Origin: Candidatus Parcubacteria bacterium
Lineage (GTDB): Bacteria; Patescibacteriota; Minisyncoccia; UBA6257; 2-01-FULL-56-20
Direction of reading: 5' to 3'
Length of the DNA stretch: 64,000 bases
Assembly (NCBI GenBank): GCA_027355945.1
Contig: DAIEHA010000002.1
Span: forward strand, 15,071 to 79,070
Shown piece after piece: positions 1 to 64,000 of the stretch (positions are counted from its first letter, which is position 1; each line of letters begins with the position of its first letter). Position numbers and translations under genes: made by a program. The notes under the pieces were generated by a model. The model ran no database searches and was not told where the DNA came from. It saw nothing but the letters and a program-made list of their open reading frames with translations.

Positions 1-1694
1 TGCGCGCGAACGTGAGAACCGCGGAAGCCGCAAAGAAAGGCATGGCTCCCGCGCTCGCCATCGCGTTCGAGGGAGGTTCCGTGACGGGACTCCTTGTGGT
101 GGGTCTTGCACTTCTTTCAGTCGCAGGATTCTATGGCGCAACACATGACATCCCGGCGCTCATCGGCCTTGGATTCGGTGCAAGCTTGATCTCGGTGTTT
201 GCGCGCCTTGGGGGAGGCATCTTCACGAAAGGTGCTGACGTAGGCGCCGATCTCGTGGGGAAGGTGGAGGCGGGCATCCCGGAGGACGATCCGAGGAATC
301 CTGCAGTGATCGCCGATAACGTCGGTGACAATGTGGGGGATTGCGCCGGCATGGCAGCCGATCTTTTTGAGACGTATGCAGTGACGGCCATCGCCGCAAT
401 CATCCTTGGGAATCTCGTGTTCCCGGGCGTCACCGCGATGCTCGGCCTGCCTCTTATGATTGGAGGCATTTCGATCATCTCCTCGATCATCGGCGTGTTC
501 TTTGTCCGTCTCGGGAAGAACGGCTCTATCATGGGAGCTCTGTATAAGGGGCTCATCGCCTCGAGCGTTCTTTCGCTCATCGGCTTCTGGTTCCTTGCAG
601 AGAGCTACTCCGGTACGACGATCGTGGCATCCCATCTTTTCTGGCCCATGTTCATCGGCATCGTAGTGACCGCGCTCATCGTGCTCATCACCGAATACTA
701 CACCTCCAAGAGCTTCCGTCCCGTTCGTTCGATCGCGCAGGCGTCGACCACCGGGCATGGAACGAACATCATCACGGGTCTTTCGGTCGGCATGGAATCC
801 ACCGCGCTTCCCGTCATCGTCATTGTTGCGGGTATCTTCTCGGCCTATGCGATAACGGGGATCTACGGTGTCGCGCTTGCCACGATGAGCATGCTTTCGA
901 TGGCGGGGATCGTGGTGGCGATCGATGCATTCGGTCCCATCACCGATAACGCGGGAGGAATCGCCGAGATGGCGGGTCTTCCTGAGGACGTGAGGAAGGT
1001 GACCGATGCCCTTGATGCGGTGGGCAATACCACGAAAGCGGTGACCAAGGGATATGCCATCGGTTCCGCCGGACTTGCTGCGGTGGTGCTCTTCTCGTCG
1101 TATGTCCAATCGCTGCAGAATCATCTCGGCGGCAAAACGATCAATTTCGATCTTAGCAACCCCCGCGTGATCATCGGACTTCTCATAGGTGGGATGATTC
1201 CGTATCTTTTCGCATCGATCTCCATGCGCGCGGTCGGCAAGGCCGCCGGGAGCGTGGTTGAAGAGGTCCGCCGCCAGTTCCGTGAGATACCGGGTATCAT
1301 GGAGGGAACGGCAAAGCCTGATTATGCGAAGAGCGTCGACCTCGTGACGTCGGCGGCGATCAAAGAGATGATCGTGCCCGCGCTCCTTCCGGTGCTTCTT
1401 CCGATCGCCGTCGGGTTCCTCCTCGGACCTATCGCGCTCGGAGGGCTTCTTGTCGGATCGATCGTCACGGGCATATTCGTTGCGATCTCGATGACGTCCG
1501 GAGGCGCTGCATGGGACAATGCGAAGAAATACGTCGAGGAAGGCAACTTTGGCGGGAAAGGTTCCGAGGCGCATAAAGCTGCAGTGACAGGGGATACGGT
1601 GGGCGATCCCTATAAGGACACTGCTGGCCCCGCGATCAATCCTGTGATCAAGATCATCAACATTATCGCACTGCTCCTCATTCCATTCTTGTAA
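1..1694 (+). CDS. hppA: Membrane-bound H+-translocating pyrophosphatase (V-type PPase), C-terminal ~560 aa; 5' end lies outside the window
   Basis: Frame of ORF 12..1694 is open back to position 1. Carries the [18 protein letters not shown] and [12 protein letters not shown] signature motifs of H+-PPases. Polytopic hydrophobic protein. Confidence 0.9.
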
Positions 1695-1725
1695 TATTGC
1701 AGCACACAAACGCATAATAAAGAAC

Positions 1726-2325
1726 ATGGAATACGAAAACCAATACCTCATCCCGACCGTCATCGAAAAGTCGCAGTATGGCGAGCGTGCATACGATATC
1801 TACTCCCGCCTTCTCAAGGAAAGGATCATCTTCCTCGGAGGCCCGGTGACGGATGCCGTCGCGAATATCGTCATTGCGCAGCTTCTCTTCCTTCAGCATG
1901 AGGATTCCAAGAAGGATATCAATCTCTACATCAACAGTCCGGGCGGTTCGGTGACCGCGGGAATGGCCATTTACGACACAATACAGTTCGTGAAGCCGGA
2001 TGTAGTGACGACATGCGTGGGCATCGCCGCATCGATGGGGGCATTCCTTCTCGCAGCGGGAAAAAAGGGGAAGCGATTTTCCCTTCCGAATTCCGAGATC
2101 CTGCTCCATCAGGTTGCGGTGGATTCCATCGGGGGACAGGCCACTGAGATCGAGATTTCCGCACGCCAGATCATCAAAACCAAGCAGCGTCTCAACCAGA
2201 TCCTTGCAAAGAGCACCGGACAGAGCCTTGCAAAGGTGGAAAAGGACACGGAACGGGATTTCTGGCTTTCCGCCGATGAGGCGAAGGCCTACGGCGTGAT
2301 CGACGAGATAATCAAGAAATCATAG
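1726..2325 (+). CDS. clpP: ATP-dependent Clp protease proteolytic subunit
   Basis: 199 aa. [17 protein letters not shown] and [16 protein letters not shown] motifs around the catalytic Ser and His; typical ClpP length. Confidence 0.95.
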
Positions 2326-2350
2326 CCTTCGAAGGCCGCGAAGTTATCCA

Positions 2351-2381
2351 CAGGCGCCCGTTTTACGCGGGCGCCTGTTTT
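2351..2381 (+). terminator. Rho-independent terminator after clpP
   Basis: GC-rich inverted repeat CAGGCGCCCG...CGGGCGCCTG followed by TTTT. Confidence 0.6.
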
Positions 2382-2971
2382 GGTATACTGAATGCAGTCC
2401 TCTGATAGAAGAATATGAAGTTTACCGCGTGAAACGCGGCGATAATGTGACGAATCTGTCACGTTGATGCGACACTGGATGTCGCGCAGTTGGTTCGGTG
2501 TTATCATGCAAAAGGGCAATCCCTAATTTTTTTACAAAAGGGCATTGCCCTTTGCGAGTTTTTGGGGGTATGGCTGCGATTCCGGAACCTGAGATCTGTG
2601 GCCGAAGATCGGTGCACGACCTCCCTATTTTCATATTGGACCCCAAGAGGAACCCGAAGGTCGCAGTGAATACATATCATAATGCCCCATCGATTGAGCG
2701 TGGTGCGTGTTGCATCACAGCAGCACTCCAGCAAAAGGGATATCTTCCGAACTTGAGCGGGCAACGGGAGTCGGACCCGTGTCTTCACCTTGGAAGGGTG
2801 ACATAATACCGTTATACCATGCCCGCATCGGCCGACCCTGCGGGATTATTGTAGCCTCTCGTCCGGAGAATCTCAATAGCGCCATGGCGGATAAGCCCCA
2901 TTTTCATCGAGGAGACCTCGAAAAATACTTGCTTTTTGACCCTGTTTTTGTTAGAACTATTCATATTGTCC

Positions 2972-3568
2972 ATGGCCAATTTCTCGCGAAAGATCAAGTT
3001 AGTCCTTATATTTGTTGCAATAATCGTAGCGGGTTATGCGCTTGCGTTCTACTGGCAGACGAGGAATAGGGTCCCTCTTGCGTTCGTGAATGCCCGCAAT
3101 CAGGGGGCGATCATCGCCCAGAGCATCGTAAGCACCTCGAACAGCTCCACTGCCACGCTCGAAAAAATAGATCAGTATGACAGGGAGGGGAACTATGCCC
3201 AGGCCCTTGCTCTCACCCAGGGGCTCGTGAGTCAGAGCGTGGATCTTCGCAATCAGGCCATCAACCTTTCCAATCAGATCGAAACGATGACCCAGTCCCT
3301 TTCCGGCATAAAGGACTTCACTGCCCAACAGGATGCCCTCGAAGCGATATCGAGCCATCTTGCGCTCATCAATCAGCTCATCAATTACAGCGGCGATCTT
3401 GGGAAGCTTCTTGATACCCTCCAGATGCGTTTCAGCGGGCAGACGGGGACTTTGGGCGAAGTGACGGGCCAGGTTGCCCAGATAAACATCGACATCAACG
3501 CCATCAACAATTTCAACAATCAGGCTCAGCAATCCATGCAGGCATTTGATAAAATAGAGAACAAGTGA
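2972..3568 (+). CDS. Hypothetical signal-anchored coiled-coil protein
   Basis: ORF 2936..3568. The internal start at MANFSRKIKLVLIFVAIIVAGYALAF gives a charged N-terminus plus TM anchor. The rest is Q/N/L-rich predicted coiled coil. No recognisable family. Confidence 0.45.
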   Translation: MANFSRKIKLVLIFVAIIVAGYALAFYWQTRNRVPLAFVNARNQGAIIAQSIVSTSNSSTATLEKIDQYDREGNYAQALALTQGLVSQSVDLRNQAINLSNQIETMTQSLSGIKDFTAQQDALEAISSHLALINQLINYSGDLGKLLDTLQMRFSGQTGTLGEVTGQVAQINIDINAINNFNNQAQQSMQAFDKIENK

Positions 3569-3588
3569 GACCCTGTCCGGAGTATGAT

Positions 3589-3660
3589 GGGCACATAGCT
3601 CAACGGTAGAGCAGACGTCTTATACACGTCCGGTTCTAGGTTCGAATCCTAGTGTGCCCA
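3589..3660 (+). tRNA. tRNA-Ile with anticodon UAU (reads AUA)
   Basis: Manual cloverleaf: acceptor GGGCACA/TGTGCCC, D stem GCTC/GAGC, anticodon stem GACGT/ACGTC, loop CTTATAC (U33, anticodon TAT, A37), T arm CTAGG-TTCGAAT-CCTAG, discriminator A. CCA not encoded. Confidence 0.75.
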
Positions 3661-3664
3661 CAAA

Positions 3665-3690
3665 AATCCCCGCATGTGCGGGGATTCTTT
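3665..3690. terminator. Bidirectional rho-independent terminator between the tRNA (+) and ftsH (-)
   Basis: Perfect hairpin AATCCCCGCA-TGT-GCGGGGATT, flanked by an A-run upstream and TCTTTT downstream. Confidence 0.6.
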
Positions 3691-5519
3691 TATGCAGTGA
3701 TCGGCTTTATTTTGAACGGTCTTAGGACGGCGTTGAAATCATCCTGTTCGAGCACCTCCTTTTCCATGAGCGTGTCCGCGACCTTCTTGAGGGCCGCTTT
3801 ATGGGACTTGAGCACTTTTTCGGCGACATCGTAGGCGTGCATGAGGAACTTCTTCACTTCCTCATCGATCTCCGATGCCACCTTCTCCGAATAGTTCTTT
3901 TCCGAGGAGATCTCCCTTCCAAGGAACATCATCTCCTCCGTTTTTCCGAACGTCATGGGGCCCAGTTCGCTCATGCCGTATTTCGTCACAAGCTTCCTTG
4001 CAAGGTCGGATGCCTCTTTTAGATCGTTCGACGCCCCAGTGGAGATATCCCCGAACGTAAGCTTTTCCGAGGCATAGCCTCCCATCATCATGGCAAGATC
4101 CGCGAGGAATTGCGCCCTTGTTTTGAGGTGCACATCCTCATTGGGGAGTTTCATGGTATATCCTCCCGCAAAACCGCGGCTTATGATGGAGACCTTTTGC
4201 ACGGGATCGGCATCCTTCAGAGATGCAGCCACGAGCGCGTGCCCGCCTTCGTGATATGCGGTTATCTCTTTCTCGTGCTGGGAAATGACACGACTCCGGC
4301 GCTCCGGCCCCATAATCACCTTCTCCGCTGCTTCAAGAAGGTCCGCCTGACCGATCATCTTCTGTCCGTGCCTCGCGGCGGCGATGGCCGCCTCGTTCAT
4401 GAGATTCGCGAGATCCGCTCCCGAAAAGCCCGGTGTGCGTTGCGCCACCCTCCGAAAGTCCACGTCCTTCCCGATGGTCTTCCCTTCGGCATGGATCCTG
4501 AGGATCGCTTCCCGATCCTTCATGTCGGGAAGATCGAGGATGATGCGACGATCGAAACGGCCCGGGCGGAGAAGCGCCGGATCGAGGACGTCCGGACGAT
4601 TCGTCGCCGCGAGGACGATGACCCGCGTATCCCTATCAAAGCCGTCCATTTCCACGAGGATCTGGTTCAGCGTCTGTTCGCGCTCATCGTTGCCTCCGCC
4701 CATGCCTGCGCCGCGCTGGCGTCCCACCGCGTCGATCTCATCGATGAAGAGGATCGCAGGAGCCGCCCGTTTCGCGGTAAGGAATGCATCTCTTGTGCGC
4801 GAGGCGCCTACCCCCACGAACATCTCCACGAACTCGGATGCGGAGATGAAGAAGAAAGGAACATTGCTTTCGCCTGCAATCGCCCTTGCGACGAGGGTTT
4901 TTCCGGTTCCCGGGGGTCCCATGAGCAGGATCCCGCGGGGGATCCTTGCCCCAAGATCGAGGAATTTCTTGGGGGTTTTAAGGAAATCAACGACCTCGAT
5001 GAGCTCCTCTTTTGCCTCCTTGAGCCCGGCCACGTCCTTGAACATGACACGATCCTTGAATGAGGAGACTTTGAGGTTGGAACGGCCGAAATTGAAGGCC
5101 TGGTTCACCCCTGATCGCGCCTGTCGGAACATAAGCCAGAAAAGGACGCCGACCAGAAGCAGTTCGAGAAGGGGAGGAAGGAGTAGGCTTGCCCAATATT
5201 GCGCCCCGCTCTGATTGACCACCTGGAGGTCCATATTTTGAAGCGCCTGATCGTTCACGCCGAGATTCTTGAGGGTGCTCGTGATGTCGGCGCCATCCTC
5301 CTTCTGCGATACCGCAGCACTGCCGTCGGTCATCGTAATATCAAGCTCGGACCCATTCACCTTTATCTGTTTTACCTGTCCTGCGTTGATGTCGCTTGCG
5401 AGCTGGCTCAGGCTGAGCGTCTTTGCCGAGGGAGCGGGAGTGAAAAAGAACGAGAATATGAGCGATATCACGATGAGCGTGATGACGGCCCATATGATGT
5501 TTTTTGAGAGGTTTGACAT
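3690..5519 (-). CDS. ftsH: ATP-dependent zinc metalloprotease FtsH
   Basis: Walker [21 protein letters not shown] region, and HEGGHAL zinc-binding motif. N-terminal [19 protein letters not shown]. The ORF extends to 5543, but the MSN start at 5519 matches FtsH N-termini better. Confidence 0.93.
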
Positions 5520-5595
5520 ATGGAATATTATAAAAAGTTTCAATTAAATCGTCAAAATAAGCGAGGAATACCCCTGCGCGACCTTGCACGAACGC

Positions 5596-5952
5596 TTATT
5601 CTCCGAACCAATGATAGTGATACACGATAAGGAGATAGATCGCCGCAAGCACGAAGAATCCCGCAAGGCCGGCACCGATAGCGATCCTCGACCCGTATCG
5701 AGGGGCGACGTAGGCGACGATCGCCATATAGGGGACCCACGAAACGAGTGTTCCGACAAGCACGAACCAGGCATTTTCGCTCACCGCTTTGGGCCCGCTC
5801 GTTTCGCCTATGAATGCATACGCCACAAGCGTGAATACAGGCATGAGCGTCGCAAACCCCGAGAGCATTCGATATCCGCTTTCCTCCGCGGCAACGATGA
5901 GCGTTGTGAATATGCCACCGGTGAGAAAATAGAGTACGTAACTTTTGAGCAT
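5596..5952 (-). CDS. Small polytopic membrane protein, hypothetical
   Basis: 118 aa with four hydrophobic helices. No family recognised. Confidence 0.45.
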   Translation of the reverse strand: MLKSYVLYFLTGGIFTTLIVAAEESGYRMLSGFATLMPVFTLVAYAFIGETSGPKAVSENAWFVLVGTLVSWVPYMAIVAYVAPRYGSRIAIGAGLAGFFVLAAIYLLIVYHYHWFGE

Positions 5953-6152
5953 CGAGGGAATGCGGATTATTCCATGAAGGGATGCACTTATAATACCACG
6001 TTTTCAGGAAAAAAAGTCCTTTTCGGAGGCATTTCCTGGGGGTATCGGTGTTATGCGGAGGTATCTTGCTGGGAGGTGGGAAGGCGGCACTAATGGGATA
6101 TCCCCCATGGCGTCTCTGGAATATTTTACGCTCAAGATTTACCATATAGTTC

Positions 6153-6788
6153 ATGGCATCATCCTATAGGACGTTTTTCACGAAAGATCGGATCCGCTCC
6201 CTCCTTGTGGCGCTCGTCCTTTTCGGGCTTGCGGTCATATTCCAATTCTATGCGTCGGCATATTCGAGCCGCGTGCCGAGCAATGCCGTTCCCGATCTCA
6301 TCCTGGGAGCCCTTCCCGTGATCAATTTGAATGCCATCATCGTGGAAGGTGCGCTTACGGCCATCGCCGGTTCCATCGCCCTTCTCCTTACCAAACCCAA
6401 ATATCTCATCTTCGCCCTTAAAGCCGCCGCGATATTCATTGCCACTCGCGCAGTGTTCGTCTCGGTCACGCACCTCGGCATTTATCCCGGACAAGCGGGA
6501 CCGGATCCCACGGGATTCTTCGACGGGATCTATACGGGGCTCGGCCTCGAGGCAGGATTCTTCTTTTCGGGACATACCGGCCTTACATTCCTCATGGCCC
6601 TCGTATTCTGGGATGAGAAATTCTGGCGCTATCTCTACCTCGGACTTTCGATGCTCTTCGGCATCTCCGTGCTCTTTGCGCACGTGCATTATTCGATAGA
6701 TGTCCTTGCGGCCCCTTATATCACCTATACCATTTTCAAAATATCCCAGTATTTCTTCAAGGAGGACTACGCGTTGATATCGGGGTAG
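6153..6788 (+). CDS. PAP2-superfamily-like integral membrane protein (inferred)
   Basis: 211 aa polytopic protein. FFSGHTG and HVHYSIDVLAAP resemble PAP2 motifs 2 and 3 (SGH, and H-x3-D). Confidence 0.5.
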   Translation: MASSYRTFFTKDRIRSLLVALVLFGLAVIFQFYASAYSSRVPSNAVPDLILGALPVINLNAIIVEGALTAIAGSIALLLTKPKYLIFALKAAAIFIATRAVFVSVTHLGIYPGQAGPDPTGFFDGIYTGLGLEAGFFFSGHTGLTFLMALVFWDEKFWRYLYLGLSMLFGISVLFAHVHYSIDVLAAPYITYTIFKISQYFFKEDYALISG

Positions 6789-6910
6789 GTCCCCAATGCC
6801 GGTTTTTGCATCCCGTGTTGCGCATCGCGCATCACGTATTTCGTATCCTGCATCCTGTATCCTGTATGGGATCCCTGGATATCACCGGCTCTCTGAAATG
6901 CGCGATGATG

Positions 6911-7411
6911 TCATCCCGTTCCCTTGATCGCGTTGCGATGACGGAAGATGGATCCATAAATAAGACTTGCAGCAATGACCATGGCGATACTGCCCGCAAT
7001 ATCCGCAGCGTGATGAACGCCAACGTAGATACGCGCCCATCCTATGAGGAGCGCGAGGATCCAAAGCGCGACACTCCATTTTTTATCATAGAACCAGATG
7101 ATCATCGCCACCGCTCCCGTGAGAAGGACATGATCCGAGGGGAAGCCGTTGTCGGCGGCATGCGCGATGAGCGGTACGAAATGGCCTACGACGAATGGGC
7201 GGGGATCGTAGTAGAAATAGGAGGATATCCTCGAGATCAAAAATGCGATGGGTGCAATGATCGCGCCGCAGATCGCCATGCTTTTTTTTATGGTCCATGG
7301 CTGCAGGAGGAAGAAGACGATTGCGAGGAGAAGTACGAAAAGATAGAGATATTGTGCGATGAAGATCGCGACGCCATTGATGATCATGCCTTTCACTATA
7401 GTACGTTTCAT
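6911..7411 (-). CDS. PAP2 family phosphatase (undecaprenyl-diphosphatase / PgpB-like)
   Basis: 166 aa. YDPRPF, FPSDH and ARIYVGVHHAADIAG match the three PAP2 motifs. Confidence 0.8.
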   Translation of the reverse strand: MKRTIVKGMIINGVAIFIAQYLYLFVLLLAIVFFLLQPWTIKKSMAICGAIIAPIAFLISRISSYFYYDPRPFVVGHFVPLIAHAADNGFPSDHVLLTGAVAMIIWFYDKKWSVALWILALLIGWARIYVGVHHAADIAGSIAMVIAASLIYGSIFRHRNAIKGTG

Positions 7412-7673
7412 TCAATAGTTTAAATCCACCCCTTAAAACCGACGCCGTATTCGGCGTCGTTCATTGCAGGTGATCATATGTCTTGAAGCGGCCCTCCCTG
7501 CGCATTGCCTTGAAAAACATCGAGTTTATCCTGTTCGATATTCCTTTCGCATATTTATCTCCCCAGTCCTTTGTTTTGCCATTTTCCCGTAATGAATATC
7601 CGGTGTGAGGGTAATAGGATATGGATGGTTTTGAGGGATAGTGCGGAACGATTGCCAAAGTAATACCAAAAAC

Positions 7674-8609
7674 ATGAAAAAGAACATACCTCTTCTTATC
7701 CTTGCCTCGTTTTTCATCTCTCTCTGCACGCCATTCGATGGCGCGTTCGCTGCGAGCCAAGGTGCGGGTGGCGGAGGCAATGCGGGGGGTGGCGGGTCGG
7801 GCGGCGGAGGGAGCAGCGGTATGGGCGGTCTTGCGGTGAGCAATACCGCAGGGGTTGCTGCTCCAAGCGGCACATTGCTGCAGGATCAGGATCGTCTTCG
7901 TTTGCAGATCCACGTAACCTCGACGGCAACTGCGGCCACATCGGCATCATTCCTGCCGACCTCCACCTCTTCGACTTCTGCGGGATATGGCGATCAGCTT
8001 CAGGATCGCGATAGGACCCAGGATCAACAGAGGCTTCGGGATGGCAGCGGACTCGGGGATCAGAACCAATATCAGGTTCGGGCGCAGTATCAATCCCAGA
8101 ATTCCACCACGGGTTCCGGACAAAATCAGGGTCAGGGATACGGCTCTCAGTTCATGAACCAGGAGCAGATTGCTCAGGGTACGGGAACCCTTATGCAGAT
8201 ACGGATGCAGGTGCAGACCGCGGCGCGAGCCCTCATTCAGGCGGGTGCGAACGCGACGACAAGCGGGCTCGGGGAACAGATAAGGATGATTGCGCAGAAT
8301 CAGGTTGAAAACCAGGCGCGCATCCAATCTTCCATAGAAAAGATCCAGCAGCGTTCTGGGTTGGCGAAGCTTTTCATCGGTCCGAATTACGGCGAGGTGA
8401 ATAACGCCCAGAGGCTCATCACGCAGAACACCCAGCAGATCCGACAGCTTGAGCAGGTCGCCGCGCAAGTCTCCGGTTCAGGGGATCGACAGGCTATCAC
8501 TACACAGGTCAAAACCCTTCAGGAGGCGAACAACCAGCTTGGAAATTCATTGGACGAGGCGCGCGGAGGATTCAGTCTTTTCGGTTGGATCATCAAGTTG
8601 TTCAGCTGA
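7674..8609 (+). CDS. Secreted low-complexity Gly/Gln-rich protein, hypothetical
   Basis: Signal peptide MKKNIPLLILASFFISLCTPFDGAFA, then a poly-G/S tract and Q/D/R-rich repeats. ORF track start is 7641; the internal Met at 7674 is preferred. Confidence 0.5.
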   Translation: MKKNIPLLILASFFISLCTPFDGAFAASQGAGGGGNAGGGGSGGGGSSGMGGLAVSNTAGVAAPSGTLLQDQDRLRLQIHVTSTATAATSASFLPTSTSSTSAGYGDQLQDRDRTQDQQRLRDGSGLGDQNQYQVRAQYQSQNSTTGSGQNQGQGYGSQFMNQEQIAQGTGTLMQIRMQVQTAARALIQAGANATTSGLGEQIRMIAQNQVENQARIQSSIEKIQQRSGLAKLFIGPNYGEVNNAQRLITQNTQQIRQLEQVAAQVSGSGDRQAITTQVKTLQEANNQLGNSLDEARGGFSLFGWIIKLFS

Positions 8610-8669
8610 TGCATCCGCATCCCTTCCGAGAGGCGCATGGATCGTTCCTGTTGCGGAACGATCTTTGTG

Positions 8670-9755
8670 TCATTGTGCGATCACCGAAACGGAGTCGATG
8701 ATCATCTTTGCTGTCGCGGCAGTGGTGCCATATATCGAGAATCCGATACCCCCGTTCTGCGGGGAGGTCATTGCGGTCTTTCCTGCACCGACACCCTCGT
8801 TCGAAACGGAGCCCCCATTCAGCGAGCAGGTGACATAGACGCCCCGTATCGAGATCCCCGTATCCATCGGTCCCGCAGTCGAGCTCCCTTTTCCTATCGT
8901 GATCGCGGGCGATAGCGGGATCCTGTAGCCATTGATGTATTGAAGCGCCCGTACGGACACCCCGTTTCCCGAAGGGGTGTATTCGCACATCACATAATTG
9001 CTTGCGTTCCGATAGGCGGCCATCAATCCGAATGATGATCCGCTGGCCCACTCTATTGGGGCGGTCATGGAGTAGTCGTTCCACTCAAAGGAATTTTTCA
9101 GATATACGCCCGCGCCAAGGCTGTTTGGTCCGGCGGCAAGAAGGAGGCCGCCTCCGTTCGAGGGAGTCGCGGTGCCCCACGTCGTTTGCCACGCTACGTC
9201 ATTCGAGAAATTCGTTTCTTCATATGGCAGAAGCAGCGCGCTTCCCGAGGAGGACAGCGTGGGAGATCCGGCGGTCAGCAATCCTGGCGGAGCAGGGATC
9301 TTCGGCGTTACCGTGATCGTTGCGGTGGCGACCGGAAGAAGGGAGGGTGGCGGCGGCGTAAGGACGGTTTGGGCCGGTTGTATCGTTGAAGTTTTCGCGG
9401 ATGTCGTTGCGGGTGCGGACGCGTGTATCGGTGAAGAAGGCGTCAAAGGTGCGGATGTCGTTGCGGACGCGGATATAGATGTGGATGCAGATGCGGATAC
9501 GGATGAAGGGAGGGGAGCAGACAGGGATCCCGATGGCGTGGCTGTTGCGACTGCGGCTCCCTGTGGCTCTTGCGCGGTCCCTTGTGCGATCCCCGAAAGA
9601 TTTTGCGCAATATCCGCCGTGAATCCGTTCGCCTGCGATCCTTGGGTAAGGAGCGCAAGGATATCCTTCGGCGGCGACATGGCGAAAAAGAGCACAAGGG
9701 TGCTGAGCGCCATGAACCCAAGGATGGTGGCGATCGTACCGAACACCTTTTTCAT
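8670..9755 (-). CDS. Secreted protein with Ser/Thr/Pro-rich linker and C-terminal beta-rich domain, hypothetical
   Basis: 361 aa. N-terminal signal anchor MKKVFGTIATILGFMALSTLVLFF, a long S/T/P/A low-complexity tract, and a globular C-terminus. Confidence 0.55.
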   Translation of the reverse strand: MKKVFGTIATILGFMALSTLVLFFAMSPPKDILALLTQGSQANGFTADIAQNLSGIAQGTAQEPQGAAVATATPSGSLSAPLPSSVSASASTSISASATTSAPLTPSSPIHASAPATTSAKTSTIQPAQTVLTPPPPSLLPVATATITVTPKIPAPPGLLTAGSPTLSSSGSALLLPYEETNFSNDVAWQTTWGTATPSNGGGLLLAAGPNSLGAGVYLKNSFEWNDYSMTAPIEWASGSSFGLMAAYRNASNYVMCEYTPSGNGVSVRALQYINGYRIPLSPAITIGKGSSTAGPMDTGISIRGVYVTCSLNGGSVSNEGVGAGKTAMTSPQNGGIGFSIYGTTAATAKMIIDSVSVIAQ

Positions 9756-9953
9756 GGTTCTATACTACCATACCGCATATGCGATTTTGCGGGGTGCGAG
9801 AGATGTGATTCTGCGTTATACGTTGATGCGCGTACCTTGAGATGCGTACCTTCCATGCCGTGCATGGGAATGCCATCGACGCGCATGCCCGAGGATTTCT
9901 ATGGAAAAGCCGATCGGCCTGGAGTATACTCCCACACAGAAAGGAGGCACGCC

Positions 9954-10667
9954 ATGGACGCGCGCTTCGTCAGGTTTTGGAAACCTATCGCGGAAGCCGT
10001 CGCGATCCTATTCCTCTTTCTCGTCTTTTTCGGGAAATTCCAGATCGCGGAGCGGTTATTCTTGTCGTTTGTGAACGGTGAATCTTCGGTGGCGTTCTGG
10101 GTCGCTGCGGGGACCCCTTTCGTGCCTGCGGTGGCCATTGCCATTGCGTGCAGCAGCTTCGATATATTCTCCTATTATTGCGGGTTTGCCCTCCTCAAGC
10201 GTTTTTATAAGGAGATGGCAAAACCGTTGTATGAGGAGATCGACAGCAGGACCGATCTTTCCGCCATCGATGGAAACGCCGAATGGGCAAGGAACGCATA
10301 TCGCTGGGGGATCGGGATCTATCGGTTTGCGGTGCCTCAGCCATCGGAGGATGAGCGTGAAGGATCGCGTTCTTCGCGGAGGATGCTGTGGCATTACGCC
10401 CAGCTATATCGCTACGGTCTTACTCCCGGATCCATCTGGACGGGTGTGGGATACAGCTTCGCGTTCAAAATGGACCTTCTTGCCTCGGGTATCGTCGTGG
10501 GTATCGGAAATATCACGAAGATGCTCCTTTGCGGATATTTCTCCATAAAGATACCCCTCTGGAGCGTGATCCCCGTATTCGTCCTTGGACCTATGTGTTT
10601 GCGACATGCCATAGGTCGGCTACGAAGGCACTGTTCCGTGGCACACCCTTTTCCTGCAAAGGAATAA
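9954..10667 (+). CDS. Hypothetical polytopic membrane protein
   Basis: ORF 9570..10667 overlaps the converging gene. The internal ATG at 9954 is preceded by AAAGGAGG at good spacing. Hydrophobic helices downstream. Confidence 0.5.
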   Translation: MDARFVRFWKPIAEAVAILFLFLVFFGKFQIAERLFLSFVNGESSVAFWVAAGTPFVPAVAIAIACSSFDIFSYYCGFALLKRFYKEMAKPLYEEIDSRTDLSAIDGNAEWARNAYRWGIGIYRFAVPQPSEDEREGSRSSRRMLWHYAQLYRYGLTPGSIWTGVGYSFAFKMDLLASGIVVGIGNITKMLLCGYFSIKIPLWSVIPVFVLGPMCLRHAIGRLRRHCSVAHPFPAKE

Positions 10668-10702
10668 GGGTGTTTTTTATGCGAAAGTCCCGCGTATGCC
10701 GG

Positions 10703-11575
10703 TTAAGAAGTTTCGCGAGCTGTTTCCGCGATTCGTTCTGCGGCAAGTACTTCGCGCGCGGTGAAGATGAACGCGGGCACTGCGACGAGTAGCATGAAAA
10801 AGGTGATAAGCACGTATCCTGCATCCACTGGAAGATTGCGATCGAGGCCGAGAAGCGTGATGATGCCAAACACGCCGAAGAGGATCCCTCCGAAGAACAG
10901 CGTGCGTCCGCCGGTCTTCGCACCGATCTGCTGGATGGCGCGCTCGCTCAGGCGGAACCATCGGAGTGATGCGCCAAAGAGGTATCCTATGACGACGAGT
11001 GCGATCATGGTCCCGATCCCGAAAACGAGCCCCGGCAGAAATCCAAGCCATGGGCTTCGCATCGCCGGCGCAGCGATGGTGTTCACGAAAAGCGAGAATC
11101 CGCCGAGACCGAACCCGGCGATGAAACCGTGGATCATCGTCCAGCGGATGGGGGGCACGCCCTTATCGCCGGATGGCGTTTCGTGATGGTGCGCTGAGAG
11201 CAATCCGCTGACCGATCTTCCCATCTCCGCTTCGCTCTTATGATGATGGCCGAGAAGATGCAAATGGATGTACCGATTCTTGCCGATGACGAAGAAGCCC
11301 GCAGCGGACATCGCGATGCCCACCACGAGATATACGATACCGTTAATATCCGGGTTGAGGAGGAACGGGGCGAGCGCAAGATAGGCGATCTCCGAGAGGA
11401 GCATCCGTTGTACCGTGAATGCGGCGGAAAAGAAAAGACCCGCCTTCATTCCCTCGCGTCCGCTTGCCCCCCCGACCGCATAGCTGAACGTGATCGGCCA
11501 TGTGTGCTCGTCCGGCAGCACGCCATGGAGGATGCCGAAGAAGAAGGAATAGATTACCGCAGTGAGGGGGGTCAT
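10703..11575 (-). CDS. Putative NicO/RcnA-like metal (Ni/Co) transporter with His-rich loop
   Basis: 290 aa polytopic protein with the loop HLHLLGHHHKSEAEMGRSVSGLLSAHHHE between TM bundles. N-terminal GILHGVLPDEH segment. Family assignment is inferred. Confidence 0.5.
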   Translation of the reverse strand: MTPLTAVIYSFFFGILHGVLPDEHTWPITFSYAVGGASGREGMKAGLFFSAAFTVQRMLLSEIAYLALAPFLLNPDINGIVYLVVGIAMSAAGFFVIGKNRYIHLHLLGHHHKSEAEMGRSVSGLLSAHHHETPSGDKGVPPIRWTMIHGFIAGFGLGGFSLFVNTIAAPAMRSPWLGFLPGLVFGIGTMIALVVIGYLFGASLRWFRLSERAIQQIGAKTGGRTLFFGGILFGVFGIITLLGLDRNLPVDAGYVLITFFMLLVAVPAFIFTAREVLAAERIAETARETS

Positions 11576-11802
11576 ATCGTATGTGTATCGGTGCGAAGGA
11601 AGGTGATGCGATTCTCTCGCCGACCTACGCGGGACATATGCTTATGGTAGTCTCGCAGAGTGCAAAGTCAAATAATCGTACTCATAAGGATACAAGGAAG
11701 GAACTTCGCCTTGATCGGCGCGCAACCTTTTAATCGCAATGCGCTCTGCGGATGATATCGCACGGCTCTTTTCCTTTGAAAACGATCACGATCTTTTATA
11801 TG

Positions 11803-11836
11803 AAAAAACGGCGATCGCGTTGTGAGCAAATCGCCG
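11803..11836 (-). terminator. Rho-independent terminator for the PDZ-protein gene
   Basis: Stem CGGCGA...TCGCCG with a T-run on the minus strand, immediately 3' of the stop at 11867. Confidence 0.4.
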
Positions 11837-11866
11837 CCGATGATGACGCATCTTCGAAAGATCCCG

Positions 11867-12262
11867 TTAGTCGACGGGGATCTCCAGGAAGTGCAGGCGC
11901 CTTCTCCGGAAGGAATATGCAATGGATCTGCCGCTCCTGTCGATGGTGATATTGGTCAGCGTGCCTTCCCGACCGCTTATCAGGTTTCTGAGCCGAGCAG
12001 CTTTCTGCTCCGAGGGCGCAATGATGGCGACCCCGTCCACTTCAAGGATCCTGTCCCCAGCTTCGATGATGCCCGCAGCCGGAGTGTTGGGCTGGACCTT
12101 GGTTACGAAGAGGCCGTATCCATGGTCAACCGGACGAATATCGATGAAGACACCGATGCCCATCTGATCGAGCAGGCCGACTTTCGCAGCAACGAGGATC
12201 AAGGGTATTGCGATGTACGCAAGTACGCATGCGCCAATGATATACGGAACTGCGCTGTTCAT
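11867..12262 (-). CDS. PDZ-domain membrane protein
   Basis: ORF 11867..12370. The internal start MNSAVPYII follows AAAGGGG. TM helix, then a PDZ-like GLFVTKVQPNTPAAGIIEAGDRILEVDGVAI segment. Confidence 0.6.
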   Translation of the reverse strand: MNSAVPYIIGACVLAYIAIPLILVAAKVGLLDQMGIGVFIDIRPVDHGYGLFVTKVQPNTPAAGIIEAGDRILEVDGVAIIAPSEQKAARLRNLISGREGTLTNITIDRSGRSIAYSFRRRRLHFLEIPVD

Positions 12263-12559
12263 GAGATCCCCTTTCTTTGGGTTGCGATTTTTCCGAGGCT
12301 TCGGGAAGCATAGCAATGTTTTTCTTGTTTGAAAAGCCGTCAATGTCGGCAAAATAGGCGTTCGTATCATATCCGCACCTTTATCCGCAGATGGCGATCC
12401 GCGCCCTCCTTCTCGGCGAACGAAGCGTCGGGCGCAACCATATCCTCGGCAGCACCGCTCGTCGCGACCGGACCGCTCGCGCCATAAGTACGGTCCATGA
12501 ATGGGAGGTTTTTACTCGCAGAGAATGCGGAAGATATAAAGGGATTGAGAGTGCGGTAT

Positions 12560-12583
12560 GCTCAAAACCCAACAAGGGGTGCC
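12560..12583. repeat. Direct repeat copy of the tRNA-His 3' end plus trailer (left copy)
   Basis: gctcaaaacccaacaaggggtgcc matches 24629..24653 gctcaaaatccaacaggggggtgcc (2 mismatches, 1 indel), same orientation. Confidence 0.6.
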
Positions 12584-12616
12584 CGGGTGGAGGAAGTCAG
12601 GACCTGTTTCAGAGAG
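12577..12616. repeat. Conserved intergenic motif, copy A (GGGTGCC-N3-GTGGAGGAAG-YCRGGAC-YTGTY)
   Basis: Aligns with copies at 13201..13240 and 14316..14354. All lie between consecutive minus-strand genes. Confidence 0.55.
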
Positions 12617-12617
12617 T

Positions 12618-13073
12618 TTAGCGCAATTGTTCCCAATATCCTTTTTCCCTAACCTTCGCTTCTATTTTCGCTTTCAGTACTGTGATATCCATAGAATCCG
12701 GAGACGGAGATGCCTCCTGTTCTGCGAGAGATGCCCGAAGAGAATCAATTTCTTTTTCAAGCGCTTCAAATTTATTACGCCGGGATGCGTCGCGATCCTC
12801 CCTCTCTTTACGAGACGCCAACCATTGATTGACTTCGAGATCCGTTTCAAGTGCTTTTTCGTGCGCGACATCAACTGGGGAGATTTTTCTCTCGAAGAGC
12901 TTTCCGGAGAGTGCTCTATCGAGAAATCCGCTGCCGTTCTTGAGATCGGCACGGAATTTGAATTCCTCATCGGATTCTTTGCGTGAACGCTGCATGCGGG
13001 CTTGCCAGGACTCCTCGCTTTCGTTGGTATGTTTCCAACTTTCCGATCCGCCCATAGGAAAATTTTGGGACAT
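12618..13073 (-). CDS. Hypothetical charged coiled-coil protein
   Basis: 151 aa, E/K/R-rich, no TM. Codon pattern consistent with coding. Confidence 0.45.
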   Translation of the reverse strand: MSQNFPMGGSESWKHTNESEESWQARMQRSRKESDEEFKFRADLKNGSGFLDRALSGKLFERKISPVDVAHEKALETDLEVNQWLASRKEREDRDASRRNKFEALEKEIDSLRASLAEQEASPSPDSMDITVLKAKIEAKVREKGYWEQLR

Positions 13074-13200
13074 AATAAAATCATATCATAAGGTCAAACT
13101 TCCTTTAGGGATATATCAAATCAGCCCCATAAAATTTATCCAAAAAATCGCTGGATCAGAGGGGTGTGCCCGAACCATCGGTTCAAATAAGAACCACTTT

Positions 13201-13240
13201 GGGTGCCTTAGTGGAGGAAGCCGGGACTTGTCTGATGAGT
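13201..13240. repeat. Conserved intergenic motif, copy B
   Basis: GGGTGCCTTAGTGGAGGAAGCCGGGACTTGTCTGATGAG; same orientation and core as copies A and C. Confidence 0.55.
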
Positions 13241-13273
13241 GGATGACGAAAAGGAGGACCTCAAGCAGGAGTT

Positions 13274-14194
13274 CTATGGGGTGATGCTAAACGGAGAGCT
13301 GAATGCGTTTGTAGCGCCATAGCCAACCACCACTTCATAGTTATTACCAGGGGGAACATTGGACGGCACTGTCCAGAGATAATTTCCTACATAGCTCCCC
13401 GTCGATGCCGGAGCATCGCTCACTATTCCGTATTGGTCGCCACTCGACGCATTTATGAGATTGATCGAAACAGTGGTCAGGCCGGAGGAGTTCCATGAGA
13501 TTCTTTCCTTTTCCCCCACCCTCCATAGCGACCCCTGGATCGGCGAGACTATCTGGATCGAGGCCTTTGATTGTGACGCATTCTTTGTGGAACCGGAGGG
13601 CGTTGTTACCGCAGGGAGGGTTGTCGAAGAAGAGGTGGCAATACTCGGTAGGATACCTCCCGAACTCGTTGTGTTTGTGGAAGATGTCGCGAGGGGATTC
13701 GCATATTCTTGAGCGATTTTTTGCTCTTGTTGCTGTGCGTATTGATTTTGTTGTCCAGTTACATAGAAACTTATCGCAAAATAAAGGGCGCACAGAACGA
13801 ATGTCGCTATGATTTTGAAGGCAACACTACTGCCGAGACGATCGGAAAAATCATCATGATTTTTCTCCGGTGGCAACGGATCGTCGCCGTATTGATTTGG
13901 GCCCGCTGTCCCAGACCGAAGGAGAAGGCCCAGAAGGAGATAGACATTGAAGACAGGGACGAGCATGGCGAGCACATACAAGCCTGATTTCCCGAGGTCG
14001 TGGAAGCGTCGGAAGGTTATAAAGATCGTAAAAATAAAAACGACGATATAAAAAAGGGATGCAACAAGCCCCGCTACAATAAAATTGGGAATAAGAACGG
14101 AAGAAATCAAATAAATACCGCCTGTAGCAACAACGGCCAATGCGACGCTCCAAATAAGGAAACGCAAACGGCCGATTCGACCTCCAATTTCCAT
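13274..14194 (-). CDS. DUF805-like membrane protein with Ser/Thr-rich linker and C-terminal extracytoplasmic beta-sandwich-like domain
   Basis: 306 aa. N-terminal RRFHDLGKSGLYVLAMLVP resembles the DUF805 (YhaH-like) family. Several TM helices, an S/T tract, and a C-terminal IQIVSPIQGSLWRVGE...YEVVVGYG domain. Confidence 0.55.
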   Translation of the reverse strand: MEIGGRIGRLRFLIWSVALAVVATGGIYLISSVLIPNFIVAGLVASLFYIVVFIFTIFITFRRFHDLGKSGLYVLAMLVPVFNVYLLLGLLLRSGTAGPNQYGDDPLPPEKNHDDFSDRLGSSVAFKIIATFVLCALYFAISFYVTGQQNQYAQQQEQKIAQEYANPLATSSTNTTSSGGILPSIATSSSTTLPAVTTPSGSTKNASQSKASIQIVSPIQGSLWRVGEKERISWNSSGLTTVSINLINASSGDQYGIVSDAPASTGSYVGNYLWTVPSNVPPGNNYEVVVGYGATNAFSSPFSITP

Positions 14195-14315
14195 GTTTTT
14201 ATTATAGCAAACGCCCTCGCCGAAAATTTTGCCCTACGCCGCATTTTTACTTATCGGTCCAAACTTGCATCAGGGTCCTCCCTGTAAGTCCCCTACAACC
14301 CATCGAATTTTGGGT

Positions 14316-14354
14316 GGGTGCCTTGATGAAGGAGGTCAGAACCTGTTCGGTGAG
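14316..14354. repeat. Conserved intergenic motif, copy C
   Basis: GGGTGCCTTGATGAAGGAGGTCAGAACCTGTTCGGTGAG. Confidence 0.5.
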
Positions 14355-14377
14355 ATAAATCCCTCTTTTGGAGAAAA

Positions 14378-14406
14378 TAAAATACCCGCCAAGCGGGTAT
14401 TTTATT
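14378..14406. terminator. Bidirectional rho-independent terminator
   Basis: AAAATACCCGC-CAA-GCGGGTATTTT perfect hairpin flanked by A and T runs, directly 3' of the stop of the minus gene at 14412. Confidence 0.55.
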
Positions 14407-14411
14407 GCTTA

Positions 14412-14753
14412 TTACTTTGTGCTCGTTGCTTGCGGGGCATTTTGATAATATCCTCGCATCATGCCGCCGGGCCCGTAATAATAGGTCGGGGCTCCCGCAG
14501 ACTGGGTGGGAGCCGCGTTTTGGCTCTGATAGTAATATCCACCCATCATCGGCATATAGCCGTAGGGATAAGGAGAGCCGCCATAATAGCCATTTTCCAT
14601 CATGCCGGGCCACATGCCATATCCGTAATAGCCAAGGGTAGTTTTGAACTCACCCACTTTGACGCCCATACAGAAGACCACGATCAAGATAAGAATGCCG
14701 AGGACCCAGCGAAGCAATTTATGATGACCGTCTTCGTGCGTATGTTCTTCCAT
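14412..14753 (-). CDS. Small Met/Tyr/Gly-rich membrane-anchored protein with His-rich N-terminus (possible metal-binding)
   Basis: ORF to 14873. The internal start MEEHTHEDGHHKLL precedes one TM, then a GYYGYGMWPGMMENGYYGG...MPMMGGYYY tail. Divergent from csoR. Confidence 0.5.
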   Translation of the reverse strand: MEEHTHEDGHHKLLRWVLGILILIVVFCMGVKVGEFKTTLGYYGYGMWPGMMENGYYGGSPYPYGYMPMMGGYYYQSQNAAPTQSAGAPTYYYGPGGMMRGYYQNAPQATSTK

Positions 14754-14810
14754 AGTAATTAATTTTTTGTTGGCGACCTTTATCCTAAGACGACAGTACA
14801 TTATGTATAA

Positions 14811-14825
14811 TACCCCTATAGGGTA
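14811..14825. promoter_or_regulatory. CsoR-type operator box 1 (TACCC-N5-GGGTA)
   Basis: Inverted repeat TACCCCTATAGGGTA overlapping a TATAAT hexamer (14806..14811). Resembles the B. subtilis CsoR box. Confidence 0.55.
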
Positions 14826-14843
14826 TACTGTCAAATACTCAAT

Positions 14844-14873
14844 TTGACACGCGATACCCAGTGGGGGTATCAT
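14844..14873 (+). promoter_or_regulatory. csoR promoter: TTGACA-N18-TATCAT with operator box 2 (14855..14869) in the spacer
   Basis: TTGACA at 14844..14849, TACCCAGTGGGGGTA inverted repeat, TATCAT at 14868..14873. Identical architecture to 21275..21304. Confidence 0.6.
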
Positions 14874-14879
14874 AAGGAT

Positions 14880-15149
14880 ATGGATAAGGTAATAAAGAAA
14901 AAAGCCTTACGAAGGCTTCAGATCGTAAAGGGGCAGATCAAAGGCCTCGAAAAAATGATCGACGATGAAAAGTATTGCATCGACGTTATTACACAATCAT
15001 CCGCTATCAAGCAGGCTCTTTCTGGCGTTGAAGATCTTTTATTAGAGAACCATCTTGCTACACATGTGGCGATGCAAATGAAGAGCGGAGAAAGTAAGAA
15101 GGCGACCGCAGAGATGGTAAAAGTATATAAGCTATCAAAGCGAATATAA
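14880..15149 (+). CDS. csoR: CsoR/RcnR-family (DUF156) metal-sensing transcriptional repressor
   Basis: RLQIVKGQIKGLEKMIDDEKYCIDVITQSSAIKQALSGVEDLLLENHLATHV matches the CsoR-family core with conserved Cys and His ligands. ORF track start is 14844; 14880 chosen (near-leaderless from the TATCAT -10). Confidence 0.8.
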   Translation: MDKVIKKKALRRLQIVKGQIKGLEKMIDDEKYCIDVITQSSAIKQALSGVEDLLLENHLATHVAMQMKSGESKKATAEMVKVYKLSKRI

Positions 15150-15150
15150 T

Positions 15151-15564
15151 ATGAGATCAGTGCTTGCGATCGTGATTATGGTGGCTGCGATCTTCGCTCT
15201 CGTGGCGGGTAGTTTCGCCATGGTCAATATGGGATCCGGCAGTCATACAAACTGTCTTGCGGCGATTCCCGGGAGTCCAAAATGTCTTGGAAGGATGGAT
15301 CTGTTTCAATTCGCAATAACGCATATTAGTACACTCCTCGGCATATCGCTCGGGATCGTCAGTCCAATAACAGCTTTTCTCTTGGCTGCGTTCGCAGTGC
15401 TCGTATGGATCGCAGTTTCTAATTCGTTCAACTTACTGTTGGGTTCCTTGGGCTATTCAAGGGTTTTTATTGAGGCAGAAATAGGTAGCGCTCGTAAGCA
15501 ACACCACTGGATCTCCCTTCTTGAGAAACGCGATCCGTCTTCGTCTTGCGCTATGAACGTCTAA
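15151..15564 (+). CDS. Hypothetical membrane protein co-transcribed with csoR
   Basis: Starts 1 nt after the csoR stop. 137 aa, three TM helices, a Cys pair (HTNCLAAIPGSPKC), and C-terminal SSSCAMNV. Confidence 0.5.
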   Translation: MRSVLAIVIMVAAIFALVAGSFAMVNMGSGSHTNCLAAIPGSPKCLGRMDLFQFAITHISTLLGISLGIVSPITAFLLAAFAVLVWIAVSNSFNLLLGSLGYSRVFIEAEIGSARKQHHWISLLEKRDPSSSCAMNV

Positions 15565-15599
15565 GCGAATCAATCTCGCCGCGTCGTTTATAGCGCCCC

Positions 15600-15622
15600 A
15601 AACCGCATCCCTGCGGTTTTTT
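15600..15622 (+). terminator. Rho-independent terminator
   Basis: AACCGCA-TCCC-TGCGGTT followed by TTTTT. Confidence 0.55.
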
Positions 15623-15822
15623 CGTTGCACATAAATTCATCGGTCTATTGCCATGCATAAAAGCAAAAAGGTCGTTATCAGTAAAACAGAGCCATTCTTC
15701 ATCATCCTGACACTTGTCGGTGCGTTCGCGTTGTTTACATAGCAAACGTTGCGGATGGCGCAATATCACATGAGTGCGCCCCCTCTCCAGTAAAGCACTA
15801 CCACTATAATCTCCCAATCCAA

Positions 15823-16314
15823 ATGAATAGAAAACCAACGTTAGAAGAGTTCCTTAAAAAAATTGAATCAACAAAAGAAAAGGCGGGCGTTGATCTGTCG
15901 ACGGCTGAAGATCTGAGCATCGCAGTCATGAACCTCATAAGCCTCGAAGAGCATTTTTTCTTCACGGGAATAAAAACGAAAAAAGATGAGTACTTCGACA
16001 CAGTGCAAGAGATCCGGGAGTTGCGTAAACAATTTCTCACGCAATTAATGCCTAAGCACGAAGGGGAAACGTGGTGCATCTCAAAACATCTTCTTTCCGC
16101 CACGATGCGCCTTATTGAAGTGGGCAATAAGTTGCAATCGGAAGGCATAAAAGAAAAAGCGAAGCAAACATTTGAAGGAGCCTATAAGGTCTACTCGATC
16201 TTTTGGGCCCTCAAATTGGATCTCGTTAATGGCAGCGAGATTAAGGAAGCGGCAAGGGGCGGCTCCGACTTAGAAACAATTATCGCTAAGATGGCCGATT
16301 GCTGCAATGAATAG
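15823..16314 (+). CDS. Hypothetical cytoplasmic protein ending in DCCNE
   Basis: 163 aa, helical and charged, no TM. C-terminal vicinal cysteines. Confidence 0.45.
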   Translation: MNRKPTLEEFLKKIESTKEKAGVDLSTAEDLSIAVMNLISLEEHFFFTGIKTKKDEYFDTVQEIRELRKQFLTQLMPKHEGETWCISKHLLSATMRLIEVGNKLQSEGIKEKAKQTFEGAYKVYSIFWALKLDLVNGSEIKEAARGGSDLETIIAKMADCCNE

Positions 16315-16331
16315 TAACAACGATAAATAAA

Positions 16332-17297
16332 ATGGAACACGAAACACATCATCACGAACAAGAAACAGAGTTAATGGAAGAGCTTCTTCCGGAGACGGTG
16401 GTAAAAAGCCATAAAAAAGACTTGTTCTTACCACTCAGTATTCTTGCAGTAGCACTGCTTATCGCTTCAGCATTCGTCTATCTTGGCAATCAGAGAACGG
16501 CATCGGGGCGCAGCACTCCTATACAAAATATCTCAGCCGCTACATTGCAGGAAAAGGTAATTCCGGCAAACGGCGTGATATTGCCGGTTCGCTGGGGCGA
16601 TCTCGGGAGGCAGCTTGTATCGGCGGGTGTCATTAATGAGCCGCAATTCCTCGCGCTCTATGCGCAGCGCGGGGGGTTATCGCCCGACATGAAGGCGCTT
16701 CTTGATAATGCAGATAATGGGAATCTCATTATTACATTGCAAAATTCCGGCACCATATTAAATCTTTTATGGGCGCTTGGCCTTGGGAACAATAATCCAA
16801 TCCTTACGAGCGGGCCCATGGAGAATCCTCAATACGGAGGCGCAAAGAACTTTGCTTCGACTGGCGGTTGGACGCTTTCAGTCGGCAATGCGATGAACCA
16901 TTATAGCGCTCATTCGTTCGTAACGCTTACCGCCGATCAGCAAGCACGTGTGGTGCGTGTCGCACAAAACATCTATCGCCCGTGCTGCGGAAACTCCACG
17001 TTATTCCCGGATTGCAATCATGGCATGGCGATGCTTGGACTCCTTGAGCTCATGGCATCGCAGGGCGTTTCGGAAGCGGACATGTACAAGGCCGCGCTCG
17101 CGGTGAATTCGTATTGGTTCCCTGATACCTATCTCACACTTGCAACCTACTTCCAAAGCCAGGGCGTCGATTGGAGTGCTGTCGACTCAAAGACGGTGCT
17201 TGGTGCTGGATATTCAAGTGCTCAAGGATACCAGCAGATAGTAAATAAAATAACTCCAGTGCAGGCGCAATCGTCGGGCGGCTGCGGGGTGCAATAA
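16332..17297 (+). CDS. Membrane-anchored extracytoplasmic protein with His-rich N-terminus and C-terminal SGGCGVQ tail
   Basis: 321 aa. MEHETHHHEQETE N-terminus, single TM, Cys-rich PCCGNSTLFPDCNHG motif. The C-terminal tail is shared with the next ORF. Confidence 0.55.
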   Translation: MEHETHHHEQETELMEELLPETVVKSHKKDLFLPLSILAVALLIASAFVYLGNQRTASGRSTPIQNISAATLQEKVIPANGVILPVRWGDLGRQLVSAGVINEPQFLALYAQRGGLSPDMKALLDNADNGNLIITLQNSGTILNLLWALGLGNNNPILTSGPMENPQYGGAKNFASTGGWTLSVGNAMNHYSAHSFVTLTADQQARVVRVAQNIYRPCCGNSTLFPDCNHGMAMLGLLELMASQGVSEADMYKAALAVNSYWFPDTYLTLATYFQSQGVDWSAVDSKTVLGAGYSSAQGYQQIVNKITPVQAQSSGGCGVQ

Positions 17298-17313
17298 CCA
17301 AAATTGAAATCTT

Positions 17314-17505
17314 ATGAAATCAACGAATGACAATTTCTGGTTATTCATAAGCATCGGATTGTTTGTAATCATCGTCGGAACTGCGGGAGCTTATGCATTT
17401 CGGTCATTCAGTACGAATGCCGTATCACAAGAGAACGCCACTGTCGTTGCGCCATCACAAACCCAAACACCTTCATCCGGCCAAAGCGGCGGATGTGGGG
17501 TCTAA
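17314..17505 (+). CDS. Small membrane-anchored peptide ending in SGGCGV
   Basis: 63 aa with one TM (FWLFISIGLFVIIVGTAGAYAF). Its C-terminus QSGGCGV parallels the upstream protein's SSGGCGVQ although encoded by different codons. Confidence 0.45.
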   Translation: MKSTNDNFWLFISIGLFVIIVGTAGAYAFRSFSTNAVSQENATVVAPSQTQTPSSGQSGGCGV

Positions 17506-17510
17506 TCGCT

Positions 17511-18374
17511 ATGGAAACAATAATCAGTACATCACTCATTGCGGCATTTATCGCAGGCATCGCGGCCTTGTTCGCGCCATGCTGCGTTACGGTGCTTCTG
17601 CCCGCATACTTCGGTTCGATCTTTCGCACGAGGCGGAAGGTGTTCCTCATGACATTCATTTTCTTCCTCGGCATCTTGACCGTATTCCTTCCGTTAGGAC
17701 TCGGTTTCTCGATGCTTGGACAGGTGTTCAGTCGTTATCATCGCGAGATCTTCACGGTCATTGGTATGGTACTTTTCGCTTTGGGAATCTCACTTCTCTT
17801 AGGAAAGAGGCTCCCTATGCCGAAATCAATGCGCCTCAAACCGGAACTCACTGGAAATGAGAACGCTGGATCAGTGTATCTTCTTGGCATCTTCTCCGGC
17901 ATCGCAACCACTTGTTGTGCGCCGGTACTCGCGGGAGCGCTCGCGCTTTCGGTGTTGCCGGGTTCGTTCATCTGGGGAATTATCTACACACTCGCCTACG
18001 TGCTCGGCATGGTGACCCCACTCTTTGTCCTTGCGGCAGCACTTGACCGGACCAAGATGTCCGAACGTCTCCTTGGCGTGCGGAAGCCGTTGGAATTCAC
18101 GCTATTCGGAAAGGCCATTCGCATGAGGATCTCCGACCTCCTTGCGGGACTGACTTTCTCGATCATGGGAGCACTCACGCTCTACTGGGCATCGATGAAT
18201 CAGGTTGCCGTGCATTCGATGTTGCAAGTGAATATCAACATCTATCTCACGCAGCTGAATAATTTCCTTACCCCCTATATCGGGTGGGTGCCGCAATACG
18301 CGTGGGCGGTCATGTTCGTCGGACTCCTCGTAGCGCTCGTGGTGCTTGCTCTCAAGCAATTCAAAAAGGACTGA
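17511..18374 (+). CDS. CcdA/DsbD-superfamily thiol-disulfide transporter-like membrane protein with vicinal Cys pairs
   Basis: FIAGIAALFAPCCVTVLLPAYF parallels the CcdA TM1 motif (SPC-x3-LLP-x-Y). GIATTCCAPVLAGAL parallels the TM4 motif. Both carry CC instead of a single Cys, as in MerT TM1. ORF track start is 17493. Confidence 0.7.
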   Translation: METIISTSLIAAFIAGIAALFAPCCVTVLLPAYFGSIFRTRRKVFLMTFIFFLGILTVFLPLGLGFSMLGQVFSRYHREIFTVIGMVLFALGISLLLGKRLPMPKSMRLKPELTGNENAGSVYLLGIFSGIATTCCAPVLAGALALSVLPGSFIWGIIYTLAYVLGMVTPLFVLAAALDRTKMSERLLGVRKPLEFTLFGKAIRMRISDLLAGLTFSIMGALTLYWASMNQVAVHSMLQVNINIYLTQLNNFLTPYIGWVPQYAWAVMFVGLLVALVVLALKQFKKD

Positions 18375-18392
18375 TTAAAAAAACATAAAACC

Positions 18393-19013
18393 ATGAAAAA
18401 AAATACATCAAACGGTACTATGGCGGTTAAAGTGATCGGCATTTTTGCTATCTCGATATTTATCCTCGGAGGTATCGCTCTACTCAGTTATGAGAACAGC
18501 GACGCAGCACCTCAGGCGGGCGCCACAGGGTCTGGTAGCTTCGGCAGTGCACTCATCGGCAAGCCCGCGCCGCAATTTTCGCTGAAAGATCGCAACGAAG
18601 TCACATACACCCCAGATAGTTTGAAAGGAAAGAATGTGATTCTTTTCTTTAACGAGGGAATTATGTGCTATCCCGCATGCTGGAATCAGATGGTCGCGCT
18701 CGCGACGGATCCTCGGTTTCAAACATCCGATACGATCGCGCTTTCCATCGTGATCGACTCTCCGGATCAATGGCAGTCGGCGATCCAGAAAATGCCGGAC
18801 CTTGGGAAGGCAACCGTTCTCTTTGACACCGATAAATCCATTTCGCAGGAATACGGGATGCTCACCGCACTATCTTCGATGCATTACGGTTCCTACCCAG
18901 GTCATTCGTTCGTGATCCTCGACAAACAAGGGATCGTCCGCTTCGTCTATGATGACCCAGCTATGGGCATTGATGACGATCGTATCGCGGCCGATCTCCA
19001 AACGTTGAAATAG
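18393..19013 (+). CDS. SCO1/SenC-like copper-binding thioredoxin-fold protein
   Basis: Signal anchor. KNVILFFNEGIMCYPACW gives a CxxxC motif after a beta strand, as in SCO proteins. Downstream HSFVILDKQGIVRFVY matches the conserved SCO His region. Confidence 0.65.
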   Translation: MKKNTSNGTMAVKVIGIFAISIFILGGIALLSYENSDAAPQAGATGSGSFGSALIGKPAPQFSLKDRNEVTYTPDSLKGKNVILFFNEGIMCYPACWNQMVALATDPRFQTSDTIALSIVIDSPDQWQSAIQKMPDLGKATVLFDTDKSISQEYGMLTALSSMHYGSYPGHSFVILDKQGIVRFVYDDPAMGIDDDRIAADLQTLK

Positions 19014-19014
19014 C

Positions 19015-19464
19015 ATGCATAGACCGATCACGAAATCCTTTATCGGAGGGTCTATTGCGACGGGCACGCTCATCGCGGCATATTTCGCAATCGTTTCCCT
19101 CATATCGGGATTTGCATTCGCCGGAAGTCAGTTTGTGGAATTCTGGTTCTACTTCGTGGGATTGGCACTCGGCTTCGGCATTCAGATCGGGCTTTACATC
19201 TATCTGAAGCAACTGGTCCGTGGCGCAAGCGGCGGGCCAGTGGTGGCGGTGACGGGGATGACCTCGACCGCCGCCATGGTTGCGTGCTGCACCCACTATC
19301 TCGTGAACATTCTGCCAATTCTTGGAATAAGCGCCTTCGCCTCATTTGTCGGCGAATATCAGGTTCAGTTCTTTTGGGTTGGTATCGCATTCAATCTTGT
19401 GGGTATCGTCTATATTGCAAGTCGAGTTATAAAAGTCAGGGGGAATATGCAGCACATTGCATGA
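19015..19464 (+). CDS. Hypothetical four-TM membrane protein, possibly the N-terminal half of a split ICMT-like methyltransferase
   Basis: 149 aa, hydrophobic. Ends 4 nt into the next ORF, in a different frame. Contains ACCTHY. Confidence 0.45.
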   Translation: MHRPITKSFIGGSIATGTLIAAYFAIVSLISGFAFAGSQFVEFWFYFVGLALGFGIQIGLYIYLKQLVRGASGGPVVAVTGMTSTAAMVACCTHYLVNILPILGISAFASFVGEYQVQFFWVGIAFNLVGIVYIASRVIKVRGNMQHIA

Positions 19465-19748
19465 ACAAATCAAATCTTGCATGGACTGTCCTCTGTGAAG
19501 CACAGAAAGAACATACGCTTGCAATCGCGGGGCCGTATGCCCGCATTCGTCATCCACAATACATGGCATTCATACTTGTTATGCTTGGGTTCCTGTTTCA
19601 GTGGCCGACCATTCTCACGCTTGCTATGTTTCCGGTACTTCTGTGGATGTATGTGCATCTCGCGCGAACCGAAGAGAGAGAAGCGCAAGCGATCTTTGGC
19701 GTGGAATGGAATGCATATGCGGCGCAAACACCCGCGTTCATTCCCTAA
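19461..19748 (+). CDS. Isoprenylcysteine carboxyl methyltransferase (ICMT/PEMT) family C-terminal catalytic fragment
   Basis: AGPYARIRHPQYMAF (the RHPxY motif) and EEREAQAIFGVEWNAYAAQTPAFIP (C-terminal EE...FG..Y..Y motif). Only ~95 aa from the ATG at 19461. Confidence 0.5.
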   Translation: MNKSNLAWTVLCEAQKEHTLAIAGPYARIRHPQYMAFILVMLGFLFQWPTILTLAMFPVLLWMYVHLARTEEREAQAIFGVEWNAYAAQTPAFIP

Positions 19749-19790
19749 TGGAAACGAAACAATAAATCATTGAAATAAAAATCAACACCT

Positions 19791-19966
19791 ATGTTCAGAA
19801 TCTTTAAGAAAAAGTGTCCGATTTGCAGGATGGCACTCGAAGAAGGAAAACAATATCCTGAGGAATTCGGTAAACAATTCTGTTCGGAAAGATGCAAGAC
19901 ACAGTATCAAGAATTAACAAATAAAAAGAAGCAATCGCAACATTCCAGCCATGGTGGGTGTTGTTA
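19791..19966 (+). CDS. YHS/TRASH-domain small metal-binding protein ending in GGCC
   Basis: Hand translation: MFRIFKKKCPICRMALEEGKQYPEEFGKQFCSERCKTQYQELTNKKKQSQHSSHGGCC. C-x2-C...C-x3-C matches the TRASH/YHS pattern. Shorter than 60 aa, so absent from the ORF track. Confidence 0.55.
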
Positions 19967-19979
19967 AGAGTTCAACGCT

Positions 19980-21278
19980 ATGCGGTTATCGTTTCTTTTG
20001 ATCGGACTCGGATTTGTCGCGGTTTTGGCCGTCGGGGGTATTTCGAGTTCTCGTGCAGTAGCTGCAACGGTGGTAGCTACGAGTACTGGCGGCAATGCTT
20101 CGCAAGTCCAGATCAATACGGATAACCAACAGATCGCAGACCTCAACCAAAAAATAGCATCCTACCAAGCGCAACTTCGGAAAGTAGGTGCGGATAAGAA
20201 AACGCTCCAAGCGGCTATTCACGCGCTCGATTTGCAACGCAGCAACGCACAAGTGCAGGTTGCCGTTACCCAACTGCAGATCAACGCAACCCAGGCCCAG
20301 ATCAAACAGTTGGGCGGAGAGATATTGGGAGCGAAGCAGACGATAGCAGGGGATCAGGCGGCGCTCGGAGAATATCTTCAAAGTCTTCAAAAAGCCGACG
20401 ATAAGCCGTTGATCGTGCAGATGCTTTCATCGGGCGGTCTTGTTCAAGCATGGGATGATATTAATGCGACAGTAAAGATGCAAACCGCCGTCCAAAATCA
20501 AATGCAGGCGCTTCGTGTCCAGGAAGACAGCCTTGCCAACTCGCAGACAGTTTCAAAACAGAAACAGGAAGCACTCACATCGCAAAAACAGGCATTGGCA
20601 TCACGGCAGCAATCGCTTATCGCGACGGAACAATCTAAAAGTCAGCTGCTCGCCGAAACCAAGTCGCAAGAATCTGCTTATCAAAAATTGCTTGCCGCGG
20701 CGCACGCGGAGCTCAGTAGCTTCTCGACGTTTACAGAGAACGCGGGCGGATCAAAACTGCTTGCCAATCAGACCAGTTGCGACTCGTGGGGCTGCTATTA
20801 TAATCAGCGTGATTCGGCATGGGGCGCTACTCCTCTTGATGGGACAAAATATACGCTTGCACGCGCAGGGTGCCTCATTGCATCCGTGGCGATGGTGCTC
20901 ACGCATTACGGGTATAAGGATGTGACGCCTGCGACCATCAACTCGAACCCCGATAACTTCGCGGGGTATTCACCCGATCTGCTGCTCGCGTCGATCGACG
21001 TTGACGGTGTGACCGTTATGCGAAAGGCCATCAGGGTGAAAGGTGCCACTGCCGCACGAAAAATTTCAGTTATTGATGCGATGCTTGCGACTGGCCATCC
21101 GGCAATCGTCGGCATGAATGCCCTCGGCGGCACGCATTTTGTCGTACTCACGAGCGGGAGCAATGGTGATTACCTCATGCGCGATCCGTATGTAGCGAAT
21201 GGTAACGGTATCAGCTTCACCTCCTATTATTCATTGAAGGAGATATATAGCATTGCGAAGATCGTGATCGGGAGTTGA
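19980..21278 (+). CDS. Secreted coiled-coil protein with C-terminal C39-like (papain-fold) cysteine peptidase domain
   Basis: Signal peptide, ~250 aa Q/A-rich coiled coil, then SCDSWGCYYNQ...AGCLIASVAMVLTHYGY...GGTHFVVL resembling Peptidase_C39_2 with its Cys and His. PcsB-like architecture. Confidence 0.55.
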   Translation: MRLSFLLIGLGFVAVLAVGGISSSRAVAATVVATSTGGNASQVQINTDNQQIADLNQKIASYQAQLRKVGADKKTLQAAIHALDLQRSNAQVQVAVTQLQINATQAQIKQLGGEILGAKQTIAGDQAALGEYLQSLQKADDKPLIVQMLSSGGLVQAWDDINATVKMQTAVQNQMQALRVQEDSLANSQTVSKQKQEALTSQKQALASRQQSLIATEQSKSQLLAETKSQESAYQKLLAAAHAELSSFSTFTENAGGSKLLANQTSCDSWGCYYNQRDSAWGATPLDGTKYTLARAGCLIASVAMVLTHYGYKDVTPATINSNPDNFAGYSPDLLLASIDVDGVTVMRKAIRVKGATAARKISVIDAMLATGHPAIVGMNALGGTHFVVLTSGSNGDYLMRDPYVANGNGISFTSYYSLKEIYSIAKIVIGS

Positions 21279-21304
21279 CAGTAAATACCCCCTAGGGGTA
21301 TCAT
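21275..21304 (+). promoter_or_regulatory. ATPase promoter: TTGACA-N18-TATCAT with CsoR-type box TACCCCCTAGGGGTA (21286..21300) in the spacer
   Basis: Same hexamers, same 18 nt spacer and same box offset as the csoR promoter. ATG lies 13 nt after the -10. Confidence 0.6.
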
Positions 21305-21316
21305 TAAGAAAATAAT

Positions 21317-23689
21317 ATGAGCCACGACCATATGCATCACAACGAAGGGGCTGTTCGGCAACCGAATTGTGCCTGCGGCAAGAAGTGTTCCGGGTGCTCT
21401 GCGGAAAAACTAGCTGTTAATTGTGGTTGTGATATGGAAGCAAAACAGTTTGAATCCGATATGGATCATTCTTGCTGCCACAATACGCATAATAAAAAGA
21501 CGAGCGCTCCGGCCGTCGCAATGAGTGCGGAGGGAGGATCATATTATACCTGCCCAATGCATCCGGACGTGAGATCGAAAGTGCCCGGTAAGTGTCCGGG
21601 GTGCGGCATGGACCTTATCCTTAAAAAGGGCGAAGTTGCTTCGCAAGGTGATCATGCAAATCATGATATGCAGGCCATGAGCCATATGGATCATGAGGCG
21701 GCGATGACGAGCCCGCAATTGGCGAAGCAGATGGAGCGGGATATGCGTCGCCGATTTTGGATTTCATTCATACTCTCGATCCCGATCTTTCTTTATTCGC
21801 CGGTCGGCACAGCAGTGTTCAAGGTCGCGCTTTGGAGCCCCATCCCAATCAATTGGCTATTATTGATCCTCACCACGCCGATCGTATTTTGGACGGGCTC
21901 GATCTTCATCACAGGGACATACTATTCCCTGAAAGCAAAAAAGCTGAACATGGCGGTGCTTATTGCGACAGGGGTGTTGGCCGCCTATCTTTTTAGCGTT
22001 CTTCTCACCGTTATCGGAAGCCCCGATACTTTTTATGAGGCAGCAGCACTTTTGGTTACCTTCGTGCTCTTTGGCCATTGGATGGAGATGAAGTCTCGGC
22101 GTGGCACTTCGGAATCTTTGCGGGCCCTATTTGATCTTGTGCCGCCAAAGGCAACGGTTATCCGCGATGGTAGGGAGATCTCGATCCCAAGCGCCGAGAT
22201 TATGCATGATGACATTGTAGTAGTGCGGCCCGGCGACAAATTACCGGTGGACGGCGTTGTGACCGAAGGCGAGAGCGCGGTTGACGAGTCGCTCGTTACG
22301 GGAGAATCAATCCCAGTCACAAAAATGATCGGCGACAAAGTCACCGGTGGATCGGTCAACCAAACAGGGACCCTTAAGTTCAAGGCGACGCAGGTGGGTG
22401 CGGAAACCGTCCTCGCGCAGATCATTAAGCTCGTTGAGACGGCCCAGAATTCCAAAGCGCCGGGTCAGCGCCTTGCCGATCGCGCTGCTGGCTGGCTCGT
22501 TATCTTGGCCGTTGGTTCGGGTATCGTGACATTTCTTGGCTGGTATTTTTGGGGCCACACAGGATTCATCACTGCGCTGACATTCGCCATTTCAGCAGTG
22601 GTGATCGCGTGTCCGGATGCTTTGGGGCTTGCGACGCCGACCGCCGTGGCGGTGGGTACTGGTATCGGGGCAAAACATAATATCCTCATTAAAGATGCCG
22701 CGACACTAGAGAACACTTCCAAGTTGAATGCGGTTGTGCTCGATAAAACAGGGACGTTGACGGAAGGGAAGCCAAAGGTAACCGATATTGTTCCACTGAA
22801 TGGTTTTAACGAAGAAGATGTCTTGCGGTATGAGGCGAGCATTGAAAACAATTCCAATCATCCGGTTGCAAAGGCTATCGTGGACGAGGCCGCCAAGCGT
22901 GGCGTTTCTCTCGTGGAGTCTTCGCAATTCGAATCTATCCCTGGCTATGGCATAAAGGCGACCATCCTTGGCAAGCGGGTACTCGCGGGGAATGAACGAT
23001 TGATGACAACGAATGGCGTGGATGTGGTGTCGGCGAGGATGACCATCGACAAGCTTGCGAACGAAGGGAAGACGATCAGCCTGCTTTCCATCGATGAGAA
23101 GATCGCAGGGGTTACCGCCGTCGCCGATACCGTGCGCCCAAGCGCGAAACAGGCGATCAAACGACTCCAAGACCTCGGTATCGAAGTGGCGATGATAACG
23201 GGTGATCATAAAGTCGTCGCGGAAGCGGTCGGAAAGGAGCTTGGCATCAATCGTGTTTTTGCAGAAGTGCTCCCTAAAGATAAAGCGAGTTATGTGAAGA
23301 AACTGCAGGACGAAGGAAAATTTGTTGCGATGGTGGGCGATGGTGTGAATGACGCTCCGGCGTTGGCGCAATCGGACATCGGTATCGCGATCGGCGCGGG
23401 TACTGATGTAGCGATCGAGACCGGTAACATAGTGCTTATGAAATCCGATCCGAACGATATTGCCTCGGCAATCATCCTGAGCAAAGCAACGGTTGCTAAA
23501 ATGAAGCAGAATCTTTTCTGGGCGGCAATCTATAACGTGTCCGCGATTCCCGTTGCGGCAGGCGTATTCGCAGGGATCGGTATCACGCTCCGTCCGGAGA
23601 TTTCGGCGCTCCTAATGTCCGCGTCATCTATTATTGTTGCCACCAATGCGGTGCTCTTAAAGAGAGTCGAAAGTAAGCTTAAAAGCTAA
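21317..23689 (+). CDS. copA: Heavy-metal (Cu+-type) P1B ATPase with N-terminal His/Cys-rich metal-binding region
   Basis: DKTGT phosphorylation site, GDGVNDAP hinge, TM7 YN and TM8 MSASS (P1B-1 Cu+ signature). TM6 motif is CPD rather than CPC. N-terminal [10 protein letters not shown]...GKCPGCGM metal-binding domain plus His-rich stretches. Confidence 0.92.
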
Positions 23690-23723
23690 AAGGTCGCGAG
23701 GTAAATAATTAATTACTATTACA

Positions 23724-23972
23724 TTGCTTTCACTTAAACGGTATGGATGGCTCTGCGTGCTTGGTATCGAAGTGGCCTATGTTGGCTGCATGATCTATCG
23801 CTTTTTCCTGAACGGCGCGGCTCTTAGCTTGCATGCATCACTCTTTGAACTCCTTCCAGGATTTTCATGGGGAATTGGCGGCATGGTCATCGGTGCAATA
23901 GACCTCTTTATCTTTGCATGGATTTTTGCGTGGTACATGGTCTGGATGCACAATACGAGCATCCAGAAATAG
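23724..23972 (+). CDS. Small hydrophobic protein, hypothetical
   Basis: 82 aa, two TM segments. Weak. Confidence 0.3.
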   Translation: MLSLKRYGWLCVLGIEVAYVGCMIYRFFLNGAALSLHASLFELLPGFSWGIGGMVIGAIDLFIFAWIFAWYMVWMHNTSIQK

Positions 23973-24025
23973 TGGTGGATTTCTCCCACATGTCCACACT
24001 TATAAAATGCCCTTTCGGGGGCATT

Positions 24026-24496
24026 TTAATTTGCAGGCACTATTTTTTCATTACGCCAATTTCTAATACATAAATCTCCCCATCCGTGGCCGAACCACAG
24101 GGCGAGGAATACAAGAACATAAATGACTGCCGCTCCGATGTCCGTCGACCCCGCAGTGTACGGGCCACCGAATCCTTCGGCGGTGGACCAGATGACGAGA
24201 CTCATTGCGATACCACCCCACGTTGCGACGCGTGACGCGATGCCGAAGATGAGCGCAAGAGCAATTGCTGTTTCTGCAGTTGCAACGAGTAGTGCAAAAA
24301 GCCCCGGGTTTACTCCTATTATATGAATCCAAAGTGTGATCCAATTTTTAACGAGCAGTGGCTGGCCGTCGAGGTTCCCCGAGAGATAACTCGTAAAGTT
24401 TGTGAAGAAATCTGGCTGCCATTTGAAATAAGCGTCAATTCCCCAAATGGCGCCGAAAGCGATTCGGAGCCATGCGAACTTACGCTGGTCGGTCAT
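24026..24496 (-). CDS. DoxX-like small membrane protein (inferred)
   Basis: 156 aa, four TM, Trp-rich. Family assignment is tentative. Confidence 0.4.
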   Translation of the reverse strand: MTDQRKFAWLRIAFGAIWGIDAYFKWQPDFFTNFTSYLSGNLDGQPLLVKNWITLWIHIIGVNPGLFALLVATAETAIALALIFGIASRVATWGGIAMSLVIWSTAEGFGGPYTAGSTDIGAAVIYVLVFLALWFGHGWGDLCIRNWRNEKIVPAN

Positions 24497-24628
24497 GATT
24501 TTATTTTACCTTATCCGGAGGTGCATTAAAATCAATATGCATTCATGCTTAAACCAGCCCATTATTTTAAATGAGAGGCTTGGACCTGCAAAAACGCAGA
24601 TGATATAAAGGAATCAAGAACGTTGTAC

Positions 24629-24653
24629 GCTCAAAATCCAACAGGGGGGTGCC
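24629..24653. repeat. tRNA-His 3' end plus trailer; right copy of the direct repeat
   Basis: Matches 12560..12583. Confidence 0.6.
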
Positions 24654-24719
24654 TAACGGGAATCGAACCCGTATCATCGGAGCCACAATCCGAGGCTCTA
24701 CCATTAAGCTATAGGCACC
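24648..24719 (-). tRNA. tRNA-His (GUG) with encoded G-1
   Basis: Manual fold: G-1 plus acceptor GTGCCTA/TAGGCAC, D stem GCTT/GAGC, anticodon stem TCGGA/TCCGA, loop TTGTGGC (anticodon GTG), T arm ACGGG-TTCGATT-CCCGT, discriminator C. Confidence 0.85.
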
Positions 24720-24813
24720 ATCATGGATGCCGCGTCCTGCGCCGCGAGTATCCGCATACATAATCTACACGGAATCGGCTGTTTTTTCAACATTTTTGGA
24801 GTATGATTGACCC

Positions 24814-26064
24814 ATGATCTATCCTGAGCTGGAAAAAGAGGATTCGCAGGTCTATGAGATCGTGAAGCGGGAGGAGCGGCGGCAAAAGGAGGGTATCGAG
24901 CTCATTGCGAGCGAGAATTATGCCTCTCGCGCGGTCCTCGAAGCGATGGGGTCCGTGCTTACGAATAAATACAGTGAAGGGTATCCCGGAAAGCGGTATT
25001 ACGGCGGGAACGGAGTGATCGACGAGGCGGAAGCACTTGCCATTTCCCGGGCAAAGGAGCTTTTTGGCGCTGAACACGTGAACGTGCAACCGCTTTCCGG
25101 TTCTCCCGCGAATCTCGCCGTCTATATGGCGCTTCTCCAGCCAGGCGACAAAGTGCTGGGATTCTCGCTCGATCAGGGCGGACATCTTTCCCATGGCCAT
25201 CCACTGAACTTCTCCGGGAAACTCTATTCCATCATCCCGTACTTCGTGGATAAAGAACGGGAGGTCATCGATATGGACGAAGTGGAATCGATCGCACTCC
25301 GCGAAAAGCCGAAGATGATCCTTGCGGGATTCTCCGCATATTCGCGCTCCCTTGATTGGAAGCGCTTCCGGGAGATCGCAGACGCATGCGGCGCATATCT
25401 CTTCGCGGACATCGCCCACATCGCAGGGCTCATTGCGGGCAAACAACTTGAAAACCCCGTGCCATATTGTGACGTGGTTTCCACGACGACGCATAAGACC
25501 CTCCGGGGTCCTCGCGGTGCGATGATCATGTCAAAGGAGCGCTTTGCGGCTGCGATCGATAAAGCGGTGTTCCCGGGCGTGCAGGGAGGTCCTCATGACC
25601 ATATCACCGCGGCAAAAGCGGTGGCATACGGAGAGGCGCTCAGGCCGGAGTTCGCCGAGTATGCCGCGCACGTGATCGCGAACGCCCGTGCGCTCGCCGC
25701 GGCGCTCGCCGCCAAAGGGTACCGCATCATATCCGGAGGTACGGACAACCATCTCATGCTTGTGGATGTGGCGGGGAGCAAAGGCATCACCGGAAAAGAG
25801 GCGGAAAAAGCGCTGGAACAGGTGGGCATATCCGTCAATAAAAATATGATCCCATTCGATCCCCGAAAACCTCTCGATCCCTCGGGTATCCGTCTCGGCA
25901 CCCCCGCACTCACTACCCGCGGATGCGGCGAAGAGGATATGCGGACCGTCGCAAGCCTTATCGATGAGGCTCTTGCGGCACGCAATGACGATGCGGCGCT
26001 CGGCCGCATACAGGAAAAGGTCAGGGAGTTCGCGCTCAAGTTCCCCGTCCCGGGGATCGAGTGA
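24814..26064 (+). CDS. glyA: Serine hydroxymethyltransferase
   Basis: 416 aa. ELIASENY, TNKYSEGYPGKRYYGG and TTTHKTLRGPRG (PLP-lysine region) motifs. Confidence 0.95.
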   Translation: MIYPELEKEDSQVYEIVKREERRQKEGIELIASENYASRAVLEAMGSVLTNKYSEGYPGKRYYGGNGVIDEAEALAISRAKELFGAEHVNVQPLSGSPANLAVYMALLQPGDKVLGFSLDQGGHLSHGHPLNFSGKLYSIIPYFVDKEREVIDMDEVESIALREKPKMILAGFSAYSRSLDWKRFREIADACGAYLFADIAHIAGLIAGKQLENPVPYCDVVSTTTHKTLRGPRGAMIMSKERFAAAIDKAVFPGVQGGPHDHITAAKAVAYGEALRPEFAEYAAHVIANARALAAALAAKGYRIISGGTDNHLMLVDVAGSKGITGKEAEKALEQVGISVNKNMIPFDPRKPLDPSGIRLGTPALTTRGCGEEDMRTVASLIDEALAARNDDAALGRIQEKVREFALKFPVPGIE

Positions 26065-26107
26065 TCGCATTGCTATCGCGTCCGTTCTGCGGCACAATAT
26101 TCCGGAT

Positions 26108-26947
26108 ATGATCATCGATGGGAAGGCCATTGCGGCCGAAATCATGGAACGACTGAAGGCCCTTCCGAAACAGGACCGCTTCTTCGGCGCGGTTCTCGTC
26201 GGACGCGATCCCGCGTCGGTGAACTTTCTTGCACAGAAGGAGCGCGTTGCGCGCGAACTCGGCATCGATTTCCGCCTCTATGAATTCCCTGAAGCGACGA
26301 CGACCGATGTCCTTCGCGCGGAGATCGGACGTCTTGCCGCCCCCAAGGCTTGCGGCGCCCTCATCGTCCAACTTCCTCTCCCGGAACATGTGAACCGGCA
26401 TTATGTCCTTAATGCGATCCCGAAAGGCAAGGATGCCGACTGTCTCGGCGAGTCCGCGCTCGGTGCGTTTTATACCGGAAGGGGGGCGATCGTCCCTCCC
26501 TCTGTTGCCGTGGTGGAGGAGGTCATTCGGAGGGAGATTCGAGGAGACCTTCGCACGCTCAATGCGGCGGTGGTGGGCGCCGGGTTCCTCATCGGCAAAC
26601 CGGTGGGATTCTGGCTCCAGAACCGCGTAGGGGAGCTCGTCGTGCTCGATATCTCCGTACGGGACGTGCACGCGAAGCTTGGCGAAGCCGATATCGTGGT
26701 GAGCGGCACCGGACACGCGCACCTTTTCAACGCAGCCCATCTGAAGCCCGGCGCGCTTGTGATCGATTTCGGGTTTGCCCGTGACGCTTCCGGAAAGATC
26801 GCGGGCGATTTCGATCCCGCCGGGGCCGAAGAAAAGGGGATACGCTACACGAGGACCCCCGGCGGCACCGGCCCCCTGCTCGTTGCAAAGCTCTATGAGA
26901 ATTTCTATAGCCTCAATTCCCCATCATCCGTCTTTGGTGCGCGCTGA
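26108..26947 (+). CDS. folD: Bifunctional methylenetetrahydrofolate dehydrogenase/cyclohydrolase
   Basis: MIIDGKAIAAEI start and typical FolD core (VVVGAGFLIGKP-like NAD(P) binding). ORF track start 25964 lies inside glyA; start at 26108 preferred. Confidence 0.88.
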   Translation: MIIDGKAIAAEIMERLKALPKQDRFFGAVLVGRDPASVNFLAQKERVARELGIDFRLYEFPEATTTDVLRAEIGRLAAPKACGALIVQLPLPEHVNRHYVLNAIPKGKDADCLGESALGAFYTGRGAIVPPSVAVVEEVIRREIRGDLRTLNAAVVGAGFLIGKPVGFWLQNRVGELVVLDISVRDVHAKLGEADIVVSGTGHAHLFNAAHLKPGALVIDFGFARDASGKIAGDFDPAGAEEKGIRYTRTPGGTGPLLVAKLYENFYSLNSPSSVFGAR

Positions 26948-27009
26948 GGGATTTGAACCCCCGACCCACTCCGTGTAAAGGAGTTGCTCTACCCCTGAGC
27001 TAAGCGCGC
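26935..27009 (-). tRNA. tRNA-Val (UAC) with encoded CCA
   Basis: Manual fold: acceptor GCGCGCT/AGCGCGC, D stem GCTC/GAGC, anticodon stem ACTCC/GGAGT, loop TTTACAC, T loop TTCAAAT, 3' ACCA. Overlaps the folD stop by ~13 nt. Confidence 0.85.
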
Positions 27010-27121
27010 ATGCCCATTCATCCTATAGGGATTTATGAAAAAGTAAACCTTTCGGGGGAGCGGTCCGCGGAACGGTGCCGGAATCCCGATGGAATGGGGG
27101 AGGGAGGGGCATGCGACCGGT

Positions 27122-27150
27122 AAAAAAATCCCCACGGCATGCCGTGGGGA
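27122..27150. terminator. Bidirectional terminator 3' of PhoH2
   Basis: TCCCCACGGC-AT-GCCGTGGGGA hairpin with an A-run on + and a T-run on -. Confidence 0.55.
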
Positions 27151-27184
27151 GCGGTCCGGGGACCGGACCATTTCCTATCTGCGA

Positions 27185-28699
27185 TCAAAGGAGCTTTGCG
27201 GCGATCTCTGCAAGGATCGAACGTTCGCTCCTTGAGAACGTGATGTGTCCGAAGAGCGGTTGGCCCTTCATCCGTTCCGTCACGTGTGAGAGTCCGTTCG
27301 TCACCGGATCGAGGTAGATGTTGTCGATCTGATCGATGTCGCCCGTGAGGACGATCTTCGACCCCTTGCCGATGCGGGTGATCACCTTCTTGATGTCGGG
27401 AGCCGTGAAGTTCTGCGTCTCATCGACGATCACGAACTTGTGGTGCAGCGACCGTCCTCGCACGAAGTTGATGGGTTGGATCTGGATGCTCGGATTCTTC
27501 CCGTTGATCATCGCTTCGAGATCGTAATTCTTGCGGCGGGTTTCGTCCGAGGGCTTCGTTTCGTATTGTTCAAGCTCCCTTCCGATGGAGAGAAGCTCCA
27601 GCGAGTCGAGGATGGGCTGCGCCCATGGGCCCCATTTCGCCACCATATCCCCCTTGAGGAATCCCAGAGGGGTCCCTATCTCGGAGTTCGCCCGGTACAC
27701 GAGGATCTGTTCATAGATCCCCTTCCCGGTCTTCGGTGTCGTCTGGTTGGTTCCCGCGAGGAGCGCCATCAGTGTTTTGCCTCCGCCGGCGATGCCGGAG
27801 AGGGAGATGATCTGGATCTCCGGGTCCATGAGCAGGGCATATGCGAACGCCTGTTCGATGTTGCGGGGCCTTATCTCCCTACCCTTCTCTTCGGAAGGTT
27901 TCGCTACCGGAGAGAAGTACGGAACGGTTCCGGGGGTCGCTTTCGAAAGGGCGAGGACGTGCTTGCCCTTACCGTCATCGGAACGGAACACGCAGCACTG
28001 GTTCGGAAAAAGTTCGGGGATATCCGCGAAGCGGCGTGCATCCTCTGCCTCAAGACGTCCCGAACCATTGGCTTCGAAAAGCCTCGTTGCGATCTCCCGG
28101 AGTCCTCCGGGATCGTGCGTTACGATCTCTGCGATGCCGGAATAGAGCTTGTCCGGAGTATCGACGAGACGGTCCTTTTTGTAGTCCTCGGCCCTTATCT
28201 TCAGAGCGTCAGCCTTGATCCTCAGGTTGATGTCCTTCGTGACGACCATGACGTCCCCGATCGGGCCGAACCTCGAGTAGAGATTCGCGCCTTTCCGGTT
28301 GTCGTCATTCTTCTTCTGCTTTTTGTTCTCCGTGCGAAGGGATTTCTGGTGCTTCCATCGAAGTGCGACGCCGAGGATGAAATCATCGGCCTTCGTCATA
28401 TCGAGGAGGTTTCCGCTTATACCCTGGGGTATGTAGACCTGCGTGCTTACCAGCAGGAATCCTCCCCCGGGGGTGGGAACGCCTTCGCACAGCGATCCGC
28501 GTTTCTGGAAATCGTCGAGCAGTCGTATCACTTGGCGTGCTGCCGCTGCAGTGCCATTCCCTCCTCTTTCTTTGTGGTGGTCCAGTTCCTGCAGTACGGC
28601 AAAGGGGATATCCACGATATTGTCCTGAAAGGACAATATCGCCTTGGGGTCATGCAAGAGAAGCGATGTGTCGACGATGATCGTTTTTCGAACGTTCAT
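27185..28699 (-). CDS. PhoH2-type protein (N-terminal PIN domain fused to PhoH-like ATPase)
   Basis: IIVDTSLLLHD (PIN Asp) at the N-terminus. GIAGGGKTLMALLAG Walker A in the C-terminal PhoH domain. Confidence 0.88.
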   Translation of the reverse strand: MNVRKTIIVDTSLLLHDPKAILSFQDNIVDIPFAVLQELDHHKERGGNGTAAAARQVIRLLDDFQKRGSLCEGVPTPGGGFLLVSTQVYIPQGISGNLLDMTKADDFILGVALRWKHQKSLRTENKKQKKNDDNRKGANLYSRFGPIGDVMVVTKDINLRIKADALKIRAEDYKKDRLVDTPDKLYSGIAEIVTHDPGGLREIATRLFEANGSGRLEAEDARRFADIPELFPNQCCVFRSDDGKGKHVLALSKATPGTVPYFSPVAKPSEEKGREIRPRNIEQAFAYALLMDPEIQIISLSGIAGGGKTLMALLAGTNQTTPKTGKGIYEQILVYRANSEIGTPLGFLKGDMVAKWGPWAQPILDSLELLSIGRELEQYETKPSDETRRKNYDLEAMINGKNPSIQIQPINFVRGRSLHHKFVIVDETQNFTAPDIKKVITRIGKGSKIVLTGDIDQIDNIYLDPVTNGLSHVTERMKGQPLFGHITFSRSERSILAEIAAKLL

Positions 28700-28965
28700 A
28701 AAGCCCTTTCTGCCCGGGCATCATGCGTGATGTCTGGCGGCGGGTTGGGGTTGATGGTTGTAAAGCTTCCTATCCGCATTCTATAACCTTCCTCGCCCGA
28801 TGCGCAATGCGCTACCAGGAAAAGTTTTCCACATTTTTTCCAGTGTTGCACGGGGCGGGATCGCGATATGGATCCCTCATTCTTTTGTAGACGCCTTGCC
28901 CGCAGTATTCTGCGTCCGGTTTGAGGGTGGGGAAGGGATGAGCGGCGGGTGCGTACCGCCATTCG

Positions 28966-30264
28966 TCATTGTTCCGCGTTATAAAGCGCAAGCACCTCTG
29001 CCGGTGAGAGCGCTCTATTATAAAGACGGATATCCTCTATCGTCCCATCCAGATACATGGAGCTGCCGTTATACATATCCCATCGTCCCAGGTAAAGCGG
29101 ATCCCCGGCTCCCGGATCGGGGATCGCGGAATTGTAATAGTTGCTGCTCGCAAGCTGCCCGTTTATGTAAAGATATGCCGTATCCGAGGCATAAACGCCG
29201 GTGACGAGATACCATGAGTTTGCATTGAATTGCAGCGAACCAAAATCGGCATCGTTCCATCCGTTGTTGTCGTAATACGTCGACCAGCCGAGCGATGCTA
29301 TATAGATGTTGTTGTTGACCATCCCAAGAAAATAATCCGTTCCGGTAGCGACGGTCCCGTTCCTTGAGATGAATGGATAGGCGACCCCCGACGCGGGCAC
29401 GGTCGGTAGATTCGCCCATGCGGATACGGTCCATGGCCCTGGGAGATCGAGCGAGGCTGCATCCGCCACGTTCACATATTGATTCGTGCCATTGAACGAG
29501 AGGGCGTTTCCGAATAATCCGGCGGTCCATCCGGGGCCGTTCACGAGGGTTCCATTGTTCCCGTTCCCCGACTGGTCGAGGGCGGCGGTGCCGGTGCCCT
29601 CGTTGAGCGGCCAGTAGCCTACGAGGCCCTGGGTGTTCCAGAGCGGGGAGATCGTGAGTGCGGACCCTTGCGCTAAGACGCCTGGATATCCGGAGATCAT
29701 AGGATTCGCCTCAAGGGCCGCTTTCTGCTTGTTCGACTCCGGAATGGCGGTCGTCATATAGAAGGATCCCGAAGGGGAATATGTGTAATAGAGGCCGGAG
29801 GAGGAGGCGTTCACGGGGTCCACGGGAAGGGATCCAAAGGGGCTTCCCGAGGAGATTATTTTGAAATCGACGGGGATCCATCCTGTACCATCGGTATTCC
29901 TGAGAGACGTCCCGGAGTCGCATTGATAGGTATATCCCGAAGGAAGTGCAGGAAGGCCGAGGGATGCGCAGGTAGAGGTCTGTGTTCCCGTAAGCGTGGG
30001 ATCGGGGAGGGAGACATAGACGGAGGAGGCGTTGCCAAGAGAGAACGTCGATGCGCCCGATTGATCGGCCTCATAGATGCCAAGGGCAGAATGCAACGTT
30101 GCCGCATCGGACGCCCGGTTCGCATCCCGTGATTGCGCAAGCAATTGGGCGGGATTCAGCACAAGCACCACGACGACCGCGAGGATCGCGATGATCGCGA
30201 TCACGACGAGAAGCTCGATGAGGGTGAAGGCATTCTCCGGCTCATTCCAAGGGATTTCTTTCAT
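28966..30264 (-). CDS. Type IV pilin / pseudopilin-like protein with C-terminal LamG (concanavalin-like) domain
   Basis: The internal start MKEIPWNEPENAFTLIELLVVIAIIAIL is the prepilin cleavage/methylation motif. C-terminal ...DIRLYNRALSPAEVLALY is typical of LamG domain ends. ORF track extends to 30408. Confidence 0.7.
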   Translation of the reverse strand: MKEIPWNEPENAFTLIELLVVIAIIAILAVVVVLVLNPAQLLAQSRDANRASDAATLHSALGIYEADQSGASTFSLGNASSVYVSLPDPTLTGTQTSTCASLGLPALPSGYTYQCDSGTSLRNTDGTGWIPVDFKIISSGSPFGSLPVDPVNASSSGLYYTYSPSGSFYMTTAIPESNKQKAALEANPMISGYPGVLAQGSALTISPLWNTQGLVGYWPLNEGTGTAALDQSGNGNNGTLVNGPGWTAGLFGNALSFNGTNQYVNVADAASLDLPGPWTVSAWANLPTVPASGVAYPFISRNGTVATGTDYFLGMVNNNIYIASLGWSTYYDNNGWNDADFGSLQFNANSWYLVTGVYASDTAYLYINGQLASSNYYNSAIPDPGAGDPLYLGRWDMYNGSSMYLDGTIEDIRLYNRALSPAEVLALYNAEQ

Positions 30265-30363
30265 ACGGTGCGTATAATATATTATATAATTTTTTGATTC
30301 ATATATTCTATACGCATGGCAAAACAGCCCTACGCTCGGGATTTTCCATTGGGGAAAACGATG

Positions 30364-30437
30364 ATTGGTCGGGCCGCCGGGAATCGAACCCGGTCTATCT
30401 GCTCCCAAAGCAGACGTACTACCGGTATACTACGGCC
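30364..30437 (-). tRNA. tRNA-Pro (UGG) with encoded CCA
   Basis: Manual fold: acceptor CGGGCCG/CGGCCCG, anticodon stem TCTGC/GCAGA, loop TTTGGGA (G37), T arm CCGGG-TTCGATT-CCCGG, 3' ACCA. Confidence 0.85.
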
Positions 30438-30553
30438 CGAGATCAAGGGAATCGCCCCGCACGATACGGGGGGCGATGACCGCGACGCGGCCAGACGGCC
30501 GTTCGCATCCCTTTAAATTATCTTACTTTTGGTCTATTATCAATGCGCGATAC

Positions 30554-30626
30554 GCCCCCGTAGCTCAATGGATCAGAGCAGGACTCTTCTAAGGTCTCGA
30601 TGTGGGTTCGATTCCTACCGGGGGTA
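30554..30626 (+). tRNA. tRNA-Arg (UCU)
   Basis: Manual fold: acceptor GCCCCCG/CGGGGGT (G1-U72), D stem GCTC/GAGC with a 9 nt loop, anticodon stem GGACT/GGTCT (two GU pairs), loop CTTCTAA, T arm GTGGG-TTCGATT-CCTAC, discriminator A. Confidence 0.75.
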
Positions 30627-30751
30627 CAACCGAGAAAAAGCATTTCGAGAGAGCGGTATTCCGGTCTCCCGGGTCGCGCCGCCGGGATGCGGCATTTTCC
30701 CCCGGGAAGGATCGGTCGGCGTGCGAGGGGATCGTGCGCGATCCCCGGATA

Positions 30752-31081
30752 TCACTCCGGGTCTTTCCGGAATATGCTGGCCCTCATCTCTTCGAGTCCC
30801 TGCTCCTTCTTCAATGAGCGCTCCTCGTTCTCAAGCTCCTTATATTTCTTTATGGCAGCCGTTTGGAATTTTCCGACCTCCTCATCTTCCTGCGATACGG
30901 CCCCCATTGAGAGCGTTTTCTCCAGGAATCCCATCACGATCCCATCCCTGACCTCCGGAGGGAATTCTTTGATATGGTCCACAAGGAACCGTTCGGCCTC
31001 ACGCTCGTCGTTCTTTTCGAGTATGACGAGAAATTCGCCGATCAATTTTTGGAACGGTGTCTCTGCCGTGAATGGGATCAT
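30752..31081 (-). CDS. Hypothetical acidic protein (second gene of a two-gene operon)
   Basis: The internal start MIPFTAE overlaps the upstream stop in an ATGA arrangement. E/K-rich. Confidence 0.4.
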   Translation of the reverse strand: MIPFTAETPFQKLIGEFLVILEKNDEREAERFLVDHIKEFPPEVRDGIVMGFLEKTLSMGAVSQEDEEVGKFQTAAIKKYKELENEERSLKKEQGLEEMRASIFRKDPE

Positions 31082-32172
31082 GGTTTCAAAATTTCCATGA
31101 AGGCCTGTTTGAGCATCGGGAAAAGGATGGTGGCCCAATGGCCCTTTTTGTCGCCCATCTTCTTCTTCACCTCCTCGTCGTACCATTGCGAGTCGAAATC
31201 CTTTTCATCGAATGACTGGTTGTTCCTTTGAGCCTCTGCGCGCGCTTGGTCAAGCGACGTTCTATATCTCCTTCTCAGGTCGGCCTGCTCCTCGTTCCCA
31301 AACGACCCCCCCAACATGTTCCGTATCTCAGGAAGGGATATATCCTCAGGTTCGCTTTCGTGGGTATTGATGCTCAGATTCTTGGTGAGTTCCGTATGCA
31401 TCATGCTGTTCTTCGAAAGCGTATCGCGAAGCGCGAGTCCCACCATTTTTCTCGCTCCTTCGACGTCCTTGAGCCGGGTCTTCATATCGTCCGCAACATC
31501 CATGAGGTCGTTGGTCGCCTCTTGGATGAAGTCCCCCCGATAAAGCGCCGCACGCTGCCAGATACCCCTGAAACGGGTGCTCCCCGCGATCATCTTCTCG
31601 AGTTTCTTGCGATCGCCGTCCCACATCGCCTTGAAGATCTCCGATTCCGTGAATTTCCCCTCGAGGCCGGCATTTTTTATGACGTTCTTCACCTCTTCGT
31701 TCGACGAGGTGAATTTTTCATACTTCTTTTCGACTTCGGCGAACTCGGACTCCATCTTTTTGAAGGAGGCTTCATCGGTGATGGCAAGTTCGTGGAGCTT
31801 TCTCGCGAATATCCCCTTTACATTGTCCGCGCCAAAACTGTCGACGAGCCTTTTGAATTCGGGCGAGTGTACGAGGACCTTTTCAAGGTCGCCGGATATC
31901 TTTTGATTGAGCTTTTCCGCACGGGTCCCGAGCTTCAGATACTCCTCCCTGCTTTTCATGAGCGCCTCCGTCTCATGCTCTTGGAGCTTTCCTTTGAGCA
32001 TATTCTCCGATACAGCCTTATCCACCCCTTTTTCTTGAAGGTATTTTCCAAAAAGGAGGGATTGTTCCCGATCCCCTCTGATTTCATTGAGGGTCGGTCC
32101 TTGCGGTTCTTCCGGAGCGTTCCTTGCTGCCGTCTCTTCGCTTTTTCTTTCCCATTGCTCGGCGATTCCCAT
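31078..32172 (-). CDS. Hypothetical charged alpha-helical protein
   Basis: 364 aa, E/K/R-rich, coiled-coil-like. No family recognised. Confidence 0.5.
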   Translation of the reverse strand: MGIAEQWERKSEETAARNAPEEPQGPTLNEIRGDREQSLLFGKYLQEKGVDKAVSENMLKGKLQEHETEALMKSREEYLKLGTRAEKLNQKISGDLEKVLVHSPEFKRLVDSFGADNVKGIFARKLHELAITDEASFKKMESEFAEVEKKYEKFTSSNEEVKNVIKNAGLEGKFTESEIFKAMWDGDRKKLEKMIAGSTRFRGIWQRAALYRGDFIQEATNDLMDVADDMKTRLKDVEGARKMVGLALRDTLSKNSMMHTELTKNLSINTHESEPEDISLPEIRNMLGGSFGNEEQADLRRRYRTSLDQARAEAQRNNQSFDEKDFDSQWYDEEVKKKMGDKKGHWATILFPMLKQAFMEILKP

Positions 32173-32239
32173 GTATATATATAATCACAAACATCCCGTT
32201 GATACAACGTGGATAGCGGGGGAACATGACCTCTTTTTG

Positions 32240-32310
32240 TGCCGCGGGGTAGAATCGAACTGCCGTACTCCGCTCTTCAGGCGGATGCTCTACCATTGAG
32301 CTACCGCGGC
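32240..32310 (-). tRNA. tRNA-Phe (GAA)
   Basis: Manual fold: acceptor GCCGCGG/CCGCGGC, D stem GCTC/GAGC, anticodon stem TCCGC/GCGGA, loop CTGAAGA. T arm GGCAG-TTCGATT-CTACC has one C-A mismatch. Discriminator A. Confidence 0.75.
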
Positions 32311-32465
32311 GTGAACAAGGATTAGAATACGGCATTCTTCCTGAAAATGAAAGTATTGACAATATACAATTTATATATTATCATATATGCTTAGTAGCAC
32401 CATTACGTCCGCGGAGACGGAAAACCCGCATATGATGCCGCCGCAAGCGCATCGCGAGGAGGAGT

Positions 32466-32900
32466 ATGCACAATCGGTCGTTTTTCCATTTCATCGCGAT
32501 CGCGATGGTAGCGGTCGTCATGGTTCTTTTTGCGGGATGCTCCCGCAAAAGTGAATGCAATCTTTCCAACCTAAGGATACGCAGCGTGGAGCTCGACGGA
32601 AGCGACAGCGCGTACATTGCCGACGCGTTGAAAGCAGAACTTTATTCTCGAGGTGCACGATACGATCCCTCGGGGGGCGTAGTGAAAGGGATTATTTACT
32701 CTAACGAGAACGGCGTTCCTTACGCCGTATCAATAGAGGTCCAGTCGACGTCGTATGCCGGCACCGCCACAGCAACGGAGCAGCCCGCCGACCCCCCGTT
32801 CCACGGAAAGGCCCCAGACGGATCCGCAGAAAGGAGGATCGCAGTGGTGGCAGCAGTGGATTTGTGCCGCTGTGCGCAAGAGACGGATCGGAAACCTTAG
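32466..32900 (+). CDS. Putative lipoprotein, hypothetical
   Basis: Signal peptide ending in lipobox-like LFAGC. 144 aa. Confidence 0.45.
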   Translation: MHNRSFFHFIAIAMVAVVMVLFAGCSRKSECNLSNLRIRSVELDGSDSAYIADALKAELYSRGARYDPSGGVVKGIIYSNENGVPYAVSIEVQSTSYAGTATATEQPADPPFHGKAPDGSAERRIAVVAAVDLCRCAQETDRKP

Positions 32901-32928
32901 ATAGATAGGTATTTCAAATCGAGGGAGG

Positions 32929-32954
32929 CCGCGAGAGAATCTCGCGGCTTTTTC
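32929..32954 (+). terminator. Rho-independent terminator
   Basis: GCCGCGAG-AGAAT-CTCGCGGC followed by TTTTT. Confidence 0.55.
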
Positions 32955-32990
32955 TATTCATATCACGCCACTCCGAATGCGGGCCAAATG

Positions 32991-33017
32991 AAAAAGCCCC
33001 TTGCGGGGCTTTTTTTA
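32991..33017. terminator. Bidirectional terminator 3' of rpsA
   Basis: AAAAAGCCCC-TTGC-GGGGCTTTTTTT. Confidence 0.6.
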
Positions 33018-34109
33018 TTTCTTCATCTTCAATGTGATGCGCTTCTCCTCGGTCCTTACCTGATCGATGACGAAAGAATAGGTCTGGCCCACTGCGAGCG
33101 CTTTCTTCATCTCTTCCTGTCCTCCGAATTCTGAGATATGCACCATGCCCTGGAGATCGCCTTCAAGCGCGATCACCGCTCCGAATGGATTGAATTTGTA
33201 TACCCGTCCCTGGACTGCGGCGCCGGGCTTTATCTCGGGGGAGAGTTTTGCCCACGGATCCTCCTTGAGGGCTTTGAGGGAAAGGAATACGCGGCCCTCC
33301 TTGATATCGATGATCTTCGCCTTGAGAGGGTCGTTCACTTTCACGAGCTCTTTGGGGTTGTCGATGAGTTTGTAATCGAGCTCCGAGATGTGGATCATGC
33401 CTTCGATCTGAGGATTGTCAGCGAAGCGGACGAAGACGCCGAAATCGGCGACGCCCGAGACGATGCAGTCGACCACCTGGCCGACGGTATACGATGCGAG
33501 AAGCTCCTTCACGTTTGCCGTGAGCGTTTCGCGCTCGGAGACGATCACTTTGTTCGTACGAGGATTCGCGTCGATGATCTTCACGTTGAGTTCCTGGCCC
33601 ACGAACTTCTTGAGCTCCTCCGCGATCTTCGTGCGGTCCCCATCCGGGACTTTGGGATAATGTTCGAGGGAAAGCTGGGATACGGGGAGGAATGCTTTGA
33701 GGTCTTCGATGACCGTCGTCATAAGACCGCCCGCATTCGCTGCCACGATCTTCGCCTTGATGACCTCTCCCGCCTCCACGAGGTCCTTTACCTGTGCCCA
33801 AAGTTTCTGCTTGCCCGCCTCTGCGAGGGAAAGTTCAATGAGACCCTCTTCGCCATCAAGCGCCACGATCTTCGCCTGCACTTTTTCACCGGGATTGAGG
33901 TTTCGGAGCGCTTCGCGCGCGTTCGATACTTCGACGCCATACACGATGCCCGTTCCGAAACGGCCCATATCGAAGTAGGCCTTCCGTGGGAATTTCTTCA
34001 TAAGCTCCACGTCGAGGATCATTCCTTCCTTGGGCCATGCGGCCGAGGAGAGCTCCGTCTTGATCGCCTGCGCGATCGCCGATGCTTTGGGTTCTTCTGT
34101 TTGCGGCAT
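33015..34109 (-). CDS. rpsA: 30S ribosomal protein S1 (short form, four S1 domains)
   Basis: Four repeats of the S1 fold (for example GEVIKAKIVAANAGGLMT, GQELNVKIIDANPRTNKVIVSE, GQVVDCIVSGVADFGVFVRF, GAAVQGRVYKFNPFGAVIAL). The start at MPQTEEP is chosen over the 591 aa ORF extension, which overlaps the MBL gene. Confidence 0.82.
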   Translation of the reverse strand: MPQTEEPKASAIAQAIKTELSSAAWPKEGMILDVELMKKFPRKAYFDMGRFGTGIVYGVEVSNAREALRNLNPGEKVQAKIVALDGEEGLIELSLAEAGKQKLWAQVKDLVEAGEVIKAKIVAANAGGLMTTVIEDLKAFLPVSQLSLEHYPKVPDGDRTKIAEELKKFVGQELNVKIIDANPRTNKVIVSERETLTANVKELLASYTVGQVVDCIVSGVADFGVFVRFADNPQIEGMIHISELDYKLIDNPKELVKVNDPLKAKIIDIKEGRVFLSLKALKEDPWAKLSPEIKPGAAVQGRVYKFNPFGAVIALEGDLQGMVHISEFGGQEEMKKALAVGQTYSFVIDQVRTEEKRITLKMKK

Positions 34110-34251
34110 GAGGATGATTATAGAGGAAATCTTCGTTTTTGCAAGGGCTTCCGCATGTGATGCGTCCCCCGGCATCCTTGTGTGGCTTTTTTCGAAAACA
34201 GGCCGAAAATGGGCTGGAAATCGATGCTCGCTTCTGGTAAAATATACGCAT

Positions 34252-34833
34252 ATGGTGATCACGTATTTCGGCAACGGCTGTTTCCGCCTCCAGAGCGGGG
34301 AGACATCCGTGCTCGTCAATCCTGAGAATTCCCGTTTGAAGGCCGATATAATCCTCAAGACCCTTACTTCGACCGCTTCGGCCGATGCTTCGGCCGATGC
34401 CGATGCCGCCGGGCTCACGATCCCCTTTCCGGGGGAGTATGAGGAGAAGGATATCGAGGTCCTCGGATATTCCATCTCGGCCGAATCGACCGATACATTC
34501 GTCAAAACGGCATATACGGTCCTTTGGGAGGGTATGAAGTTCGTGTTCCTCGGCCATCTTTCCGCCCCCCTCGATGCGAATCTCATGGAAGAGCTTGCCG
34601 AACCGGATGTGCTCATCCTTCCGGTCGGAGGCGGGCATTTCCTCGAGCCCGAGGTTGCGGCGAAGATCGCGAAGCAGCTCGAGGCGCGCATCATCATCCC
34701 CTCGTTCTTCAAGGATGCCGCACCGTTCTTGAAAGCGCTTGGTACGAAGGGGGAGGAGGCCGACAAGTTCGTGTTCAAGCAGAAGGACATTGCCGAGGAT
34801 AAAGGCCGCGCGATCGTGCTGCGCGTCGATTGA
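34252..34833 (+). CDS. MBL-fold metal-dependent hydrolase (UPF0173-like)
   Basis: Start MVITYFGNGCFRLQSGETSVLVNPE is characteristic of the small MBL-fold hydrolase family. ORF track start 34030 overlaps rpsA. Confidence 0.65.
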   Translation: MVITYFGNGCFRLQSGETSVLVNPENSRLKADIILKTLTSTASADASADADAAGLTIPFPGEYEEKDIEVLGYSISAESTDTFVKTAYTVLWEGMKFVFLGHLSAPLDANLMEELAEPDVLILPVGGGHFLEPEVAAKIAKQLEARIIIPSFFKDAAPFLKALGTKGEEADKFVFKQKDIAEDKGRAIVLRVD

Positions 34834-34860
34834 GCGCGTCACGATCCTTCGGATACGGCC

Positions 34861-35256
34861 ATGGAGTGGAACACGACGGACCTGCTCGAAAAGATTCGTT
34901 CCCTCGATGAGACGAGGAAGCGGAACGTGCTCATCGCGACAAGCGCGTTCATCATGATCATCATCGTGTTCGTGTGGATCCAGTATTTCAATGCGATGCT
35001 CATGGTTCCGGCCCGGAATTCTGCGGCCCAAATGGCCGCTGTCGGATCGGGATCCGATGCGGCGGGCGCCACTCCCGCCTTTGTATCTGCGTCTGCATCT
35101 GCATCTGCGACAGCCCCCTCCTCTTCCTCTGTTTCCCCGGCTCCTACGGCTTCCGCCGGCTCCGGCCAGGGCTTCTGGCATGTTCTTGGAAACGATCTTT
35201 CCGGGATCGGACAGATCTTCGCTGGCGGTACGCAATATATACGGCCCTCGCAATGA
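34861..35256 (+). CDS. Hypothetical membrane-anchored Ala/Ser-rich protein
   Basis: 131 aa. One TM (VLIATSAFIMIIIVFVWI), then an A/S low-complexity region. Confidence 0.35.
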   Translation: MEWNTTDLLEKIRSLDETRKRNVLIATSAFIMIIIVFVWIQYFNAMLMVPARNSAAQMAAVGSGSDAAGATPAFVSASASASATAPSSSSVSPAPTASAGSGQGFWHVLGNDLSGIGQIFAGGTQYIRPSQ

Positions 35257-35287
35257 TGCCGTTCTCCATATATAATCAACCAGTATT

Positions 35288-37717
35288 ATGGCCGAAATCG
35301 AACCACGTGAGATAACCTCCGAACTCGGACAGTCGTATCTCGACTACGCAATGTCGGTGATTGTTTCGCGCGCCCTTCCCGATGTGCGCGACGGATTGAA
35401 GCCCGTCCATCGCCGCATCCTTTGGGACATGTGGGATAGCGGTCTTATTGCGAGCGCGAAGTTCCGCAAGTCCGCCAACGTGATCGGACAGGTGCTTGCC
35501 CGATACCATCCCCACGGAGATGCATCGGTATACGATGCCATGGTCCGCATGGCGCAGGATTTCTCCATGCGCTATCCGCTCGTGCATGGGCAGGGAAACT
35601 TCGGATCCATCGACGGCGATTCTCCCGCAGCCTACCGCTATACCGAAGCGAAGCTCGCCAAGATCGCCGAGGAGATGCTCTTCGATATCGAAAAGGAGAC
35701 GGTCGAGTGGATGCCCAACTATGACGCCACCCGCAATGAGCCTAAAACCCTTCCCGCCAAGCTCCCGAACCTTCTTTTGAATGGTACGCTCGGTATCGCT
35801 GTCGGCATGGCGACGAGCATCCCACCCCACAATCTGAGCGAGATCATCGATGCCGTCCTTCATCTTGCGGACAATCCTGATGCGACGAGCGAGGACCTCA
35901 CCGAGTTCATCAAAGGCCCCGATTTCCCTACCGGAGGCATCATCTATGATACGAAAGCGATCCGCGCGGCATACATGTCCGGCAAGGGGGCGATCCTCGC
36001 CCGGGCAAAAGCGGAGATCATCGAGAAGAAGAACAGCCGGCAGTTCGATATCATCGTCACGGAAATCCCGTACCAAGTGAACAAGTCCGAGCTCATCAAG
36101 ACGATCGCCGAGCTCGCGCAGGATAAGAAGATCGAGGGCATCCGCGATCTCCGCGATGAATCCGATCGCGAAGGCCTTCGCATCGTGATCGAGCTCAAGA
36201 ACGACGTGGCGCCCCAGAAGGTGCTCAATTGGCTCTACAAGCACACCGATCTCGAGAAGAATTTCAATATGAACATGATCGCGCTGGTATCCGAGAACGG
36301 GGGCCTTGTCCCGCGGCTTCTTGCGCTGAAGGATATCCTGAGCGAATATCTCGCCTATCGCAAAGAGGTCATCAAGCGGCGCACGCAGTTCGATCTGCGC
36401 AAGGCGGAAGAGCGCGCGCATATCCTCGAAGGGTTGATGATCGCACTCGATGCGATCGACCGCGTGATCGCGACGATCCGGAAATCAAAGGACCGGGACG
36501 AGGCGCACAGCCAGCTCATGAAGCTTTTCAAATTGAGCGACGTACAGGCTACCGCGATCCTTGAGATGCGCCTCCAATCGCTTGCCGCGCTCGAACGCCT
36601 CAGGATCGAGACGGAACTCAAGGAGAAAAGGGCCCTCATCGAGGACCTCAAGGCCATTCTGAAGAGCTCTGCGAGGATCATGCAGATCATCAAGGATGAG
36701 GTGGGAGCGATCCGTGCCAAATACGGCGACGAGCGGCGCACGCGCGTCGTGTCCCGCGCGCCGGAAGCGGTCTCCGACGAGGATCTCGTGCCGGAAGAGG
36801 AGGCGATGGTGACGGTCTCCGCGGGGGGGTATATCAAGCGTCTCCCGCCCGATACGTTCAAGGTCCAGCGCCGTGGGGGCAAAGGCCTCATCGGTTCGGA
36901 TGTCGCGGATGAGGATTTCCTCTCTCACTTCTTCAGTGCGAACACCCACGATAACGTTCTTTTCTTCACGGATAAGGGGCGCGTGTTCCAGACGAAGATC
37001 TACGAGATCCCTCAGGCAACGCGTACATCCAAAGGGAGGGCGATCCAGAACTTCCTCGAACTTCCCTCCGACGAGCACGTGAATGCGATCGTCAATTATT
37101 CCTCGAAGAAGGAACCGAAGAAATATCTCATGATGGTGACGAAGCACGGGATCATCAAAAAGACGCCTCTCGCGGATTTCGAGAACATCCGCCGCAATGG
37201 CATCATCGCAATGAAGCTGAAAAAGGGCGATCAGCTCAAGTGGGCGAAACTCACCACGGGGTCCGATCAGGTCGTTCTCGCCACCCGACAGGGCCAGTCG
37301 ATCAGGTTCGATGAGAAGCAGGCCCGTCCCATGGGGCGCACCGCTGCCGGGGTCCGGGCCATCAAACTGAAGAAGCAGAACGACGAGGTCGCGGGATTTG
37401 ATATAATCAAAGGAGACGATGCAGTGCTCCTTATCGTCATGGAACACGGTTTCGCAAAACAGACCTCCCTCAAGGAATATAAGAAGCAGGCCCGAGGAGG
37501 TTCCGGCATCAAGACCGCAGAGGTCACTCCGAAGACCGGACTCGTCATTTCCGCGCATATCGTCTCCGGTGAAAAGGAGATATTCGCCCTTTCCGCCAAG
37601 GGACAGATGATCCGTACGGAGCTTGCGACCGTTCGCAAGACCGGTCGTTCCGCCCAGGGCGTCCGGATCATGAACCTCAACTCCGGCGATCGCCTTGCGG
37701 GCACGGTCATAGTCTGA
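35288..37717 (+). CDS. gyrA: DNA gyrase subunit A
   Basis: [10 protein letters not shown], the active-site Tyr region AAMRYTEAKL, YHPHGD, and the GyrA box QRRGGKG in the C-terminal domain. Confidence 0.95.
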
Positions 37718-37772
37718 TCCCTTCCCTCGGAATCCCGCGGAAGGGAATCGCCCGCACTTCTCTCCCTTCCCC

Positions 37773-39083
37773 ATGCCCAAAAAGCTCACCCAACGCCAAG
37801 CAGCCATCCTCATTGCCGTCGTGGTCATCGTGATCGGCGGACTTGCATTGTTCGTCCTCAATCTTCGTACCGGAAGCAGCGGCGGCGCATCAGCGAACCT
37901 CACGGTGTGGGGTACCGACAGCCCCAAAGCGTTCAATGATATGATCTCCAAATATGCGGGGCCGGGTTCGGGGTCGCAGGCCAGCATCAAATACACCCAG
38001 ATCGATCCGGCGAATTACGGCAGCCAGGTGCTTCAAGCCATCGCTGCGGGCACCGGACCCGATGTCTTCGAGATAGGGAATAGGGACCTTCCCCAGTGGA
38101 GGAGCGTCCTTATGCCCCTCCATTCCGCATTTGCCTCCACATTCAATCTTTCGATGCTCCAGCAGGATTTCCCCGATGTGGTCTCACGGGATTTCGTTTC
38201 CGGAGGATATATCTACGCCCTCCCTCTTTCCATCGATACGATGGCCATGATCTATAACAGGGATCTTTTCAATACGGCGGGAATCGTGACCCCTCCGAAG
38301 ACGTGGAGCCAGCTTGATGCGGACATCGCCCTTCTCCGGCAAGAGAATTCCTCGGGCCAGATCACCCAAGCGGCGTTCGCACTCGGAGGATCCGAGGCTT
38401 CGATCTCCGATGCTCCCGATATCGTCTTCCTCATGATGATCCAGAACGGTAGCCAGATGATCTCAAGCGACGGCTCTTCGGTGACATTCGCGAGCACAGG
38501 AGGAGCTTCCGGTACGGCCGGTCAGAACGCTTTCAATTTCTACCTCCAATTCTCCAATGCGGCATCGCAATATTACACGTGGAATGACAGCATGGGAGAT
38601 GCTCTCGATGCGTTCGCACAGGGGAAGGTGGCTGCTATTTTCGATTATTCTTCGGCGCTTCCCACCATCCGGGCAAAAGCCCCATTCCTTAATTACGGCG
38701 TCGCACCGATGCCTCAGGCCGATAATGCGCAGACCGCCGTGGCATATGCCGATTATCGCGGCCTTGCGGTGAACAAGAACAGTCCGAATGCGGCGGCGGC
38801 ATGGCAATTCATCATTGGCTTGACCACAAACCCCACGGATGCGAGTATTTATACATCGGATACCGGTGCCCCTCCGGCGCTTCGGAGCTTGATTTCCGCA
38901 GGTATGACCGACCCGGTGATGGCGGTGTTCGCGTCCCAGGCGCTCGAGGCGAAGTCGTGGTATGAGGCGAACAGTGTGAACATCGATACCGCAGTGAACG
39001 CTGCCATCACGAGCGTATTGCAGGGGTCCGCCGATTCGACGACCGCCCTCAACGAAGCCCAGTCACAGATAAACGGAGGATAG
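37773..39083 (+). CDS. Extracellular solute-binding protein (ABC-type, family 1-like), orphan
   Basis: Signal anchor. LTVWGTD...AAGTGPDVFEIG pattern typical of sugar-type SBPs. No permease or ATPase nearby. Confidence 0.6.
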   Translation: MPKKLTQRQAAILIAVVVIVIGGLALFVLNLRTGSSGGASANLTVWGTDSPKAFNDMISKYAGPGSGSQASIKYTQIDPANYGSQVLQAIAAGTGPDVFEIGNRDLPQWRSVLMPLHSAFASTFNLSMLQQDFPDVVSRDFVSGGYIYALPLSIDTMAMIYNRDLFNTAGIVTPPKTWSQLDADIALLRQENSSGQITQAAFALGGSEASISDAPDIVFLMMIQNGSQMISSDGSSVTFASTGGASGTAGQNAFNFYLQFSNAASQYYTWNDSMGDALDAFAQGKVAAIFDYSSALPTIRAKAPFLNYGVAPMPQADNAQTAVAYADYRGLAVNKNSPNAAAAWQFIIGLTTNPTDASIYTSDTGAPPALRSLISAGMTDPVMAVFASQALEAKSWYEANSVNIDTAVNAAITSVLQGSADSTTALNEAQSQINGG

Positions 39084-39103
39084 GCGAATCATCAATCGAG
39101 GCA

Positions 39104-39676
39104 ATGCCAAAGACATTCCGCAGATCATCGCTTCTCAGGACACTCCCCATCCTTGCGATCCTTGCATCCATGGCGTTTCCTTTTGCTGCGTCCGCGGCGA
39201 CGATGCCGTCGATCTGGCCTACGGGATGGTGGGGGCCCATCGTCTCGTGCACCGGGAACTACATTCCCAATTCCCCGCAGATACCGGTGAATGGATCGCA
39301 GCCCAAACCTTGCACCAGCCTTGATGATCTCGTGCAGACCCTGCTGAATGCGCTTTCGCTCCTTATGTCCATCGCGCTCTTCATCATCGCCCCTATCCTT
39401 GTCGCGGTAGGGGGTATCATGCTTATGATGGGTGGCGCGAATCCCGAGATGTTGGGAAGAGGGAAGAGCATCCTTACGGGGACCGTCATCGGTGCCGTTA
39501 TCATCTTGTCCTCGTATCTCATCATCAGCACCGTCCTTACCGCGTTCGGCGTCGTGCAATGCTTCGGAGGATTCGGTCCCGGATGCGCCACTGCGGGATC
39601 CTCATTCATATATCCGATGAAAGGTCTTGGGGAAACGGCGTTCGCCGCCGCACTTTTCAAAAATGCGATTCTTTGA
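39104..39676 (+). CDS. VirB2/TrbC-like pilin paralog 1 (inferred)
   Basis: Signal peptide plus two hydrophobic helices separated by the GGANPEMLGRGKSILTG loop. Paralogous to 41260, 41741 and 42274. Confidence 0.5.
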   Translation: MPKTFRRSSLLRTLPILAILASMAFPFAASAATMPSIWPTGWWGPIVSCTGNYIPNSPQIPVNGSQPKPCTSLDDLVQTLLNALSLLMSIALFIIAPILVAVGGIMLMMGGANPEMLGRGKSILTGTVIGAVIILSSYLIISTVLTAFGVVQCFGGFGPGCATAGSSFIYPMKGLGETAFAAALFKNAIL

Positions 39677-40517
39677 GAAGACCTCTTCCTTCTTTGCGCT
39701 CGCCGCATCCGCGGCCGCATTCATCGTCCCCTCGATCTCCTTTGCCGCGGTTCAGATTTCCACATCCATCCCCGGCGGGGTATATAGCACCTCAAGCGTG
39801 GGTATCGGGGCCTATGTGGGCAATTTCTACGCATTCGCGCTCTGGGCAGGGGGTATCCTCGCTTTTGCGGTCGTCGTCTTTGGAGGGGTGAAGTACATGG
39901 TATCCGTGGGGAATCCCTCGAACCAGGAGGATGCGAAGGAATGGATCAAATCCGCGCTTCTGGGGGTCCTCCTCCTTGCAGGCGCCTACTTCATCCTCAA
40001 TCTCGTCAATCCCCAACTCACCAACCTCACCCCTCCCGCCCTTGCTCCTGTGAATCTGCAGCAGTCATTGCAGAACTCCTTCAGTGCGGTCTCGCCGCTC
40101 AATAGCACGCAATATCCGCAATCCTATAATGCCAGCCGTCTTTCTCAAGCCGGCGTGGGAGTGTTCAGCTCCGGAAATTGCAGCACGCAGAGCAATGCCG
40201 CCTGCACCAGCCTGCAGGGCATGCGCACGGATACTGTGAATGAGGTGGTGACCCTGAAAAAGGATTGCGGATGCACCGTTACCGTCACCGGAGGCACGGA
40301 AGCGGGTCATGCCGTATCCGCGAACGGTATCGATCACGCCGATGGATATAAAGCCGATCTTGCGGCGAACAGCGGGCTTACCAATTATATCGAGAGTACA
40401 TTCGCGCCCGTGGGATATCGGGGAAGCGACGGAGCCCAGCAATGGAAGGACAATACCACCGGGGCGATCTATGCATACGAACCCTGGAGCAACCATTGGG
40501 ATATCACCGTGCCATAA
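39663..40517 (+). CDS. Pilin-like paralog 2 with ~190 aa Cys-containing C-terminal extension
   Basis: Same signal, TM, GNPSNQEDAKEWIKSALLG loop, TM architecture. Then a Q/S/N-rich region with CSTQSNAAC and CGC. The internal MRFFEK start is preferred (ORF track 39627). Confidence 0.5.
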   Translation: MRFFEKTSSFFALAASAAAFIVPSISFAAVQISTSIPGGVYSTSSVGIGAYVGNFYAFALWAGGILAFAVVVFGGVKYMVSVGNPSNQEDAKEWIKSALLGVLLLAGAYFILNLVNPQLTNLTPPALAPVNLQQSLQNSFSAVSPLNSTQYPQSYNASRLSQAGVGVFSSGNCSTQSNAACTSLQGMRTDTVNEVVTLKKDCGCTVTVTGGTEAGHAVSANGIDHADGYKADLAANSGLTNYIESTFAPVGYRGSDGAQQWKDNTTGAIYAYEPWSNHWDITVP

Positions 40518-40526
40518 ATCCGATCG

Positions 40527-41228
40527 ATGCAAACAATCATGAAAAAATTATTCATTGTTCTCGGAGTGCTCGCGGCGGGCGTGGCGGTATGGTTCATTGC
40601 ACGGGGTGCGGCTCCTGCGTCCGCGCAGGGACTTCCTCCTCCTTCTGCCGCCCCCACTCCCACTCCTGTTCCCGCTCCTGTTCCCGTAAGCGCGGTGCCG
40701 ATCTATCAGACATCCACGGCTGGCGCGAATGGGGGAGGATCTTCTTCAGGGTCCCCCGTGCATGCGGTGCCGATCTATCAGACATCCACGGCTGGCGCGA
40801 ATGGGGGAGGCCTTTTGGGTACGGCAGCGCCGGTTGCGGGAGCTTCGGGAGGAGGGGCGCTCGGTCTCGTTCCCGTCTATAAGGTTCCCAGTTCTTCCGT
40901 GATCACGATCCAAACCCAATCGGGCGGCATTCCGTTGAATAATTTCTATTCTTCCGCGCTCGGAGCCCAGGATGAATTCGTGGTGCTCGCGCGAACGGGT
41001 TCTTATGAGATAGATTACGATACCTATACCAGCGGATTCGACATCGATATCCTCGGCGGCTCGCTCAGTGCGGATCAACCCCCCGCAGAGGCCGCGTTCC
41101 TTGCCATGCTTGGCATTGCTAAGACAAACGCCTGTCGTCTTACGGTTGCGGTGAGCGAGACGGCGGTAAGCAGTACCATGCGGCTCCCCCTGAGTTTCTG
41201 CGCCTCATCGTCGGCCTTTTCGCAATAA
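40527..41228 (+). CDS. Secreted Pro/Ala-rich protein with duplicated AVPIYQTSTAGANGGG segment
   Basis: Signal peptide, PTPTPVPAPVPV linker, and an exact 46 nt direct repeat (40693..40738 and 40765..40810). Confidence 0.5.
   Translation: MQTIMKKLFIVLGVLAAGVAVWFIARGAAPASAQGLPPPSAAPTPTPVPAPVPVSAVPIYQTSTAGANGGGSSSGSPVHAVPIYQTSTAGANGGGLLGTAAPVAGASGGGALGLVPVYKVPSSSVITIQTQSGGIPLNNFYSSALGAQDEFVVLARTGSYEIDYDTYTSGFDIDILGGSLSADQPPAEAAFLAMLGIAKTNACRLTVAVSETAVSSTMRLPLSFCASSSAFSQ
40693..40810 (+). repeat. Two exact 46 nt direct repeats, 72 nt period, inside a CDS
   Basis: gcggtgccgatctatcagacatccacggctggcgcgaatgggggagg occurs twice. Confidence 0.8.
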
Positions 41229-41259
41229 CATCCATTTGCTGGTGGTGTATAATTAAGCC

Positions 41260-41703
41260 ATGGCCCCAAAAAAGAGAAACAACTGGAGAAGGAATATCAT
41301 GCTGGGGGCGGCTTTGCTTTCATTGGGCATTCTCCTGGCCGCATCGGGGGGGGTTGTGCATGCGCAAACCAACGATAGCAATGTGAATAATCTTATGAAT
41401 ACTCTCCGGGGTCATCCCAGCTCGGGAGGGTCCTCCCAGGTCACGCTCTTCGACCCTCTCCAGGGCCAGGGTTTCAGCGCCATTCTTGCGAGCGTAGTGA
41501 ATTTTCTCGTTGTCGATATCGCCATTCCGCTCACCTCCATTATGGTGCTCGTCGGGGCGTTCCAGATGATCACCTCCTCCGGCGATCCCGAGAAGTACGG
41601 CAAGGGAAGGAAGACGCTTCTCTGGGCCGCGATCGGGTTCGTGGTCTCCCTCGTTGCCACAAGCGTCGTGACGCTTATCAGGGGGATCTTCGGGGTGGGG
41701 TAG
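41260..41703 (+). CDS. VirB2/TrbC-like pilin paralog 3 (inferred)
   Basis: Signal peptide. TM1 ...MVLVGAFQMITSSGDPEKYGKGRKTLLWAAIGFVVSL... TM2. Confidence 0.5.
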   Translation: MAPKKRNNWRRNIMLGAALLSLGILLAASGGVVHAQTNDSNVNNLMNTLRGHPSSGGSSQVTLFDPLQGQGFSAILASVVNFLVVDIAIPLTSIMVLVGAFQMITSSGDPEKYGKGRKTLLWAAIGFVVSLVATSVVTLIRGIFGVG

Positions 41704-41740
41704 GTTCGATCGGATAACAGGTCGTCATCCAAGAAAACAA

Positions 41741-42205
41741 ATGAACAAACATATTTTACAGATAAGATCATCGGTGCAGAGGGCAACTTCGTTCCTGATC
41801 ATACTCGGAGGGGTTGCGGCGGCACCTCTCGCATTCGCCCAGGGTGCCGGAGGCCTTGGCGGATTGGACACGAGCGTGTTCAATAGCGGTCAGCCGACCG
41901 TGACGTACGGGGGAGCCGCCCCATCCCTTTCTTTGAGCAGTGCAAGCGATGTGGTGAACAAGATATTATGTCCCACCTTCAGCCTGATGTTCTGGATACT
42001 GATGGCGGTTTCCATGATCATGGTCCTCATGGCGGGATTCCAATATGCCACGGCCGGGGATGATACCGAAAAGACCACGAAGGGAAGGAAGACGCTTACC
42101 TGGGCCGCCGTCGGCATCGTAGTGGCGCTTTCCGCCAAGGCATTCCCCGTGCTCGTAGCAAGCATCTATGGAGTGACTGGTGTTCTTCAGTGCGCAGCCT
42201 TCTAG
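41741..42205 (+). CDS. VirB2/TrbC-like pilin paralog 4 (inferred)
   Basis: ...MVLMAGFQYATAGDDTEKTTKGRKTLTWAAVGIVVAL... Confidence 0.5.
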   Translation: MNKHILQIRSSVQRATSFLIILGGVAAAPLAFAQGAGGLGGLDTSVFNSGQPTVTYGGAAPSLSLSSASDVVNKILCPTFSLMFWILMAVSMIMVLMAGFQYATAGDDTEKTTKGRKTLTWAAVGIVVALSAKAFPVLVASIYGVTGVLQCAAF

Positions 42206-42273
42206 TTTGCCCGTATCTCTAAATGGAGTATACTGGAAGGGTAACGTGAAAGGTCGAGTTATCGAACAAGCTT

Positions 42274-42669
42274 ATGGATAAAGCGATCAGTTTTGCGAAA
42301 AAAGTTGGCCCCACCATGATTTCTTTCGTGGTGCCTGCCCTTGCGTTTGCGCAGGGCATTCAGAATCCGCTGCCCGGTACGGGGGTGAGCAATGTTCCTG
42401 TTGCCAATATCACGAGCCTGCAGTCCATCCTCAACGATCTCTGCGTCGTGTTTGCCTGGATGTTCTACTTCTTGATCGTGGTGGCAATCATCTTCGTCGT
42501 CGTTGCGGCATTCAAGTATCTGACCGCAGGAGGCGATCCGGAGAAGGTGAAGAGCGCAGGAGCAACCCTCCTCTATGCCGCGGTCGCGATCGGTGTTGCG
42601 CTTCTCGCGAAGGCAATCCCGCTCGTCGTCGGAAACTTCCTCGGAGCAGGTACGGTCACGTCCTGCTAG
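42274..42669 (+). CDS. VirB2/TrbC-like pilin paralog 5 (inferred)
   Basis: ...VVVAAFKYLTAGGDPEKVKSAGATLLYAAVAIGVAL... Confidence 0.5.
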   Translation: MDKAISFAKKVGPTMISFVVPALAFAQGIQNPLPGTGVSNVPVANITSLQSILNDLCVVFAWMFYFLIVVAIIFVVVAAFKYLTAGGDPEKVKSAGATLLYAAVAIGVALLAKAIPLVVGNFLGAGTVTSC

Positions 42670-42697
42670 GCGGAAAGTTCCATCGTGGAATCATGCG

Positions 42698-42727
42698 AAA
42701 TCCCGCAGCAATGCGGGATTTTGTTTT
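42698..42727 (+). terminator. Rho-independent terminator closing the pilin-like cluster
   Basis: AATCCCGCA-GCAA-TGCGGGATT followed by TTGTTTT. Confidence 0.6.
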
Positions 42728-42799
42728 GCATCCTATTAAGACAAAAATTTACCCCGCATGCGTCGACGTTGTGCGTCATTGCATGCGGGGCTGATGATC

Positions 42800-43279
42800 T
42801 CATTGGGCGGCGCTCCATACTGCCACCCAGACGATCGCTGCCGCGAGAAGCAATACTATCATGATCCCGCCTTCCACTTCGACATTTTTATTCCTGTACC
42901 AGGGCCGTGTAGCCCTGGGAGCGGACGGGGCAGGAATCATCGGGATCGGCAGTTTTGCGACGTGGTATCTTGCCGCAATCTTGCGCCGTTCATCCCACCG
43001 CGATGACTCCATCTGATGAGGGTCATTCTTTCCGCCAACCCTCACCGACATTACATGGAACTGCTGCTTCTCCTCGGTCACCTTCACGGCGACCGAAGCG
43101 GGGACGTAGATCCCCTCTTCTTTTAGATGGATGAGGACTTTCATTGTGAATTCCCCATCCTCCGTCATTTTGAATACTTTTTTCGCACGCTTCTCGAGCG
43201 CGCTCGAGAGAGGGTCTACCAATGGCCCTCCCAGTTTTTCTGCGACTTTTCGCCGCAGAAGTTCCAACCAAGAGAACAT
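42800..43279 (-). CDS. Hypothetical protein with C-terminal TM anchor
   Basis: The internal start MFSWLELLRR is chosen. C-terminal IMIVLLLAAAIVWVAVWSAA helix. Confidence 0.4.
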   Translation of the reverse strand: MFSWLELLRRKVAEKLGGPLVDPLSSALEKRAKKVFKMTEDGEFTMKVLIHLKEEGIYVPASVAVKVTEEKQQFHVMSVRVGGKNDPHQMESSRWDERRKIAARYHVAKLPIPMIPAPSAPRATRPWYRNKNVEVEGGIMIVLLLAAAIVWVAVWSAAQ

Positions 43280-43393
43280 GGTTCCTCCTCTGTTCTTCGC
43301 GCCGTCGTGCTGCGCTACTACATTATATATCATATATAATATATTTTGTCAAATATCACGGTATGGGTTAGGATAAAGGTCGTGGTACTGTCT

Positions 43394-43474
43394 GCTGGGG
43401 TGGCGAAATGGCAGACGCACCGGCTTTAGGAGCCGGCGCCGCAAGGCATGTGGGTTCAAGTCCCACCCCCAGCA
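43394..43474 (+). tRNA. tRNA-Leu (UAG), class II with long variable arm
   Basis: Manual fold: acceptor GCTGGGG/CCCCAGC, anticodon stem CCGGC/GCCGG, loop TTTAGGA, variable arm GCCGCAAGGC, T arm GTGGG-TTCAAGT-CCCAC, discriminator A. Confidence 0.82.
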
Positions 43475-43596
43475 CATCGAAGTCCGGCGAGCGCGAGCAG
43501 AGCAACACGGGCGAGTATCTGCTTCACTGTATCTTCCGATAGCGTGACGATTAAAAAATAGACCCCCGTCCACGGATTTTCGTGGAGGGGGGTCTC

Positions 43597-43974
43597 TCAT
43601 GCGTCCAGCGCGGTACGCAATTTGTTCAACATCTGCTTGATCGATCTTCCCGCCGCCTTCTGAAGCAGCGGGTTTTCCATCACCGACGCAATCTCTTCTT
43701 CGGTAAGGCCCAACTTCTTCGAAAGGAATTCGGTCGCAGTATTTCCATTGGATTTGCTGCGATCGTCAAACTCGATGCCTTCTCCGAGAAGTGATTGTAT
43801 CGCACCCCGATATTTCAGGGTGACGGTTCGATCTCCCGATTCCCACCGGGAGATCAGGCTTGCAAAGCTCACCACCGATGTTTTCGAGCGCATGTTGGGG
43901 ATCAGTGGAAAGAGCTTTTCCGCGAATTCACGTATTCCCCATCCTTTTGCAACGCGTGCTTCCTTGAGAAGCAT
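43597..43974 (-). CDS. XRE-family helix-turn-helix transcriptional regulator
   Basis: LLKEARVAKGWGIREFAEKL is HTH_3-like. 125 aa. Confidence 0.55.
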   Translation of the reverse strand: MLLKEARVAKGWGIREFAEKLFPLIPNMRSKTSVVSFASLISRWESGDRTVTLKYRGAIQSLLGEGIEFDDRSKSNGNTATEFLSKKLGLTEEEIASVMENPLLQKAAGRSIKQMLNKLRTALDA

Positions 43975-44181
43975 AGTGCTCCTTTCGTCGAGAGAGGCCC
44001 GACGACAGATTTTATTATATTACATAATCAGTATTTTGTCTATATATTCTCCTGGATGCAGGAGTTTTGATCGAGGCGTATCGCGGTGCACTCAGCGTTC
44101 CTGCGTCATTCTTTCATCGATCGTGATGACTCCCGCGGTGCTGCATGCCGCGATCGGCGCCGCGGCACATCCTTTTTCATG

Positions 44182-45132
44182 CTATTGCTGCCTGCCGTGG
44201 AACTTCTCATGCACCTCGCGAAGCTGTTTGTTCGTGAGATGGGTATAGATCTGCGTGGTTGCAATGTTCGCATGGCCGAGCAGTTCCTGGACGGAACGGA
44301 GGTCGGCGCCGTTTATGAGAAGGTCGGTCGCAAAGCTGTGGCGGAGGAGATGGGCGTGGATGCGTTCGGGGATGCCCGCTTCCTTTGCGCGGCGTTCCAC
44401 GATCCGCTGGACGGCGCGATGGGTGATCGGGCCGATCGCTTTGTCCATCCTGTCCAGGCTCACGAACAATCTTTCTTCCGGATCGGTGCGCATATCGAGA
44501 TAGGTTTTTATCGCATCGCGTGCGCGGTCGGAGATGAATACGACGCGCAGCTTGTCGCCTTTGCCCCGCACGGAGATCTCGCCGCGCTTCCAGTCGGCAT
44601 ACCGCGAGAGCGCACAAAGCTCGGCGAGGCGAAGTCCCGTCGAAAAGAACGTTTCAAGGATCGCGCGGTCCCGCAGATCGCGGAGCGAGGGGGCGCGTTT
44701 TTTTGCGGCTGCCGATGCGAGCGGTGCCTCGAGGAGCCGGACGAGGTCCTCTGGTCGTATCGTCTCGATCTGGCGCGAACCGATCTTCGGCAATTCGATC
44801 TTTTCCGCGGCGAGCGTCTCGATGTCGCGCTTGCGCAGGAATTTGAGAAAGTTGCGGATCGCGATCACGTAATAGCCCTGTGTCACTTTTTTGAGCCCTT
44901 GTTCGTCGAGTGAGTTGCGGAAACCGCTTACGAGATCGATCGTGATGTCGGAGGGGGATGATATCCCCGTAAATTCAACGAATTTGCCGAGGCAGCGTCC
45001 GTAGTTTTCACGCGTCTTCCTTGAGCGGTTCTTTTCGACGGTAAGATAGTTGAGATAGGTGCGGACCCATCGTTCGAGTTCTGTGCGCGGTGCAGGCTCT
45101 TTTTCGGGCATTCGTTCCTTTGGCGGAGGCAT
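44182..45132 (-). CDS. Tyrosine recombinase (XerC/XerD-like integrase)
   Basis: Catalytic-domain motifs HLLRHSFATDLL and LLGHANIATTQIYTHL. N-terminal SAM-like core-binding region. Start MPPPKE preceded by GGAGG. Confidence 0.85.
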   Translation of the reverse strand: MPPPKERMPEKEPAPRTELERWVRTYLNYLTVEKNRSRKTRENYGRCLGKFVEFTGISSPSDITIDLVSGFRNSLDEQGLKKVTQGYYVIAIRNFLKFLRKRDIETLAAEKIELPKIGSRQIETIRPEDLVRLLEAPLASAAAKKRAPSLRDLRDRAILETFFSTGLRLAELCALSRYADWKRGEISVRGKGDKLRVVFISDRARDAIKTYLDMRTDPEERLFVSLDRMDKAIGPITHRAVQRIVERRAKEAGIPERIHAHLLRHSFATDLLINGADLRSVQELLGHANIATTQIYTHLTNKQLREVHEKFHGRQQ

Positions 45133-45243
45133 GATTTCATTATACCTCCATCTGTCGCACAATGTGATAGCGTCGTATCGGTACGACGGGGATATGACGC
45201 GGACCCCTTGCTAAATTTTCCGGAATAGGTTATCATATCATCA

Positions 45244-45510
45244 ATGCTTACCAAAAGAGTTAAATCCCGCATCGTCGGGGAAAATAAGACCCACGATAAG
45301 GATACGGGTTCCGCCCAGGTTCAGATCGCGATGACGAGCCGTCAGATCGACGAGCTTGCGGCCCATCTCAAAAAGAATCCGAAGGACAATCACTCGCGCC
45401 GCGGTCTTTTGAAGATGGTTTCACGAAGGCGCAAGCTTCTTGCATATCTGAAGAAGCATGAACCTTCCTCCTACGAAAAGTTGATCAAGAAGCTCGAACT
45501 TAAGAAATAA
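45244..45510 (+). CDS. rpsO: 30S ribosomal protein S15
   Basis: 88 aa. GSAQVQIAMTSRQIDELAAHLKKNPKDNHSRRGLLKMVSRRRKLLAYL is canonical S15. Confidence 0.95.
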   Translation: MLTKRVKSRIVGENKTHDKDTGSAQVQIAMTSRQIDELAAHLKKNPKDNHSRRGLLKMVSRRRKLLAYLKKHEPSSYEKLIKKLELKK

Positions 45511-46166
45511 TGAGACAGCGTGCGGCCAATTCCAACCAGCGGGTTGGAATTTTCGTTGATGTGTCGAATCTCTACCATTCGGCGAAGAATCTCTATCAAG
45601 GCAGGGTGAACTATGCCGAGCTTATCAAGCATCTTGTGGCTGATCGGCAGCTCATCCGGGCAATGGCGTATGTCGTGAAAAGCGAGGGCATCGAGCCTCA
45701 GCATTCCGCGCGCGATGAAAAGGGACAGCAAGGGAGGGGGCGGTCCCTCCATTCCACAGGATCCTTTGCGGCCCCTTCGGCATCCGCCGATGCGAGCGCG
45801 GGCGGCGGATCCTCCGAGGCAAGCTTCTTTGAGGCTCTTGAGAAGGCGGGATTCGAGCTCCGGATGAAGGACCTTCAGATCTTTGCGGGAGGTATGAAGA
45901 AGGGCGATTGGGACGTTGGCATCGCGGTGGATGCCATTCGGATGATGCCGTCGCTCGACGTCGTCATTCTTGTGACGGGCGACGGCGATTTCGTGCCGCT
46001 CGTCAACTATCTGAAATGGGCGGGAGGGTGCGTGGTCGAGGTCGCCTCATTCAGGCGGAGCGCATCATCGAAGATCGTGGAGGCGGCGGACGAGTTCATC
46101 AACATCGAGACGATCCCGCGCGCGGTCATGAAGACGCGGTATCGGCGGACTCCGGTGGAGAGGTAG
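45510..46166 (+). CDS. NYN-domain (LabA-like, PIN-fold) protein
   Basis: VGIFVDVSNLY...DVGIAVDAIRMMPSLDVVILVTGDGDFVPLV matches the NYN/LabA catalytic core. Start overlaps the rpsO stop (TAATG). Confidence 0.7.
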   Translation: MRQRAANSNQRVGIFVDVSNLYHSAKNLYQGRVNYAELIKHLVADRQLIRAMAYVVKSEGIEPQHSARDEKGQQGRGRSLHSTGSFAAPSASADASAGGGSSEASFFEALEKAGFELRMKDLQIFAGGMKKGDWDVGIAVDAIRMMPSLDVVILVTGDGDFVPLVNYLKWAGGCVVEVASFRRSASSKIVEAADEFINIETIPRAVMKTRYRRTPVER

Positions 46167-46301
46167 ATCAAAAAAATAACCGAGGTGCGATAAAGGGAGG
46201 TCATTCCGAGCGGTGTGTGCGATCCGCGGCAGGTGCTGCGAGGGATCGTACCCAGCGCTCAGGATGACATTGCTCCCGAGGTTCGCGCTTCATACTGCAT
46301 A

Positions 46302-48455
46302 ATGCTGCAAGGAAAGGAATTTTCGACGGAGATTGCGGGAAAGAAACTTACGATCGAGGTGTCCTCCCTCGCCGAACAGGCGAATGCCGCGGTCATCGCG
46401 AGATACGGCGACACGGTGGTGCTTGCGACGGCCGTCATGGGGCGCAAGGACGTGGACCTCGATTATATGCCCCTCAAAGTGGATTATGAGGAGCGTTTCT
46501 ATGCTGCGGGGAAGATCATCGGAAGCCGATACGTACGCCGCGAGGGGCGCGCCTCAGAGGAGGCGATCCTTGCCGGCCGTCTCGTGGACCGCACGATCCG
46601 TCCTCTGTTCGACGGGCGCATGCGCCGCGACATCCAGGTCGTCGTGACTGTTTTACAGATCGATGAAGAGAACGATCCGGAGTTCGTGGGGCTTCTCGGC
46701 GTCTCGACCGCGCTCTTCATCTCGGACATCCCGTGGAATGGTCCGGTCGCAGGCCTGCGCGTGGCGCAGTTCCCCGCGGATGATACGAATCCGGCCCCTT
46801 ATTTCAGGATCAACCCCGACAATTCCTACGTGAAATCCCATGAGCCCATCTTCGATGCGTTCGTGTCCGGTTCGCGCGACAGGATCAATATGATCGAGCT
46901 CGGCGGTCTCGATGCCCAGGAGAAGGACATGGTCGCCGGCTTTACGCTCGCGCAGCAGGATATCAACACGTTGATCGCATTCCAGGAGGGGATCCGCAAG
47001 GAGATCGGCAAGCCGAAAACGGAGGTGGCATATGCGGAGCCGGATGCGGAACTGAAGGCCGCCATCCAATCCTATCTTTCCGAGGGCGACAAGCTTGAAA
47101 AGGCGGTCTATCAGCCTACGAAGATGGAGCACGCAAGCGCGATCGGAGCGCTTAAGACGGCGATGTTCATTCATCTGAGGGATACCTTCGAAGCGAACGG
47201 CAAACCGGTGAACTGGAAGGCCGCAGACATGATGTTCGAGGACGAGATCAACGATCTCGTGCACAAGAACGTCATTGAGCGCGATCTCCGCCCCGACGGC
47301 CGCAAACTCGATGAGGTGCGGCAGCTTACGACCGAGGCGGGCGTCCTTTCGAGGACGCACGGTTCAGGCGTCTTCGTGCGCGGCAATACGCAAGCGCTTG
47401 CGGTCGTGACCCTCGCCCCTCCGGGCGCGGAACAGATAATCGAAACGATGGAGACCGACGCCAAACGGCGTTTCATGCTCCATTATAACTTCCCGCCGTT
47501 TTCCGTGGGCGAGATAGGGAACTTCCGAGGTCCCGGCCGCCGCGAGATCGGGCACGGCAATCTTGCGCGCAAATCGCTCGAACGCCTCATTCCCACGAAA
47601 GAGGAGTTCCCGTACACGATCCGCGTGGTATCCGAGATCATGTCTTCGAATGGATCGTCCTCCCAGGCGACGGTCTGTGCGGCATCGCTCGCACTCATGG
47701 ATGCGGGCGTGCCCCTCAAGAAGCCGGCTGCTGGCATCGCGATGGGCCTTATGATGGCCTTCAATGCGGATGGCATCGCCGACGTCGGACACTATAAGGT
47801 ACTCACCGACATCCAGGGTCCGGAGGACCATCATGGCGATATGGACCTCAAGGTTGCCGGTACTGCGGACGGCGTGACGGGAATGCAGATGGATGTGAAG
47901 GTGGATGGTCTTACGATAGAGATCCTCGGCAAGGCGTTCGCCCAGGCCCGTGATGCACGCCTCCATATCCTCAATGCCATCGTTGCCACGCTTCCGAAAC
48001 ACCGCGATCGGCTTTCGCCGTTCGTGCCGACCATCCGCCAGTTCAAGATCGATCCTTTGAAGATCGGCATGGTGATCGGCCCCGGTGGTAAAATGATCAA
48101 CGGGCTCATCGCGAAGTACGAGCTCGCCGGCATCGATATCGAGGAGGACGGAGGAGTGTTCGTATCCGGCACCAAGCTCGAGAACGTCGAGGCTGCGGTC
48201 GCGGAGATCATGGGGATGACCCGCGAGTACAAAGTGGGCGAGATCGTGGAGGGCAACGTGGTGAAGATCCTCGAGTTCGGCGCCATCGTCGATATCGGCG
48301 GCGGCCGCGACGGCATGATCCACGTATCGGAGCTCAAACCCGGTTTCGTGAAGAAGGTTGAGGACGTGGTGAAGCTCGGCGATTTCGTCCGCGCAAAGAT
48401 CATCAAGGCGGAAGACGGCAAGATCGGTCTTTCACTCAAGCAGATGCAGGAATAG
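46302..48455 (+). CDS. pnp: Polyribonucleotide nucleotidyltransferase (PNPase)
   Basis: Two RNase PH-like domains, a KH domain, and a C-terminal S1 domain (GEIVEGNVVKILEFGAIVDIGGGRDGMIHVSEL). Start MLQGKEF chosen within ORF 46215..48455. Confidence 0.93.
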   Translation: MLQGKEFSTEIAGKKLTIEVSSLAEQANAAVIARYGDTVVLATAVMGRKDVDLDYMPLKVDYEERFYAAGKIIGSRYVRREGRASEEAILAGRLVDRTIRPLFDGRMRRDIQVVVTVLQIDEENDPEFVGLLGVSTALFISDIPWNGPVAGLRVAQFPADDTNPAPYFRINPDNSYVKSHEPIFDAFVSGSRDRINMIELGGLDAQEKDMVAGFTLAQQDINTLIAFQEGIRKEIGKPKTEVAYAEPDAELKAAIQSYLSEGDKLEKAVYQPTKMEHASAIGALKTAMFIHLRDTFEANGKPVNWKAADMMFEDEINDLVHKNVIERDLRPDGRKLDEVRQLTTEAGVLSRTHGSGVFVRGNTQALAVVTLAPPGAEQIIETMETDAKRRFMLHYNFPPFSVGEIGNFRGPGRREIGHGNLARKSLERLIPTKEEFPYTIRVVSEIMSSNGSSSQATVCAASLALMDAGVPLKKPAAGIAMGLMMAFNADGIADVGHYKVLTDIQGPEDHHGDMDLKVAGTADGVTGMQMDVKVDGLTIEILGKAFAQARDARLHILNAIVATLPKHRDRLSPFVPTIRQFKIDPLKIGMVIGPGGKMINGLIAKYELAGIDIEEDGGVFVSGTKLENVEAAVAEIMGMTREYKVGEIVEGNVVKILEFGAIVDIGGGRDGMIHVSELKPGFVKKVEDVVKLGDFVRAKIIKAEDGKIGLSLKQMQE

Positions 48456-48546
48456 CCCGGAAGAGCCGTGCAAGCATCCCTTTCGGGGATGCGTAAAAAG
48501 GACCCTCGTTATACAAGGGTCCTTTTTCTTATGAGATCAGATCGGG

Positions 48547-49875
48547 TTATTTCGAGATCAGGAACGATTTCAGGGAAAACCCTGCAGTGCTTGTGGCGAC
48601 AAGCGTCGGGGGAGCGTCCACCCCCTGGAGATACAGGGATGATGAACCCGTGCGTGTGATGATATGGCCGGCTTGGCTTGTGCCGGAGAATGGCACGGCA
48701 GTCGCTTCATATACGAGGTGATCCTTATCAAGCGCGCCGAGAAGCGTGAGAATCGCGATCGGCTGCTGCGGTGCGGGGAGAGGATAGTAATTCCTCTCTT
48801 CGGCGATGTCGTAGTAGCCCAGGGCGTATCCTGAGGGGCTTGTACCGCCGCCGGCGTTTACCGCATACGAGGAGGTGTAATAGAAGACCCCCTTGCCGTC
48901 ATTGCTGAACACCGCGCCTCCCACCGTGTCTGTCGCGGAGAAGGTCGCATCCCCCAGTATCTTTAGAGAGCCGAGGGAACCCGGGTTGTCGTAGACCGGA
49001 TTTCCCGCGCTTCCGATAAGCTGTCGCACGGTGAATCCTCCGTATTGGAGATAGGCATATTCCGTACCATCCGGGCTTACGCGGGAGCGCATCGGAGGCA
49101 CCGTGAGCCACGAGCTCCGTGCAGTCGTTCCATTCGCAAGATCGAGCTTCCATATCTGAGGAGACGTAGTTGTATCCGGTCCCTGTTCGGTCATGGGGAT
49201 GGTGACATAGGAGAGCGACGCGCCATCCCTTGAGAAGTAAGGATTGTTCGATTCCTCGCCGGTGTAGCATGCCGGCGTGGGAAGCGAATCGAATACGCTG
49301 CTGCTTCCGGTCTCCGCGTTCAACACCGTGAATTGGCCCTCATCGTCGCAGTAGGCGATGAGTTCCGATGCGGATGAGATCCCCACCGAAGCGTTCGGAT
49401 CGATGATGGGGGAGCGGGTTATGGAAACGTCATTCAGGATATCCTTCTGCGGATCGAAGAATTCCACCTCCGACGTCGAAGGGGTGCCGTCATAGAGCGT
49501 CGAGAGGATTATGGGCGTTCCCTCGGGCGTGTTCCATTGCCAAGGTTGTGTCGAGGTTGCGAAGGACGCGTTGAATGCTTTGAGCGTTTCCGATGTCCCA
49601 TTGTGTGTATCATATACCGCGAACTCGGCATCGTTATAAGGATCGCCGCCTATGAACCGGTCGTTCTCATATATGAATCCCACCGAAGGGGATGATGACG
49701 TTTCCGGACCTGCGGCAGTCGTGAAGGCAGTGGAGGAGGACGATGTCCCTGCAACTGCGGCCGTGCCAGGAGATGCGTGGTTGCTGCGTGCGGCAGAGAG
49801 CCATATTTCCGCCGCGACGGCCGCGATCGCAGCAATGATAAGAAGCGCGATCCACACATATTTCTTTCGTCCCAT
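48547..49875 (-). CDS. Secreted beta-rich (beta-propeller-like) protein, hypothetical
   Basis: Signal anchor MGRKKYVWIALLIIAAIAAVAA, an S/T tract, and repeated YxD/G-rich beta segments. Confidence 0.5.
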   Translation of the reverse strand: MGRKKYVWIALLIIAAIAAVAAEIWLSAARSNHASPGTAAVAGTSSSSTAFTTAAGPETSSSPSVGFIYENDRFIGGDPYNDAEFAVYDTHNGTSETLKAFNASFATSTQPWQWNTPEGTPIILSTLYDGTPSTSEVEFFDPQKDILNDVSITRSPIIDPNASVGISSASELIAYCDDEGQFTVLNAETGSSSVFDSLPTPACYTGEESNNPYFSRDGASLSYVTIPMTEQGPDTTTSPQIWKLDLANGTTARSSWLTVPPMRSRVSPDGTEYAYLQYGGFTVRQLIGSAGNPVYDNPGSLGSLKILGDATFSATDTVGGAVFSNDGKGVFYYTSSYAVNAGGGTSPSGYALGYYDIAEERNYYPLPAPQQPIAILTLLGALDKDHLVYEATAVPFSGTSQAGHIITRTGSSSLYLQGVDAPPTLVATSTAGFSLKSFLISK

Positions 49876-49927
49876 CTTCCCATTATAGCAGAATCACCCC
49901 AGTATCATTCTATGGTAAAATTGCGAT

Positions 49928-50374
49928 ATGGATACGCAAAATGATATTCCCGGGGTCCCTCCGCCGCCCGCGGAAGTGAAGGTGAGAACCATGCGCTCCG
50001 ATATCGAATCGATGACGAAAAGCGGAGGCGGACTCCCTCAATTCCAGAATGTCACAGTGCGAGGCCTTGCCATCGAGCGGGAGATATCGACGGCAGCGGC
50101 CCCGGAAAGCGTGGCGGAGATGGTGCATGCCCAGGCAGGAAGGGGGCCGGCTGCCGTTGCCGCCGCGGCCGCGGCCGAATCCCCATCTTCTGCGGAGGAC
50201 GTTCCCGGAGGGTCCCACAAGATGGCAGGCATCGTTCTTGTTGTGATCGTCGCGCTTGTCGCGGTGCTTGCGGTATCATATTTCGCATACAAAGAGCTTT
50301 GGAGTTCGAGTGCGGGGTCTTCTGCCCCCGCTGCACCCGCCGTTCCTGCCGCAGGGCAGTCCGCCGCAGGATGA
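49928..50374 (+). CDS. Hypothetical membrane-anchored Ala/Pro-rich protein
   Basis: 148 aa with one TM (IVLVVIVALVAVLAV). Weak. Confidence 0.3.
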   Translation: MDTQNDIPGVPPPPAEVKVRTMRSDIESMTKSGGGLPQFQNVTVRGLAIEREISTAAAPESVAEMVHAQAGRGPAAVAAAAAAESPSSAEDVPGGSHKMAGIVLVVIVALVAVLAVSYFAYKELWSSSAGSSAPAAPAVPAAGQSAAG

Positions 50375-50447
50375 TATTCCGGGACTGAAAACGCCGCGGA
50401 TGGCCGCGGCGTTTTTTAATATCCTGCGTTCCTTTCTCCCCGGAGCA

Positions 50448-51533
50448 TCATTCCTCCGTTTCCCCATCGGACCCTTTCGCGTCCGAATTCTCCCCGGAGC
50501 TCGCAACTTTCTCTTTGATCGCATCGAGAACCTTCTTGTCCTCTTTGAGCTTTGCGCGTGCCGCTTCGAACCCCACCCCGAGCCGCTCGCCTTCGAAACT
50601 AAGGCTCGACCCTGATTTTTTCACCACGCCTTTCGCGACGGCAGCGTTCAGCACATCGCCCTCATAGGATATCCCCTCATTGAAAAGGATATCGAATTCC
50701 GCGAATCTGAATGGAGGCGCCACTTTGTTCTTCACGACTTTCGCTTTCACGCGGTTGCCGACCACATTCTCCCCCCTCTTCACCTGGGCGATGCGGCGGA
50801 TATCGATGCGAACCGATGCCGCGAAGGGGAGCGCGCGGCCGCCCGGCGTCGTCTCCGGATTGCCGAACATCACGCCTATCTTCATGCGGATCTGATTTAT
50901 GAAAATGATCATCGTCTGCGTGTTCGCAGCGAGCGCGGTCAGCTTGCGGAGCGCCTGTCCCATCATGCGGGCCTGGCGGCCGACATGCTGCTCTCCGATC
51001 TCCCCTTCAAGCTCCGCTTGCGGGGTGAGCGCTGCCACGGAATCCACGACGACGACCGATATCATCCCTGAACGGACGAGGCTTTCAAGGATGTTGAGCG
51101 CTTCTTCGCCGCTATCCGGCTGCGAGATGAGGAGCTCGTTGACGTTCACGCCGAGCTTCTTCGCATATTCGGGGTCCATGGCGTGCTCCGCATCGATGAA
51201 TGCGCACTTGCCTCCCTTCTTCTGCGCCTGGGCGACGACGTTCAGCGCGAGCGTGGTTTTTCCGCTCGATTCCGGACCGAAGATCTCGACGATCCTTCCG
51301 CGAGGAAGACCTCCCACGCCGAGTGCGAGATCGAGGGAGAATGATCCCGTTGAGACCACGGCGACGTCCACCTTGCTCACTTCGCCGAGCCGCATGATGG
51401 CCCCTTCGCCGAATTTTTCCTGGAGCGATGAAAGAAGGTTCTCGAAGTCCTTTTGAGATCCTGCGGAGCTTTGTTTCGGTTCCGCGTGTTTCATCCTCGG
51501 CGGTGCCGCCTTCGCTTTTTTGTATGGTGTCAT
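50448..51533 (-). CDS. recA: Recombinase RecA
   Basis: [10 protein letters not shown], Walker [16 protein letters not shown], and L2 loop region. Acidic C-terminal tail. Confidence 0.95.
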
Positions 51534-51587
51534 GGGTTCATTATAACAGAACCCGGATAAAGAAACCCCTAAGAAAATAGGGCCGCA

Positions 51588-52361
51588 TCAGGGATGCACG
51601 GGGCTTGATGAGGGGGCGATGCCCGTCTGAGGGCCGCCAGCGTTCGCGGGGGTGCCTGACGCAGTGGACGACGCGGAAAGGGAGGTCGTGCTGCCGAATG
51701 CGGGGGTCCCGGAGGCGGAGCCCGTCGTTTCATAGAAGACGTTTTCCGTGATGACGGCGGTGCCGCCAAGGAATTTCTTGGCCGATATTTTGAACGGATT
51801 GGGACCTGCGCCGAGGAGCACCGTCTCCTGCCATGAACCATCGGGGGCTACGGGTATCTCCTGGGTGTCGTTCAGATAGAGCGTATCGGCATTGGTCACC
51901 GTGCCCGAGAACGTGATCGTGTTCGAGGCTGTCGTATAAGGGTTGCCCGTAGGGAAGGTCACGGTGATGACCGGGGTTCCCAGGATGCGATGCGCCTGGA
52001 AGGCGAAGTAGATCGCGAGGATCACCACGACGACGATCGCCCAGATGTATTTCGGCGGAGTTTGCTTGATGAAGCGGTTGCGGGGAAGTATGTCCCCGGG
52101 ACCGGAATAGTTCTTGACCGCACCGTCCCTTCGGAGGCGCTTCCACCATTCCTCGCCGTCAAAGCCGAGCTCGTCGCCGAGGCGCAAAAGGTAGCCCCTC
52201 AAATAAGGTGCAGAGGGGAGCGCTTCGAAATCCCCCCGCAGGAGGCTTTCGATGTGCATAGGCGCGATCCCCGTCACATCGGCGAGTTTTTTGAGCGAAA
52301 CACCTCTTTCCTTTATCCGTTCGGAGAAGAATTGCTCGAATGAGGAAGTCTCCGTTTCCAT
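51588..52361 (-). CDS. RodZ-like cytoskeleton protein (N-terminal HTH, TM, extracytoplasmic domain)
   Basis: HTH segment LKKLADVTGIAPMHIESLLRGD, then TM IWAIVVVVILAIYFAF, then a T/S-rich C-terminus. Confidence 0.6.
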   Translation of the reverse strand: METETSSFEQFFSERIKERGVSLKKLADVTGIAPMHIESLLRGDFEALPSAPYLRGYLLRLGDELGFDGEEWWKRLRRDGAVKNYSGPGDILPRNRFIKQTPPKYIWAIVVVVILAIYFAFQAHRILGTPVITVTFPTGNPYTTASNTITFSGTVTNADTLYLNDTQEIPVAPDGSWQETVLLGAGPNPFKISAKKFLGGTAVITENVFYETTGSASGTPAFGSTTSLSASSTASGTPANAGGPQTGIAPSSSPVHP

Positions 52362-52405
52362 GCCCTCATTCTAGGCTTTGACGGGGAAATAGTCCACCGC
52401 GGGGC

Positions 52406-54652
52406 CTATGAAAGCCTCTCTTCTATCTTTTCCACATCCACGTCGCGCGGCTTGGCGCCTTCGCCGGGGCCTATGTAACCGGCGGATTCCATGAGATCGA
52501 GCAGTCGCGCCGCGCGTGCGTATCCCACTTTCAAGCGGCGCTGGAGGAGCGATGCGGACGCCTTCTTCGCCTCCGCGACCGTCGCGAGCGCCTCGTCGAA
52601 GAGATCATCCTCCGCCTCATCGCCTTCCGCGCCGCCGCCGCCGTTCAGGAATGCGTCGAGGCCTTGCGGCACGATGGGCCCTGCTTTATCGATGTTCTCT
52701 TGTTCCGCATCCACCTCGGGCTTCCCGTTGCCTTCGGACGATCCATCCATCTGCGGGGTGTTATGCTCTTTGATGAAACTCACGACGGACTTGAGCTCTT
52801 CCTCAGTGATATAGGAACCCTGGATGCGTTTGGGTTTTGAAAGGTCTGCGGAAAGGAAGAGGAGATCGCCGTGTCCGAGAAGTTTCTCCGCGCCGGCGGT
52901 ATCGAGGATGGTCCTCGAATCGATCTGCGATGCGACCTGCAGCGCCACGCGCGAAGGGATGTTCGCTTTGATGAGGCCCGTGATGACCTCTACCGACGGC
53001 CGCTGGGTTGCGAGGAGGAGATGGATCCCTGTCGCGCGCGCCATCTGGGCGAGACGTACGATGGCGCCTTCGACGTCGCGTCCGAAGGAGCTCATGAGAT
53101 CGGCCATCTCGTCGATGCCGATAAGCACGTAGGGGAGCGCCTCCGGACCCTTATGATTCGCATTGTAGCTCTTGATGTCGCGGCTCCCGGCGCGCTGGAG
53201 AAGCTCGTAGCGGCGTTCCATCTCGCTGATCGCCCAGCGGAGCACGCCAAGCGCCTTTTTGTTCTCAGTGATGACCGGCGTGATGAGATGGGGGATCCCG
53301 TCGTACATGGAGAGTTCCACGCGTTTGGGGTCGATGAGCGCGAGCCGGAGCGTCTGCGGCGAGTTCTTATAAAGGAGCGAGGTGATGAGGCCGTGCACGA
53401 GGATGGATTTCCCTGAACCCGTCGCGCCCGCGACGAGCATGTGCGGCATCTTCTCGATGTTCGCGAAGATCGGCTCTCCCGAAACGTCGCGTCCGAGTGC
53501 GAAGCTCAGAGGGCCGGACGACTGGAACTCGGGATAATTCATGAGCGAGCCGAGGCGTACGAGCGCGGCAGCCTTGTTCGGGACCTCGATGCCCACGAGC
53601 GATTTTCCAGGGATCGGCGCTTCGATACGCACCGGATGCGCCGCGAGTGCGAGCGCAAGATCGGGGTTGAGTGCTGTGATGCGCGAGAGCTTCACGCCTT
53701 CCGCGGGTTTCAGTGTATAGCGAGTGACGGCGGGTCCCACGTTGATCTCCCCCATTTCCACGGCGATACCGAATGATTCGAGGGTCCTCTTTATTATGTT
53801 CGCATTCGCGAGAAGGTCGCCCGTGGTCGGTTTGCTGCTGTCCGATTTAAGGAGCGAGAGCGGAGGAGGGACATAGTTCGCAAAAACGGGCGCCTTTCCC
53901 GGCTTTTGGGCCTTCCCTCCGAGCTCATTCCCATCTTTCGCATGTATGACCGGGATCTCATCCTTTCCTGCCGGCGCAGCCTTTTTCTCTTTGTCGCCGT
54001 TCTTTTCCTTCTTCGCATCCGCAGACACCTCCTTCCCGGAGGGTTCCTCTTCATTCTCGCCGGTCACGATGAGCGCCTCCTCCTCTCCGTCCTCATCCTC
54101 ATCGATGTCCGCATCCTTTTCGGGCCATTTTATCTTGAGGGGGATGTTCGCAGTGACGAGGACCGAGATCACAAGTATGAAAATATCGATGATGAGCGCC
54201 GCGATCACGCCGAAGGGTATCCGGAGGGATCCCAATATGAGCCCGAGCCATCCTCCGTTCCCCGGCGAGATCACTTCGATGACGCCCAGGAATGAAAGGA
54301 TGAGGAGGCCCGCACCGAAGGTCGTGATGCCGATTATCTTTTTTCGCCCCGCGACGAGGAGCACGATCCCGTTGAAGACGAGCGCTCCGGGAAGGATGAA
54401 ATAACCCCAGCCGAGCAGCGCATCGAGGCCATTATAGATAGCGGCCCCCGCCGGACCCGCTTTCGCGAATCCTGCAAGCGTGAGCACGATCGCGATGCCG
54501 AAGAATGCGATCGCCCAGATGGAGTTCGCGGTCTCCGGATGGAGGAGCTGTTCCCGGTCCTCTTTGATGCTTCGCGGTGCGGGATCCGCCCCTTTCCCAT
54601 TCTTCCGATTCTTTCCGTTCCTGCCGTTCTTGCTCCGTGTGCGTGGTGCCAT
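52406..54652 (-). CDS. ftsK: DNA translocase FtsK/SpoIIIE
   Basis: N-terminal TM helices, a charged linker, a motor domain with VAGATGSGKS Walker A, and a C-terminal gamma-domain-like wHTH. Confidence 0.9.
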   Translation of the reverse strand: MAPRTRSKNGRNGKNRKNGKGADPAPRSIKEDREQLLHPETANSIWAIAFFGIAIVLTLAGFAKAGPAGAAIYNGLDALLGWGYFILPGALVFNGIVLLVAGRKKIIGITTFGAGLLILSFLGVIEVISPGNGGWLGLILGSLRIPFGVIAALIIDIFILVISVLVTANIPLKIKWPEKDADIDEDEDGEEEALIVTGENEEEPSGKEVSADAKKEKNGDKEKKAAPAGKDEIPVIHAKDGNELGGKAQKPGKAPVFANYVPPPLSLLKSDSSKPTTGDLLANANIIKRTLESFGIAVEMGEINVGPAVTRYTLKPAEGVKLSRITALNPDLALALAAHPVRIEAPIPGKSLVGIEVPNKAAALVRLGSLMNYPEFQSSGPLSFALGRDVSGEPIFANIEKMPHMLVAGATGSGKSILVHGLITSLLYKNSPQTLRLALIDPKRVELSMYDGIPHLITPVITENKKALGVLRWAISEMERRYELLQRAGSRDIKSYNANHKGPEALPYVLIGIDEMADLMSSFGRDVEGAIVRLAQMARATGIHLLLATQRPSVEVITGLIKANIPSRVALQVASQIDSRTILDTAGAEKLLGHGDLLFLSADLSKPKRIQGSYITEEELKSVVSFIKEHNTPQMDGSSEGNGKPEVDAEQENIDKAGPIVPQGLDAFLNGGGGAEGDEAEDDLFDEALATVAEAKKASASLLQRRLKVGYARAARLLDLMESAGYIGPGEGAKPRDVDVEKIEERLS

Positions 54653-54725
54653 GACGAAATTATTTTAGCACCAATCGCGCAATCGTGCATGAGTTCCGGG
54701 AATGGCCCCGGCTCCCTTTCCGGCA

Positions 54726-56555
54726 CTATCCCACGGTGAACGGCGTGTCTGCGAGGATGCGTTCGAAGAGCTCCGCTCCGGCGCGTTCGATGGCCTCCGC
54801 CTCGCGGTCCACCTCCTCCTTCGTCCGTTCCCCGATCGTTCCGCGGACCGCGGTATAGTATTTCATTTTCGGTTCCGTTCCCGAGGGGCGGATATGGAGC
54901 GCCGTCCGTTCGTCCGCGGAAAAGAAGAACGAGAGCATATCCCCGCGATCCCATTCCCTTGATTCGAGGACCGCGCCGGTCGCGCCGTCCCTCACCTCTC
55001 CTGTGAGGCGGTCCATCACTTTGAGCACGGGTATGCCTCCGATCTCCTTCGGGAGCGCGCCGCGGAGCTTTTTCATGGCGAGGTTCATCCTATCGAATGC
55101 GCCGAGTCCTTCGATCTCCCTGCCGTAGAGCCGCTGGGCATAGTATCCGTAGTGCGCGTATACCGATTCCAGGAGGTCCATGACCGTCATGCCTTTCGTC
55201 CTGCACCATGCCGCCATCTCCGCCGCGATGACCGCGGGCGTCTCGGCACCCTTGTCCCGATAGGCGGTGCCGAAGAGATAGCCGCAGCTTTCCTCGCAGC
55301 CCGCGATGAACTGCCGTTCCGGAGGGAGATGCTCGAGACGGTCCCCGATGAACTTGAATCCCACAAGAAGATCGCCGATCACTTCGGCATGGAAACGATC
55401 GGCGATATCCCGCACGAGGTCGGTCGTCACCGAGGTCTTTATGATCACCGGATGGGAGGGCATCGTGCCGGCCTCAGCCCGTCCTTCCATCGCGAAATGC
55501 ACGAGGAGCGCCGCAGTCTGGTTGCCGGTGAGCACGTGCCATTCGCCCTGCATGTCCGGCGCCGCAACGCCAAGCCGGTCCGCATCCGGGTCTGAGACGA
55601 TCGCGATATCCGCCTTCCGTTCCTTTGCGAGCGCGATCACTTGTGCATACACCGCGGGAAACTCCGGATTCGGGAAGTGTCCTTTCACGGTGGGGAACCG
55701 GCCGTCGAGCGTCATCTGTTCTTCCACGACGGCAATATCCTCGAAGCCCGCGCCTTTGAGTGCGGGAAGCACCGATTGCGATCCCACGCCATGGAGCGGC
55801 GAATATGCGATGCGGACGTCCCGCAGCGGGCGCAGGGATACCGCTTTCGCCGCTTCGATGAACGCATCATCCGTCTCCTTTTCGATCGTGCGCACAAGTC
55901 CTTGGGCGACGGCATCCTCGAACGCCATCTTCTTTATGGTCGATGCGCTTGCATTGAACTCCTTTTCAATGAGAAGGCCTTCATCGGGGAGCACTTGGAC
56001 GCCATGTTCGTCATATACTTTATAGCCGTTGAATTGCGGCGGATTATGGCTTGCGGTGATCACGATGCCCCCTCCGAGGGAACGATGACGAACGGTGAAG
56101 GAAAGCTCCGGCGTTGCGCGGTAGTACGGGAACACATACGCGGGGATGCCGTTCGCGGCGAGCACCCGGGCGGTTTCTTTCATGAATCCCTCCGAATTAA
56201 GCCTGCTGTCGTATGCGATGGCGATCCCTTTGCGGGCGGCCTCGCGCTTATATTCAAGGAGATATTGTGCATAGGCCTGGGATGCCCACCGGATCGTGTG
56301 ATTGTTGATGCGGTTCGTGCCGATATCCATGACGCCGCGAATGCCCCCTGTGCCGAAGAGCACCGTCCGGTAGAACGCATCCATCAGGAACTCCCATGCA
56401 CCCTCCGCGACCCTCCTCTCGATCTCCGGAACGAACTCCTCGAACTCCTCCTCTGCAAGCCATCTCCCGATCTCGTCGTAGGCCCTGCGGTCCAGCTCTT
56501 TGCGTGCAAGCGCCTCCTTCAGCCCCGTTTCCGTTGATGCATTCATATCGTCCAT
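54726..56555 (-). CDS. Phosphoglucomutase/phosphomannomutase family protein
   Basis: Active-site TASHNPPQFNGYK and Mg-binding loop DPDADR. Confidence 0.88.
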   Translation of the reverse strand: MDDMNASTETGLKEALARKELDRRAYDEIGRWLAEEEFEEFVPEIERRVAEGAWEFLMDAFYRTVLFGTGGIRGVMDIGTNRINNHTIRWASQAYAQYLLEYKREAARKGIAIAYDSRLNSEGFMKETARVLAANGIPAYVFPYYRATPELSFTVRHRSLGGGIVITASHNPPQFNGYKVYDEHGVQVLPDEGLLIEKEFNASASTIKKMAFEDAVAQGLVRTIEKETDDAFIEAAKAVSLRPLRDVRIAYSPLHGVGSQSVLPALKGAGFEDIAVVEEQMTLDGRFPTVKGHFPNPEFPAVYAQVIALAKERKADIAIVSDPDADRLGVAAPDMQGEWHVLTGNQTAALLVHFAMEGRAEAGTMPSHPVIIKTSVTTDLVRDIADRFHAEVIGDLLVGFKFIGDRLEHLPPERQFIAGCEESCGYLFGTAYRDKGAETPAVIAAEMAAWCRTKGMTVMDLLESVYAHYGYYAQRLYGREIEGLGAFDRMNLAMKKLRGALPKEIGGIPVLKVMDRLTGEVRDGATGAVLESREWDRGDMLSFFFSADERTALHIRPSGTEPKMKYYTAVRGTIGERTKEEVDREAEAIERAGAELFERILADTPFTVG

Positions 56556-56669
56556 TATACCACCCGCATATCGCCCGTCCGCAGTGTGTTTCGCGCGGGC
56601 GGCGCCGGCGCCGGCATGCGCAGCCCGGATTCATTGACACCCTTCGGACAAACACCTATATTCCAGGTG

Positions 56670-57149
56670 ATGACGGAATTCCTCAATGGTTCGAATGGCA
56701 TCCCGCTTACCGTTGACCAGGTGGTCGCGGAGATCGGTGCGTTCATGAGGGCGGCGCCGGAGCGGCGTTATAAAGTGACCCTCGGCACCGACTCCGAACT
56801 TCTCGCCGACAAAGATGCCGATTTCGTCACCGCGATCGTCGTACACCGCGTGGGCAACGGCGGACGCTATTATTGGCGGCGTTTCGAGCTCGGTAAATTC
56901 CACACGCTCCGCGACCGCATGATCCGCGAGGCGCTCATCTCCCTCGAGCTTGCCCGCAAAGTCCTCCTCGAGCTCAAAAAGGAGTCCCTTCCGGATTTCG
57001 AGTTCGAGATCCATGCGGATATCGGCGAACAAGGTCCGACACGGGCCGTGATCCAGGAGATCGTCGGAATGATCCGTGCGAACAATTTCGAGGTCCGCAT
57101 CAAACCCTTCAGCTATGCGGCGACGAACGTCGCCGACAGGCACGTATAG
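56670..57149 (+). CDS. Hypothetical protein (possibly YkuK/DUF458-like RNase H-fold)
   Basis: Start MTEFLNG chosen within ORF 56586..57149. Weak family resemblance only. Confidence 0.35.
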   Translation: MTEFLNGSNGIPLTVDQVVAEIGAFMRAAPERRYKVTLGTDSELLADKDADFVTAIVVHRVGNGGRYYWRRFELGKFHTLRDRMIREALISLELARKVLLELKKESLPDFEFEIHADIGEQGPTRAVIQEIVGMIRANNFEVRIKPFSYAATNVADRHV

Positions 57150-57166
57150 ACCCCTCATCCCATCCC

Positions 57167-57742
57167 ATGGCATTGGACACCATCGTATTCGATATCGAAA
57201 CCCAGAACTTCTTCACCGACCCCGGCGTGGGTCGGGATAATTTCGGCGCACTCAAGATCTCCGTGGTGTGCGCATACTCCTATCTCGAGGATCGCTATCA
57301 CTGCTACGAAGAGCATGAGATGGACAAGCTTGCGGAACTCTTTTCCTCCGCAAAGCGCATCGTCGGGTTCAGCATGAACCGGTACGATATCCCGGTCCTC
57401 ACCCATTATTTCAAAAAGCTCAAAGGTGCTGCCCCGGACCTTTGGAAGATGGACCGTGTGGACCTTCTTGAGGAGATCGAGCTTGCGACCGGGCATCGCA
57501 TCGGCCTTGCGCGTCTCGCGGAGGCGAACCTCGGAGCTACCAAAAGCCATCACGGGTCCGAGGCGGGTACGCTCTATGATGAAGGGAAGATGGATGAACT
57601 CAAGGAATACTGTACGAATGATGTGAAGCTCACCAAAGACCTTTATGACCTTTACCGCACCCGCCACTTCCTTCTCATACCCCGCCGGGACGGCGATCCA
57701 TTGAGGATCGATTTCGCAAAGCCTGCAGGCGCCGCGGCATGA
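57167..57742 (+). CDS. Predicted 3'-5' exonuclease, RNase H-like/DEDD superfamily (YprB-like)
   Basis: IVFDIETQNF (Exo I motif with D and E), then GFSMNRYDIPVL and YCTNDVKLTKDLY segments. Confidence 0.55.
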   Translation: MALDTIVFDIETQNFFTDPGVGRDNFGALKISVVCAYSYLEDRYHCYEEHEMDKLAELFSSAKRIVGFSMNRYDIPVLTHYFKKLKGAAPDLWKMDRVDLLEEIELATGHRIGLARLAEANLGATKSHHGSEAGTLYDEGKMDELKEYCTNDVKLTKDLYDLYRTRHFLLIPRRDGDPLRIDFAKPAGAAA

Positions 57743-58995
57743 TCCCGAACCATTCCCACGCCATGCTCACGCGCACGTATCTCGACCATGCCGCAGGGAC
57801 GCCCGTCGATCCGCAAGTGGAGCGGACGATGCGCCCCTATTTCCTCAAAGAGTTCGGCAATCCCGGATCCCTCCATTCCTTCGGCCAGGAGGCGATCGCG
57901 GCGCTCGATGCCGCGCGCGAATCCTTCGCGGGCCTCATCGGCGCGGATTTCCGCGAGGTCGTGTTCACCGGGTCTGCGACCGAGGCGAACAATCTCGCGC
58001 TCCGCGGCGCGGTGAGGGCGTGGAACGGTGAACCCCGCCATCGCGGCCTTGCGCCGAGGATCATCGTGAGCGCCATCGAACATGAATCAGTGCTCGAGAC
58101 CGCTGCGGATCTTGCGCGGGAAGGAGCGGAAACGGTCTATGCACCCGTCGACGGCCGTGGTGCCGTCGATCCCTCGTGGATCGCGCAGGCGATCGGCGAT
58201 GATGGGCGCACTGCGATCGTCTCCGTGATGCATGTGAACAATGAGACGGGGACCGTTCAGCCTGTGGCCGCCATTGCGGATGCGGTGCGCGAACTACGCA
58301 TACACGCGAACGCGAACGTGAGGGGCGCGGCGGGAGCTTCCGGCAGGGTTCCGGCGCGATGGCCGCTCTTCCATACGGATGCCGTGCAGGCATTCCCCTA
58401 TCTCTCCTGCGACATGCGTCGGATCGCTGCGGATATGATGACGCTTTCGGCGCATAAGATATGCGGGCCGAAGGGGGTGGGAGCCCTTTTCGTGCGTACG
58501 GGAACGCCGCTCGCGCCCATCGTCACCGGAGGGGGACAGGAGTTCGGGTTCCGGTCCGGAACGGAGAACGTACCGCTCATCGCAGGATTCGCCAAAGCAG
58601 CTGCGCTTGCCGCGGCATCGAGGGAGAAGGAGGCGGCGCGCCTCCATTCCCTCAGGGATCATTGCATAAAGGGGATCAAAAAGACCTTAAGGGGTGCGAT
58701 GTTCCATGGGCCGACGCGCAGATCATCCGCGGCGCCACATATCGTGAACTTTTCCGTTCCCGGAAGGGATGCTGCGGACCTTGTCGTGATGCTCGATCTT
58801 GCCGGCATCGCGGTTTCTTCGGGATCCGCATGCCGTGCCCGCGCCGCAGCCCCCTCCTACGTCCTCCGCGCGCTTCATGGGGATGGCCTCGCACCGGGCG
58901 AACATGCGCCATCCGGCGTCCGCGTGAGTTTCGGGAGGACCACCACAAAGGAGGACGTGAACCGTTTCCTCCGCGCGCTCAAGTCCCTTCGCTGA
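57739..58995 (+). CDS. Cysteine desulfurase (NifS/IscS class V aminotransferase)
   Basis: PLP-lysine motif SAHKICGPKGVGALFVR. Active Cys loop SGSACRARAAAPS. Overlaps the upstream stop (ATGA). Confidence 0.88.
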   Translation: MIPNHSHAMLTRTYLDHAAGTPVDPQVERTMRPYFLKEFGNPGSLHSFGQEAIAALDAARESFAGLIGADFREVVFTGSATEANNLALRGAVRAWNGEPRHRGLAPRIIVSAIEHESVLETAADLAREGAETVYAPVDGRGAVDPSWIAQAIGDDGRTAIVSVMHVNNETGTVQPVAAIADAVRELRIHANANVRGAAGASGRVPARWPLFHTDAVQAFPYLSCDMRRIAADMMTLSAHKICGPKGVGALFVRTGTPLAPIVTGGGQEFGFRSGTENVPLIAGFAKAAALAAASREKEAARLHSLRDHCIKGIKKTLRGAMFHGPTRRSSAAPHIVNFSVPGRDAADLVVMLDLAGIAVSSGSACRARAAAPSYVLRALHGDGLAPGEHAPSGVRVSFGRTTTKEDVNRFLRALKSLR

Positions 58996-59067
58996 AACTT
59001 TTTCATCTCTGGGGACGTAGTAAGGGATAAAAGGCCTGACCTCATTTTTTAGTATCAACATATTGCA

Positions 59068-60348
59068 ATGTCCATGAAGAAAAAAGCGGCAGTCATCGCA
59101 GTAGGCATCGTAGCCGCGGGTGCGTTCGGGTTCGCGTTCCGTGGCGCCATCATCGCACGCGCCGCCACAAACCCCTTTTCTACGTTTTGGAGCGATCTCA
59201 CGCGTCCGTTCGCGGGCGGAGGGTCCGGCGCCGTTACGGGAGGAAGCTCCTCGACCTCCGTGCCGCTCTATTCTCCCGTCGACCAATATGAGAGTGACGT
59301 GATGAGCGCGGTGAAGAACGTATCGCCTGCGGTCGTCTCGATCGTCATCTCGGAGAACGTACCCATCACCCAGAACTGCCCCAGCGATTTTTTCTACGGT
59401 TTTCCCCAGGGATTCTCGCAATTCTTCGGGAATCTTCCGACGTCCACTTCGTGTACGACGGGAAAGACCCAGCTTGAACAGGTGGGCGGAGGTTCGGGGG
59501 TCATCATCTCCTCGAGCGGGCTCATCCTCACGAACAAGCATGTCGTCGCAAATGCGAATGCCCAGTATTCCGTGATCATGAGCGACGGGAAGACCTATGC
59601 CGCCAAGGTGCTCGCGCGGGATCCCAATCAGGATCTCGCAGTGATCAAGATCGATGCCACGGGCCTTCCGACGGTCACCCTTGGGGATTCGAACGGCCTC
59701 CAGCTCGGTCAAACGGCGATCGCGATCGGCAATGCACTCGGCCAGTACTCGAACACCGTGTCCGTGGGCGTCGTGTCCGGACTTGAGCGTACCGTGACCG
59801 CGGCATCGCCCGATACGGGCGCTCAGGAGACCCTTACCGGGGTCATCCAGACCGATGCGGCGATCAACCCGGGCAATTCGGGCGGGCCGCTCGTCGACCT
59901 CCGCGGAGACGTGATCGGCATCGATACTGCGATCGCGTCGAACGCCCAGAACATAGGGTTCGCGATCCCCATCGATCAGGCAAAATCGGCGATCGCGTCC
60001 GTGGAGTCTACTGGGCAGATCAAAGTGCCTTATCTCGGCGTCCGCTATGAACCCGTGACCGCCGCCCTTGCCGCCGCGAAGAAGCTCCCCATCTCGTATG
60101 GCGCGCTTGTGACCGCGGGCACCTCGGGCAAGCCGGCCGTCACCGCCAATTCGCCGGCGGAGGCGGCGGGCATCAAAGCGGGGGATATCATAGAGTCCGT
60201 GAACGGGACCCAGATCGATGCCAGTAACGACCTTGCGAATCTCATCGACCAGTATTCGGTGGGTGATACCGTGACGCTCGTCATCGATCGCGCCGGCAAG
60301 ACGCTCACGCTCACACTCACGCTCGCGGAGCGTCCTGCGGGTGTCTGA
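59068..60348 (+). CDS. HtrA/DegP-family serine protease with C-terminal PDZ domain
   Basis: Catalytic triad context TNKHVV (His), NQDLAVIKI (Asp), GNSGGPLV (Ser). PDZ segment VTAGTSGKPAVTANSPAEAAGIKAGDIIESVNGTQI. Confidence 0.9.
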   Translation: MSMKKKAAVIAVGIVAAGAFGFAFRGAIIARAATNPFSTFWSDLTRPFAGGGSGAVTGGSSSTSVPLYSPVDQYESDVMSAVKNVSPAVVSIVISENVPITQNCPSDFFYGFPQGFSQFFGNLPTSTSCTTGKTQLEQVGGGSGVIISSSGLILTNKHVVANANAQYSVIMSDGKTYAAKVLARDPNQDLAVIKIDATGLPTVTLGDSNGLQLGQTAIAIGNALGQYSNTVSVGVVSGLERTVTAASPDTGAQETLTGVIQTDAAINPGNSGGPLVDLRGDVIGIDTAIASNAQNIGFAIPIDQAKSAIASVESTGQIKVPYLGVRYEPVTAALAAAKKLPISYGALVTAGTSGKPAVTANSPAEAAGIKAGDIIESVNGTQIDASNDLANLIDQYSVGDTVTLVIDRAGKTLTLTLTLAERPAGV

Positions 60349-60476
60349 TACGCCATTAGCAATCCCTCCGCTTGATTGACAATCCCGATCACGAAGGAGT
60401 ATAATGAAAACAAAGTGAGGAGGGTTGGCCCCGCAATCCGCCGCCTCCGATCCATCATCATCACTATCAATATCCA

Positions 60477-63188
60477 ATGCCCAACTTCCATCGTTTCACC
60501 ATCAAAGCCCAGGAGGCGCTCCAGAACGCCCAGGAGATCGCCGCAAAGAAAAATCATGGGGAGCTCAAATCGCTCCACCTTCTCGCTGCGCTTCTCGAGG
60601 ATGAACAGTCACTCGTGATCCCCGTGCTTGAGCGTTCCGGCGTGGATATCGAACGGCTCGATGAGCAGGTGGAAGAGGAGCTGGACCGCATCCCGCCCAT
60701 CCTCTCGAATTCCGCGGTCGGCCAGCTGTACCTCTCGCAGGAGCTCATGCGCGTGCTCGACCAGGCCGCGAAGATCGCGGCGCAGCAGAAGGACGAGTTC
60801 GTTTCGTGCGAGCACTTCCTTCTCGCGCTCCTCGATATCCCCGGTGCAGCGAAATCGCTCCTCGAGAAGTTCGGCATACGGCGCGAACAGGCGTTCCGCG
60901 TCCTTGCCCAGCTCCGCGGTTCGGTCCGCGTGACGGACGAGACGCCGGAGACCAAATTCCAGGTGCTTGAAAAATATGCCATCAATCTGAGCGAGAAGGC
61001 CAAGGCCGGCCAGCTCGATCCCGTCATCGGACGCGAAGAAGAGCTCCGGCGCCTCATGCAGGTGCTCTCCCGCCGCACCAAGAACAATCCGTGCCTCATC
61101 GGCGAGCCGGGCGTCGGCAAGACCGCCATCGTGGAAGGCCTCGCCCAGCGCATCGCGTCGGGCGACGTACCCGAGCTTCTCAAGGGCAAGCAGGTGCTCA
61201 TGCTCGATCTCGGATCGCTCATCGCGGGCACCAAGTTCCGCGGCGAGTTCGAGGACCGTCTGAAGGCCTTCGTAAAGGAAATCAAGAATTCCGCGGGCCA
61301 GATCATCCTTTTTATCGACGAGATCCATACGATCGTGGGCGCAGGCGCCGCCGAAGGCGCCATCGATGCATCGAATCTCCTGAAGCCGGCGCTCGCCCGG
61401 GGCGAGCTCCACGCGATCGGTGCGACGACCATCCGCGAATATCAGAAATATATAGAGAAGGATCCCGCACTCGAACGGCGCTTCCAGCCCATCACGGTGG
61501 AGGAGCCTTCCATCGAGGATTCCATTTCCATCCTCCGGGGGCTCAAGGAGAAGTACGAGATCCATCACGGGATGCGCATCAGCGACGAAGCGATCGTGGA
61601 AGCCGTGAACCTTTCCGCCCGCTATATCACCGACCGGTTCCTTCCCGACAAGGCGGTGGATCTCATCGATGAGGCCGCCGCCGCGCGGCGCCTCGAATCG
61701 GAGAGCCTTCCGAAGGAAATCGACGGCATCCGCAGGGACATCACGCGCCTCGAAGTGGAGAAGCAGGCGCTTCTTCAGGAAGGGGAGAGCCCGCGCACCG
61801 CGGAGCGCCTCAAGGAGATCGAGGTCCAGCTTGCCAAGCGCAAGGAGGATAACGACGAGCTTTCGAGCAAGTGGCATTCGGAGAAGATCAAATTCGAAAC
61901 GCTCCATCAGCTGCGGCAGAAAGTGGAGAACCTGAAGCGAGAGGCGGAGGTCGCCGAACGCGAGGGGAATCTCGAGCGCGTGGCGCAGATCATCTACGGC
62001 GAACTTCCCGTGGCGGAAAAGGACTTCCAGATGTTCGAAAAGAAGAACTTCGGCGCGCCGTCCGCCGCCGCGCGTCGCCGCGCCGCCGCACATAAGGCGG
62101 CCGCAGGCACCGACGCCGATGCGCCGTCCGCCGCCCGCACCGCCGCATCCGCGGACCGTTTCCTTAAAGAGGCCGTGGACAAGGAAGATGTGGCCGCGGT
62201 TGTGTCCGTGTGGACCGGCATTCCCCTCAAGCGCATGCTCGAGACCGAGACCGATAAGCTGATCCGCATCGAGGACGTGCTTCGCGAACGGGTGATCGGC
62301 CAGGAGGAGGGGATCACCGCCATCGCGTCCGCGCTTCGCCGCGCCCGCGCCGGCCTTTCGGACGCCAACCGCCCCATCGGATCGTTCATGTTCCTCGGTC
62401 CCACGGGCGTCGGCAAGACCGAGCTTGCCCGCGCGCTCGCCGAGTTCATGTTCAATGACGAAAAGGCGCTCATCCGGGTGGATATGTCCGAATACATGGA
62501 GCGCCATGCGACGAGCCGCCTCGTGGGATCGCCCCCGGGCTACGTGGGCCACGAAGAGGGCGGCCAGCTCACCGAGAAGATCCGTCATCGTCCCTACAGC
62601 GTCATTCTGTTCGACGAGATCGAAAAAGCGCACCCCGAGGTGTTCAATCTCCTCCTTCAGGTTCTCGACGAAGGGCGCCTTACCGACAGCAAAGGCAAGA
62701 CGGTGAATTTCAAGAACTCGATCATCATCATGACCTCGAACGTCGGAAGCCAGTATCTCCGCGCAATGTCCCGCATCGGGTTCAGCGCGGAAGGCGCGGC
62801 GGGATCCGCCGAGGAAGTGGATTACAAGGACAAGGTCATGGAATCCCTCCGCCAGAGCTTCCGGCCCGAGTTTCTCAACCGTATCGACGAGATCGTCGTT
62901 TTTAATCCGCTCCATAAGGCGGATATCGAGAAGATCGTGGACATCCAGCTCGGCCGCATCGGGCAGCAGATTGCCGACCGGAATATCCGTCTCGATATCG
63001 GTCCCGATGCCCGCGCATATCTCGCAAAAGAGGGATTCAGTCCGGAATTCGGCGCGCGGCCCCTCAAACGCCTCATCCAGAAGGTCATCCTCGACAGACT
63101 TGCGGACAAACTCATCCGTGGGGAGGTGAAGGAGGGCGGAAAGATCAAGGTGGGATTCAAGGCAAACGCGCTTACCTTCACGCCGTAA
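60477..63188 (+). CDS. clpB: Chaperone ClpB
   Basis: N domain. NBD1 [16 protein letters not shown]-domain coiled coil. NBD2 [15 protein letters not shown]. Sensor-2 GARPLKR. 903 aa including an Ala-rich insertion. Confidence 0.95.
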
Positions 63189-63278
63189 CGCGGGAAGGAT
63201 CCCCTTGCGGACCCTTCGCTATTCCAAAGGCCCTTCCTTCCGGAAGGGCCTTTGCGATATGGTATAGTCTACTTATAT

Positions 63279-64000
63279 ATGTTCGATACGCTCATAGAAC
63301 GTCTCCGGCCTTTGCGGGGAACGATGGTTCGTGCGCTCGCTTTCGGGCTTGCGTGGGCCATTCTCCCTTCCTGGCTTTTTGTCATCCTTGCCCTCTATCT
63401 CTTCTTCGTGCCTCCCGCGCAGGCGGGCACGGTCATCGTTCCCTTTATCGTCCTCCTCGGTCTTGCGCTTCTCACGCCGGGAGGATCCCTCCTTGCCGTC
63501 GTATTCGGCCTCCTTTTCTGGTATATCCTTCTTATCAAGGAGTTGTACCTCATCGACAGGAAGACCGCCTATGAGGTCCTTTCCTTCGTGCTCGTGTTCC
63601 TCGTGTTCCGCCTTTTCTATGACCGGCTCGGCGGCGGGGCCGATGCGGCGACCTTCTTCTTCGCCGCACTTGCCGCAATCGTCACCGGGATGCTTTTTTC
63701 GAGCTTCATTGCCGCATTCATGCCGGATCGTCCCGCGGAGGAATCCGGCAATGCCGCTTCCGCCGTCCGCCGGTTGCGGAGGGTCGCCTCGGCAACCATC
63801 GCATTTCTCGTGTTCGAGATCCTTCTTGCCGGACTTTTCCTTCCTCTCGATTTCATCTATCAGACGGCGGTGACCTTTCTTATCGCGCTCCTTCTCATGG
63901 ACCTTGCCGCGCGGCATCTCCTTGAGGGGCCCCTCTCCCGGGAGAGGATCCTTATTGTTTCGGGTACGGTAGGCGCCCTCCTCGTCATTCTCCTCGGTTC
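63279..64000 (+). CDS. Polytopic membrane protein, 3' end outside window
   Basis: Hand translation from ATG 63279 (MFDTLIERLRPLRGTMVRALAFGLAWAILPSW...) runs stop-free to the window end with hydrophobic helices. Absent from the ORF track because no stop is inside the window. The minus-strand ORF 63273..63917 is its antisense. Confidence 0.5.
   Translation, partial: MFDTLIERLRPLRGTMVRALAFGLAWAILPSWLFVILALYLFFVPPAQAGTVIVPFIVLLGLALLTPGGSLLAVVFGLLFWYILLIKELYLIDRKTAYEVLSFVLVFLVFRLFYDRLGGGADAATFFFAALAAIVTGMLFSSFIAAFMPDRPAEESGNAASAVRRLRRVASATIAFLVFEILLAGLFLPLDFIYQTAVTFLIALLLMDLAARHLLEGPLSRERILIVSGTVGALLVILLG

What the first reader, a model, noticed from the sequence alone, without database searches (positions are those of the whole stretch)
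14806..21316. CsoR-family regulon with two promoters of identical architecture (TTGACA - N6 - TACCC-N5-GGGTA - TATCAT)
Three inverted repeats of the form TACCC-N5-GGGTA are present: 14811..14825, 14855..14869 and 21286..21300. The latter two sit at exactly the same offset inside 18 nt spacers between TTGACA and TATCAT hexamers, upstream of csoR and of the P1B ATPase. The box sequence (ATACCCC..GGGGTAT) resembles the B. subtilis CsoR operator. Both start codons lie only 5-7 nt beyond the predicted transcription start, so the transcripts would be near-leaderless. Box 1 overlaps a perfect TATAAT and faces the divergent Met/Tyr-rich gene, which suggests a shared bidirectional control region. The regulator has a C-H-H ligand pattern (no second Cys), so its metal specificity (Cu versus Ni/Co) is not settled.
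Basis: partly seen in the sequence, partly recalled or inferred. Interest (0 to 1): 0.55.

Follow-up and report, generated by a model that had tools for sequence, protein, structure and literature searches.

The report
Copper-repressor (CsoR) promoter-operators in a Patescibacterium
The three palindromes are real, canonical binding sites of a CsoR-type copper repressor that sit inside three promoters controlling the repressor itself, a copper-export pump and a methionine-rich membrane protein; this is a sound but ordinary regulon of a known kind, found here in an uncultured Patescibacterium.

Summary
Exactly three TACCC-N5-GGGTA boxes lie at the stated coordinates, where chance predicts none. 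Each box sits in the spacer of a near-consensus sigma-70 promoter, and its last TA is the first TA of the -10 hexamer. The gap from TTGACA to the box is 5 nt, not 6.

The box matches the published type-2 CsoR operator. The regulator is a PF02583 protein with an x-C-H-H motif and the Tyr/Glu second shell of Cu(I)-sensing CsoRs. In 82 of 87 independent Patescibacteria loci the same box precedes csoR, and in 68 of those 82 the ATG starts 10-16 nt after it. That spacing points to a conserved leaderless csoR transcript. A P1B ATPase with a Cu-type TM4 motif (CPC, CPH or CPD) lies nearby in nearly all loci, so Cu(I) is the likely inducer, though this is unproven.

A conserved terminator follows the second gene, and the ten genes at 15823-21278 have no box. 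Leaderless, spacer-embedded CsoR-family operators are already documented experimentally. Verdict: a new member of a known kind. The side leads are more novel: a CPD-motif pump and a very large orphan-fold protein family linked to these operons.

The parts
14376..14406 (.). Palindromic hairpin with a 14-bp stem and flanking A/T runs, just past the stop of the Met/Tyr-rich gene. Likely a bidirectional terminator that closes the divergent unit.
   Evidence: Terminator scan.
14412..14753 (-). Met/Tyr/Gly-rich small membrane protein of 113 aa. It has a His-rich N-terminus (MEEHTHEDGHH), one TM helix and a Met/Tyr/Gly-rich tail. Proposed extracytoplasmic Cu(I)-binding protein and regulon member through box 1.
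   Evidence: ORF. No Pfam or NCBIfam match. A small family of 10 clusters. It is always next to csoR: divergent in L083-86 and directly downstream of csoR in L091, L093 and L095.
14807..14834 (-). Divergent promoter: -35 TTGACA (14834..14829), 16-nt spacer, -10 TATTAT (14812..14807). Box 1 fills the spacer and shares TA with the -10.
   Evidence: Promoter scan, 11 of 12. Both hexamers are conserved in L083-86, whereas the + strand TATAAT is not.
14811..14825 (.). CsoR box 1, TACCCCTATAGGGTA (extended ATACCCCTATAGGGTAT, 14810-14826).
   Evidence: Conserved in L083-86.
14844..14873 (+). csoR promoter: TTGACA (14844-14849), 18 nt, TATCAT (14868-14873).
   Evidence: The same layout occurs in L081, L082 and 82 of 87 loci.
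14855..14869 (.). CsoR box 2, TACCCAGTGGGGGTA. Its last TA is the first TA of the -10.
   Evidence: The identical box is present in L081.
14880..15149 (+). csoR, 89 aa, x-C33-H58-H62 with second-shell Y32 and E78. The ATG is the 7th base after the -10, so the mRNA is predicted to be leaderless.
   Evidence: Pfam PF02583. Alignment A1. PDB sequence matches to CsoRs 4m1p, 3aai, 4adz and 2hh7. Homologues are mostly 89 aa.
15151..15564 (+). 137-aa membrane protein of unknown function, translationally coupled to csoR (TAA-T-ATG). Second gene of the csoR unit.
   Evidence: Conserved directly after csoR in L001, L081 and L083-86, and one gene further downstream in L082. No family match.
15600..15625 (+). 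Intrinsic terminator (AAACCGC-loop-GCGGTTTTTT) that ends the csoR unit.
   Evidence: Fold -13.1 kcal/mol, z -3.0. Stem and T-run are conserved with variable loops in L081, L083 and L085.
15823..21278 (+). Ten accessory genes without a CsoR box: g163, g321, g63, a CcdA/DsbD_TM protein, a thioredoxin-like redoxin, TM149, an ICMT/PEMT-like protein, a 58-aa zinc-ribbon protein and a coiled-coil/C39-like protein. They are functionally linked to the copper locus, but direct CsoR control is not shown.
   Evidence: No box. They recur with csoR and the ATPase in varied orders.
21275..21304 (+). ATPase promoter: TTGACA (21275-21280), 18 nt, TATCAT (21299-21304).
   Evidence: The same layout occurs in L001, L003, L033 and L081.
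21286..21300 (.). CsoR box 3, TACCCCCTAGGGGTA. The core is identical to the S. lividans copZA1 and copZA2 operator cores.
   Evidence: PMC3902906.
21317..23689 (+). P1B-type heavy-metal ATPase, 790 aa. It has a Cys/His-rich N-terminus plus an HMBD domain, TM4 motif CPD, N-x6-YN-x4-P and P-x6-MSASS-x5-N. Predicted leader about 6 nt.
   Evidence: Pfam. TIGR01511 Cu-ATPase, 576 bits against a cut-off of 397. Motifs. The MSHD start is shared with L003.
23724..23972 (+). 82-aa protein with two TM helices (weak DUF5676 match), downstream of the ATPase. Probably co-transcribed with it.
   Evidence: Near the ATPase in 8 loci.

Best explanation
This is the copper-efflux regulon of a Patescibacterium (Paceibacteria/Parcubacteria-like), controlled by an autoregulated CsoR-family repressor.

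Proposed mechanism. Apo-CsoR, probably as two tetramers per site as in S. lividans, binds a type-2 operator (ATACCC-N5-GGGTAT). The operator lies between the -35 and -10 hexamers of three sigma-70 promoters and overlaps the -10 by its terminal TA, so it blocks RNA polymerase. Metal binding at C33/H58'/H62' (most likely Cu(I)), coupled through Y32 and E78, releases the repressor.

Three units would then be derepressed:
1. A leaderless csoR-TM137 transcript that ends at a conserved terminator.
2. A P1B ATPase (plus a small 2-TM protein) with a leader of about 6 nt.
3. A divergent Met/Tyr-rich membrane protein.

Shown here: the sites, their promoter context, their conservation, the family assignment and the gene linkage. 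Inferred: binding, repression, the inducing metal and the transcription start sites.
For: - Statistics. There are three exact boxes against 0.00 expected. The three promoters that carry them are the only 11-of-12 promoters in 12 kb.
- Operator identity. The boxes match the published type-2 CsoR consensus, whose TAC/GTA dyad is required for binding (PMC3902906).
- Regulator. PF02583. C33, H58, H62, Y32 and E78 are invariant and align at a constant offset of 3 with Mtb CsoR C36, H61, C65, Y35 and E81.
- Comparative genomics. In 82 of 87 independent loci a box precedes csoR. The -35 matches TTGACA at 5 or more of 6 positions in 61 of 82, the spacer is 15-18 nt in 73 of 82, and the in-frame ATG starts 10-16 nt after the box in 68 of 82. 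About 1 strict box would be expected in 1.22 Mb of equiprobable sequence (my estimate), against 61 found.
- Independent ATPase promoters with the same layout occur in L001, L003, L033 and L081.
- Copper link. 77 of 80 loci carry a P1B ATPase next to csoR, with TM4 motifs CPC, CPH or CPD. The window's pump passes TIGR01511. A sister clade of canonical C-H-C CsoRs has the same operator and promoter layout. Ten C-H-H regulators pair with CPC-motif pumps, eight of them with an HMA-like MxCxxC motif.
- Experimental precedents. Bradyrhizobium csoR is leaderless with its box over the -10 (PMC5057107). Mesorhizobium NreA has its operator in the -35/-10 spacer and a leaderless transcript (PMC12724321).
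- The literature regards x-C-H-H CsoRs as likely Cu(I) sensors (PMC8643695; PMC11672702).
Against: - No binding, expression or 5'-end data exist for this organism.
- The Z-position His gives a harder ligand set. T. thermophilus CsoR, the only characterised x-C-H-H member, responds to several metals in vitro (as cited in PMC5057107), and its Cu(I) specificity is 'not yet unequivocally evaluated'.
- The pump has CPD rather than CPC or CPH in TM4. CPD pumps are uncharacterised (PMC5552934).
- No CopZ-like chaperone gene was seen in the locus.
- The 18-nt spacers are longer than the 17-nt optimum.
- The ATPase start is 13 nt after the -10, so it is short-leadered rather than leaderless.
Confidence: 0.85

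Rival explanations
1. The regulator senses Ni(II)/Co(II) or Zn(II) (RcnR-, DmeR- or InrS-like) and the pump exports that metal. The His-for-Cys change at position Z shifts selectivity away from Cu(I).
For: The X-Y-Z ligands C-H-H are those of RcnR (PMC11672702). T. thermophilus CsoR responds to several metals in vitro. The CPD pump is uncharacterised. All 29 CPH or CPD pumps pair with C-H-H regulators and none with C-H-C regulators.
Against: - The W-position N-terminal His of RcnR is absent and not conserved.
- The operator is type 2, not the RcnR/FrmR type 1.
- The second-shell Tyr and Glu typical of Cu(I) CsoRs are invariant.
- The TM5 and TM6 motifs of the pump are of the Cu type, and it passes the TIGR01511 Cu-ATPase cut-off.
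- Ten C-H-H regulators pair with CPC-motif pumps, eight of them with an HMA-like motif.
- The NCBIfam RcnR score is far below its cut-off (38 against 138).
- The pairing of Z with pump type rests on a single evolutionary change in Z (Fitch count 1).
Confidence: 0.1
2. The boxes are not operators of this CsoR. They could be promoter-associated palindromes bound by another factor, or simply sequence carried along with a shared promoter type.
For: No binding data exist. The outer TAT of the box doubles as the start of the -10, so part of its conservation could reflect promoter function.
Against: - The G/C tracts and TAC/GTA dyads are not promoter elements, yet they are conserved next to csoR in 82 of 87 genomes and in front of separate ATPase genes.
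- They match the sites that purified CsoRs bind in other phyla.
- The other TTGAC-type promoters in the window lack the box.
Confidence: 0.03
3. The genes are not leaderless. Transcription starts at upstream promoters (for example the + strand TATAAT at 14806-14811), and the hexamers next to the boxes are not used.
For: A perfect TATAAT lies 68 nt upstream of the csoR ATG. A purine-rich AAGGA precedes the csoR ATG.
Against: - That TATAAT has no -35 partner in the scan and reads CATAAT in relatives.
- AAGGA ends 1 nt before the ATG, too close to act as a Shine-Dalgarno site, and it is absent in L081.
- The box-to-ATG distance is held at 10-16 nt in 68 of 82 loci.
- In L081 the preceding gene ends 32 nt before csoR.
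- Other TTGAC-type promoters in the window also abut long ORFs.
Confidence: 0.07

Closest known systems
Type-2 CsoR operators and regulons of Streptomyces lividans, Bacillus subtilis and Corynebacterium glutamicum (csoR, copZA)
   Same: The operator is the same (ATACCCC-N3/5-GGGGTAT, TAC-N9-GTA). The core of box 3 is identical to the S. lividans copZA1 and copZA2 cores. The repressor is autoregulated and the target is a P1B Cu ATPase (PMC3902906; PMC5057107).
   Different: Those regulators use C-H-C ligands, whereas this one uses C-H-H. No copZ was seen here. The pump has CPD and an HMBD domain instead of CPC and HMA. The host is an uncultured Patescibacterium.
Thermus thermophilus CsoR (PDB 3aai; x-C-H-H, SSN cluster 17)
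   Same: The HLxxHV ligand motif aligns. The Tyr/Glu second shell is shared, and the neighbouring gene is a Cu ATPase (PMC8643695).
   Different: The T. thermophilus protein has an extra N-terminal His5, which is absent here. Sequence similarity is no higher than to C-H-C CsoRs (51 bits against 54 bits for Geobacillus CsoR), so placement in the same cluster is untested.
Bradyrhizobium liaoningense csoR-cueA divergon
   Same: The CsoR box overlaps the -10 elements, csoR mRNA is leaderless by 5'-RACE, and a divergent partner gene is co-regulated (PMC5057107).
   Different: There, one box serves two overlapping promoters and the regulator is C-H-C. Here, two back-to-back promoters each have their own box (centres 44 bp apart), and the pump has a third box 6.4 kb away.
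Mesorhizobium NreA (CsoR/RcnR family, Ni sensor)
   Same: A dyad operator fills the -35/-10 spacer, and the transcript is leaderless and autoregulated (PMC12724321).
   Different: NreA belongs to the H-C-H-C clade (PMC8643695), is shown to respond to Ni, and controls different efflux genes (nreXY).
E. coli RcnR
   Same: The family is the same (PF02583), and the X-Y-Z ligands are C-H-H.
   Different: RcnR needs the N-terminal His3 (W position), binds type-1 sites and controls rcnA. None of these applies here.

Membership tests
CsoR/RcnR family (PF02583, DUF156) | Significant match to the family profile over the whole ~90-aa three-helix protein | tested here: met
   PF02583, E 2.3e-23, 82.8 bits against a cut-off of 22.8. 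PDB sequence matches to four CsoR structures at E 1e-12 to 1e-13.
Canonical Cu(I)-sensing CsoR (SSN clusters 1 and 23) | x-C-H-C ligand motif (Cys36, His61, Cys65 in Mtb numbering) | tested here: not met
   The Z position is His62, and the protein has a single Cys. A sister clade in Patescibacteria does have C-H-C (38 of 87).
Canonical Cu(I)-sensing CsoR (SSN clusters 1 and 23) | Second-shell Tyr35 and Glu81 coupled to the ligand His | tested here: met
   Y32 and E78 are invariant in 33 of 33 aligned sequences and 87 of 87 loci.
x-C-H-H CsoR (T. thermophilus type, SSN cluster 17) | C-H-H motif with the Tyr/Glu second shell and a CopA neighbour | tested here: met
   The motif and second shell are present. 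A P1B ATPase lies nearby in 77 of 80 loci. Placement in the published SSN cluster itself was not testable with these tools.
x-C-H-H CsoR (T. thermophilus type, SSN cluster 17) | Cu(I)-dependent release from DNA | not testable with these tools
   This needs EMSA or ITC with purified protein.
RcnR-type Ni/Co sensors | H-C-H-H motif with an N-terminal His (W position) | tested here: not met
   The N-terminus is MDKVIKKK, and no His is conserved in the first 10 residues of the clade.
RcnR-type Ni/Co sensors | Type-1 operator (TACT-G6-N-AGTA, from my own knowledge of the family) rather than type 2 | tested here: not met
   The boxes are TAC-N9-GTA with split C and G tracts, which is type 2.
CstR persulfide sensors | x-C-x-C dithiol pair | tested here: not met
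   The protein has only one Cys.
FrmR formaldehyde sensors | Pro2-C-H-x motif | tested here: not met
   Residue 2 is Asp. The NCBIfam FrmR score is 41 against a cut-off of 133.
Type-2 CsoR operator | TAC-N9-GTA dyad flanking C and G tracts, located at the promoter of csoR and of the pump gene | tested here: met
P1B-1 Cu(I) ATPase (CopA) | TM4 motif CPC | tested here: not met
   The motif is [10 protein letters not shown].
P1B-1 Cu(I) ATPase (CopA) | TM5 N-x6-YN-x4-P and TM6 P-x6-M-xx-SS-x5-[NS] | tested here: met
   Both motifs are present. TIGR01511 scores 576 bits against a cut-off of 397.
P1B-3 ATPase (CopB) | TM4 CPH and TM6 MSxST | tested here: not met
   The pump has CPD and MSASS. This resembles the 'CPD + MSGSS' subtype noted in Rhizobiales (PMC5552934).

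The most novel reading that the evidence does not exclude
The locus is one example of a Patescibacteria-wide envelope copper-handling system that goes beyond CsoR plus pump.

Its components would be:
- A C-H-H sensor clade that alone partners the CPH and CPD pumps.
- A CcdA/thioredoxin-like reducing pair.
- A Met/Tyr-rich membrane protein.
- Several proteins that end in Cys tails.
- The g163-g321 gene pair.

g321 belongs to a family of more than 7,300 clusters. It has an invariant RPCCGN...FPDCNHG motif, no Pfam family and no PDB fold match. It would be a new kind of extracytoplasmic copper-binding or copper-processing protein.
Probability: 0.35. Interest if true: 0.6.

Novelty: new member of a known kind. 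Interest (0 to 1): 0.3.

Why it matters
Patescibacteria are almost entirely uncultured, and very little is known about how they regulate genes. This locus, together with 80-odd relatives, gives a cleanly predictable repressor-operator-promoter module. It comprises a TTGACA -35, a canonical CsoR box fused to the -10, and a leaderless start.

The module could be tested in a heterologous host. It could also be used to read copper stress in metatranscriptomes, or as a compact metal-inducible switch.

The comparison shows that C-H-C and C-H-H CsoRs are sister clades with the same DNA site. That makes them a natural pair for asking what the Cys-to-His ligand change does to metal selectivity.

The regulon itself is not surprising to a specialist.

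Tried and rejected
- Degenerate boxes. I searched with 1-2 mismatches. No copy has one mismatch, and two-mismatch copies are at chance level.
- Rfam scan of the whole window. It found only tRNAs, so there is no riboswitch or known RNA in the region.
- The + strand TATAAT at 14806-14811 as a promoter. Rejected: it has no -35 partner, it faces the wrong way for the divergent gene, and it is not conserved.
- A leaderless start for the divergent gene at ATG 14801 (an in-frame, open extension of 16 codons that is also present in L083-86). Judged less likely: the ATG begins only 5 nt (window) or 4 nt (relatives) after the -10, and gene callers start at 14753. Not excluded.
- Recent duplication as the cause of the identical architecture of the two + strand promoters. 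Rejected: outside the hexamers and box arms the two promoters differ (cgcga against gtaaa; agtgg against cctag).
- RcnR, FrmR, CstR and InrS assignments. Rejected on their ligand motifs (see the membership tests).
- tblastn of the Met/Tyr-rich protein against the 80 loci found nothing. The protein database search found only 10 clusters.
- Pairing of the Z ligand with the pump's TM4 motif. It looked striking (C-H-C with CPC in 32 of 32; all 29 CPH or CPD pumps with C-H-H), but the Z change maps to a single branch (Fitch count 1). It is therefore a lead, not statistical evidence.
- Fold search of g321 against the PDB. No match.
- One look-up (P0001) failed for technical reasons.
- Literature searches found no paper on CsoR regulation or on leaderless transcripts in Patescibacteria in the held library. 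This is absence in that library only.

Full report
**Observation**

They are the only exact matches in the 64 kb window. None is expected by chance: the mean was 0.00 in 100 dinucleotide-preserving shuffles. No copy has one mismatch, and two-mismatch copies are at chance level (16 against 12.6).

A consensus promoter scan of 13000-25000 found three sites scoring 11 of 12, and every one contains a box:

| Promoter | Strand | -35 | Spacer | -10 |
|---|---|---|---|---|
| csoR | + | TTGACA 14844-14849 | 18 nt | TATCAT 14868-14873 |
| ATPase | + | TTGACA 21275-21280 | 18 nt | TATCAT 21299-21304 |
| Divergent gene | - | TTGACA 14834..14829 | 16 nt | TATTAT 14812..14807 |

In all three, the last TA of the box is the first TA of the -10 hexamer.

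However, it points towards csoR, has no -35 partner, and reads CATAAT in relatives. The minus-strand hexamers are conserved in those same relatives.

**Genes**

- csoR is 14880-15149 (89 aa; PF02583, E 2e-23).
- It is translationally coupled to a 137-aa membrane protein (15151-15564).
- That gene is followed by an intrinsic terminator at 15600-15625. Its stem and T-run are conserved, with variable loops, in L081, L083 and L085.
- Ten genes follow at 15823-21278. They include a CcdA/DsbD_TM protein, a thioredoxin-like redoxin, an ICMT-like protein, a C39-like protein and several unannotated proteins. None has a box in front of it.
- The P1B ATPase is 21317-23689, followed by a small 2-TM protein (23724-23972).
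- The divergent gene (14753..14412) encodes a 113-aa protein with a His-rich N-terminus, one TM helix and a Met/Tyr/Gly-rich tail.

The direct regulon is therefore three short units, not the whole 14806-21316 span.

**Organism and regulator**

CsoR homologues are overwhelmingly from Patescibacteria (Paceibacteria/Parcubacteria) and are mostly 89 aa long, which fixes the start at ATG 14880. The same contig exists in ENA (ERZ27236853, 107.8 kb).

In an alignment of 33 homologues, Y32, C33, H58, H62 and E78 are invariant. They align at a constant offset of 3 with Mtb CsoR Y35, C36, H61, C65 and E81. So the motif is x-C-H-H, with the second-shell Tyr and Glu of Cu(I)-sensing CsoRs and no N-terminal His.

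The literature describes this motif for T. thermophilus CsoR (SSN cluster 17). It treats such proteins as probable Cu(I) sensors because of the conserved second shell and CopA neighbours, while noting that specificity has not been unequivocally evaluated (PMC8643695; PMC11672702).

**Operator identity**

The published type-2 CsoR consensus is ATATACCCCTNAGGGGTATAT, with an essential TAC-N9-GTA dyad. The S. lividans copZA1 and copZA2 cores are TACCCCCTAGGGGTA, identical to box 3 (PMC3902906).

**Comparative test**

A scan of one genome per GTDB species returned 80 csoR loci, nearly all titled as Patescibacteria lineages (a handful of MAG records carry other names). Strict boxes occur 61 times in 56 of those loci. 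For comparison, about 1 would be expected in 1.22 Mb of equiprobable sequence (my estimate).

After adding close relatives from metagenomes and removing duplicates, 87 independent loci remained. Results:

| Feature | Count |
|---|---|
| Loci with a box immediately upstream of csoR | 82 of 87 |
| -35 matches TTGACA at 5 or 6 positions | 61 of 82 |
| -35/-10 spacer of 15-18 nt | 73 of 82 |
| First in-frame ATG begins 10-16 nt after the box (modes 10 and 12) | 68 of 82 |

A distance of 10-16 nt after the box is about 6-12 nt after the -10 hexamer. The window's value is 10, which places A14880 at the canonical +1. This conserved spacing, together with the lack of a usable Shine-Dalgarno site, is strong indirect evidence for a leaderless csoR mRNA.

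The ATPase ATG lies 16 nt after its box, so its leader is about 6 nt. In L081 and L033 the pump is exactly leaderless, at 10 nt. Other TTGAC-type promoters in the window also abut long ORFs, so leaderless starts seem common in this genome.

**Copper link**

- 77 of 80 loci carry a P1B ATPase beside csoR. The TM4 motifs are CPC (44), CPH (20) or CPD (5, including the window).
- The window's pump has the Cu-type TM5 and TM6 motifs, an HMBD domain, and passes the TIGR01511 Cu-ATPase cut-off.
- CPD pumps have been noted bioinformatically in Rhizobiales but are uncharacterised (PMC5552934).
- Where the pump is separated from csoR (L001, L003, L033, L081), it has its own TTGAC(A/G)-N5-box promoter, as in the window.
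- The Met/Tyr-rich protein is a small family of 10 clusters. It is always attached to csoR, either divergently (L083-86) or as the gene directly after csoR (L091, L093, L095). This supports its place in the regulon.

**Ligand variation**

Among the 87 loci, 49 regulators are Y-C-H-H-E and 38 are Y-C-H-C-E. The two types form sister clades separated by a single change. They share the same operator and promoter layout.

| Regulator type | Pump partners |
|---|---|
| C-H-C | CPC only (32 of 32 assignable) |
| C-H-H | CPH 23, CPD 6, CPC 10 |

This supports a copper function for the C-H-H clade. The pairing of harder sensor ligands with CPH or CPD pumps is an interesting lead, but it rests on one evolutionary event.

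**Mechanism and precedents**

The best explanation is steric repression. Apo-CsoR occupies the promoter spacer and -10, Cu(I) binding releases it, and the repressor is autoregulated.

Both the spacer-embedded operator and the leaderless transcript have experimental precedents in this family. Bradyrhizobium csoR-cueA has its box over the -10 and a 5'-RACE-mapped leaderless csoR (PMC5057107). Mesorhizobium nreAXY has a dyad operator in the -35/-10 spacer and a leaderless mRNA (PMC12724321).

The finding is therefore correct and well supported, but it is a new member of a known kind. I found no paper on CsoR regulation in Patescibacteria in the held library.

**Rivals**

- A Ni/Co/Zn sensor is not excluded. 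It is disfavoured by the missing W-position His, the type-2 operator, the Tyr/Glu second shell and the Cu-type pumps.
- A non-CsoR factor binding the boxes is very unlikely given their co-occurrence with csoR.
- Upstream promoters with long leaders are disfavoured by the conserved box-to-ATG spacing and by L081, where the preceding gene ends 32 nt before csoR.

**Side leads**

- The accessory genes recur with csoR and the pump in many genomes, in shuffled orders.
- g321 (16332-17297) belongs to a very large and strongly conserved Patescibacteria family: more than 7,300 clusters, with 55-80% identity among the top hits. It has no Pfam or NCBIfam model. It carries an invariant RPCCGN...FPDCNHG motif and a GGCGV tail.
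- A confident AlphaFold model of g321 (pLDDT 81, pTM 0.76) has no PDB fold match (best E 1.9).
- Three g321-centred loci, chosen only for contig length, all place it between csoR and a P1B ATPase.
- Five proteins of the cluster end in Cys-containing tails.

These are the more novel features of the region, but they lie outside the finding as given.

Noticed in passing
window 16332-17297 (+); also L096, L097, L098: g321 has a His-rich N-terminus, one TM helix and an ectodomain of about 250 aa with an invariant RPCCGN...FPDCNHG motif and a C-terminal GGCGV tail. The family has more than 7,300 clusters in Patescibacteria and no Pfam or NCBIfam model. A confident AF2 model (pLDDT 81) has no PDB fold match. 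It sits between csoR and a P1B ATPase in 3 of 3 loci chosen independently of csoR, and within 10 kb of csoR in about 23 of 87 csoR-centred loci, usually paired with g163.
   Followed up: partly
window 21317-23689 (+); L003, L006, L030, L043, L081, L082: The pump has CPD instead of CPC or CPH in TM4, combined with P1B-1-like TM5 and TM6 motifs. Four of these pumps (window, L003, L081, L082) share a Cys-rich N-terminal motif (NCxCGKxCxxCSxExLxVNCGC) before the HMBD domain. The window, L003, L081 and L082 pumps share the stretch [22 protein letters not shown] before the first TM helix, L006 has a partial version and L030 only the core. A CPD subtype was noted bioinformatically in Rhizobiales (PMC5552934) but has not been characterised.
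   Followed up: partly
87 csoR loci (L001-L095 and the window): C-H-C and C-H-H CsoRs form two sister clades in Patescibacteria with the same operator. C-H-C regulators pair only with CPC pumps (32 of 32). All 29 CPH or CPD pumps pair with C-H-H regulators. The Z change maps to one branch, so this is suggestive only.
   Followed up: yes
window 15823-16314, 16332-17297, 17314-17505, 19791-19967, 15151-15564: Five proteins of the cluster end in Cys-containing tails: ..DCCNE, ..GGCGVQ, ..GGCGV, ..HGGCC and ..SSSCAMNV. These may be metal-binding tails or sorting or modification signals.
   Followed up: no
window 17493-19013 (+): A CcdA/DsbD_TM membrane protein is followed by a secreted thioredoxin-fold protein with a C-Y-P-A-C (CxxxC) motif. 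The pair recurs near csoR and the pump in other genomes. It may supply reducing power outside the cell during copper stress, or keep Cys motifs such as that of g321 reduced.
   Followed up: no
window ~14000-24000; tRNA at 24648-24718 (-): The copper locus has lower G+C (0.45-0.52) than the rest of the window (0.55-0.62) and ends near a tRNA gene. It may be a horizontally acquired island.
   Followed up: no
window 32356-32384 (+) and 43352..43322 (-): Two further TTGACA-type promoters have AT-rich repeats (ATATA...TATAT) filling the spacer. Both are followed by TAGTAGC(A/G)C. They may share another regulator or be strong constitutive promoters.
   Followed up: no
window 56634-56662 (+), 5555..5525 (-): TTGAC-N-TAnnnT promoters lie 5-7 nt upstream of the ATG of long ORFs (159 aa and a 609-aa FtsH-like protein). 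This suggests that leaderless mRNAs are common in this genome and not specific to the copper regulon.
   Followed up: partly
window 14799-14801 (-): An upstream in-frame ATG would add 16 codons to the Met/Tyr-rich gene. It is open and conserved in L083-86, and lies 4-5 nt after the -10. An alternative leaderless start cannot be excluded.
   Followed up: partly

Follow-up and report, generated by a model that had tools for sequence, protein, structure and literature searches.

In the Mer relay, a thiophilic metal is passed between the Cys motifs of MerP, MerT and the C-terminal Cys pair of MerA, and in the Sco copper chaperone a Cys-plus-His site is kept reduced by a TlpA-type thioredoxin-fold partner via CcdA/DsbD. 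CcdA and a thioredoxin-fold partner likewise form the electron donor chain of CcmH, and ScsBCD is a thiol-redox system of copper tolerance. Cys carriers of the swinging-arm type are best known from sulfur oxidation, where SoxY displays a carboxy-terminal GGCGG “swinging arm” whose Cys binds sulfur substrates (PMC6067878; PMC5336275). Here we describe a protein family that ends in a comparable Gly-flanked Cys, suggesting that this design may be wider. We analyzed a stretch of 64,000 nucleotides from a Candidatus Parcubacteria bacterium (contig DAIEHA010000002.1), hereafter the window, in which, as the initial annotation had pointed out, two adjacent membrane-anchored ORFs share a C-terminal tail, QSSGGCGVQ in a 321-aa protein and QSGGCGV in a 63-aa protein; their coordinates and sequences held on reanalysis (Table 1). 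We find that this tail is most likely a flexible thiol arm, rather than a lipid-attachment (CaaX) signal.

Table 1. Position of the features of the gene cluster in the window
Feature	Coordinates	Strand	Basis
CsoR-family repressor gene, probable start 14880; operators 14810-14826 and 14854-14870	14810..15149	+	PF02583, E 3.5e-23
163-aa soluble helical protein ending DCCNE	15823..16314	+	conserved partner upstream of the family gene
321-aa founding family member	16332..17297	+	ORF; homologues in > 7,300 clusters, without Pfam domain
Transmembrane anchor, aa 31-52 of the 321-aa protein	16422..16487	+	hydrophobic span; model helix 32-56
Invariant core motif YRPCCGNSTLFPDCNHGMAM with C218, C219, C228, H230, M232, M234	16974..17033	+	invariant alignment columns
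C-terminal tail QSSGGCGVQ (C318) of the 321-aa protein	17268..17294	+	C318 is an invariant column
63-aa small ORF; TM span 17335-17400, tail QSGGCGV 17482-17502	17314..17505	+	orthologues; dN/dS
CcdA/DsbD-type membrane protein; true start perhaps the ATG at 17511	17493..18374	+	PF02683, E 1e-10
Membrane-anchored thioredoxin-fold protein, MCYPAC (CxxxC) and SMH..PGH	18393..19013	+	AhpC-TSA and Redoxin Pfam matches
149-aa four-TM protein, CC pair in TM3	19015..19464	+	22/80 loci; fusion P0134
ICMT-family methyltransferase gene remnant, C-terminal 95 aa	19461..19748	+	PF04140 match, profile positions 14-91
58-aa zinc-ribbon-like protein ending HGGCC	19791..19967	+	ORF; absent from public gene calls
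P1B-type ATPase with HMBD domain; operator 21285-21301	21275..23689	+	Pfam matches; CPD, YN and MSASS motifs

The family of the 321-aa protein comprises more than 7,300 clusters at 90% identity and 722 at 50% identity, almost all of them from Patescibacteria, and none of its homologues has a known function. Neither the 321-aa nor the 63-aa protein matched Pfam or NCBIfam, a Pfam scan of 49 aligned members at E values up to 10 gave no recurrent match, and a profile search of PDB sequences with the family, again up to E 10, gave none; a Foldseek search of the PDB with the structural model (pLDDT 83) returned nothing below E 2 and only a local hint of CcmH. Literature searches on the tail and core motifs, and on Patescibacteria together with copper, CsoR or CcdA, found nothing relevant. 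The family is unannotated and uncharacterised, with the tail as its defining C-terminal element; it is very common in the metal-resistance islands of Patescibacteria, yet it is without a name, a domain model, a structure or a literature.

Core columns were judged in an alignment of 49 sequences, the co-occurrence of tail and core in 248 full-length members, and the spacing of the tail in 120 close homologues and 132 diverse representatives. The CC-C-H core pattern is found in 247 of the 248 full-length members, and 242 combine the core RPCC...DCNHGMAM with a Cys that is flanked by Gly/Ser and lies among the six final residues, a co-conservation that supports reading the tail as an arm. Exactly two residues follow the tail Cys in 101/120 close homologues and 116/132 diverse representatives (84-88%), and three residues in 17 and 8 of them, respectively; G, S, A or N flanks the Cys on both sides in 109 of the diverse representatives. 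The tail is also kept in the most divergent members of the family, and about a quarter of the close homologues (32/120) carry tandem arms with two to three tail copies. Together with the stand-alone peptides described below, these tandem copies make the arm modular, which further supports this reading. The tail is otherwise rare: of the 1358 stop-to-stop segments with 25 codons or more that the window contains, only the two adjacent ORFs end in it, and apart from two chance ORFs, a stricter tail pattern applied to the 11,766 ORFs of 80 related loci retrieved nothing but members of the family and small-ORF homologues.

A shared tail could arise as a chance match or as a local DNA repeat, in which case the 63-aa ORF would be no gene at all. 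The ORF is missing from public gene calls and has no obvious Shine-Dalgarno sequence, and three of the seven codons of the shared Q-S-G-G-C-G-V are identical. However, the other four codons differ, all synonymously (TCG/AGC, GGC/GGA, TGC/TGT, GTG/GTC), and among 21 loci with exactly GGCGV-stop, 18 different 15-mers encode it, with variation at third positions only. Orthologues of the small ORF occur at the same position in four other genomes (L001, L002, L003 and L078), 12-17 nt past the stop codon of the family gene, and evolve under purifying selection, with a dN/dS of 0.09-0.25 and synonymous sites near saturation; strong Shine-Dalgarno sequences are also wanting in the other genes of the cluster. 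The initial annotation had argued that selection acts on the tail peptide and that the tail is no DNA duplication, which is borne out by the conservation among orthologues, by the third-position variation and by the constraint on the small ORF; a database search found the tail in nearly every orthologue, so the objection that it might not be conserved falls away. Judged from these sequence comparisons, an artefact is extremely improbable and, for the tail, would already count as refuted.

The 63-aa ORF thus appears, on comparative grounds, to be a real gene for a stand-alone, membrane-anchored copy of the tail, with one TM span (aa 8-29), a Gln/Ser/Thr/Pro-rich linker and the terminal QSGGCGV. 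Such TM-plus-tail peptides follow the family gene in five genomes in all, and the one in L078 bears the tail variant GGACSVL; the charges of the 63-aa peptide do not decide its topology. It represents a conserved micro-protein that gene callers have missed and whose function can be guessed from its larger neighbor.

The 321-aa protein has a His-rich N-terminus (His at positions 3, 6, 7 and 8) and a single hydrophobic span, as first described. Its supposedly Cys-rich ectodomain was a misreading, since the whole protein holds only four Cys: C218, C219, C228 and C318. In the AlphaFold2 model the ectodomain is mostly helical, and residues 305-321 form a low-confidence coil beyond the last helix; the linker between ectodomain and Cys tail is disordered and rich in Gln, Pro and Ser. 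Of 120 homologues, 76 have a higher frequency of Lys and Arg ahead of the TM span than behind it, and 14 a lower one. This charge bias would put the N-terminus inside and the C-terminus outside, making the family tail extracytoplasmic.

The initial annotation had likened the tail to a CaaX box and had linked it to an ICMT-family gene 2 kb downstream. In full, such processing would attach a lipid to the tail Cys and cleave off the residues that follow it, and the ICMT-family enzyme would methylate the C-terminus thus exposed. In favor of this reading, family members do carry a Cys close to the C-terminus, 10 of 80 loci include an ICMT-family gene in their extended cluster, and two divergent members have unrelated SAM methyltransferase genes nearby. 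The CaaX-like spacing holds for the 321-aa protein, which ends C-G-V-Q with the Cys fourth from the end, but not for the 63-aa peptide, where CGV leaves it third from the end, and this C-x-x-COOH spacing is the one that prevails in the family. Moreover, the internal tail copies of the tandem arms are impossible as C-terminal signals, and Gly is not an aliphatic a1 residue of a CaaX box. Prenylation and ICMT act on the cytoplasmic face, whereas the tail is predicted to lie outside, and the partners of the family are extracytoplasmic thiol-redox proteins. As for the downstream gene, its PF04140 match stands, but the window holds only a C-terminal fragment of 95 aa, against about 213 aa for the full-length gene in other loci; tblastn found only ICMT residues 122-218 (L014 numbering), at 19479-19769, and L001 has a frameshift in the gene, although both there and in the window the tails are unimpaired. 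As to the co-occurrence with ICMT or CPBP genes that had been proposed as a check, an ICMT-like gene is present in the 10 of 80 loci given above, and no prenyltransferase or CPBP/Rce1 family was called by Pfam within 6 kb. ICMT-like genes of unassigned role are also found in czc/ncc metal-resistance operons (CzcN/NccN). With the wrong spacing, the predicted wrong side of the membrane and a gene that decays while the tail persists, the tempting reading of bacterial CaaX processing is close to refuted, and we grant it next to no probability.

The gene context of the family points to copper. In synteny counts over 80 loci, many of which were ended early by contig ends, a CsoR-family regulator is present in 38 and a P1B ATPase in 48, and both are also syntenic with the family gene in three further loci (L085, L086 and L087). 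The window contains three perfect palindromic ATACCC-N5-GGGTAT operators, two of which fall within identical promoter-like sites that precede the regulator and the ATPase, respectively. No CsoR operator was found in the window directly upstream of 15823, and a terminator-like site lies at 15600-15619, between regulator and family gene, so that the window gives no support for membership of the family gene in the regulon. The regulator, called as 89 aa in the public annotation, has the fingerprint C-H-H, as does the majority of 39 aligned regulator ORFs from the vicinity of family genes. The canonical fingerprint of Cu(I) sensors is C-H-C, and that of CstR is C-N-C. Related ATPases carry a CPC, CPH or CPD motif (23, 13 and 10 loci, respectively), together with YN, MxxS[ST] and an HMBD domain. 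In the ATPase of the window, CPC is replaced by CPD, which leaves the metal uncertain.

The invariant Cys, His and Met are typical Cu(I) ligands, which speaks for copper; that Cys is less usual than Met and His in extracytoplasmic Cu(I) sites speaks against it. Based on this context and on the residue types, copper would be the ligand of tail and core, which comes close to the plain terminal metal ligand that the initial annotation had kept as its fallback. One family member (P0126) has an N-terminal HMA domain and adjoins an HMA-ATPase gene. A source of reductant is encoded close by as well. In the window, the genes for CcdA and the thioredoxin-fold protein lie directly downstream of the family gene; among the 80 loci, CcdA is found in 30 and the CxxxC thioredoxin-fold protein in 20, and CcdA-like genes also lie beside two further family members. 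CcdA has a vicinal CC in each of two TM spans (aa 30-31 and 141-142), and the MCYPAC and SMH..PGH motifs of the thioredoxin-fold protein are invariant.

We tentatively favor, with somewhat less than even confidence, a model in which the family tail works as a mobile arm whose thiolate handles Cu(I), with CcdA serving to keep it reduced. The family protein would be anchored in the membrane and expose a helical, extracytoplasmic ectodomain with three invariant Cys and His/Met residues, followed by the linker and the Cys arm, and its gene would belong to a CsoR-controlled copper-export cluster. The tail would capture Cu(I) at the cell surface and pass it to, or receive it from, the Cys3-His/Met site of its own domain or a CC-containing membrane partner, while the CcdA conduit and the CxxxC protein would keep the thiols of tail, core and partners reduced. 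In its build the arm would resemble the GGCGG of SoxY, and in its working the C-terminal Cys pair of MerA. The 63-aa protein may supply an extra membrane-tethered arm, where other lineages repeat the arm in tandem on the large protein. Both the movement of the arm and the direction of metal transfer are suppositions of this model.

The closest described counterpart of the tail is that of SoxY, with which it shares a single reactive, Gly-flanked Cys at the extreme C-terminus, on a flexible peptide of an extracytoplasmic protein, where it is taken to be the working end of the molecule (PMC6067878; PMC5336275). In the family, this feature takes the form GGCG[VIA]-COOH, in the low-pLDDT coil beyond the last helix. 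However, the two proteins show no kinship in sequence or fold, no SoxY match was found in the Pfam and NCBIfam scans, and the family tail ends in G-[VIA] rather than G-G and can be repeated in tandem or separated as the 63-aa peptide. By analogy with SoxY, the tail Cys could bear sulfane sulfur as a persulfide, and the cluster would then counter sulfide or persulfide stress, or precipitate copper in the form of sulfide, with a regulator acting like CstR. The CsoR family does include persulfide sensors, and a divergent member of our family (L088) adjoins a rhodanese gene. SoxY, however, is an immunoglobulin-like beta-sandwich, in contrast to the mostly helical, membrane-anchored family model. 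The context, moreover, is one of copper export and thiol redox, not of sulfur oxidation: SoxZ and other sox genes, as well as sqr, pdo and cst genes, are absent from the Pfam-annotated loci that were looked up, the regulators are C-H-H or C-H-C rather than the C-N-C of CstR, and the consistent partners are P1B ATPases. We consider a sulfur carrier improbable.

The presence of CcdA and a thioredoxin-fold partner also calls for a comparison with Sco, another membrane-anchored, extracytoplasmic Cys/His protein. The family ectodomain, however, is helical and not a thioredoxin fold, and Sco is not known to have a C-terminal Cys arm; to our knowledge, Patescibacteria are generally without the cytochrome oxidases that Sco serves.

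The same partners could instead deliver electrons to an enzyme, which makes a redox shuttle the main rival of the Cu(I) arm. The ectodomain would be a diverged, CcmH-like thiol-disulfide oxidoreductase. Its tail Cys would act as a resolving thiol or as a shuttle, much as the C-terminal GCUG does in thioredoxin reductase, and would carry electrons and not metal; CcdA and the CxxxC protein would be the source, and the CC/C site or envelope proteins misoxidised under copper stress the destination. Indeed, the only structural hint for the family is CcmH (2hl7), matched by Foldseek with a probability of 0.60 and a target-normalised TM-score of 0.60 over 64 columns (rmsd 2.7), weakly so given an E value of 2.1. 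An hhalign comparison with a 22-sequence CcmH alignment gave the register PCCGNS/CPKCQNNS, DCNH/DSNA and LMASQGxSE/MLxxGKSxx, but with a probability of 0.09% and an E value of 0.6 it is not significant. In addition, the divergent member L083 adjoins a genuine CcmH-like protein (motif RCPCCENNIGECTCP, E 1.4e-10 against the CcmH profile), with which the family profile aligns in the same register at E 0.04. CcmH and the family may share a helical module with R-C-x-x-C-x-N, and their electron donors are of the same kind; thiol-redox systems of copper tolerance such as ScsBCD also provide a precedent. Given this weak but recurrent resemblance, a redox role fits equally well.

Several observations nevertheless speak against such a shuttle. 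No resemblance to CcmH reaches significance, none of the 49 members matched PF03918 at E values up to 10, and at the compared position the family has R-P-C-C, where CcmH has R-C-x-x-C. The vicinal CC is accompanied by a third Cys and a His, and the family differs further from CcmH by an extra N-terminal subdomain of about 130 aa, by the Cys tail and by loci devoid of cytochrome c context. The invariant His and Met residues beside the Cys, the HMA fusion and the His/Cys-rich cytoplasmic N-termini suggest metal binding, and tandem and stand-alone arms are harder to explain with a single catalytic shuttle. On balance, we regard the redox shuttle as somewhat unlikely.

Returning to the Cu(I) arm, a possible membrane partner is the 149-aa four-TM protein. 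In the member P0134, this domain and the family ectodomain are joined in one protein (phmmer E 8e-28), and other members carry fused four-TM domains in which a TM span bears CC or CxxC. When profiles of the 149-aa protein and of the four-TM CxxCG domains from such fusions were compared, the result (P 0.005, probability 7%) was suggestive only; it would make these domains akin.

These elements recall the Mer system, in that both combine an outer protein and flexible terminal Cys tails with a membrane protein whose TM span holds a Cys pair. On the other hand, we detected no homology to Mer proteins, the examined loci showed no MerA-like reductase, and the partners of the family are a CsoR-family regulator and an efflux ATPase. 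In a broader proposal, which we advance as doubtful, Patescibacteria would possess an undescribed, Mer-like relay of extracytoplasmic Cys arms that moves Cu(I) or another thiophilic species across the membrane or along it; with the same reserve, its parts would be a new helical Cys3-His/Met domain with its SoxY-style arm, optional extra arms in tandem or on membrane-tethered micro-proteins of 60 aa, the four-TM partner with its intramembrane Cys pair and the CxxxC protein fed by CcdA. If true, this relay would not only define a new family but also show how organisms with minimal genomes handle copper in a way of their own. The Gly-flanked Cys arm offers a testable handle on copper protection of the envelope in these small-genome, mostly uncultured bacteria.

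Other candidate readers or processors of the tail were rejected. A PDZ protein (11867-12370), conceivable as a reader of a C-x-hydrophobic-COOH end, is syntenic in none of the 80 loci, and for this reason was dismissed; a C39-like peptidase (19980-21278) that might cut after Gly-Gly was dismissed likewise, because only 3 loci have it alongside the family. A sortase-type or lipobox signal was discarded since no hydrophobic segment follows the tail Cys. Rfam and tRNA scans of the cluster found no RNA elements.

Cys-bearing ends are also conserved on other proteins of the cluster (DCCDE, GGCCH), which lends further support to the Cu(I) arm and adds to the likeness with the Mer relay. The DCCNE end at 16314 and the HGGCC end at 19966, both listed in the initial annotation, are present and kept in relatives. 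The gene of the 163-aa protein lies directly upstream of the family gene in 23/80 loci, and this protein has more than 5,100 homologues, 120 of 120 of which end in CC plus one to three residues; its AlphaFold2 model (pLDDT 65) retrieved generic helical bundles with Foldseek and no fold match. The GGCC(H) ending of the 58-aa protein is kept in 10 loci. As to the C-terminal peptides of the two tail-bearing ORFs, their endings read ...ITPVQAQSSGGCGVQ and ...QTPSSGQSGGCGV.

Two adjacent open reading frames in the window, encoding proteins of 321 and 63 aa, end in a common GGCGV-type tail, as the initial annotation had noted, and among 1358 ORF-sized window segments these are the only ones that do. 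The second starts 16 bases past the first, and over the shared Q-S-G-G-C-G-V stretch their codons differ at four of seven positions, all differences being synonymous. The 321-aa protein has a short, His-rich N terminus (MEHETHHHE), a single hydrophobic span (aa 31–52) and an ectodomain previously described as Cys-rich, an overstatement given that the whole protein holds four cysteines (C218, C219, C228, and C318). The Cys-pair endings DCCNE and HGGCC reported for two neighboring products (at 16314 and 19966) were confirmed.

Features of the cluster, with the number of loci (of 80 compared) in which each partner accompanies the family gene; counts are lower bounds owing to many short contigs
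Feature	Positions	Strand	Loci	Remark
Small membrane protein	14412-14873	-		His/Gly/Tyr/Met-rich
Palindrome 1	14810-14826			ahead of regulator gene
Promoter-like site	14844-14873			contains palindrome 2
Palindrome 2	14854-14870			ahead of regulator gene
CsoR-family regulator	14880-15149		38	
Terminator-like site	15600-15619			
163-aa protein	15823-16314		23	directly upstream of family gene; soluble
321-aa family protein	16332-17297	+		C terminus ...VQAQSSGGCGVQ
63-aa small ORF	17314-17505	+		C terminus ...SSGQSGGCGV
CcdA-like protein	17493-18374		30	
Thioredoxin-fold protein	18393-19013		20	
149-aa four-TM protein	19015-19464		22	CC pair
ICMT-like gene	19461-19748		10	last 95-97 codons only
58-aa zinc-ribbon-like ORF	19791-19967		10	ends HGGCC
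Promoter-like site	21275-21304			contains palindrome 3
Palindrome 3	21285-21301			ahead of ATPase gene
P1B ATPase	21317-23689		48	CPD motif at 22610-22618
tRNA-His gene	24645-24719			

Homologs of the 321-aa protein number >7,300 at 90% clustering, all of them “hypothetical” and none with a Pfam domain; the named ones come from Patescibacteria, and an exhaustive profile search gave 722 clusters at 50% identity. We found no domain model, structure, or publication covering the family; cysteine arms at protein termini and thiol-redox systems tied to copper are each ideas already known. In a 49-sequence alignment, the core (R216 P217 C218 C219 ... D227 C228 N229 H230 G231 ... M234) and the tail cysteine are invariant. 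The results show that the tail is conserved in homologs and that its cysteine is co-conserved with the Cys3-His/Met core, since 242 of the 248 members spanning both core and C-terminal region carry the CC-C-H core plus a cysteine within the last six residues. This cysteine is followed by exactly two residues in 101/120 close homologs and 116/132 diverse representatives, and by three, as in the 321-aa protein itself, in 17/120 and 8/132, respectively; Gly, Ser, Ala, or Asn flank it in 109 of the 132 diverse representatives. An exact GGCGV-stop was found in 21 loci, encoded by 18 different 15-mers that vary at third codon positions alone, and the peptide is therefore under selection, as had been argued from the codon differences within the window.

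The tail can also be multiplied in tandem (two or three copies in 32/120 members, e.g., ...QGGCGVDAGQ...QQGGCGV) or encoded alone. The 63-aa ORF, which the public annotation of this contig does not call, has orthologs 12–17 nt after the family gene in three other loci (L001, L002, and L003), and a more distant genome (L078) has a relative that shares the IVGxAWxY membrane segment and has GGACSVL as its tail. Its membrane span and tail are conserved while the linker drifts, and pairwise dN/dS is 0.09–0.25, with synonymous sites near saturation. Judged by its sequence, the ORF is a real gene, and an artefactual origin of either the tail or the small ORF is close to excluded. In lineages with the 63-aa peptide the large protein has a single tail; presumably a second arm is gained there through the peptide instead of through tandem duplication. 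The charges of the peptide do not settle its orientation.

The initial annotation had called the tail CaaX-like and conceivably processed via the nearby ICMT-like methyltransferase, a reading that is now close to excluded. The cysteine does not have the CaaX spacing in most members by far, nor in the 63-aa peptide, internal tandem copies of the motif exist, and the predicted position of the tail is extracellular, Lys/Arg residues around the span favoring an inside N terminus and outside C terminus in 76/120 homologs and the opposite in 14. Moreover, the ICMT-like gene, complete in other loci (about 213 aa), is truncated in the window and frameshifted in L001 (11612–12471), while the tails are intact in the window, L001, and L002 alike. 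The window deletion took its first half together with two genes that in L002 (11161–12633) still separate the four-TM and ICMT-like genes; they encode a secreted protein of 157 aa and a His-rich membrane protein of 106 aa that ends HSCCH. Tail and ICMT-like gene were seen together in at least 10/80 loci, and no prenyltransferase or CaaX-protease family was found within 6 kb.

AlphaFold2 models the ectodomain of the 321-aa protein as mostly helical and confident (mean pLDDT 83), with residues 305–321 as low-confidence coil; the tail cysteine is predicted to be sterically unhindered, on a disordered linker past the folded domain. We take the tail to be a mobile thiolate arm, a design matched by the carboxy-terminal GGCGG arm of SoxY (PMC6067878; PMC5336275). 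Of the alternatives, a CcmH-like oxidoreductase acting purely as a redox shuttle is the strongest, and a SoxY-like sulfur carrier is less likely. The protein shows no sequence or fold resemblance to any PDB entry (Foldseek, best E 2.0), and CcmH is the sole hint to recur: the match to 2hl7 has a probability of 0.60 and a target-normalised TM-score of 0.60, with no Foldseek E below 2.0, and hhalign of the family against CcmH finds the same register (PCCGNS over CPKCQNNS, DCNH over DSNA) at a probability of only 0.09%. The register recurs, at E 0.04, between the family profile and a true CcmH-like protein (RCPCCENNIGECTCP) neighboring a divergent member, L083.

Across the 80 loci, from GTDB species genomes and almost all from Patescibacteria, the tail gene is associated with a copper-type export cluster and a CcdA-fed thioredoxin-fold protein (partner counts 20–48 of 80, lower bounds). 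Domain fusions support a functional link: the representative P0126 is an HMA-TM-ectodomain fusion adjoining a CcdA-like gene and an HMA-ATPase, and P0134 joins the 149-aa four-TM protein to the family ectodomain. Among 150 representatives, 25 have >150 aa ahead of the family match, 13 of these extensions containing CxxCG; those inspected (P0155, P0165, P0169, P0180, and P0189 among others) are four- to five-TM domains without a Pfam match, in which CxxCG falls within a TM span and another Cys pair follows the last span. Two TM spans of the CcdA-like protein each carry a vicinal Cys pair (PCC, aa 29–31; CC, aa 141–142), whereas canonical CcdA has single cysteines; in the thioredoxin-fold partner, a Sco-like CxxxC (MCYPAC) and SMH..PGH are invariant, in contrast to the CxxC of TlpA/ResA. 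The 163-aa protein, whose gene almost always stands immediately ahead of the tail gene, is a member of a highly conserved family without a name (>5,100 homologs, 70–88% identity) with an invariant ETWC.SKHLL motif and, in 120/120 homologs examined, a C-terminal CC plus one to three residues (DCCDE-type); its structure model was poor and gave no fold match. Public gene calls omit the 58-aa ORF, relatives of which keep GGCC(H) in 10 loci and usually adjoin the ICMT-like and four-TM CC genes.

The arm would bind Cu(I) outside the membrane and exchange it with the core site, perhaps also with the four-TM CC protein, while CcdA and the CxxxC protein would hold the thiols reduced, a logic like that of the Mer thiol relay and the Sco/TlpA pair. 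The three palindromes are perfect CsoR-type operators (ATACCC-N5-GGGTAT), the second and third lying within identical TTGACA-18-TATCAT sites; these likely define two copper-regulated promoters. Against a copper arm, no palindrome stands directly ahead of 15823, the terminator-like site lying between. The regulator fingerprint, in alignment to reference sequences, is C-H-H, like RcnR, rather than the Cu(I)-type C-H-C, and most of the 39 regulator ORFs near family genes have C-H-H too. The regulator starts at TTG 14844 in the ORF list, but ATG 14880 is favored both by the publicly called gene and by where the operator lies. The ATPase has an HMBD domain, a His/Cys-rich N terminus and otherwise copper-type YN and MSASS motifs, but its TM4 motif is CPD in place of CPC or CPH, a feature shared by ten ATPases of related loci, and the metal is therefore not certain.

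The G+C content of the cluster (about 14000–22000) is 45–51%, vs. mostly 55–61% in the rest of the window, and its end lies near the tRNA-His gene. In one metagenome assembly that has a copy of the window cluster (L082), a related cluster (L087) has a transposase gene on its flank. Together, these features suggest a mobile island. The small membrane protein encoded divergently from the regulator promoter region has homologs in L001 (close) and L011 (weaker). Beside the divergent family member, L083 1987–4184 encodes a protein fusing CcmH-like and DUF1573 parts (motif RCPCCENNIGECTCP), two further DUF1573 proteins (each with S/T-C-G-C-T), a PCYCGC-family protein, and cupredoxin/COX2-like genes, which looks like another group of copper-associated Cys-motif proteins.

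Follow-up and report, generated by a model that had tools for sequence, protein, structure and literature searches.

The question raised by this locus is what a CcdA-like membrane protein does when each of its two catalytic cysteines has become a vicinal Cys-Cys pair and its gene stands, with that of a thioredoxin-fold partner, among copper genes. The window (the whole 64,000-nt stretch of Candidatus Parcubacteria DNA that was analysed) carries both genes, here g6 and g7, in the cluster listed below. The original prediction described them as a membrane thiol or metal relay engaged in Cu(I) handling. Linkage was counted over 80 Patescibacteria loci, 28 of them with full 10-kb flanks, and the fractions in the list refer to the 80.

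14412..14750, minus strand: g0, small membrane protein, divergent from csoR, His-rich at the N-terminus, extracytoplasmic tail rich in Met, Gly and Tyr
14880..15149, plus strand: g1 (csoR), CsoR/RcnR-family metal-sensing repressor (89-aa gene call)
15151..15564, plus strand: g2, small membrane protein with conserved H..C...C, in 10/80 loci, no Pfam match
15823..16314, plus strand: g3, 163 aa, without a predicted membrane helix; EGETWCI and a C-terminal CC-x-E are conserved; in 20/80 loci, no Pfam match
16332..17297, plus strand: g4, extracytoplasmic protein anchored in the membrane; invariant motif R-P-C-C-x-N...F-P-D-C-N-H-G, C-terminal tail GGCG[VI]
17314..17505, plus strand: g5, 63 aa, one TM helix, tail GGCGV like that of g4, in 3/80 loci
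17511..18374, plus strand: g6, CcdA/DsbD_TM-family membrane protein, C24C25 in TM1 and C135C136 in TM4
18393..19013, plus strand: g7, outward-facing peroxiredoxin-fold protein by prediction, N-terminal membrane anchor, C92-x3-C96 and H171
19015..19464, plus strand: g8, four-TM orphan membrane protein, invariant C91 C92 x H94 Y95 in the third helix
19461..19748, plus strand: g9, short methyltransferase of 95 aa, ICMT/PEMT-like, covering only the C-terminal part of the family, in 17/80 loci
19791..19967, plus strand: g10, 58-aa zinc-ribbon-like protein ending in HGGCC
19980..21278, plus strand: g11, 432 aa, secreted or anchored, C39-like peptidase domain (PF13529, 1.1e-5)
21317..23689, plus strand: g12, Cu(I)-type P1B ATPase; its N-terminus has a Cys/His-rich region and an HMBD
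23724..23972, plus strand: g13, 2-TM protein, DUF5676-like, with a conserved Cys

Profile searches identified the regulator (PF02583, E=3.5e-23; NCBIfam RicR, 7.7e-18), whose x-C-H-H fingerprint reads C-H-H at positions C, +25 and +29, and the ATPase (TIGR01511, 8.6e-173; PF19335 HMBD, 2.6e-12), which has the TM motif CPD rather than CPC together with NX6YNX4P and MxxSSx5N. The match of g9 was to PF04140 (1.7e-8), that of g13 to PF18926 was below the cut-off (6.5e-4), and g0 had no Pfam match. CC or Cys/His motifs occur in almost every conserved neighbour of g6 and g7. Neither MerR nor MerA was seen, and the context is copper. The peptidase gene g11 probably does not belong to the conserved module, since it was present in only 2/80 loci.

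The start of g6 at 17511 agrees with its homologues, mostly of 286-288 aa, while public gene callers chose the upstream ATG at 17493. The protein matched PF02683 (41.8 bits against a cut-off of 27.1, E=9.9e-11), and its family profile searched against the PDB retrieved the CcdA of Thermus thermophilus (5vkv, E=5.3e-16), with homology spanning TM1-TM5, which confirms that 17511..18374 encodes a CcdA/DsbD homologue. In the 5vkv alignment, the first Cys of each pair (C24 and C135) falls on a catalytic Cys column of CcdA. The doubling expected from the motifs APCCV and TCCAP was verified in the DNA, where TGC TGC at 17580-17585 encodes C24 C25 (within FAPCCVTV) and TGT TGT at 17913-17918 encodes C135 C136 (within TTCCAPV). 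In contrast to CcdA, the CxxP proline is absent from TM1 (APCCVTVLLP); in TM4 (TTCCAP) Thr stands in place of the Pro before the cysteines, and the Pro after them is retained. Both pairs were kept in every complete sequence among 120 homologues, down to 52% identity, and C24, C25, C135 and C136 form invariant columns. Among the best 150 distant cluster representatives (50% identity), both pairs were found in 95, a single pair in 28 (mostly fragments) and none in 27; the last were mostly single-Cys relatives, the first appearing at about E=1e-30. Because of this conservation the pairs are real, reflecting neither chance nor sequencing error, and the latter was ruled out as their origin.

Hydropathy placed TM1-5 and a C-terminal helix (257-286) above threshold, giving six helices, and a segment at about 203-225, below threshold, was read from the sequence as TM6. 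By this hydropathy and positive-inside reading, g6 would differ from CcdA in having an extra seventh TM helix and hence a cytoplasmic C-terminus, the place where relatives carry metal-binding domains. Pfam scanning and hydropathy revealed no soluble domains, and DsbD_2 (PF13386) gave no match at E<=10. A weak match to NCBIfam TsoB, a rhodanese/DsbD fusion (2.9e-5), arises because the DsbD domain is common to both. The proposed likeness to MerT was upheld for the motif and not for the family. MerT also has a vicinal Cys-Cys in a TM helix followed by a Pro-containing motif, but PF02411 gave no g6 match in Pfam at E<=10, and MerT has three TM helices whereas g6 has about seven on the CcdA fold. 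A dithiol partner outside and, in some g6 relatives, cytoplasmic Cys motifs are further features shared with MerT/MerP, although MerP has a ferredoxin-like HMA fold and g7 a peroxiredoxin fold.

The partner g7 had been predicted to be a thioredoxin-fold, SCO1-like protein. Its fold was corroborated and its family was not. Pfam assigned it to AhpC/TSA (PF00578, 2.4e-14, 53.8 bits against a cut-off of 26) and Redoxin (PF08534, 1.8e-11). The AF2 model (pLDDT 83.8) showed a TM helix at 10-30 and a disordered linker, and Foldseek matched it best to AhpE (E=1.4e-11, target TM-score 0.82), the top 50 matches all being peroxiredoxins (AhpE, BCP and 2-Cys types). The family profile against the PDB likewise ranked a peroxiredoxin (1.1e-8) ahead of ResA (8e-5) and SCO1 chain 4hde (8.3e-3). 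SCO1/SenC (PF02630) gave no match at E<=10, and hhalign of the family against B. subtilis Sco (query sequence checked as 1xzo) reached 33% probability over the N-terminal part only, with the Cys motifs out of register. Membership of SCO1/SenC was therefore rejected, and the likeness to SCO in CxxxC and His is one of analogy on a peroxiredoxin scaffold, not of homology, although the superfamily fold and the predicted membrane-anchored, extracytoplasmic placement are also shared.

The motif itself was confirmed. The codons TGC-TAT-CCC-GCA-TGC at 18666-18680 encode C92-Y-P-A-C96 and CAT at 18903-18905 encodes H171 (within PGHSF). C-x3-C was present in 119/120 homologues, and C92, C96 and H171 are invariant columns, the ligand-type invariants being M91, C92, C96, W97, M134, M163, H164 and H171. 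In HMMER alignments C96 occupies the peroxidatic Cys column, H171 the Arg column, and C92 the Thr position or its neighbour, with the motif Pro lost, so that g7 matches neither the catalytic PxxxT/SxxC motif nor the conserved Arg of peroxiredoxins. Thus the closest known proteins (AhpE, BCP/PrxQ) share the peroxidatic Cys column with g7, but differ from it in the exchange of Arg for His, the Cys at or near Thr, the lost Pro, and the Met and His added around the site. The CPR versions have a one-residue insertion at the active site relative to peroxiredoxins, and archaeal and other distant versions have CxxC, not CxxxC. Canonical peroxidase chemistry appears unlikely, since the Arg is missing and Cys stands at or beside the Thr position. 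As judged from the residues, the change of the pocket from Thr/Cys/Arg to Cys/Cys/His would suit a soft-metal Cu(I) dithiol site better than a peroxidase site, and a Cys2His copper site such as that of SCO1/SenC is plausible.

Comparison of loci revealed that the two genes form a unit, as had been proposed. Homologous CC-CC gene pairs were found widely: g7 accompanied g6 in 76/80 Patescibacteria loci and directly adjoined it in 71/80, and among the 28 loci with full flanks, g7 was present in 27 and a CopA or CsoR gene within 10 kb in 24. Natural g6-g7 fusions also exist (P0108, P0241 and a 528-aa ORF in L026), and a hydrophobic segment between the two domains of P0108 is consistent with the proposed topology. 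The copper-defence cluster containing g6-g7 is common to some archaea and to hundreds of CPR bacteria, which are ultra-small, with versions of the module in DPANN archaea and in one further lineage or more. The public annotation of g6 is 'cytochrome c biogenesis CcdA family protein', which would fit a CcdA-ResA thiol pathway of the canonical kind that serves cytochrome c maturation. We give this reading almost no credence, because the conserved neighbours are copper genes and, in 1.34 Mb comprising the window and the loci, no ORF had the WWD heme-handling motif and only one had at least two CxxCH motifs. The distinction from CcdA-ResA made at the outset therefore held, and the label is misleading in these organisms, in whose loci no linked cytochrome c genes were seen.

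Searches for regulatory sites located the following elements.

14810..14826, unstranded: operator 1, CsoR-type, ATACCCCTATAGGGTAT, perfect ATACCC-N5-GGGTAT
14854..14870, unstranded: operator 2, CsoR-type, ATACCCAGTGGGGGTAT
15600..15619, plus strand: terminator-like hairpin, 8-bp stem followed by a T-run, between g2 and g3
21285..21301, unstranded: operator 3, CsoR-type, ATACCCCCTAGGGGTAT, in the ATPase promoter

The pattern TACCC-N3-7-GGGTA had four matches in the window against 0.07 expected, and the three operators, all perfect, overlap strong promoters. Operator 1 overlaps the -10 of the minus-strand promoter of g0 (11/12 sigma70-like, 14834-14807), operator 2 lies between the -35 (14844) and the -10 (ending at 14873) of an 11/12 plus-strand promoter, and operator 3 lies within TTGACA-18-TATCAT at 21275-21304. 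The placement of the pair in a CsoR-controlled block was thus supported as regards operators and copper cluster, but not as regards local control: the hairpin separates csoR-g2 from g3-g9, and neither an operator nor a consensus promoter was found in the window ahead of g3. For this reason, CsoR control and copper induction of g3-g9 in this genome we infer from other genomes, such as those of L024 and L033, in which operator, csoR, g6 and g7 follow one another directly, the genes being 6-17 nt apart.

Distant CC/CC homologues of g6, some of them in DPANN archaea, are fused to YHS, HMBD or Cu-ATPases. The C-terminal fusions comprised YHS (P0251, P0390), HMBD (P0265) and HMBD with a P1B ATPase (P0244, P0269), while other C-termini end in CH, HCH or CCH; altogether, Cys-bearing C-terminal tails or domains were seen in about 13/67 full-length representatives. 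Their neighbours include genes for YHS-ATPases, HMBD-ATPases, multicopper oxidases or cupredoxins and Met-rich proteins, with regulators of ArsR-YHS or ArsR type (HTH_5). In an archaeal locus, the g6-YHS gene overlaps at its end with a gene for a small cytoplasmic Thioredoxin_3 protein (CSRC), which is a possible electron donor to g6. Canonical single-Cys CcdA genes adjoin CC/CC genes in three loci (L051, L087, L088), which suggests that the two types are non-redundant. In L087, the canonical gene adjoins a g4 homologue, a place held in CPR genomes by a CC/CC paralogue, which hints that both do the same job. This locus also has the sole linked oxidase gene, COX1, 5 kb away; none was linked in the CPR loci. 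Membrane-anchored rhodanese genes adjoin CC/CC genes in L081 and L089, and a DsrE gene is present in L088.

Taken with the copper neighbourhood, these data indicate that the pair probably acts at the cell surface on copper or on thiols damaged by copper; of the Cu(I) handling originally proposed, the location in a copper cluster is observed and Cu(I) binding itself is the part we infer. Our preferred but tentative reading, with a rough probability of 45%, is a thiol-based relay across the membrane that operates in copper stress in the manner of ScsB-ScsC. The pair would be the core of a CsoR-regulated copper-stress module widespread in Patescibacteria. In g6, the two mid-membrane catalytic cysteines, each now a vicinal pair, would place four thiols at the alternating-access centre, and in g7, anchored in the membrane and facing outwards, the Cys/Cys/His pocket would be flanked by the invariant Met, His and Trp. 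A cytoplasmic thioredoxin-type donor may reduce g6, which would pass reducing equivalents to g7 and probably also to g4. Their cysteines would thereby stay reduced in a copper-loaded, oxidising exterior, where they could bind Cu(I), pass it on and reverse disulfides formed by copper catalysis. Such a function would resemble that of DsbD/ScsB with ScsC (CueP, PrxL), made from different parts.

The Scs system offers a functional precedent, with a copper-induced DsbD-superfamily protein and Trx-fold envelope partners (ScsB-ScsC, PrxL, CueP; PMC10907172, PMC3322552, PMC8900818). [quoted passage not shown] The likeness of g6-g7 consists in a DsbD-family protein with a Trx-fold partner, copper control predicted from the CsoR operators, and contiguous units. 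The differences are that alpha and gamma domains in the periplasm belong to ScsB, whose membrane catalytic cysteines are single whereas those of g6 are doubled, that ScsC is DsbA/DsbG-like with CxxC whereas g7 has a peroxiredoxin fold, that the two cysteines of PrxL lie far apart in sequence, and that Scs is under CpxRA, not CsoR, and is a system of proteobacteria, not of CPR or DPANN. With CcdA and the DsbD beta domain, the pair shares the TM1-TM5 homology, the TM1/TM4 Cys columns and an adjacent membrane-anchored Trx-superfamily partner. Several points do not sit easily with the copper-stress relay: the regulator g1 has C-H-H where the classic Cu(I) fingerprint is C-H-C, canonical CcdA genes stand beside CC/CC genes, and the window's cluster contains no thioredoxin gene. 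Electron relay alone would leave unexplained the invariable doubling of both catalytic cysteines and, in relatives, the YHS and HMBD domains, ATPase fusions and HCH/CCH tails.

These unexplained features lead to a serious, though less probable, alternative in which g6 no longer carries electrons and is the first metal mover on a DsbD/CcdA fold: a CcdA-derived Cu(I) or soft-metal translocator with a four-Cys alternating-access site, possibly gated or driven by thiol-disulfide chemistry. Here g7 would act as the Cys2His metallochaperone outside, as MerP does to MerT, and cytoplasmic tails or domains (YHS, HMBD, HCH/CCH; g3 and g10 in this cluster) would exchange metal inside. Mer transporters are typified by vicinal Cys pairs in their membrane helices, and metal transporters are among the members of the superfamily to which the DsbD fold belongs. 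The strict retention of CC/CC throughout a deep clade that is sharply set off from single-Cys relatives, the extra helix that by our reading puts the C-terminus in the cytoplasm, the metal-domain fusions and Cys/His ends there, the coexistence with canonical CcdA in the same clusters and the CC or Cys/His motifs of nearly all conserved neighbours agree with metal movement. However, MerT is no homologue, the pair keeps the catalytic Cys positions of an electron relay and its arrangement with a Trx-fold partner, the Cys-bearing C-termini are confined to the minority counted above, and in L087 a canonical CcdA takes the CC/CC paralogue's usual place beside the g4 homologue. As to direction, copper import under a copper-stress regulon would make little physiological sense, and export would duplicate the ATPase with no evident energy source. 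If metal movement were true, g6 would be the centre of an unrecognised copper-trafficking pathway with g4 and g8, typical of CPR and DPANN.

It is unlikely that the pair is an ordinary extracytoplasmic disulfide-reductase or thiol-peroxidase pathway that binds no metal directly and shares its regulation with copper export only on account of the oxidative and thiol stress that copper brings about. That reading accords with the CcdA homology, the Prx/Trx-fold partner and the CxxC of archaeal and other distant g7 versions, and envelope pathways of this kind are known (CcdA-Etrx and ScsB-TlpA-PprX; PMC3322552), but the altered peroxidase site of g7 speaks against it, and it gives no role to the invariant Met, His and Trp of g7 or the doubled g6 cysteines and does not explain the metal-domain fusions. 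Very improbable is a relay of sulfane sulfur (persulfide) by which copper would be detoxified as a sulfide or sulfur trafficked: the rhodanese and DsrE genes near some CC/CC genes and the TsoB match could suggest it, but the shared DsbD domain accounts for the match, the window's cluster has no rhodanese gene, and the regulator fingerprints are C-H-H or C-H-C, not of the two-Cys CstR type. Slightly more improbable still, and disfavoured, is a role of g7 as a SCO1/SenC-type copper chaperone in cuproenzyme (CuA or oxidase) assembly. The CxxxC, the conserved His and the weak 4hde match speak for such a role, whereas the missing family-level homology, a His that sits at the peroxiredoxin Arg position, the CxxC of non-CPR relatives and the lack of any link to oxidase assembly in CPR loci speak against it.

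No description of a CC-type CcdA or of the CPR copper cluster was found in the searchable literature. CPR bacteria and DPANN archaea make up a large share of microbial diversity and have tiny genomes, and hundreds of species keep this multi-gene, Cys-rich cluster beside a copper pump; because it is kept there despite such genomes, the cluster is likely to be important at the cell surface. For defence against copper, two well-known redox scaffolds may have been remodelled, namely the electron carrier CcdA and the active site of peroxiredoxins, and the pair provides a concrete, testable case of whether a DsbD-fold protein can carry metal.

Several large orphan families, g4 for example, also gain a functional context. 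The g4 family comprises over 7300 homologues that lack any Pfam domain, and Pfam scans of 60 members were empty. The gene was present in 50/80 loci and in the distant loci L081, L082, L087 and L089, and its tail Cys was found in 119/120 homologues. Neither Foldseek with the AF2 model (pLDDT 83.9) nor the profile search of PDB sequences gave a significant PDB match for g4. A local Foldseek lead to the periplasmic CcmH domain 2hl7 (probability 0.75, 63 columns) received no support from hhalign against an E. coli CcmH sequence or from the 60-member Pfam scans. The four-TM protein g8, present in 44/80 loci, had no match in Pfam (16 members), in the PDB profile search or in hhalign against the g6 family, and g8 is not a half-CcdA. 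Among the remaining genes, a Gln/Ala-rich region of g11 was read from its sequence as a probable coiled-coil, a DUF5676 gene also occurs in the archaeal locus L088, and small g10-like proteins ending in GCC or GCCH are encoded in the archaeal loci L082 and L088.

The doubled-cysteine membrane protein g6 and its redoxin neighbour g7 are encoded in a copper cluster that spans 14880-23972 on the plus strand, from the CsoR-family repressor g1 through an HMBD-bearing ATPase and g13, and that also holds a C39-like protein; g2, g3, g5, g10 and g13 are small Cys-bearing proteins. The other features are as follows.

14880-15149, plus strand: g1, CsoR-family repressor (PF02583, 3.5e-23)
15600-15619: terminator-like hairpin between g2 and g3, 8-bp stem and T-run
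16332-17297: g4, membrane-anchored protein of 321 aa
17511-18374, plus strand: g6, polytopic membrane protein of 287 aa
18393-19013, plus strand: g7, 206 aa, with C92-Y-P-A-C96 and H171 in PGHSF
19015-19464: g8, four-TM protein
19461-19748: g9, ICMT/PEMT-like methyltransferase fragment of 95 aa
21317-23689: Cu(I)-type P1B ATPase with HMBD

The first cysteine pair of g6 (TGC TGC at 17580-17585) forms C24 C25 in FAPCCVTV and the second (TGT TGT at 17913-17918) forms C135 C136 in TTCCAPV. Both pairs were found in every complete sequence of 120 homologues, with identity down to 52%, and the four cysteines were invariant columns of the family alignment, indicating that the pairs are genuine and not sequence errors. 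When 1.84 billion cluster representatives were searched exhaustively, the best 150 had both pairs (CC/CC) in 95 cases, a single pair in 28, mostly fragments, and none in 27, mostly single-Cys relatives that first appeared at about E=1e-30. The predicted CcdA/DsbD-like nature of g6 was confirmed by a score of 41.8 bits against PF02683 (DsbD_TM/CcdA; cut-off 27.1) and by a family profile match to the solved CcdA 5vkv (E=5e-16), in which the first Cys of each pair falls on a catalytic Cys column; the Pfam search of g6 returned no match to MerT or DsbD_2. Hydropathy detected TM1-5 and a C-terminal helix at 257-286, and we read a weaker hydrophobic segment at about 203-225 as a probable TM6. With the positive-inside rule applied directly to the sequence, g6 would be N-out, and a seventh helix added to the core of six would leave the C-terminus (KQFKKD) in the cytoplasm. 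Upstream, on the minus strand (10703-11575), lies a second DsbD-superfamily membrane protein (PF13386 DsbD_2, 25.0 bits, cut-off 24.9) with no Cys motif and with His-rich loops (HLHLLGHHH, SAHHHE), which resembles metal transporters of the NicO/DsbD_2 type.

The partner g7, originally predicted to be SCO1-like, proved instead to match the AhpC/TSA and Redoxin families, while PF02630 (SCO1/SenC) gave no match to it even at E<=10. Its family profile scored 1e-8 for peroxiredoxins, 8e-5 for ResA and 8e-3 for an SCO1 chain, and hhalign against B. subtilis Sco (sequence verified against 1xzo) reached 33% probability and misaligned the Cys motifs. In the g7 model (pLDDT 83.8) a disordered linker joins a membrane helix at the N-terminus to a confidently modelled domain, and the top 50 Foldseek matches were all peroxiredoxins (AhpE, E=1.4e-11, TM 0.82). 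The C-x3-C motif was present in 119 of 120 homologues, and C92, C96 and H171 were invariant columns. In HMMER alignments with peroxiredoxins, the peroxidatic Cys corresponds to C96 and the catalytic Arg to H171, and C92 occupies the catalytic Thr position or the one beside it; the pocket has therefore been rebuilt as Cys/Cys/His. Further invariant residues include M91, W97, M134, M163 and H164, a Met/Trp/His set typical of Cu(I) sites.

The names of the closest hits assign the window to a Patescibacteria (CPR) genome. A motif-peptide scan of one genome per species identified 343 species, nearly all labelled Patescibacteria or CPR phyla, the exceptions comprising some generic names and a few that are probably mis-assigned. 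Among 80 retrieved loci, g7 was present in 76 and abutted g6 on the same strand in 71; within 10 kb, CopA was found in 55, CsoR in 51, g4 in 50 and g8 in 44. Where the full 10-kb flanks were available (28 loci), 27 had g7 and 24 had CopA or CsoR. Natural g6-g7 fusions also occur (proteins P0108 and P0241, locus L026), and some CPR genomes have a CC/CC gene after g4 and a paralogue, likewise CC/CC, before g7 (L060, L070).

Sequence analysis of the window revealed three perfect ATACCC-N5-GGGTAT palindromes, operators of the classic CsoR type, each overlapping the -10 of an 11/12 sigma70-like promoter. Two of these promoters are divergent, serving g0 and g1-g2, and the third precedes the ATPase gene. 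The looser pattern TACCC-N3-7-GGGTA gave four matches in the window against 0.07 expected, the fourth being a terminator stem. The hairpin follows g2, and the scan of the window found neither an operator nor a good consensus promoter upstream of g3, so that copper control of g6 and g7 in this genome is inferred from other genomes. The predicted placement of the pair inside a CsoR-controlled block fits the gene order in other genomes: operator, csoR, g6 and g7 are contiguous in L024 and L033, with 6-17 nt between genes, and L002, L003, L012, L014 and L015 have tight rows of operator, csoR, (g2), g4, g6 and g7. The ligand fingerprint of g1 is C-H-H (YC...H-LAT-H), where the classic Cu(I) type has C-H-C; fingerprints in related loci were C-H-H in 35 cases and C-H-C in 10, with no clear correlation with the ATPase motif type. 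The ATPase itself carries CPD in its transmembrane metal-binding motif, in place of CPC or CPH, and retains the Cu(I)-type NX6YNX4P and MxxSSx5N signatures. ATPases near related loci (n=46) had CPC in 20 cases, CPD in 18 and CPH in 8; we know of no described CPD subtype of copper ATPase. The divergent gene g0 (14412-14750, minus strand), which has its own CsoR-type operator and promoter, encodes a small membrane protein whose N-terminus is rich in His and whose tail is rich in Met, Gly and Tyr, and a homologue was detectable in only 1 of the 80 loci.

The genomic context and fusions of distant CC/CC relatives also point to copper. P0269 is a fusion of g6, HMBD and P1B-ATPase (CPH), its neighbours being a g4 homologue, an anchored rhodanese and a multicopper oxidase, with an ArsR-YHS regulator over the locus. 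P0390 comes from a Parvarchaeota-type archaeon and joins g6 to YHS; on its flanks are a g4 homologue and a redoxin that contains GCQACW and PGHS. The same neighbourhood holds a YHS protein, a YHS-ATPase, a g10-like protein that ends in GCC and a small cytoplasmic thioredoxin-like gene. P0256 ends HCH and is surrounded by cupredoxin, DUF1573, g4, rhodanese and HMBD-ATPase genes, and P0413, on a non-CPR contig, ends CCH; downstream of it come a redoxin of the CxxC/PGHT type, a g4 homologue and a single-Cys CcdA of the canonical form, and upstream a Met-rich LTXXQ protein. Overall, about 13 of 67 full-length representatives have Cys-containing C-terminal tails or domains. A canonical single-Cys CcdA also lies within a few kb of the CC/CC gene in L051 (12100-12951), L087 (9068-9925) and L088 (4149-4931); together with the CC/CC paralogues, these genes bear on the redundancy of the CC/CC type with ordinary CcdA. 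The g4-paired CC/CC subtype comes with membrane-anchored rhodanese and DUF1573 proteins (L081 7058-7786; L089 7464-8060; L088 5127-5381), and a conserved module, C-x-TPEGYTD-E-W-x-EHM-x-HHP-x-RY-x-EC, also occurs in such loci, a hint that sulfur transfer plays a part in some versions of the system.

Every viable reading includes a thiol-based connection across the membrane for copper stress, from a four-Cys CcdA derivative to an outward-facing Cys/Cys/His protein. We rank first, at slightly below even odds (about 0.45), an Scs-like relay in which g6 would carry reducing power to g7 and probably also to g4; their cysteines, kept reduced by g6, would bind Cu(I) and hand it over, and would also repair thiols that copper has oxidised. 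This ranking is based on homology and the retained catalytic positions, the Trx-superfamily partner and the g6-g7 fusions, the archaeal thioredoxin-like neighbour gene, and a published precedent: ScsB, which is induced by copper, reduces both ScsC and PrxL, an inactive peroxiredoxin-like protein (PMC3322552; PMC10907172), and the affinity of ScsC for Cu(I) is high (PMC8900818).

The main rival, possible though rather doubtful, is that g6 translocates Cu(I) and g7 acts as an outside chaperone in the manner of MerT/MerP. It accounts better than the relay for the invariant Cys doubling, for the metal-binding tails and fusions on the cytoplasmic side, and for the occurrence alongside canonical CcdA, but neither its direction nor its energy source would make sense, and homology lends it no support. 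A pure redox or peroxidase pathway is unlikely, as it fails to explain the remodelled g7 site and the g6 fusions. A persulfide relay, disfavoured by the tests made, is improbable, and an SCO1-type chaperone role for g7 slightly more so, given the absent PF02630 match, the better peroxiredoxin scores and the misregistered hhalign motifs. Canonical cytochrome c maturation is the least credible reading, since 1.34 Mb of loci and window contained no WWD heme-handling motif and only one ORF with at least two CxxCH motifs; the pair thus shows no link to cytochrome c maturation in these loci, as anticipated, and the annotation 'cytochrome c biogenesis' is misleading.

No description of a CC-type CcdA or of a CPR copper cluster was found in the searchable literature, and public annotations are generic. 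As g6 and g7 derive from known superfamilies and their likely role has precedents, they do not form a new category. The g4 and g8 families are uncharacterised. The g4 family has >7300 homologues, and members of it lie beside CC/CC genes in archaea and non-CPR bacteria too. Although g4 was modelled with confidence, it matched no PDB fold significantly, and the family lacks a Pfam domain. It is marked by an invariant RPCC-x-N...FPDCNHG motif and, in 119 of 120 members, by a flexible tail that closes the C-terminus with GGCG[VI], a tail shared by g5 (17314-17505). A weak local structural match of g4 to the CcmH periplasmic domain was not borne out on follow-up. In g8, which matched neither Pfam nor PDB nor the g6 family, an invariant C-C-x-H-Y lies in the third helix, and the family also has a GFGxQ motif.

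Small proteins without a predicted membrane helix that end in Cys pairs (CC-x-E, GGCC, GCC, GCCH, HGCC) recur in such clusters in bacteria and archaea, including g3 (15823-16314), g10 (19791-19967), L082 7284-7460, L088 4950-5114 and L087 5674-5946, which suggests that they may be Cys-tail copper carriers. Finally, g9 shares the cluster with secreted proteins ending ...GGCGV(Q), tails that by our topology reading would lie outside the cell, and ICMT-like genes occur in 17 of the 80 loci; a link between g9 and C-terminal Cys tails is pure speculation.
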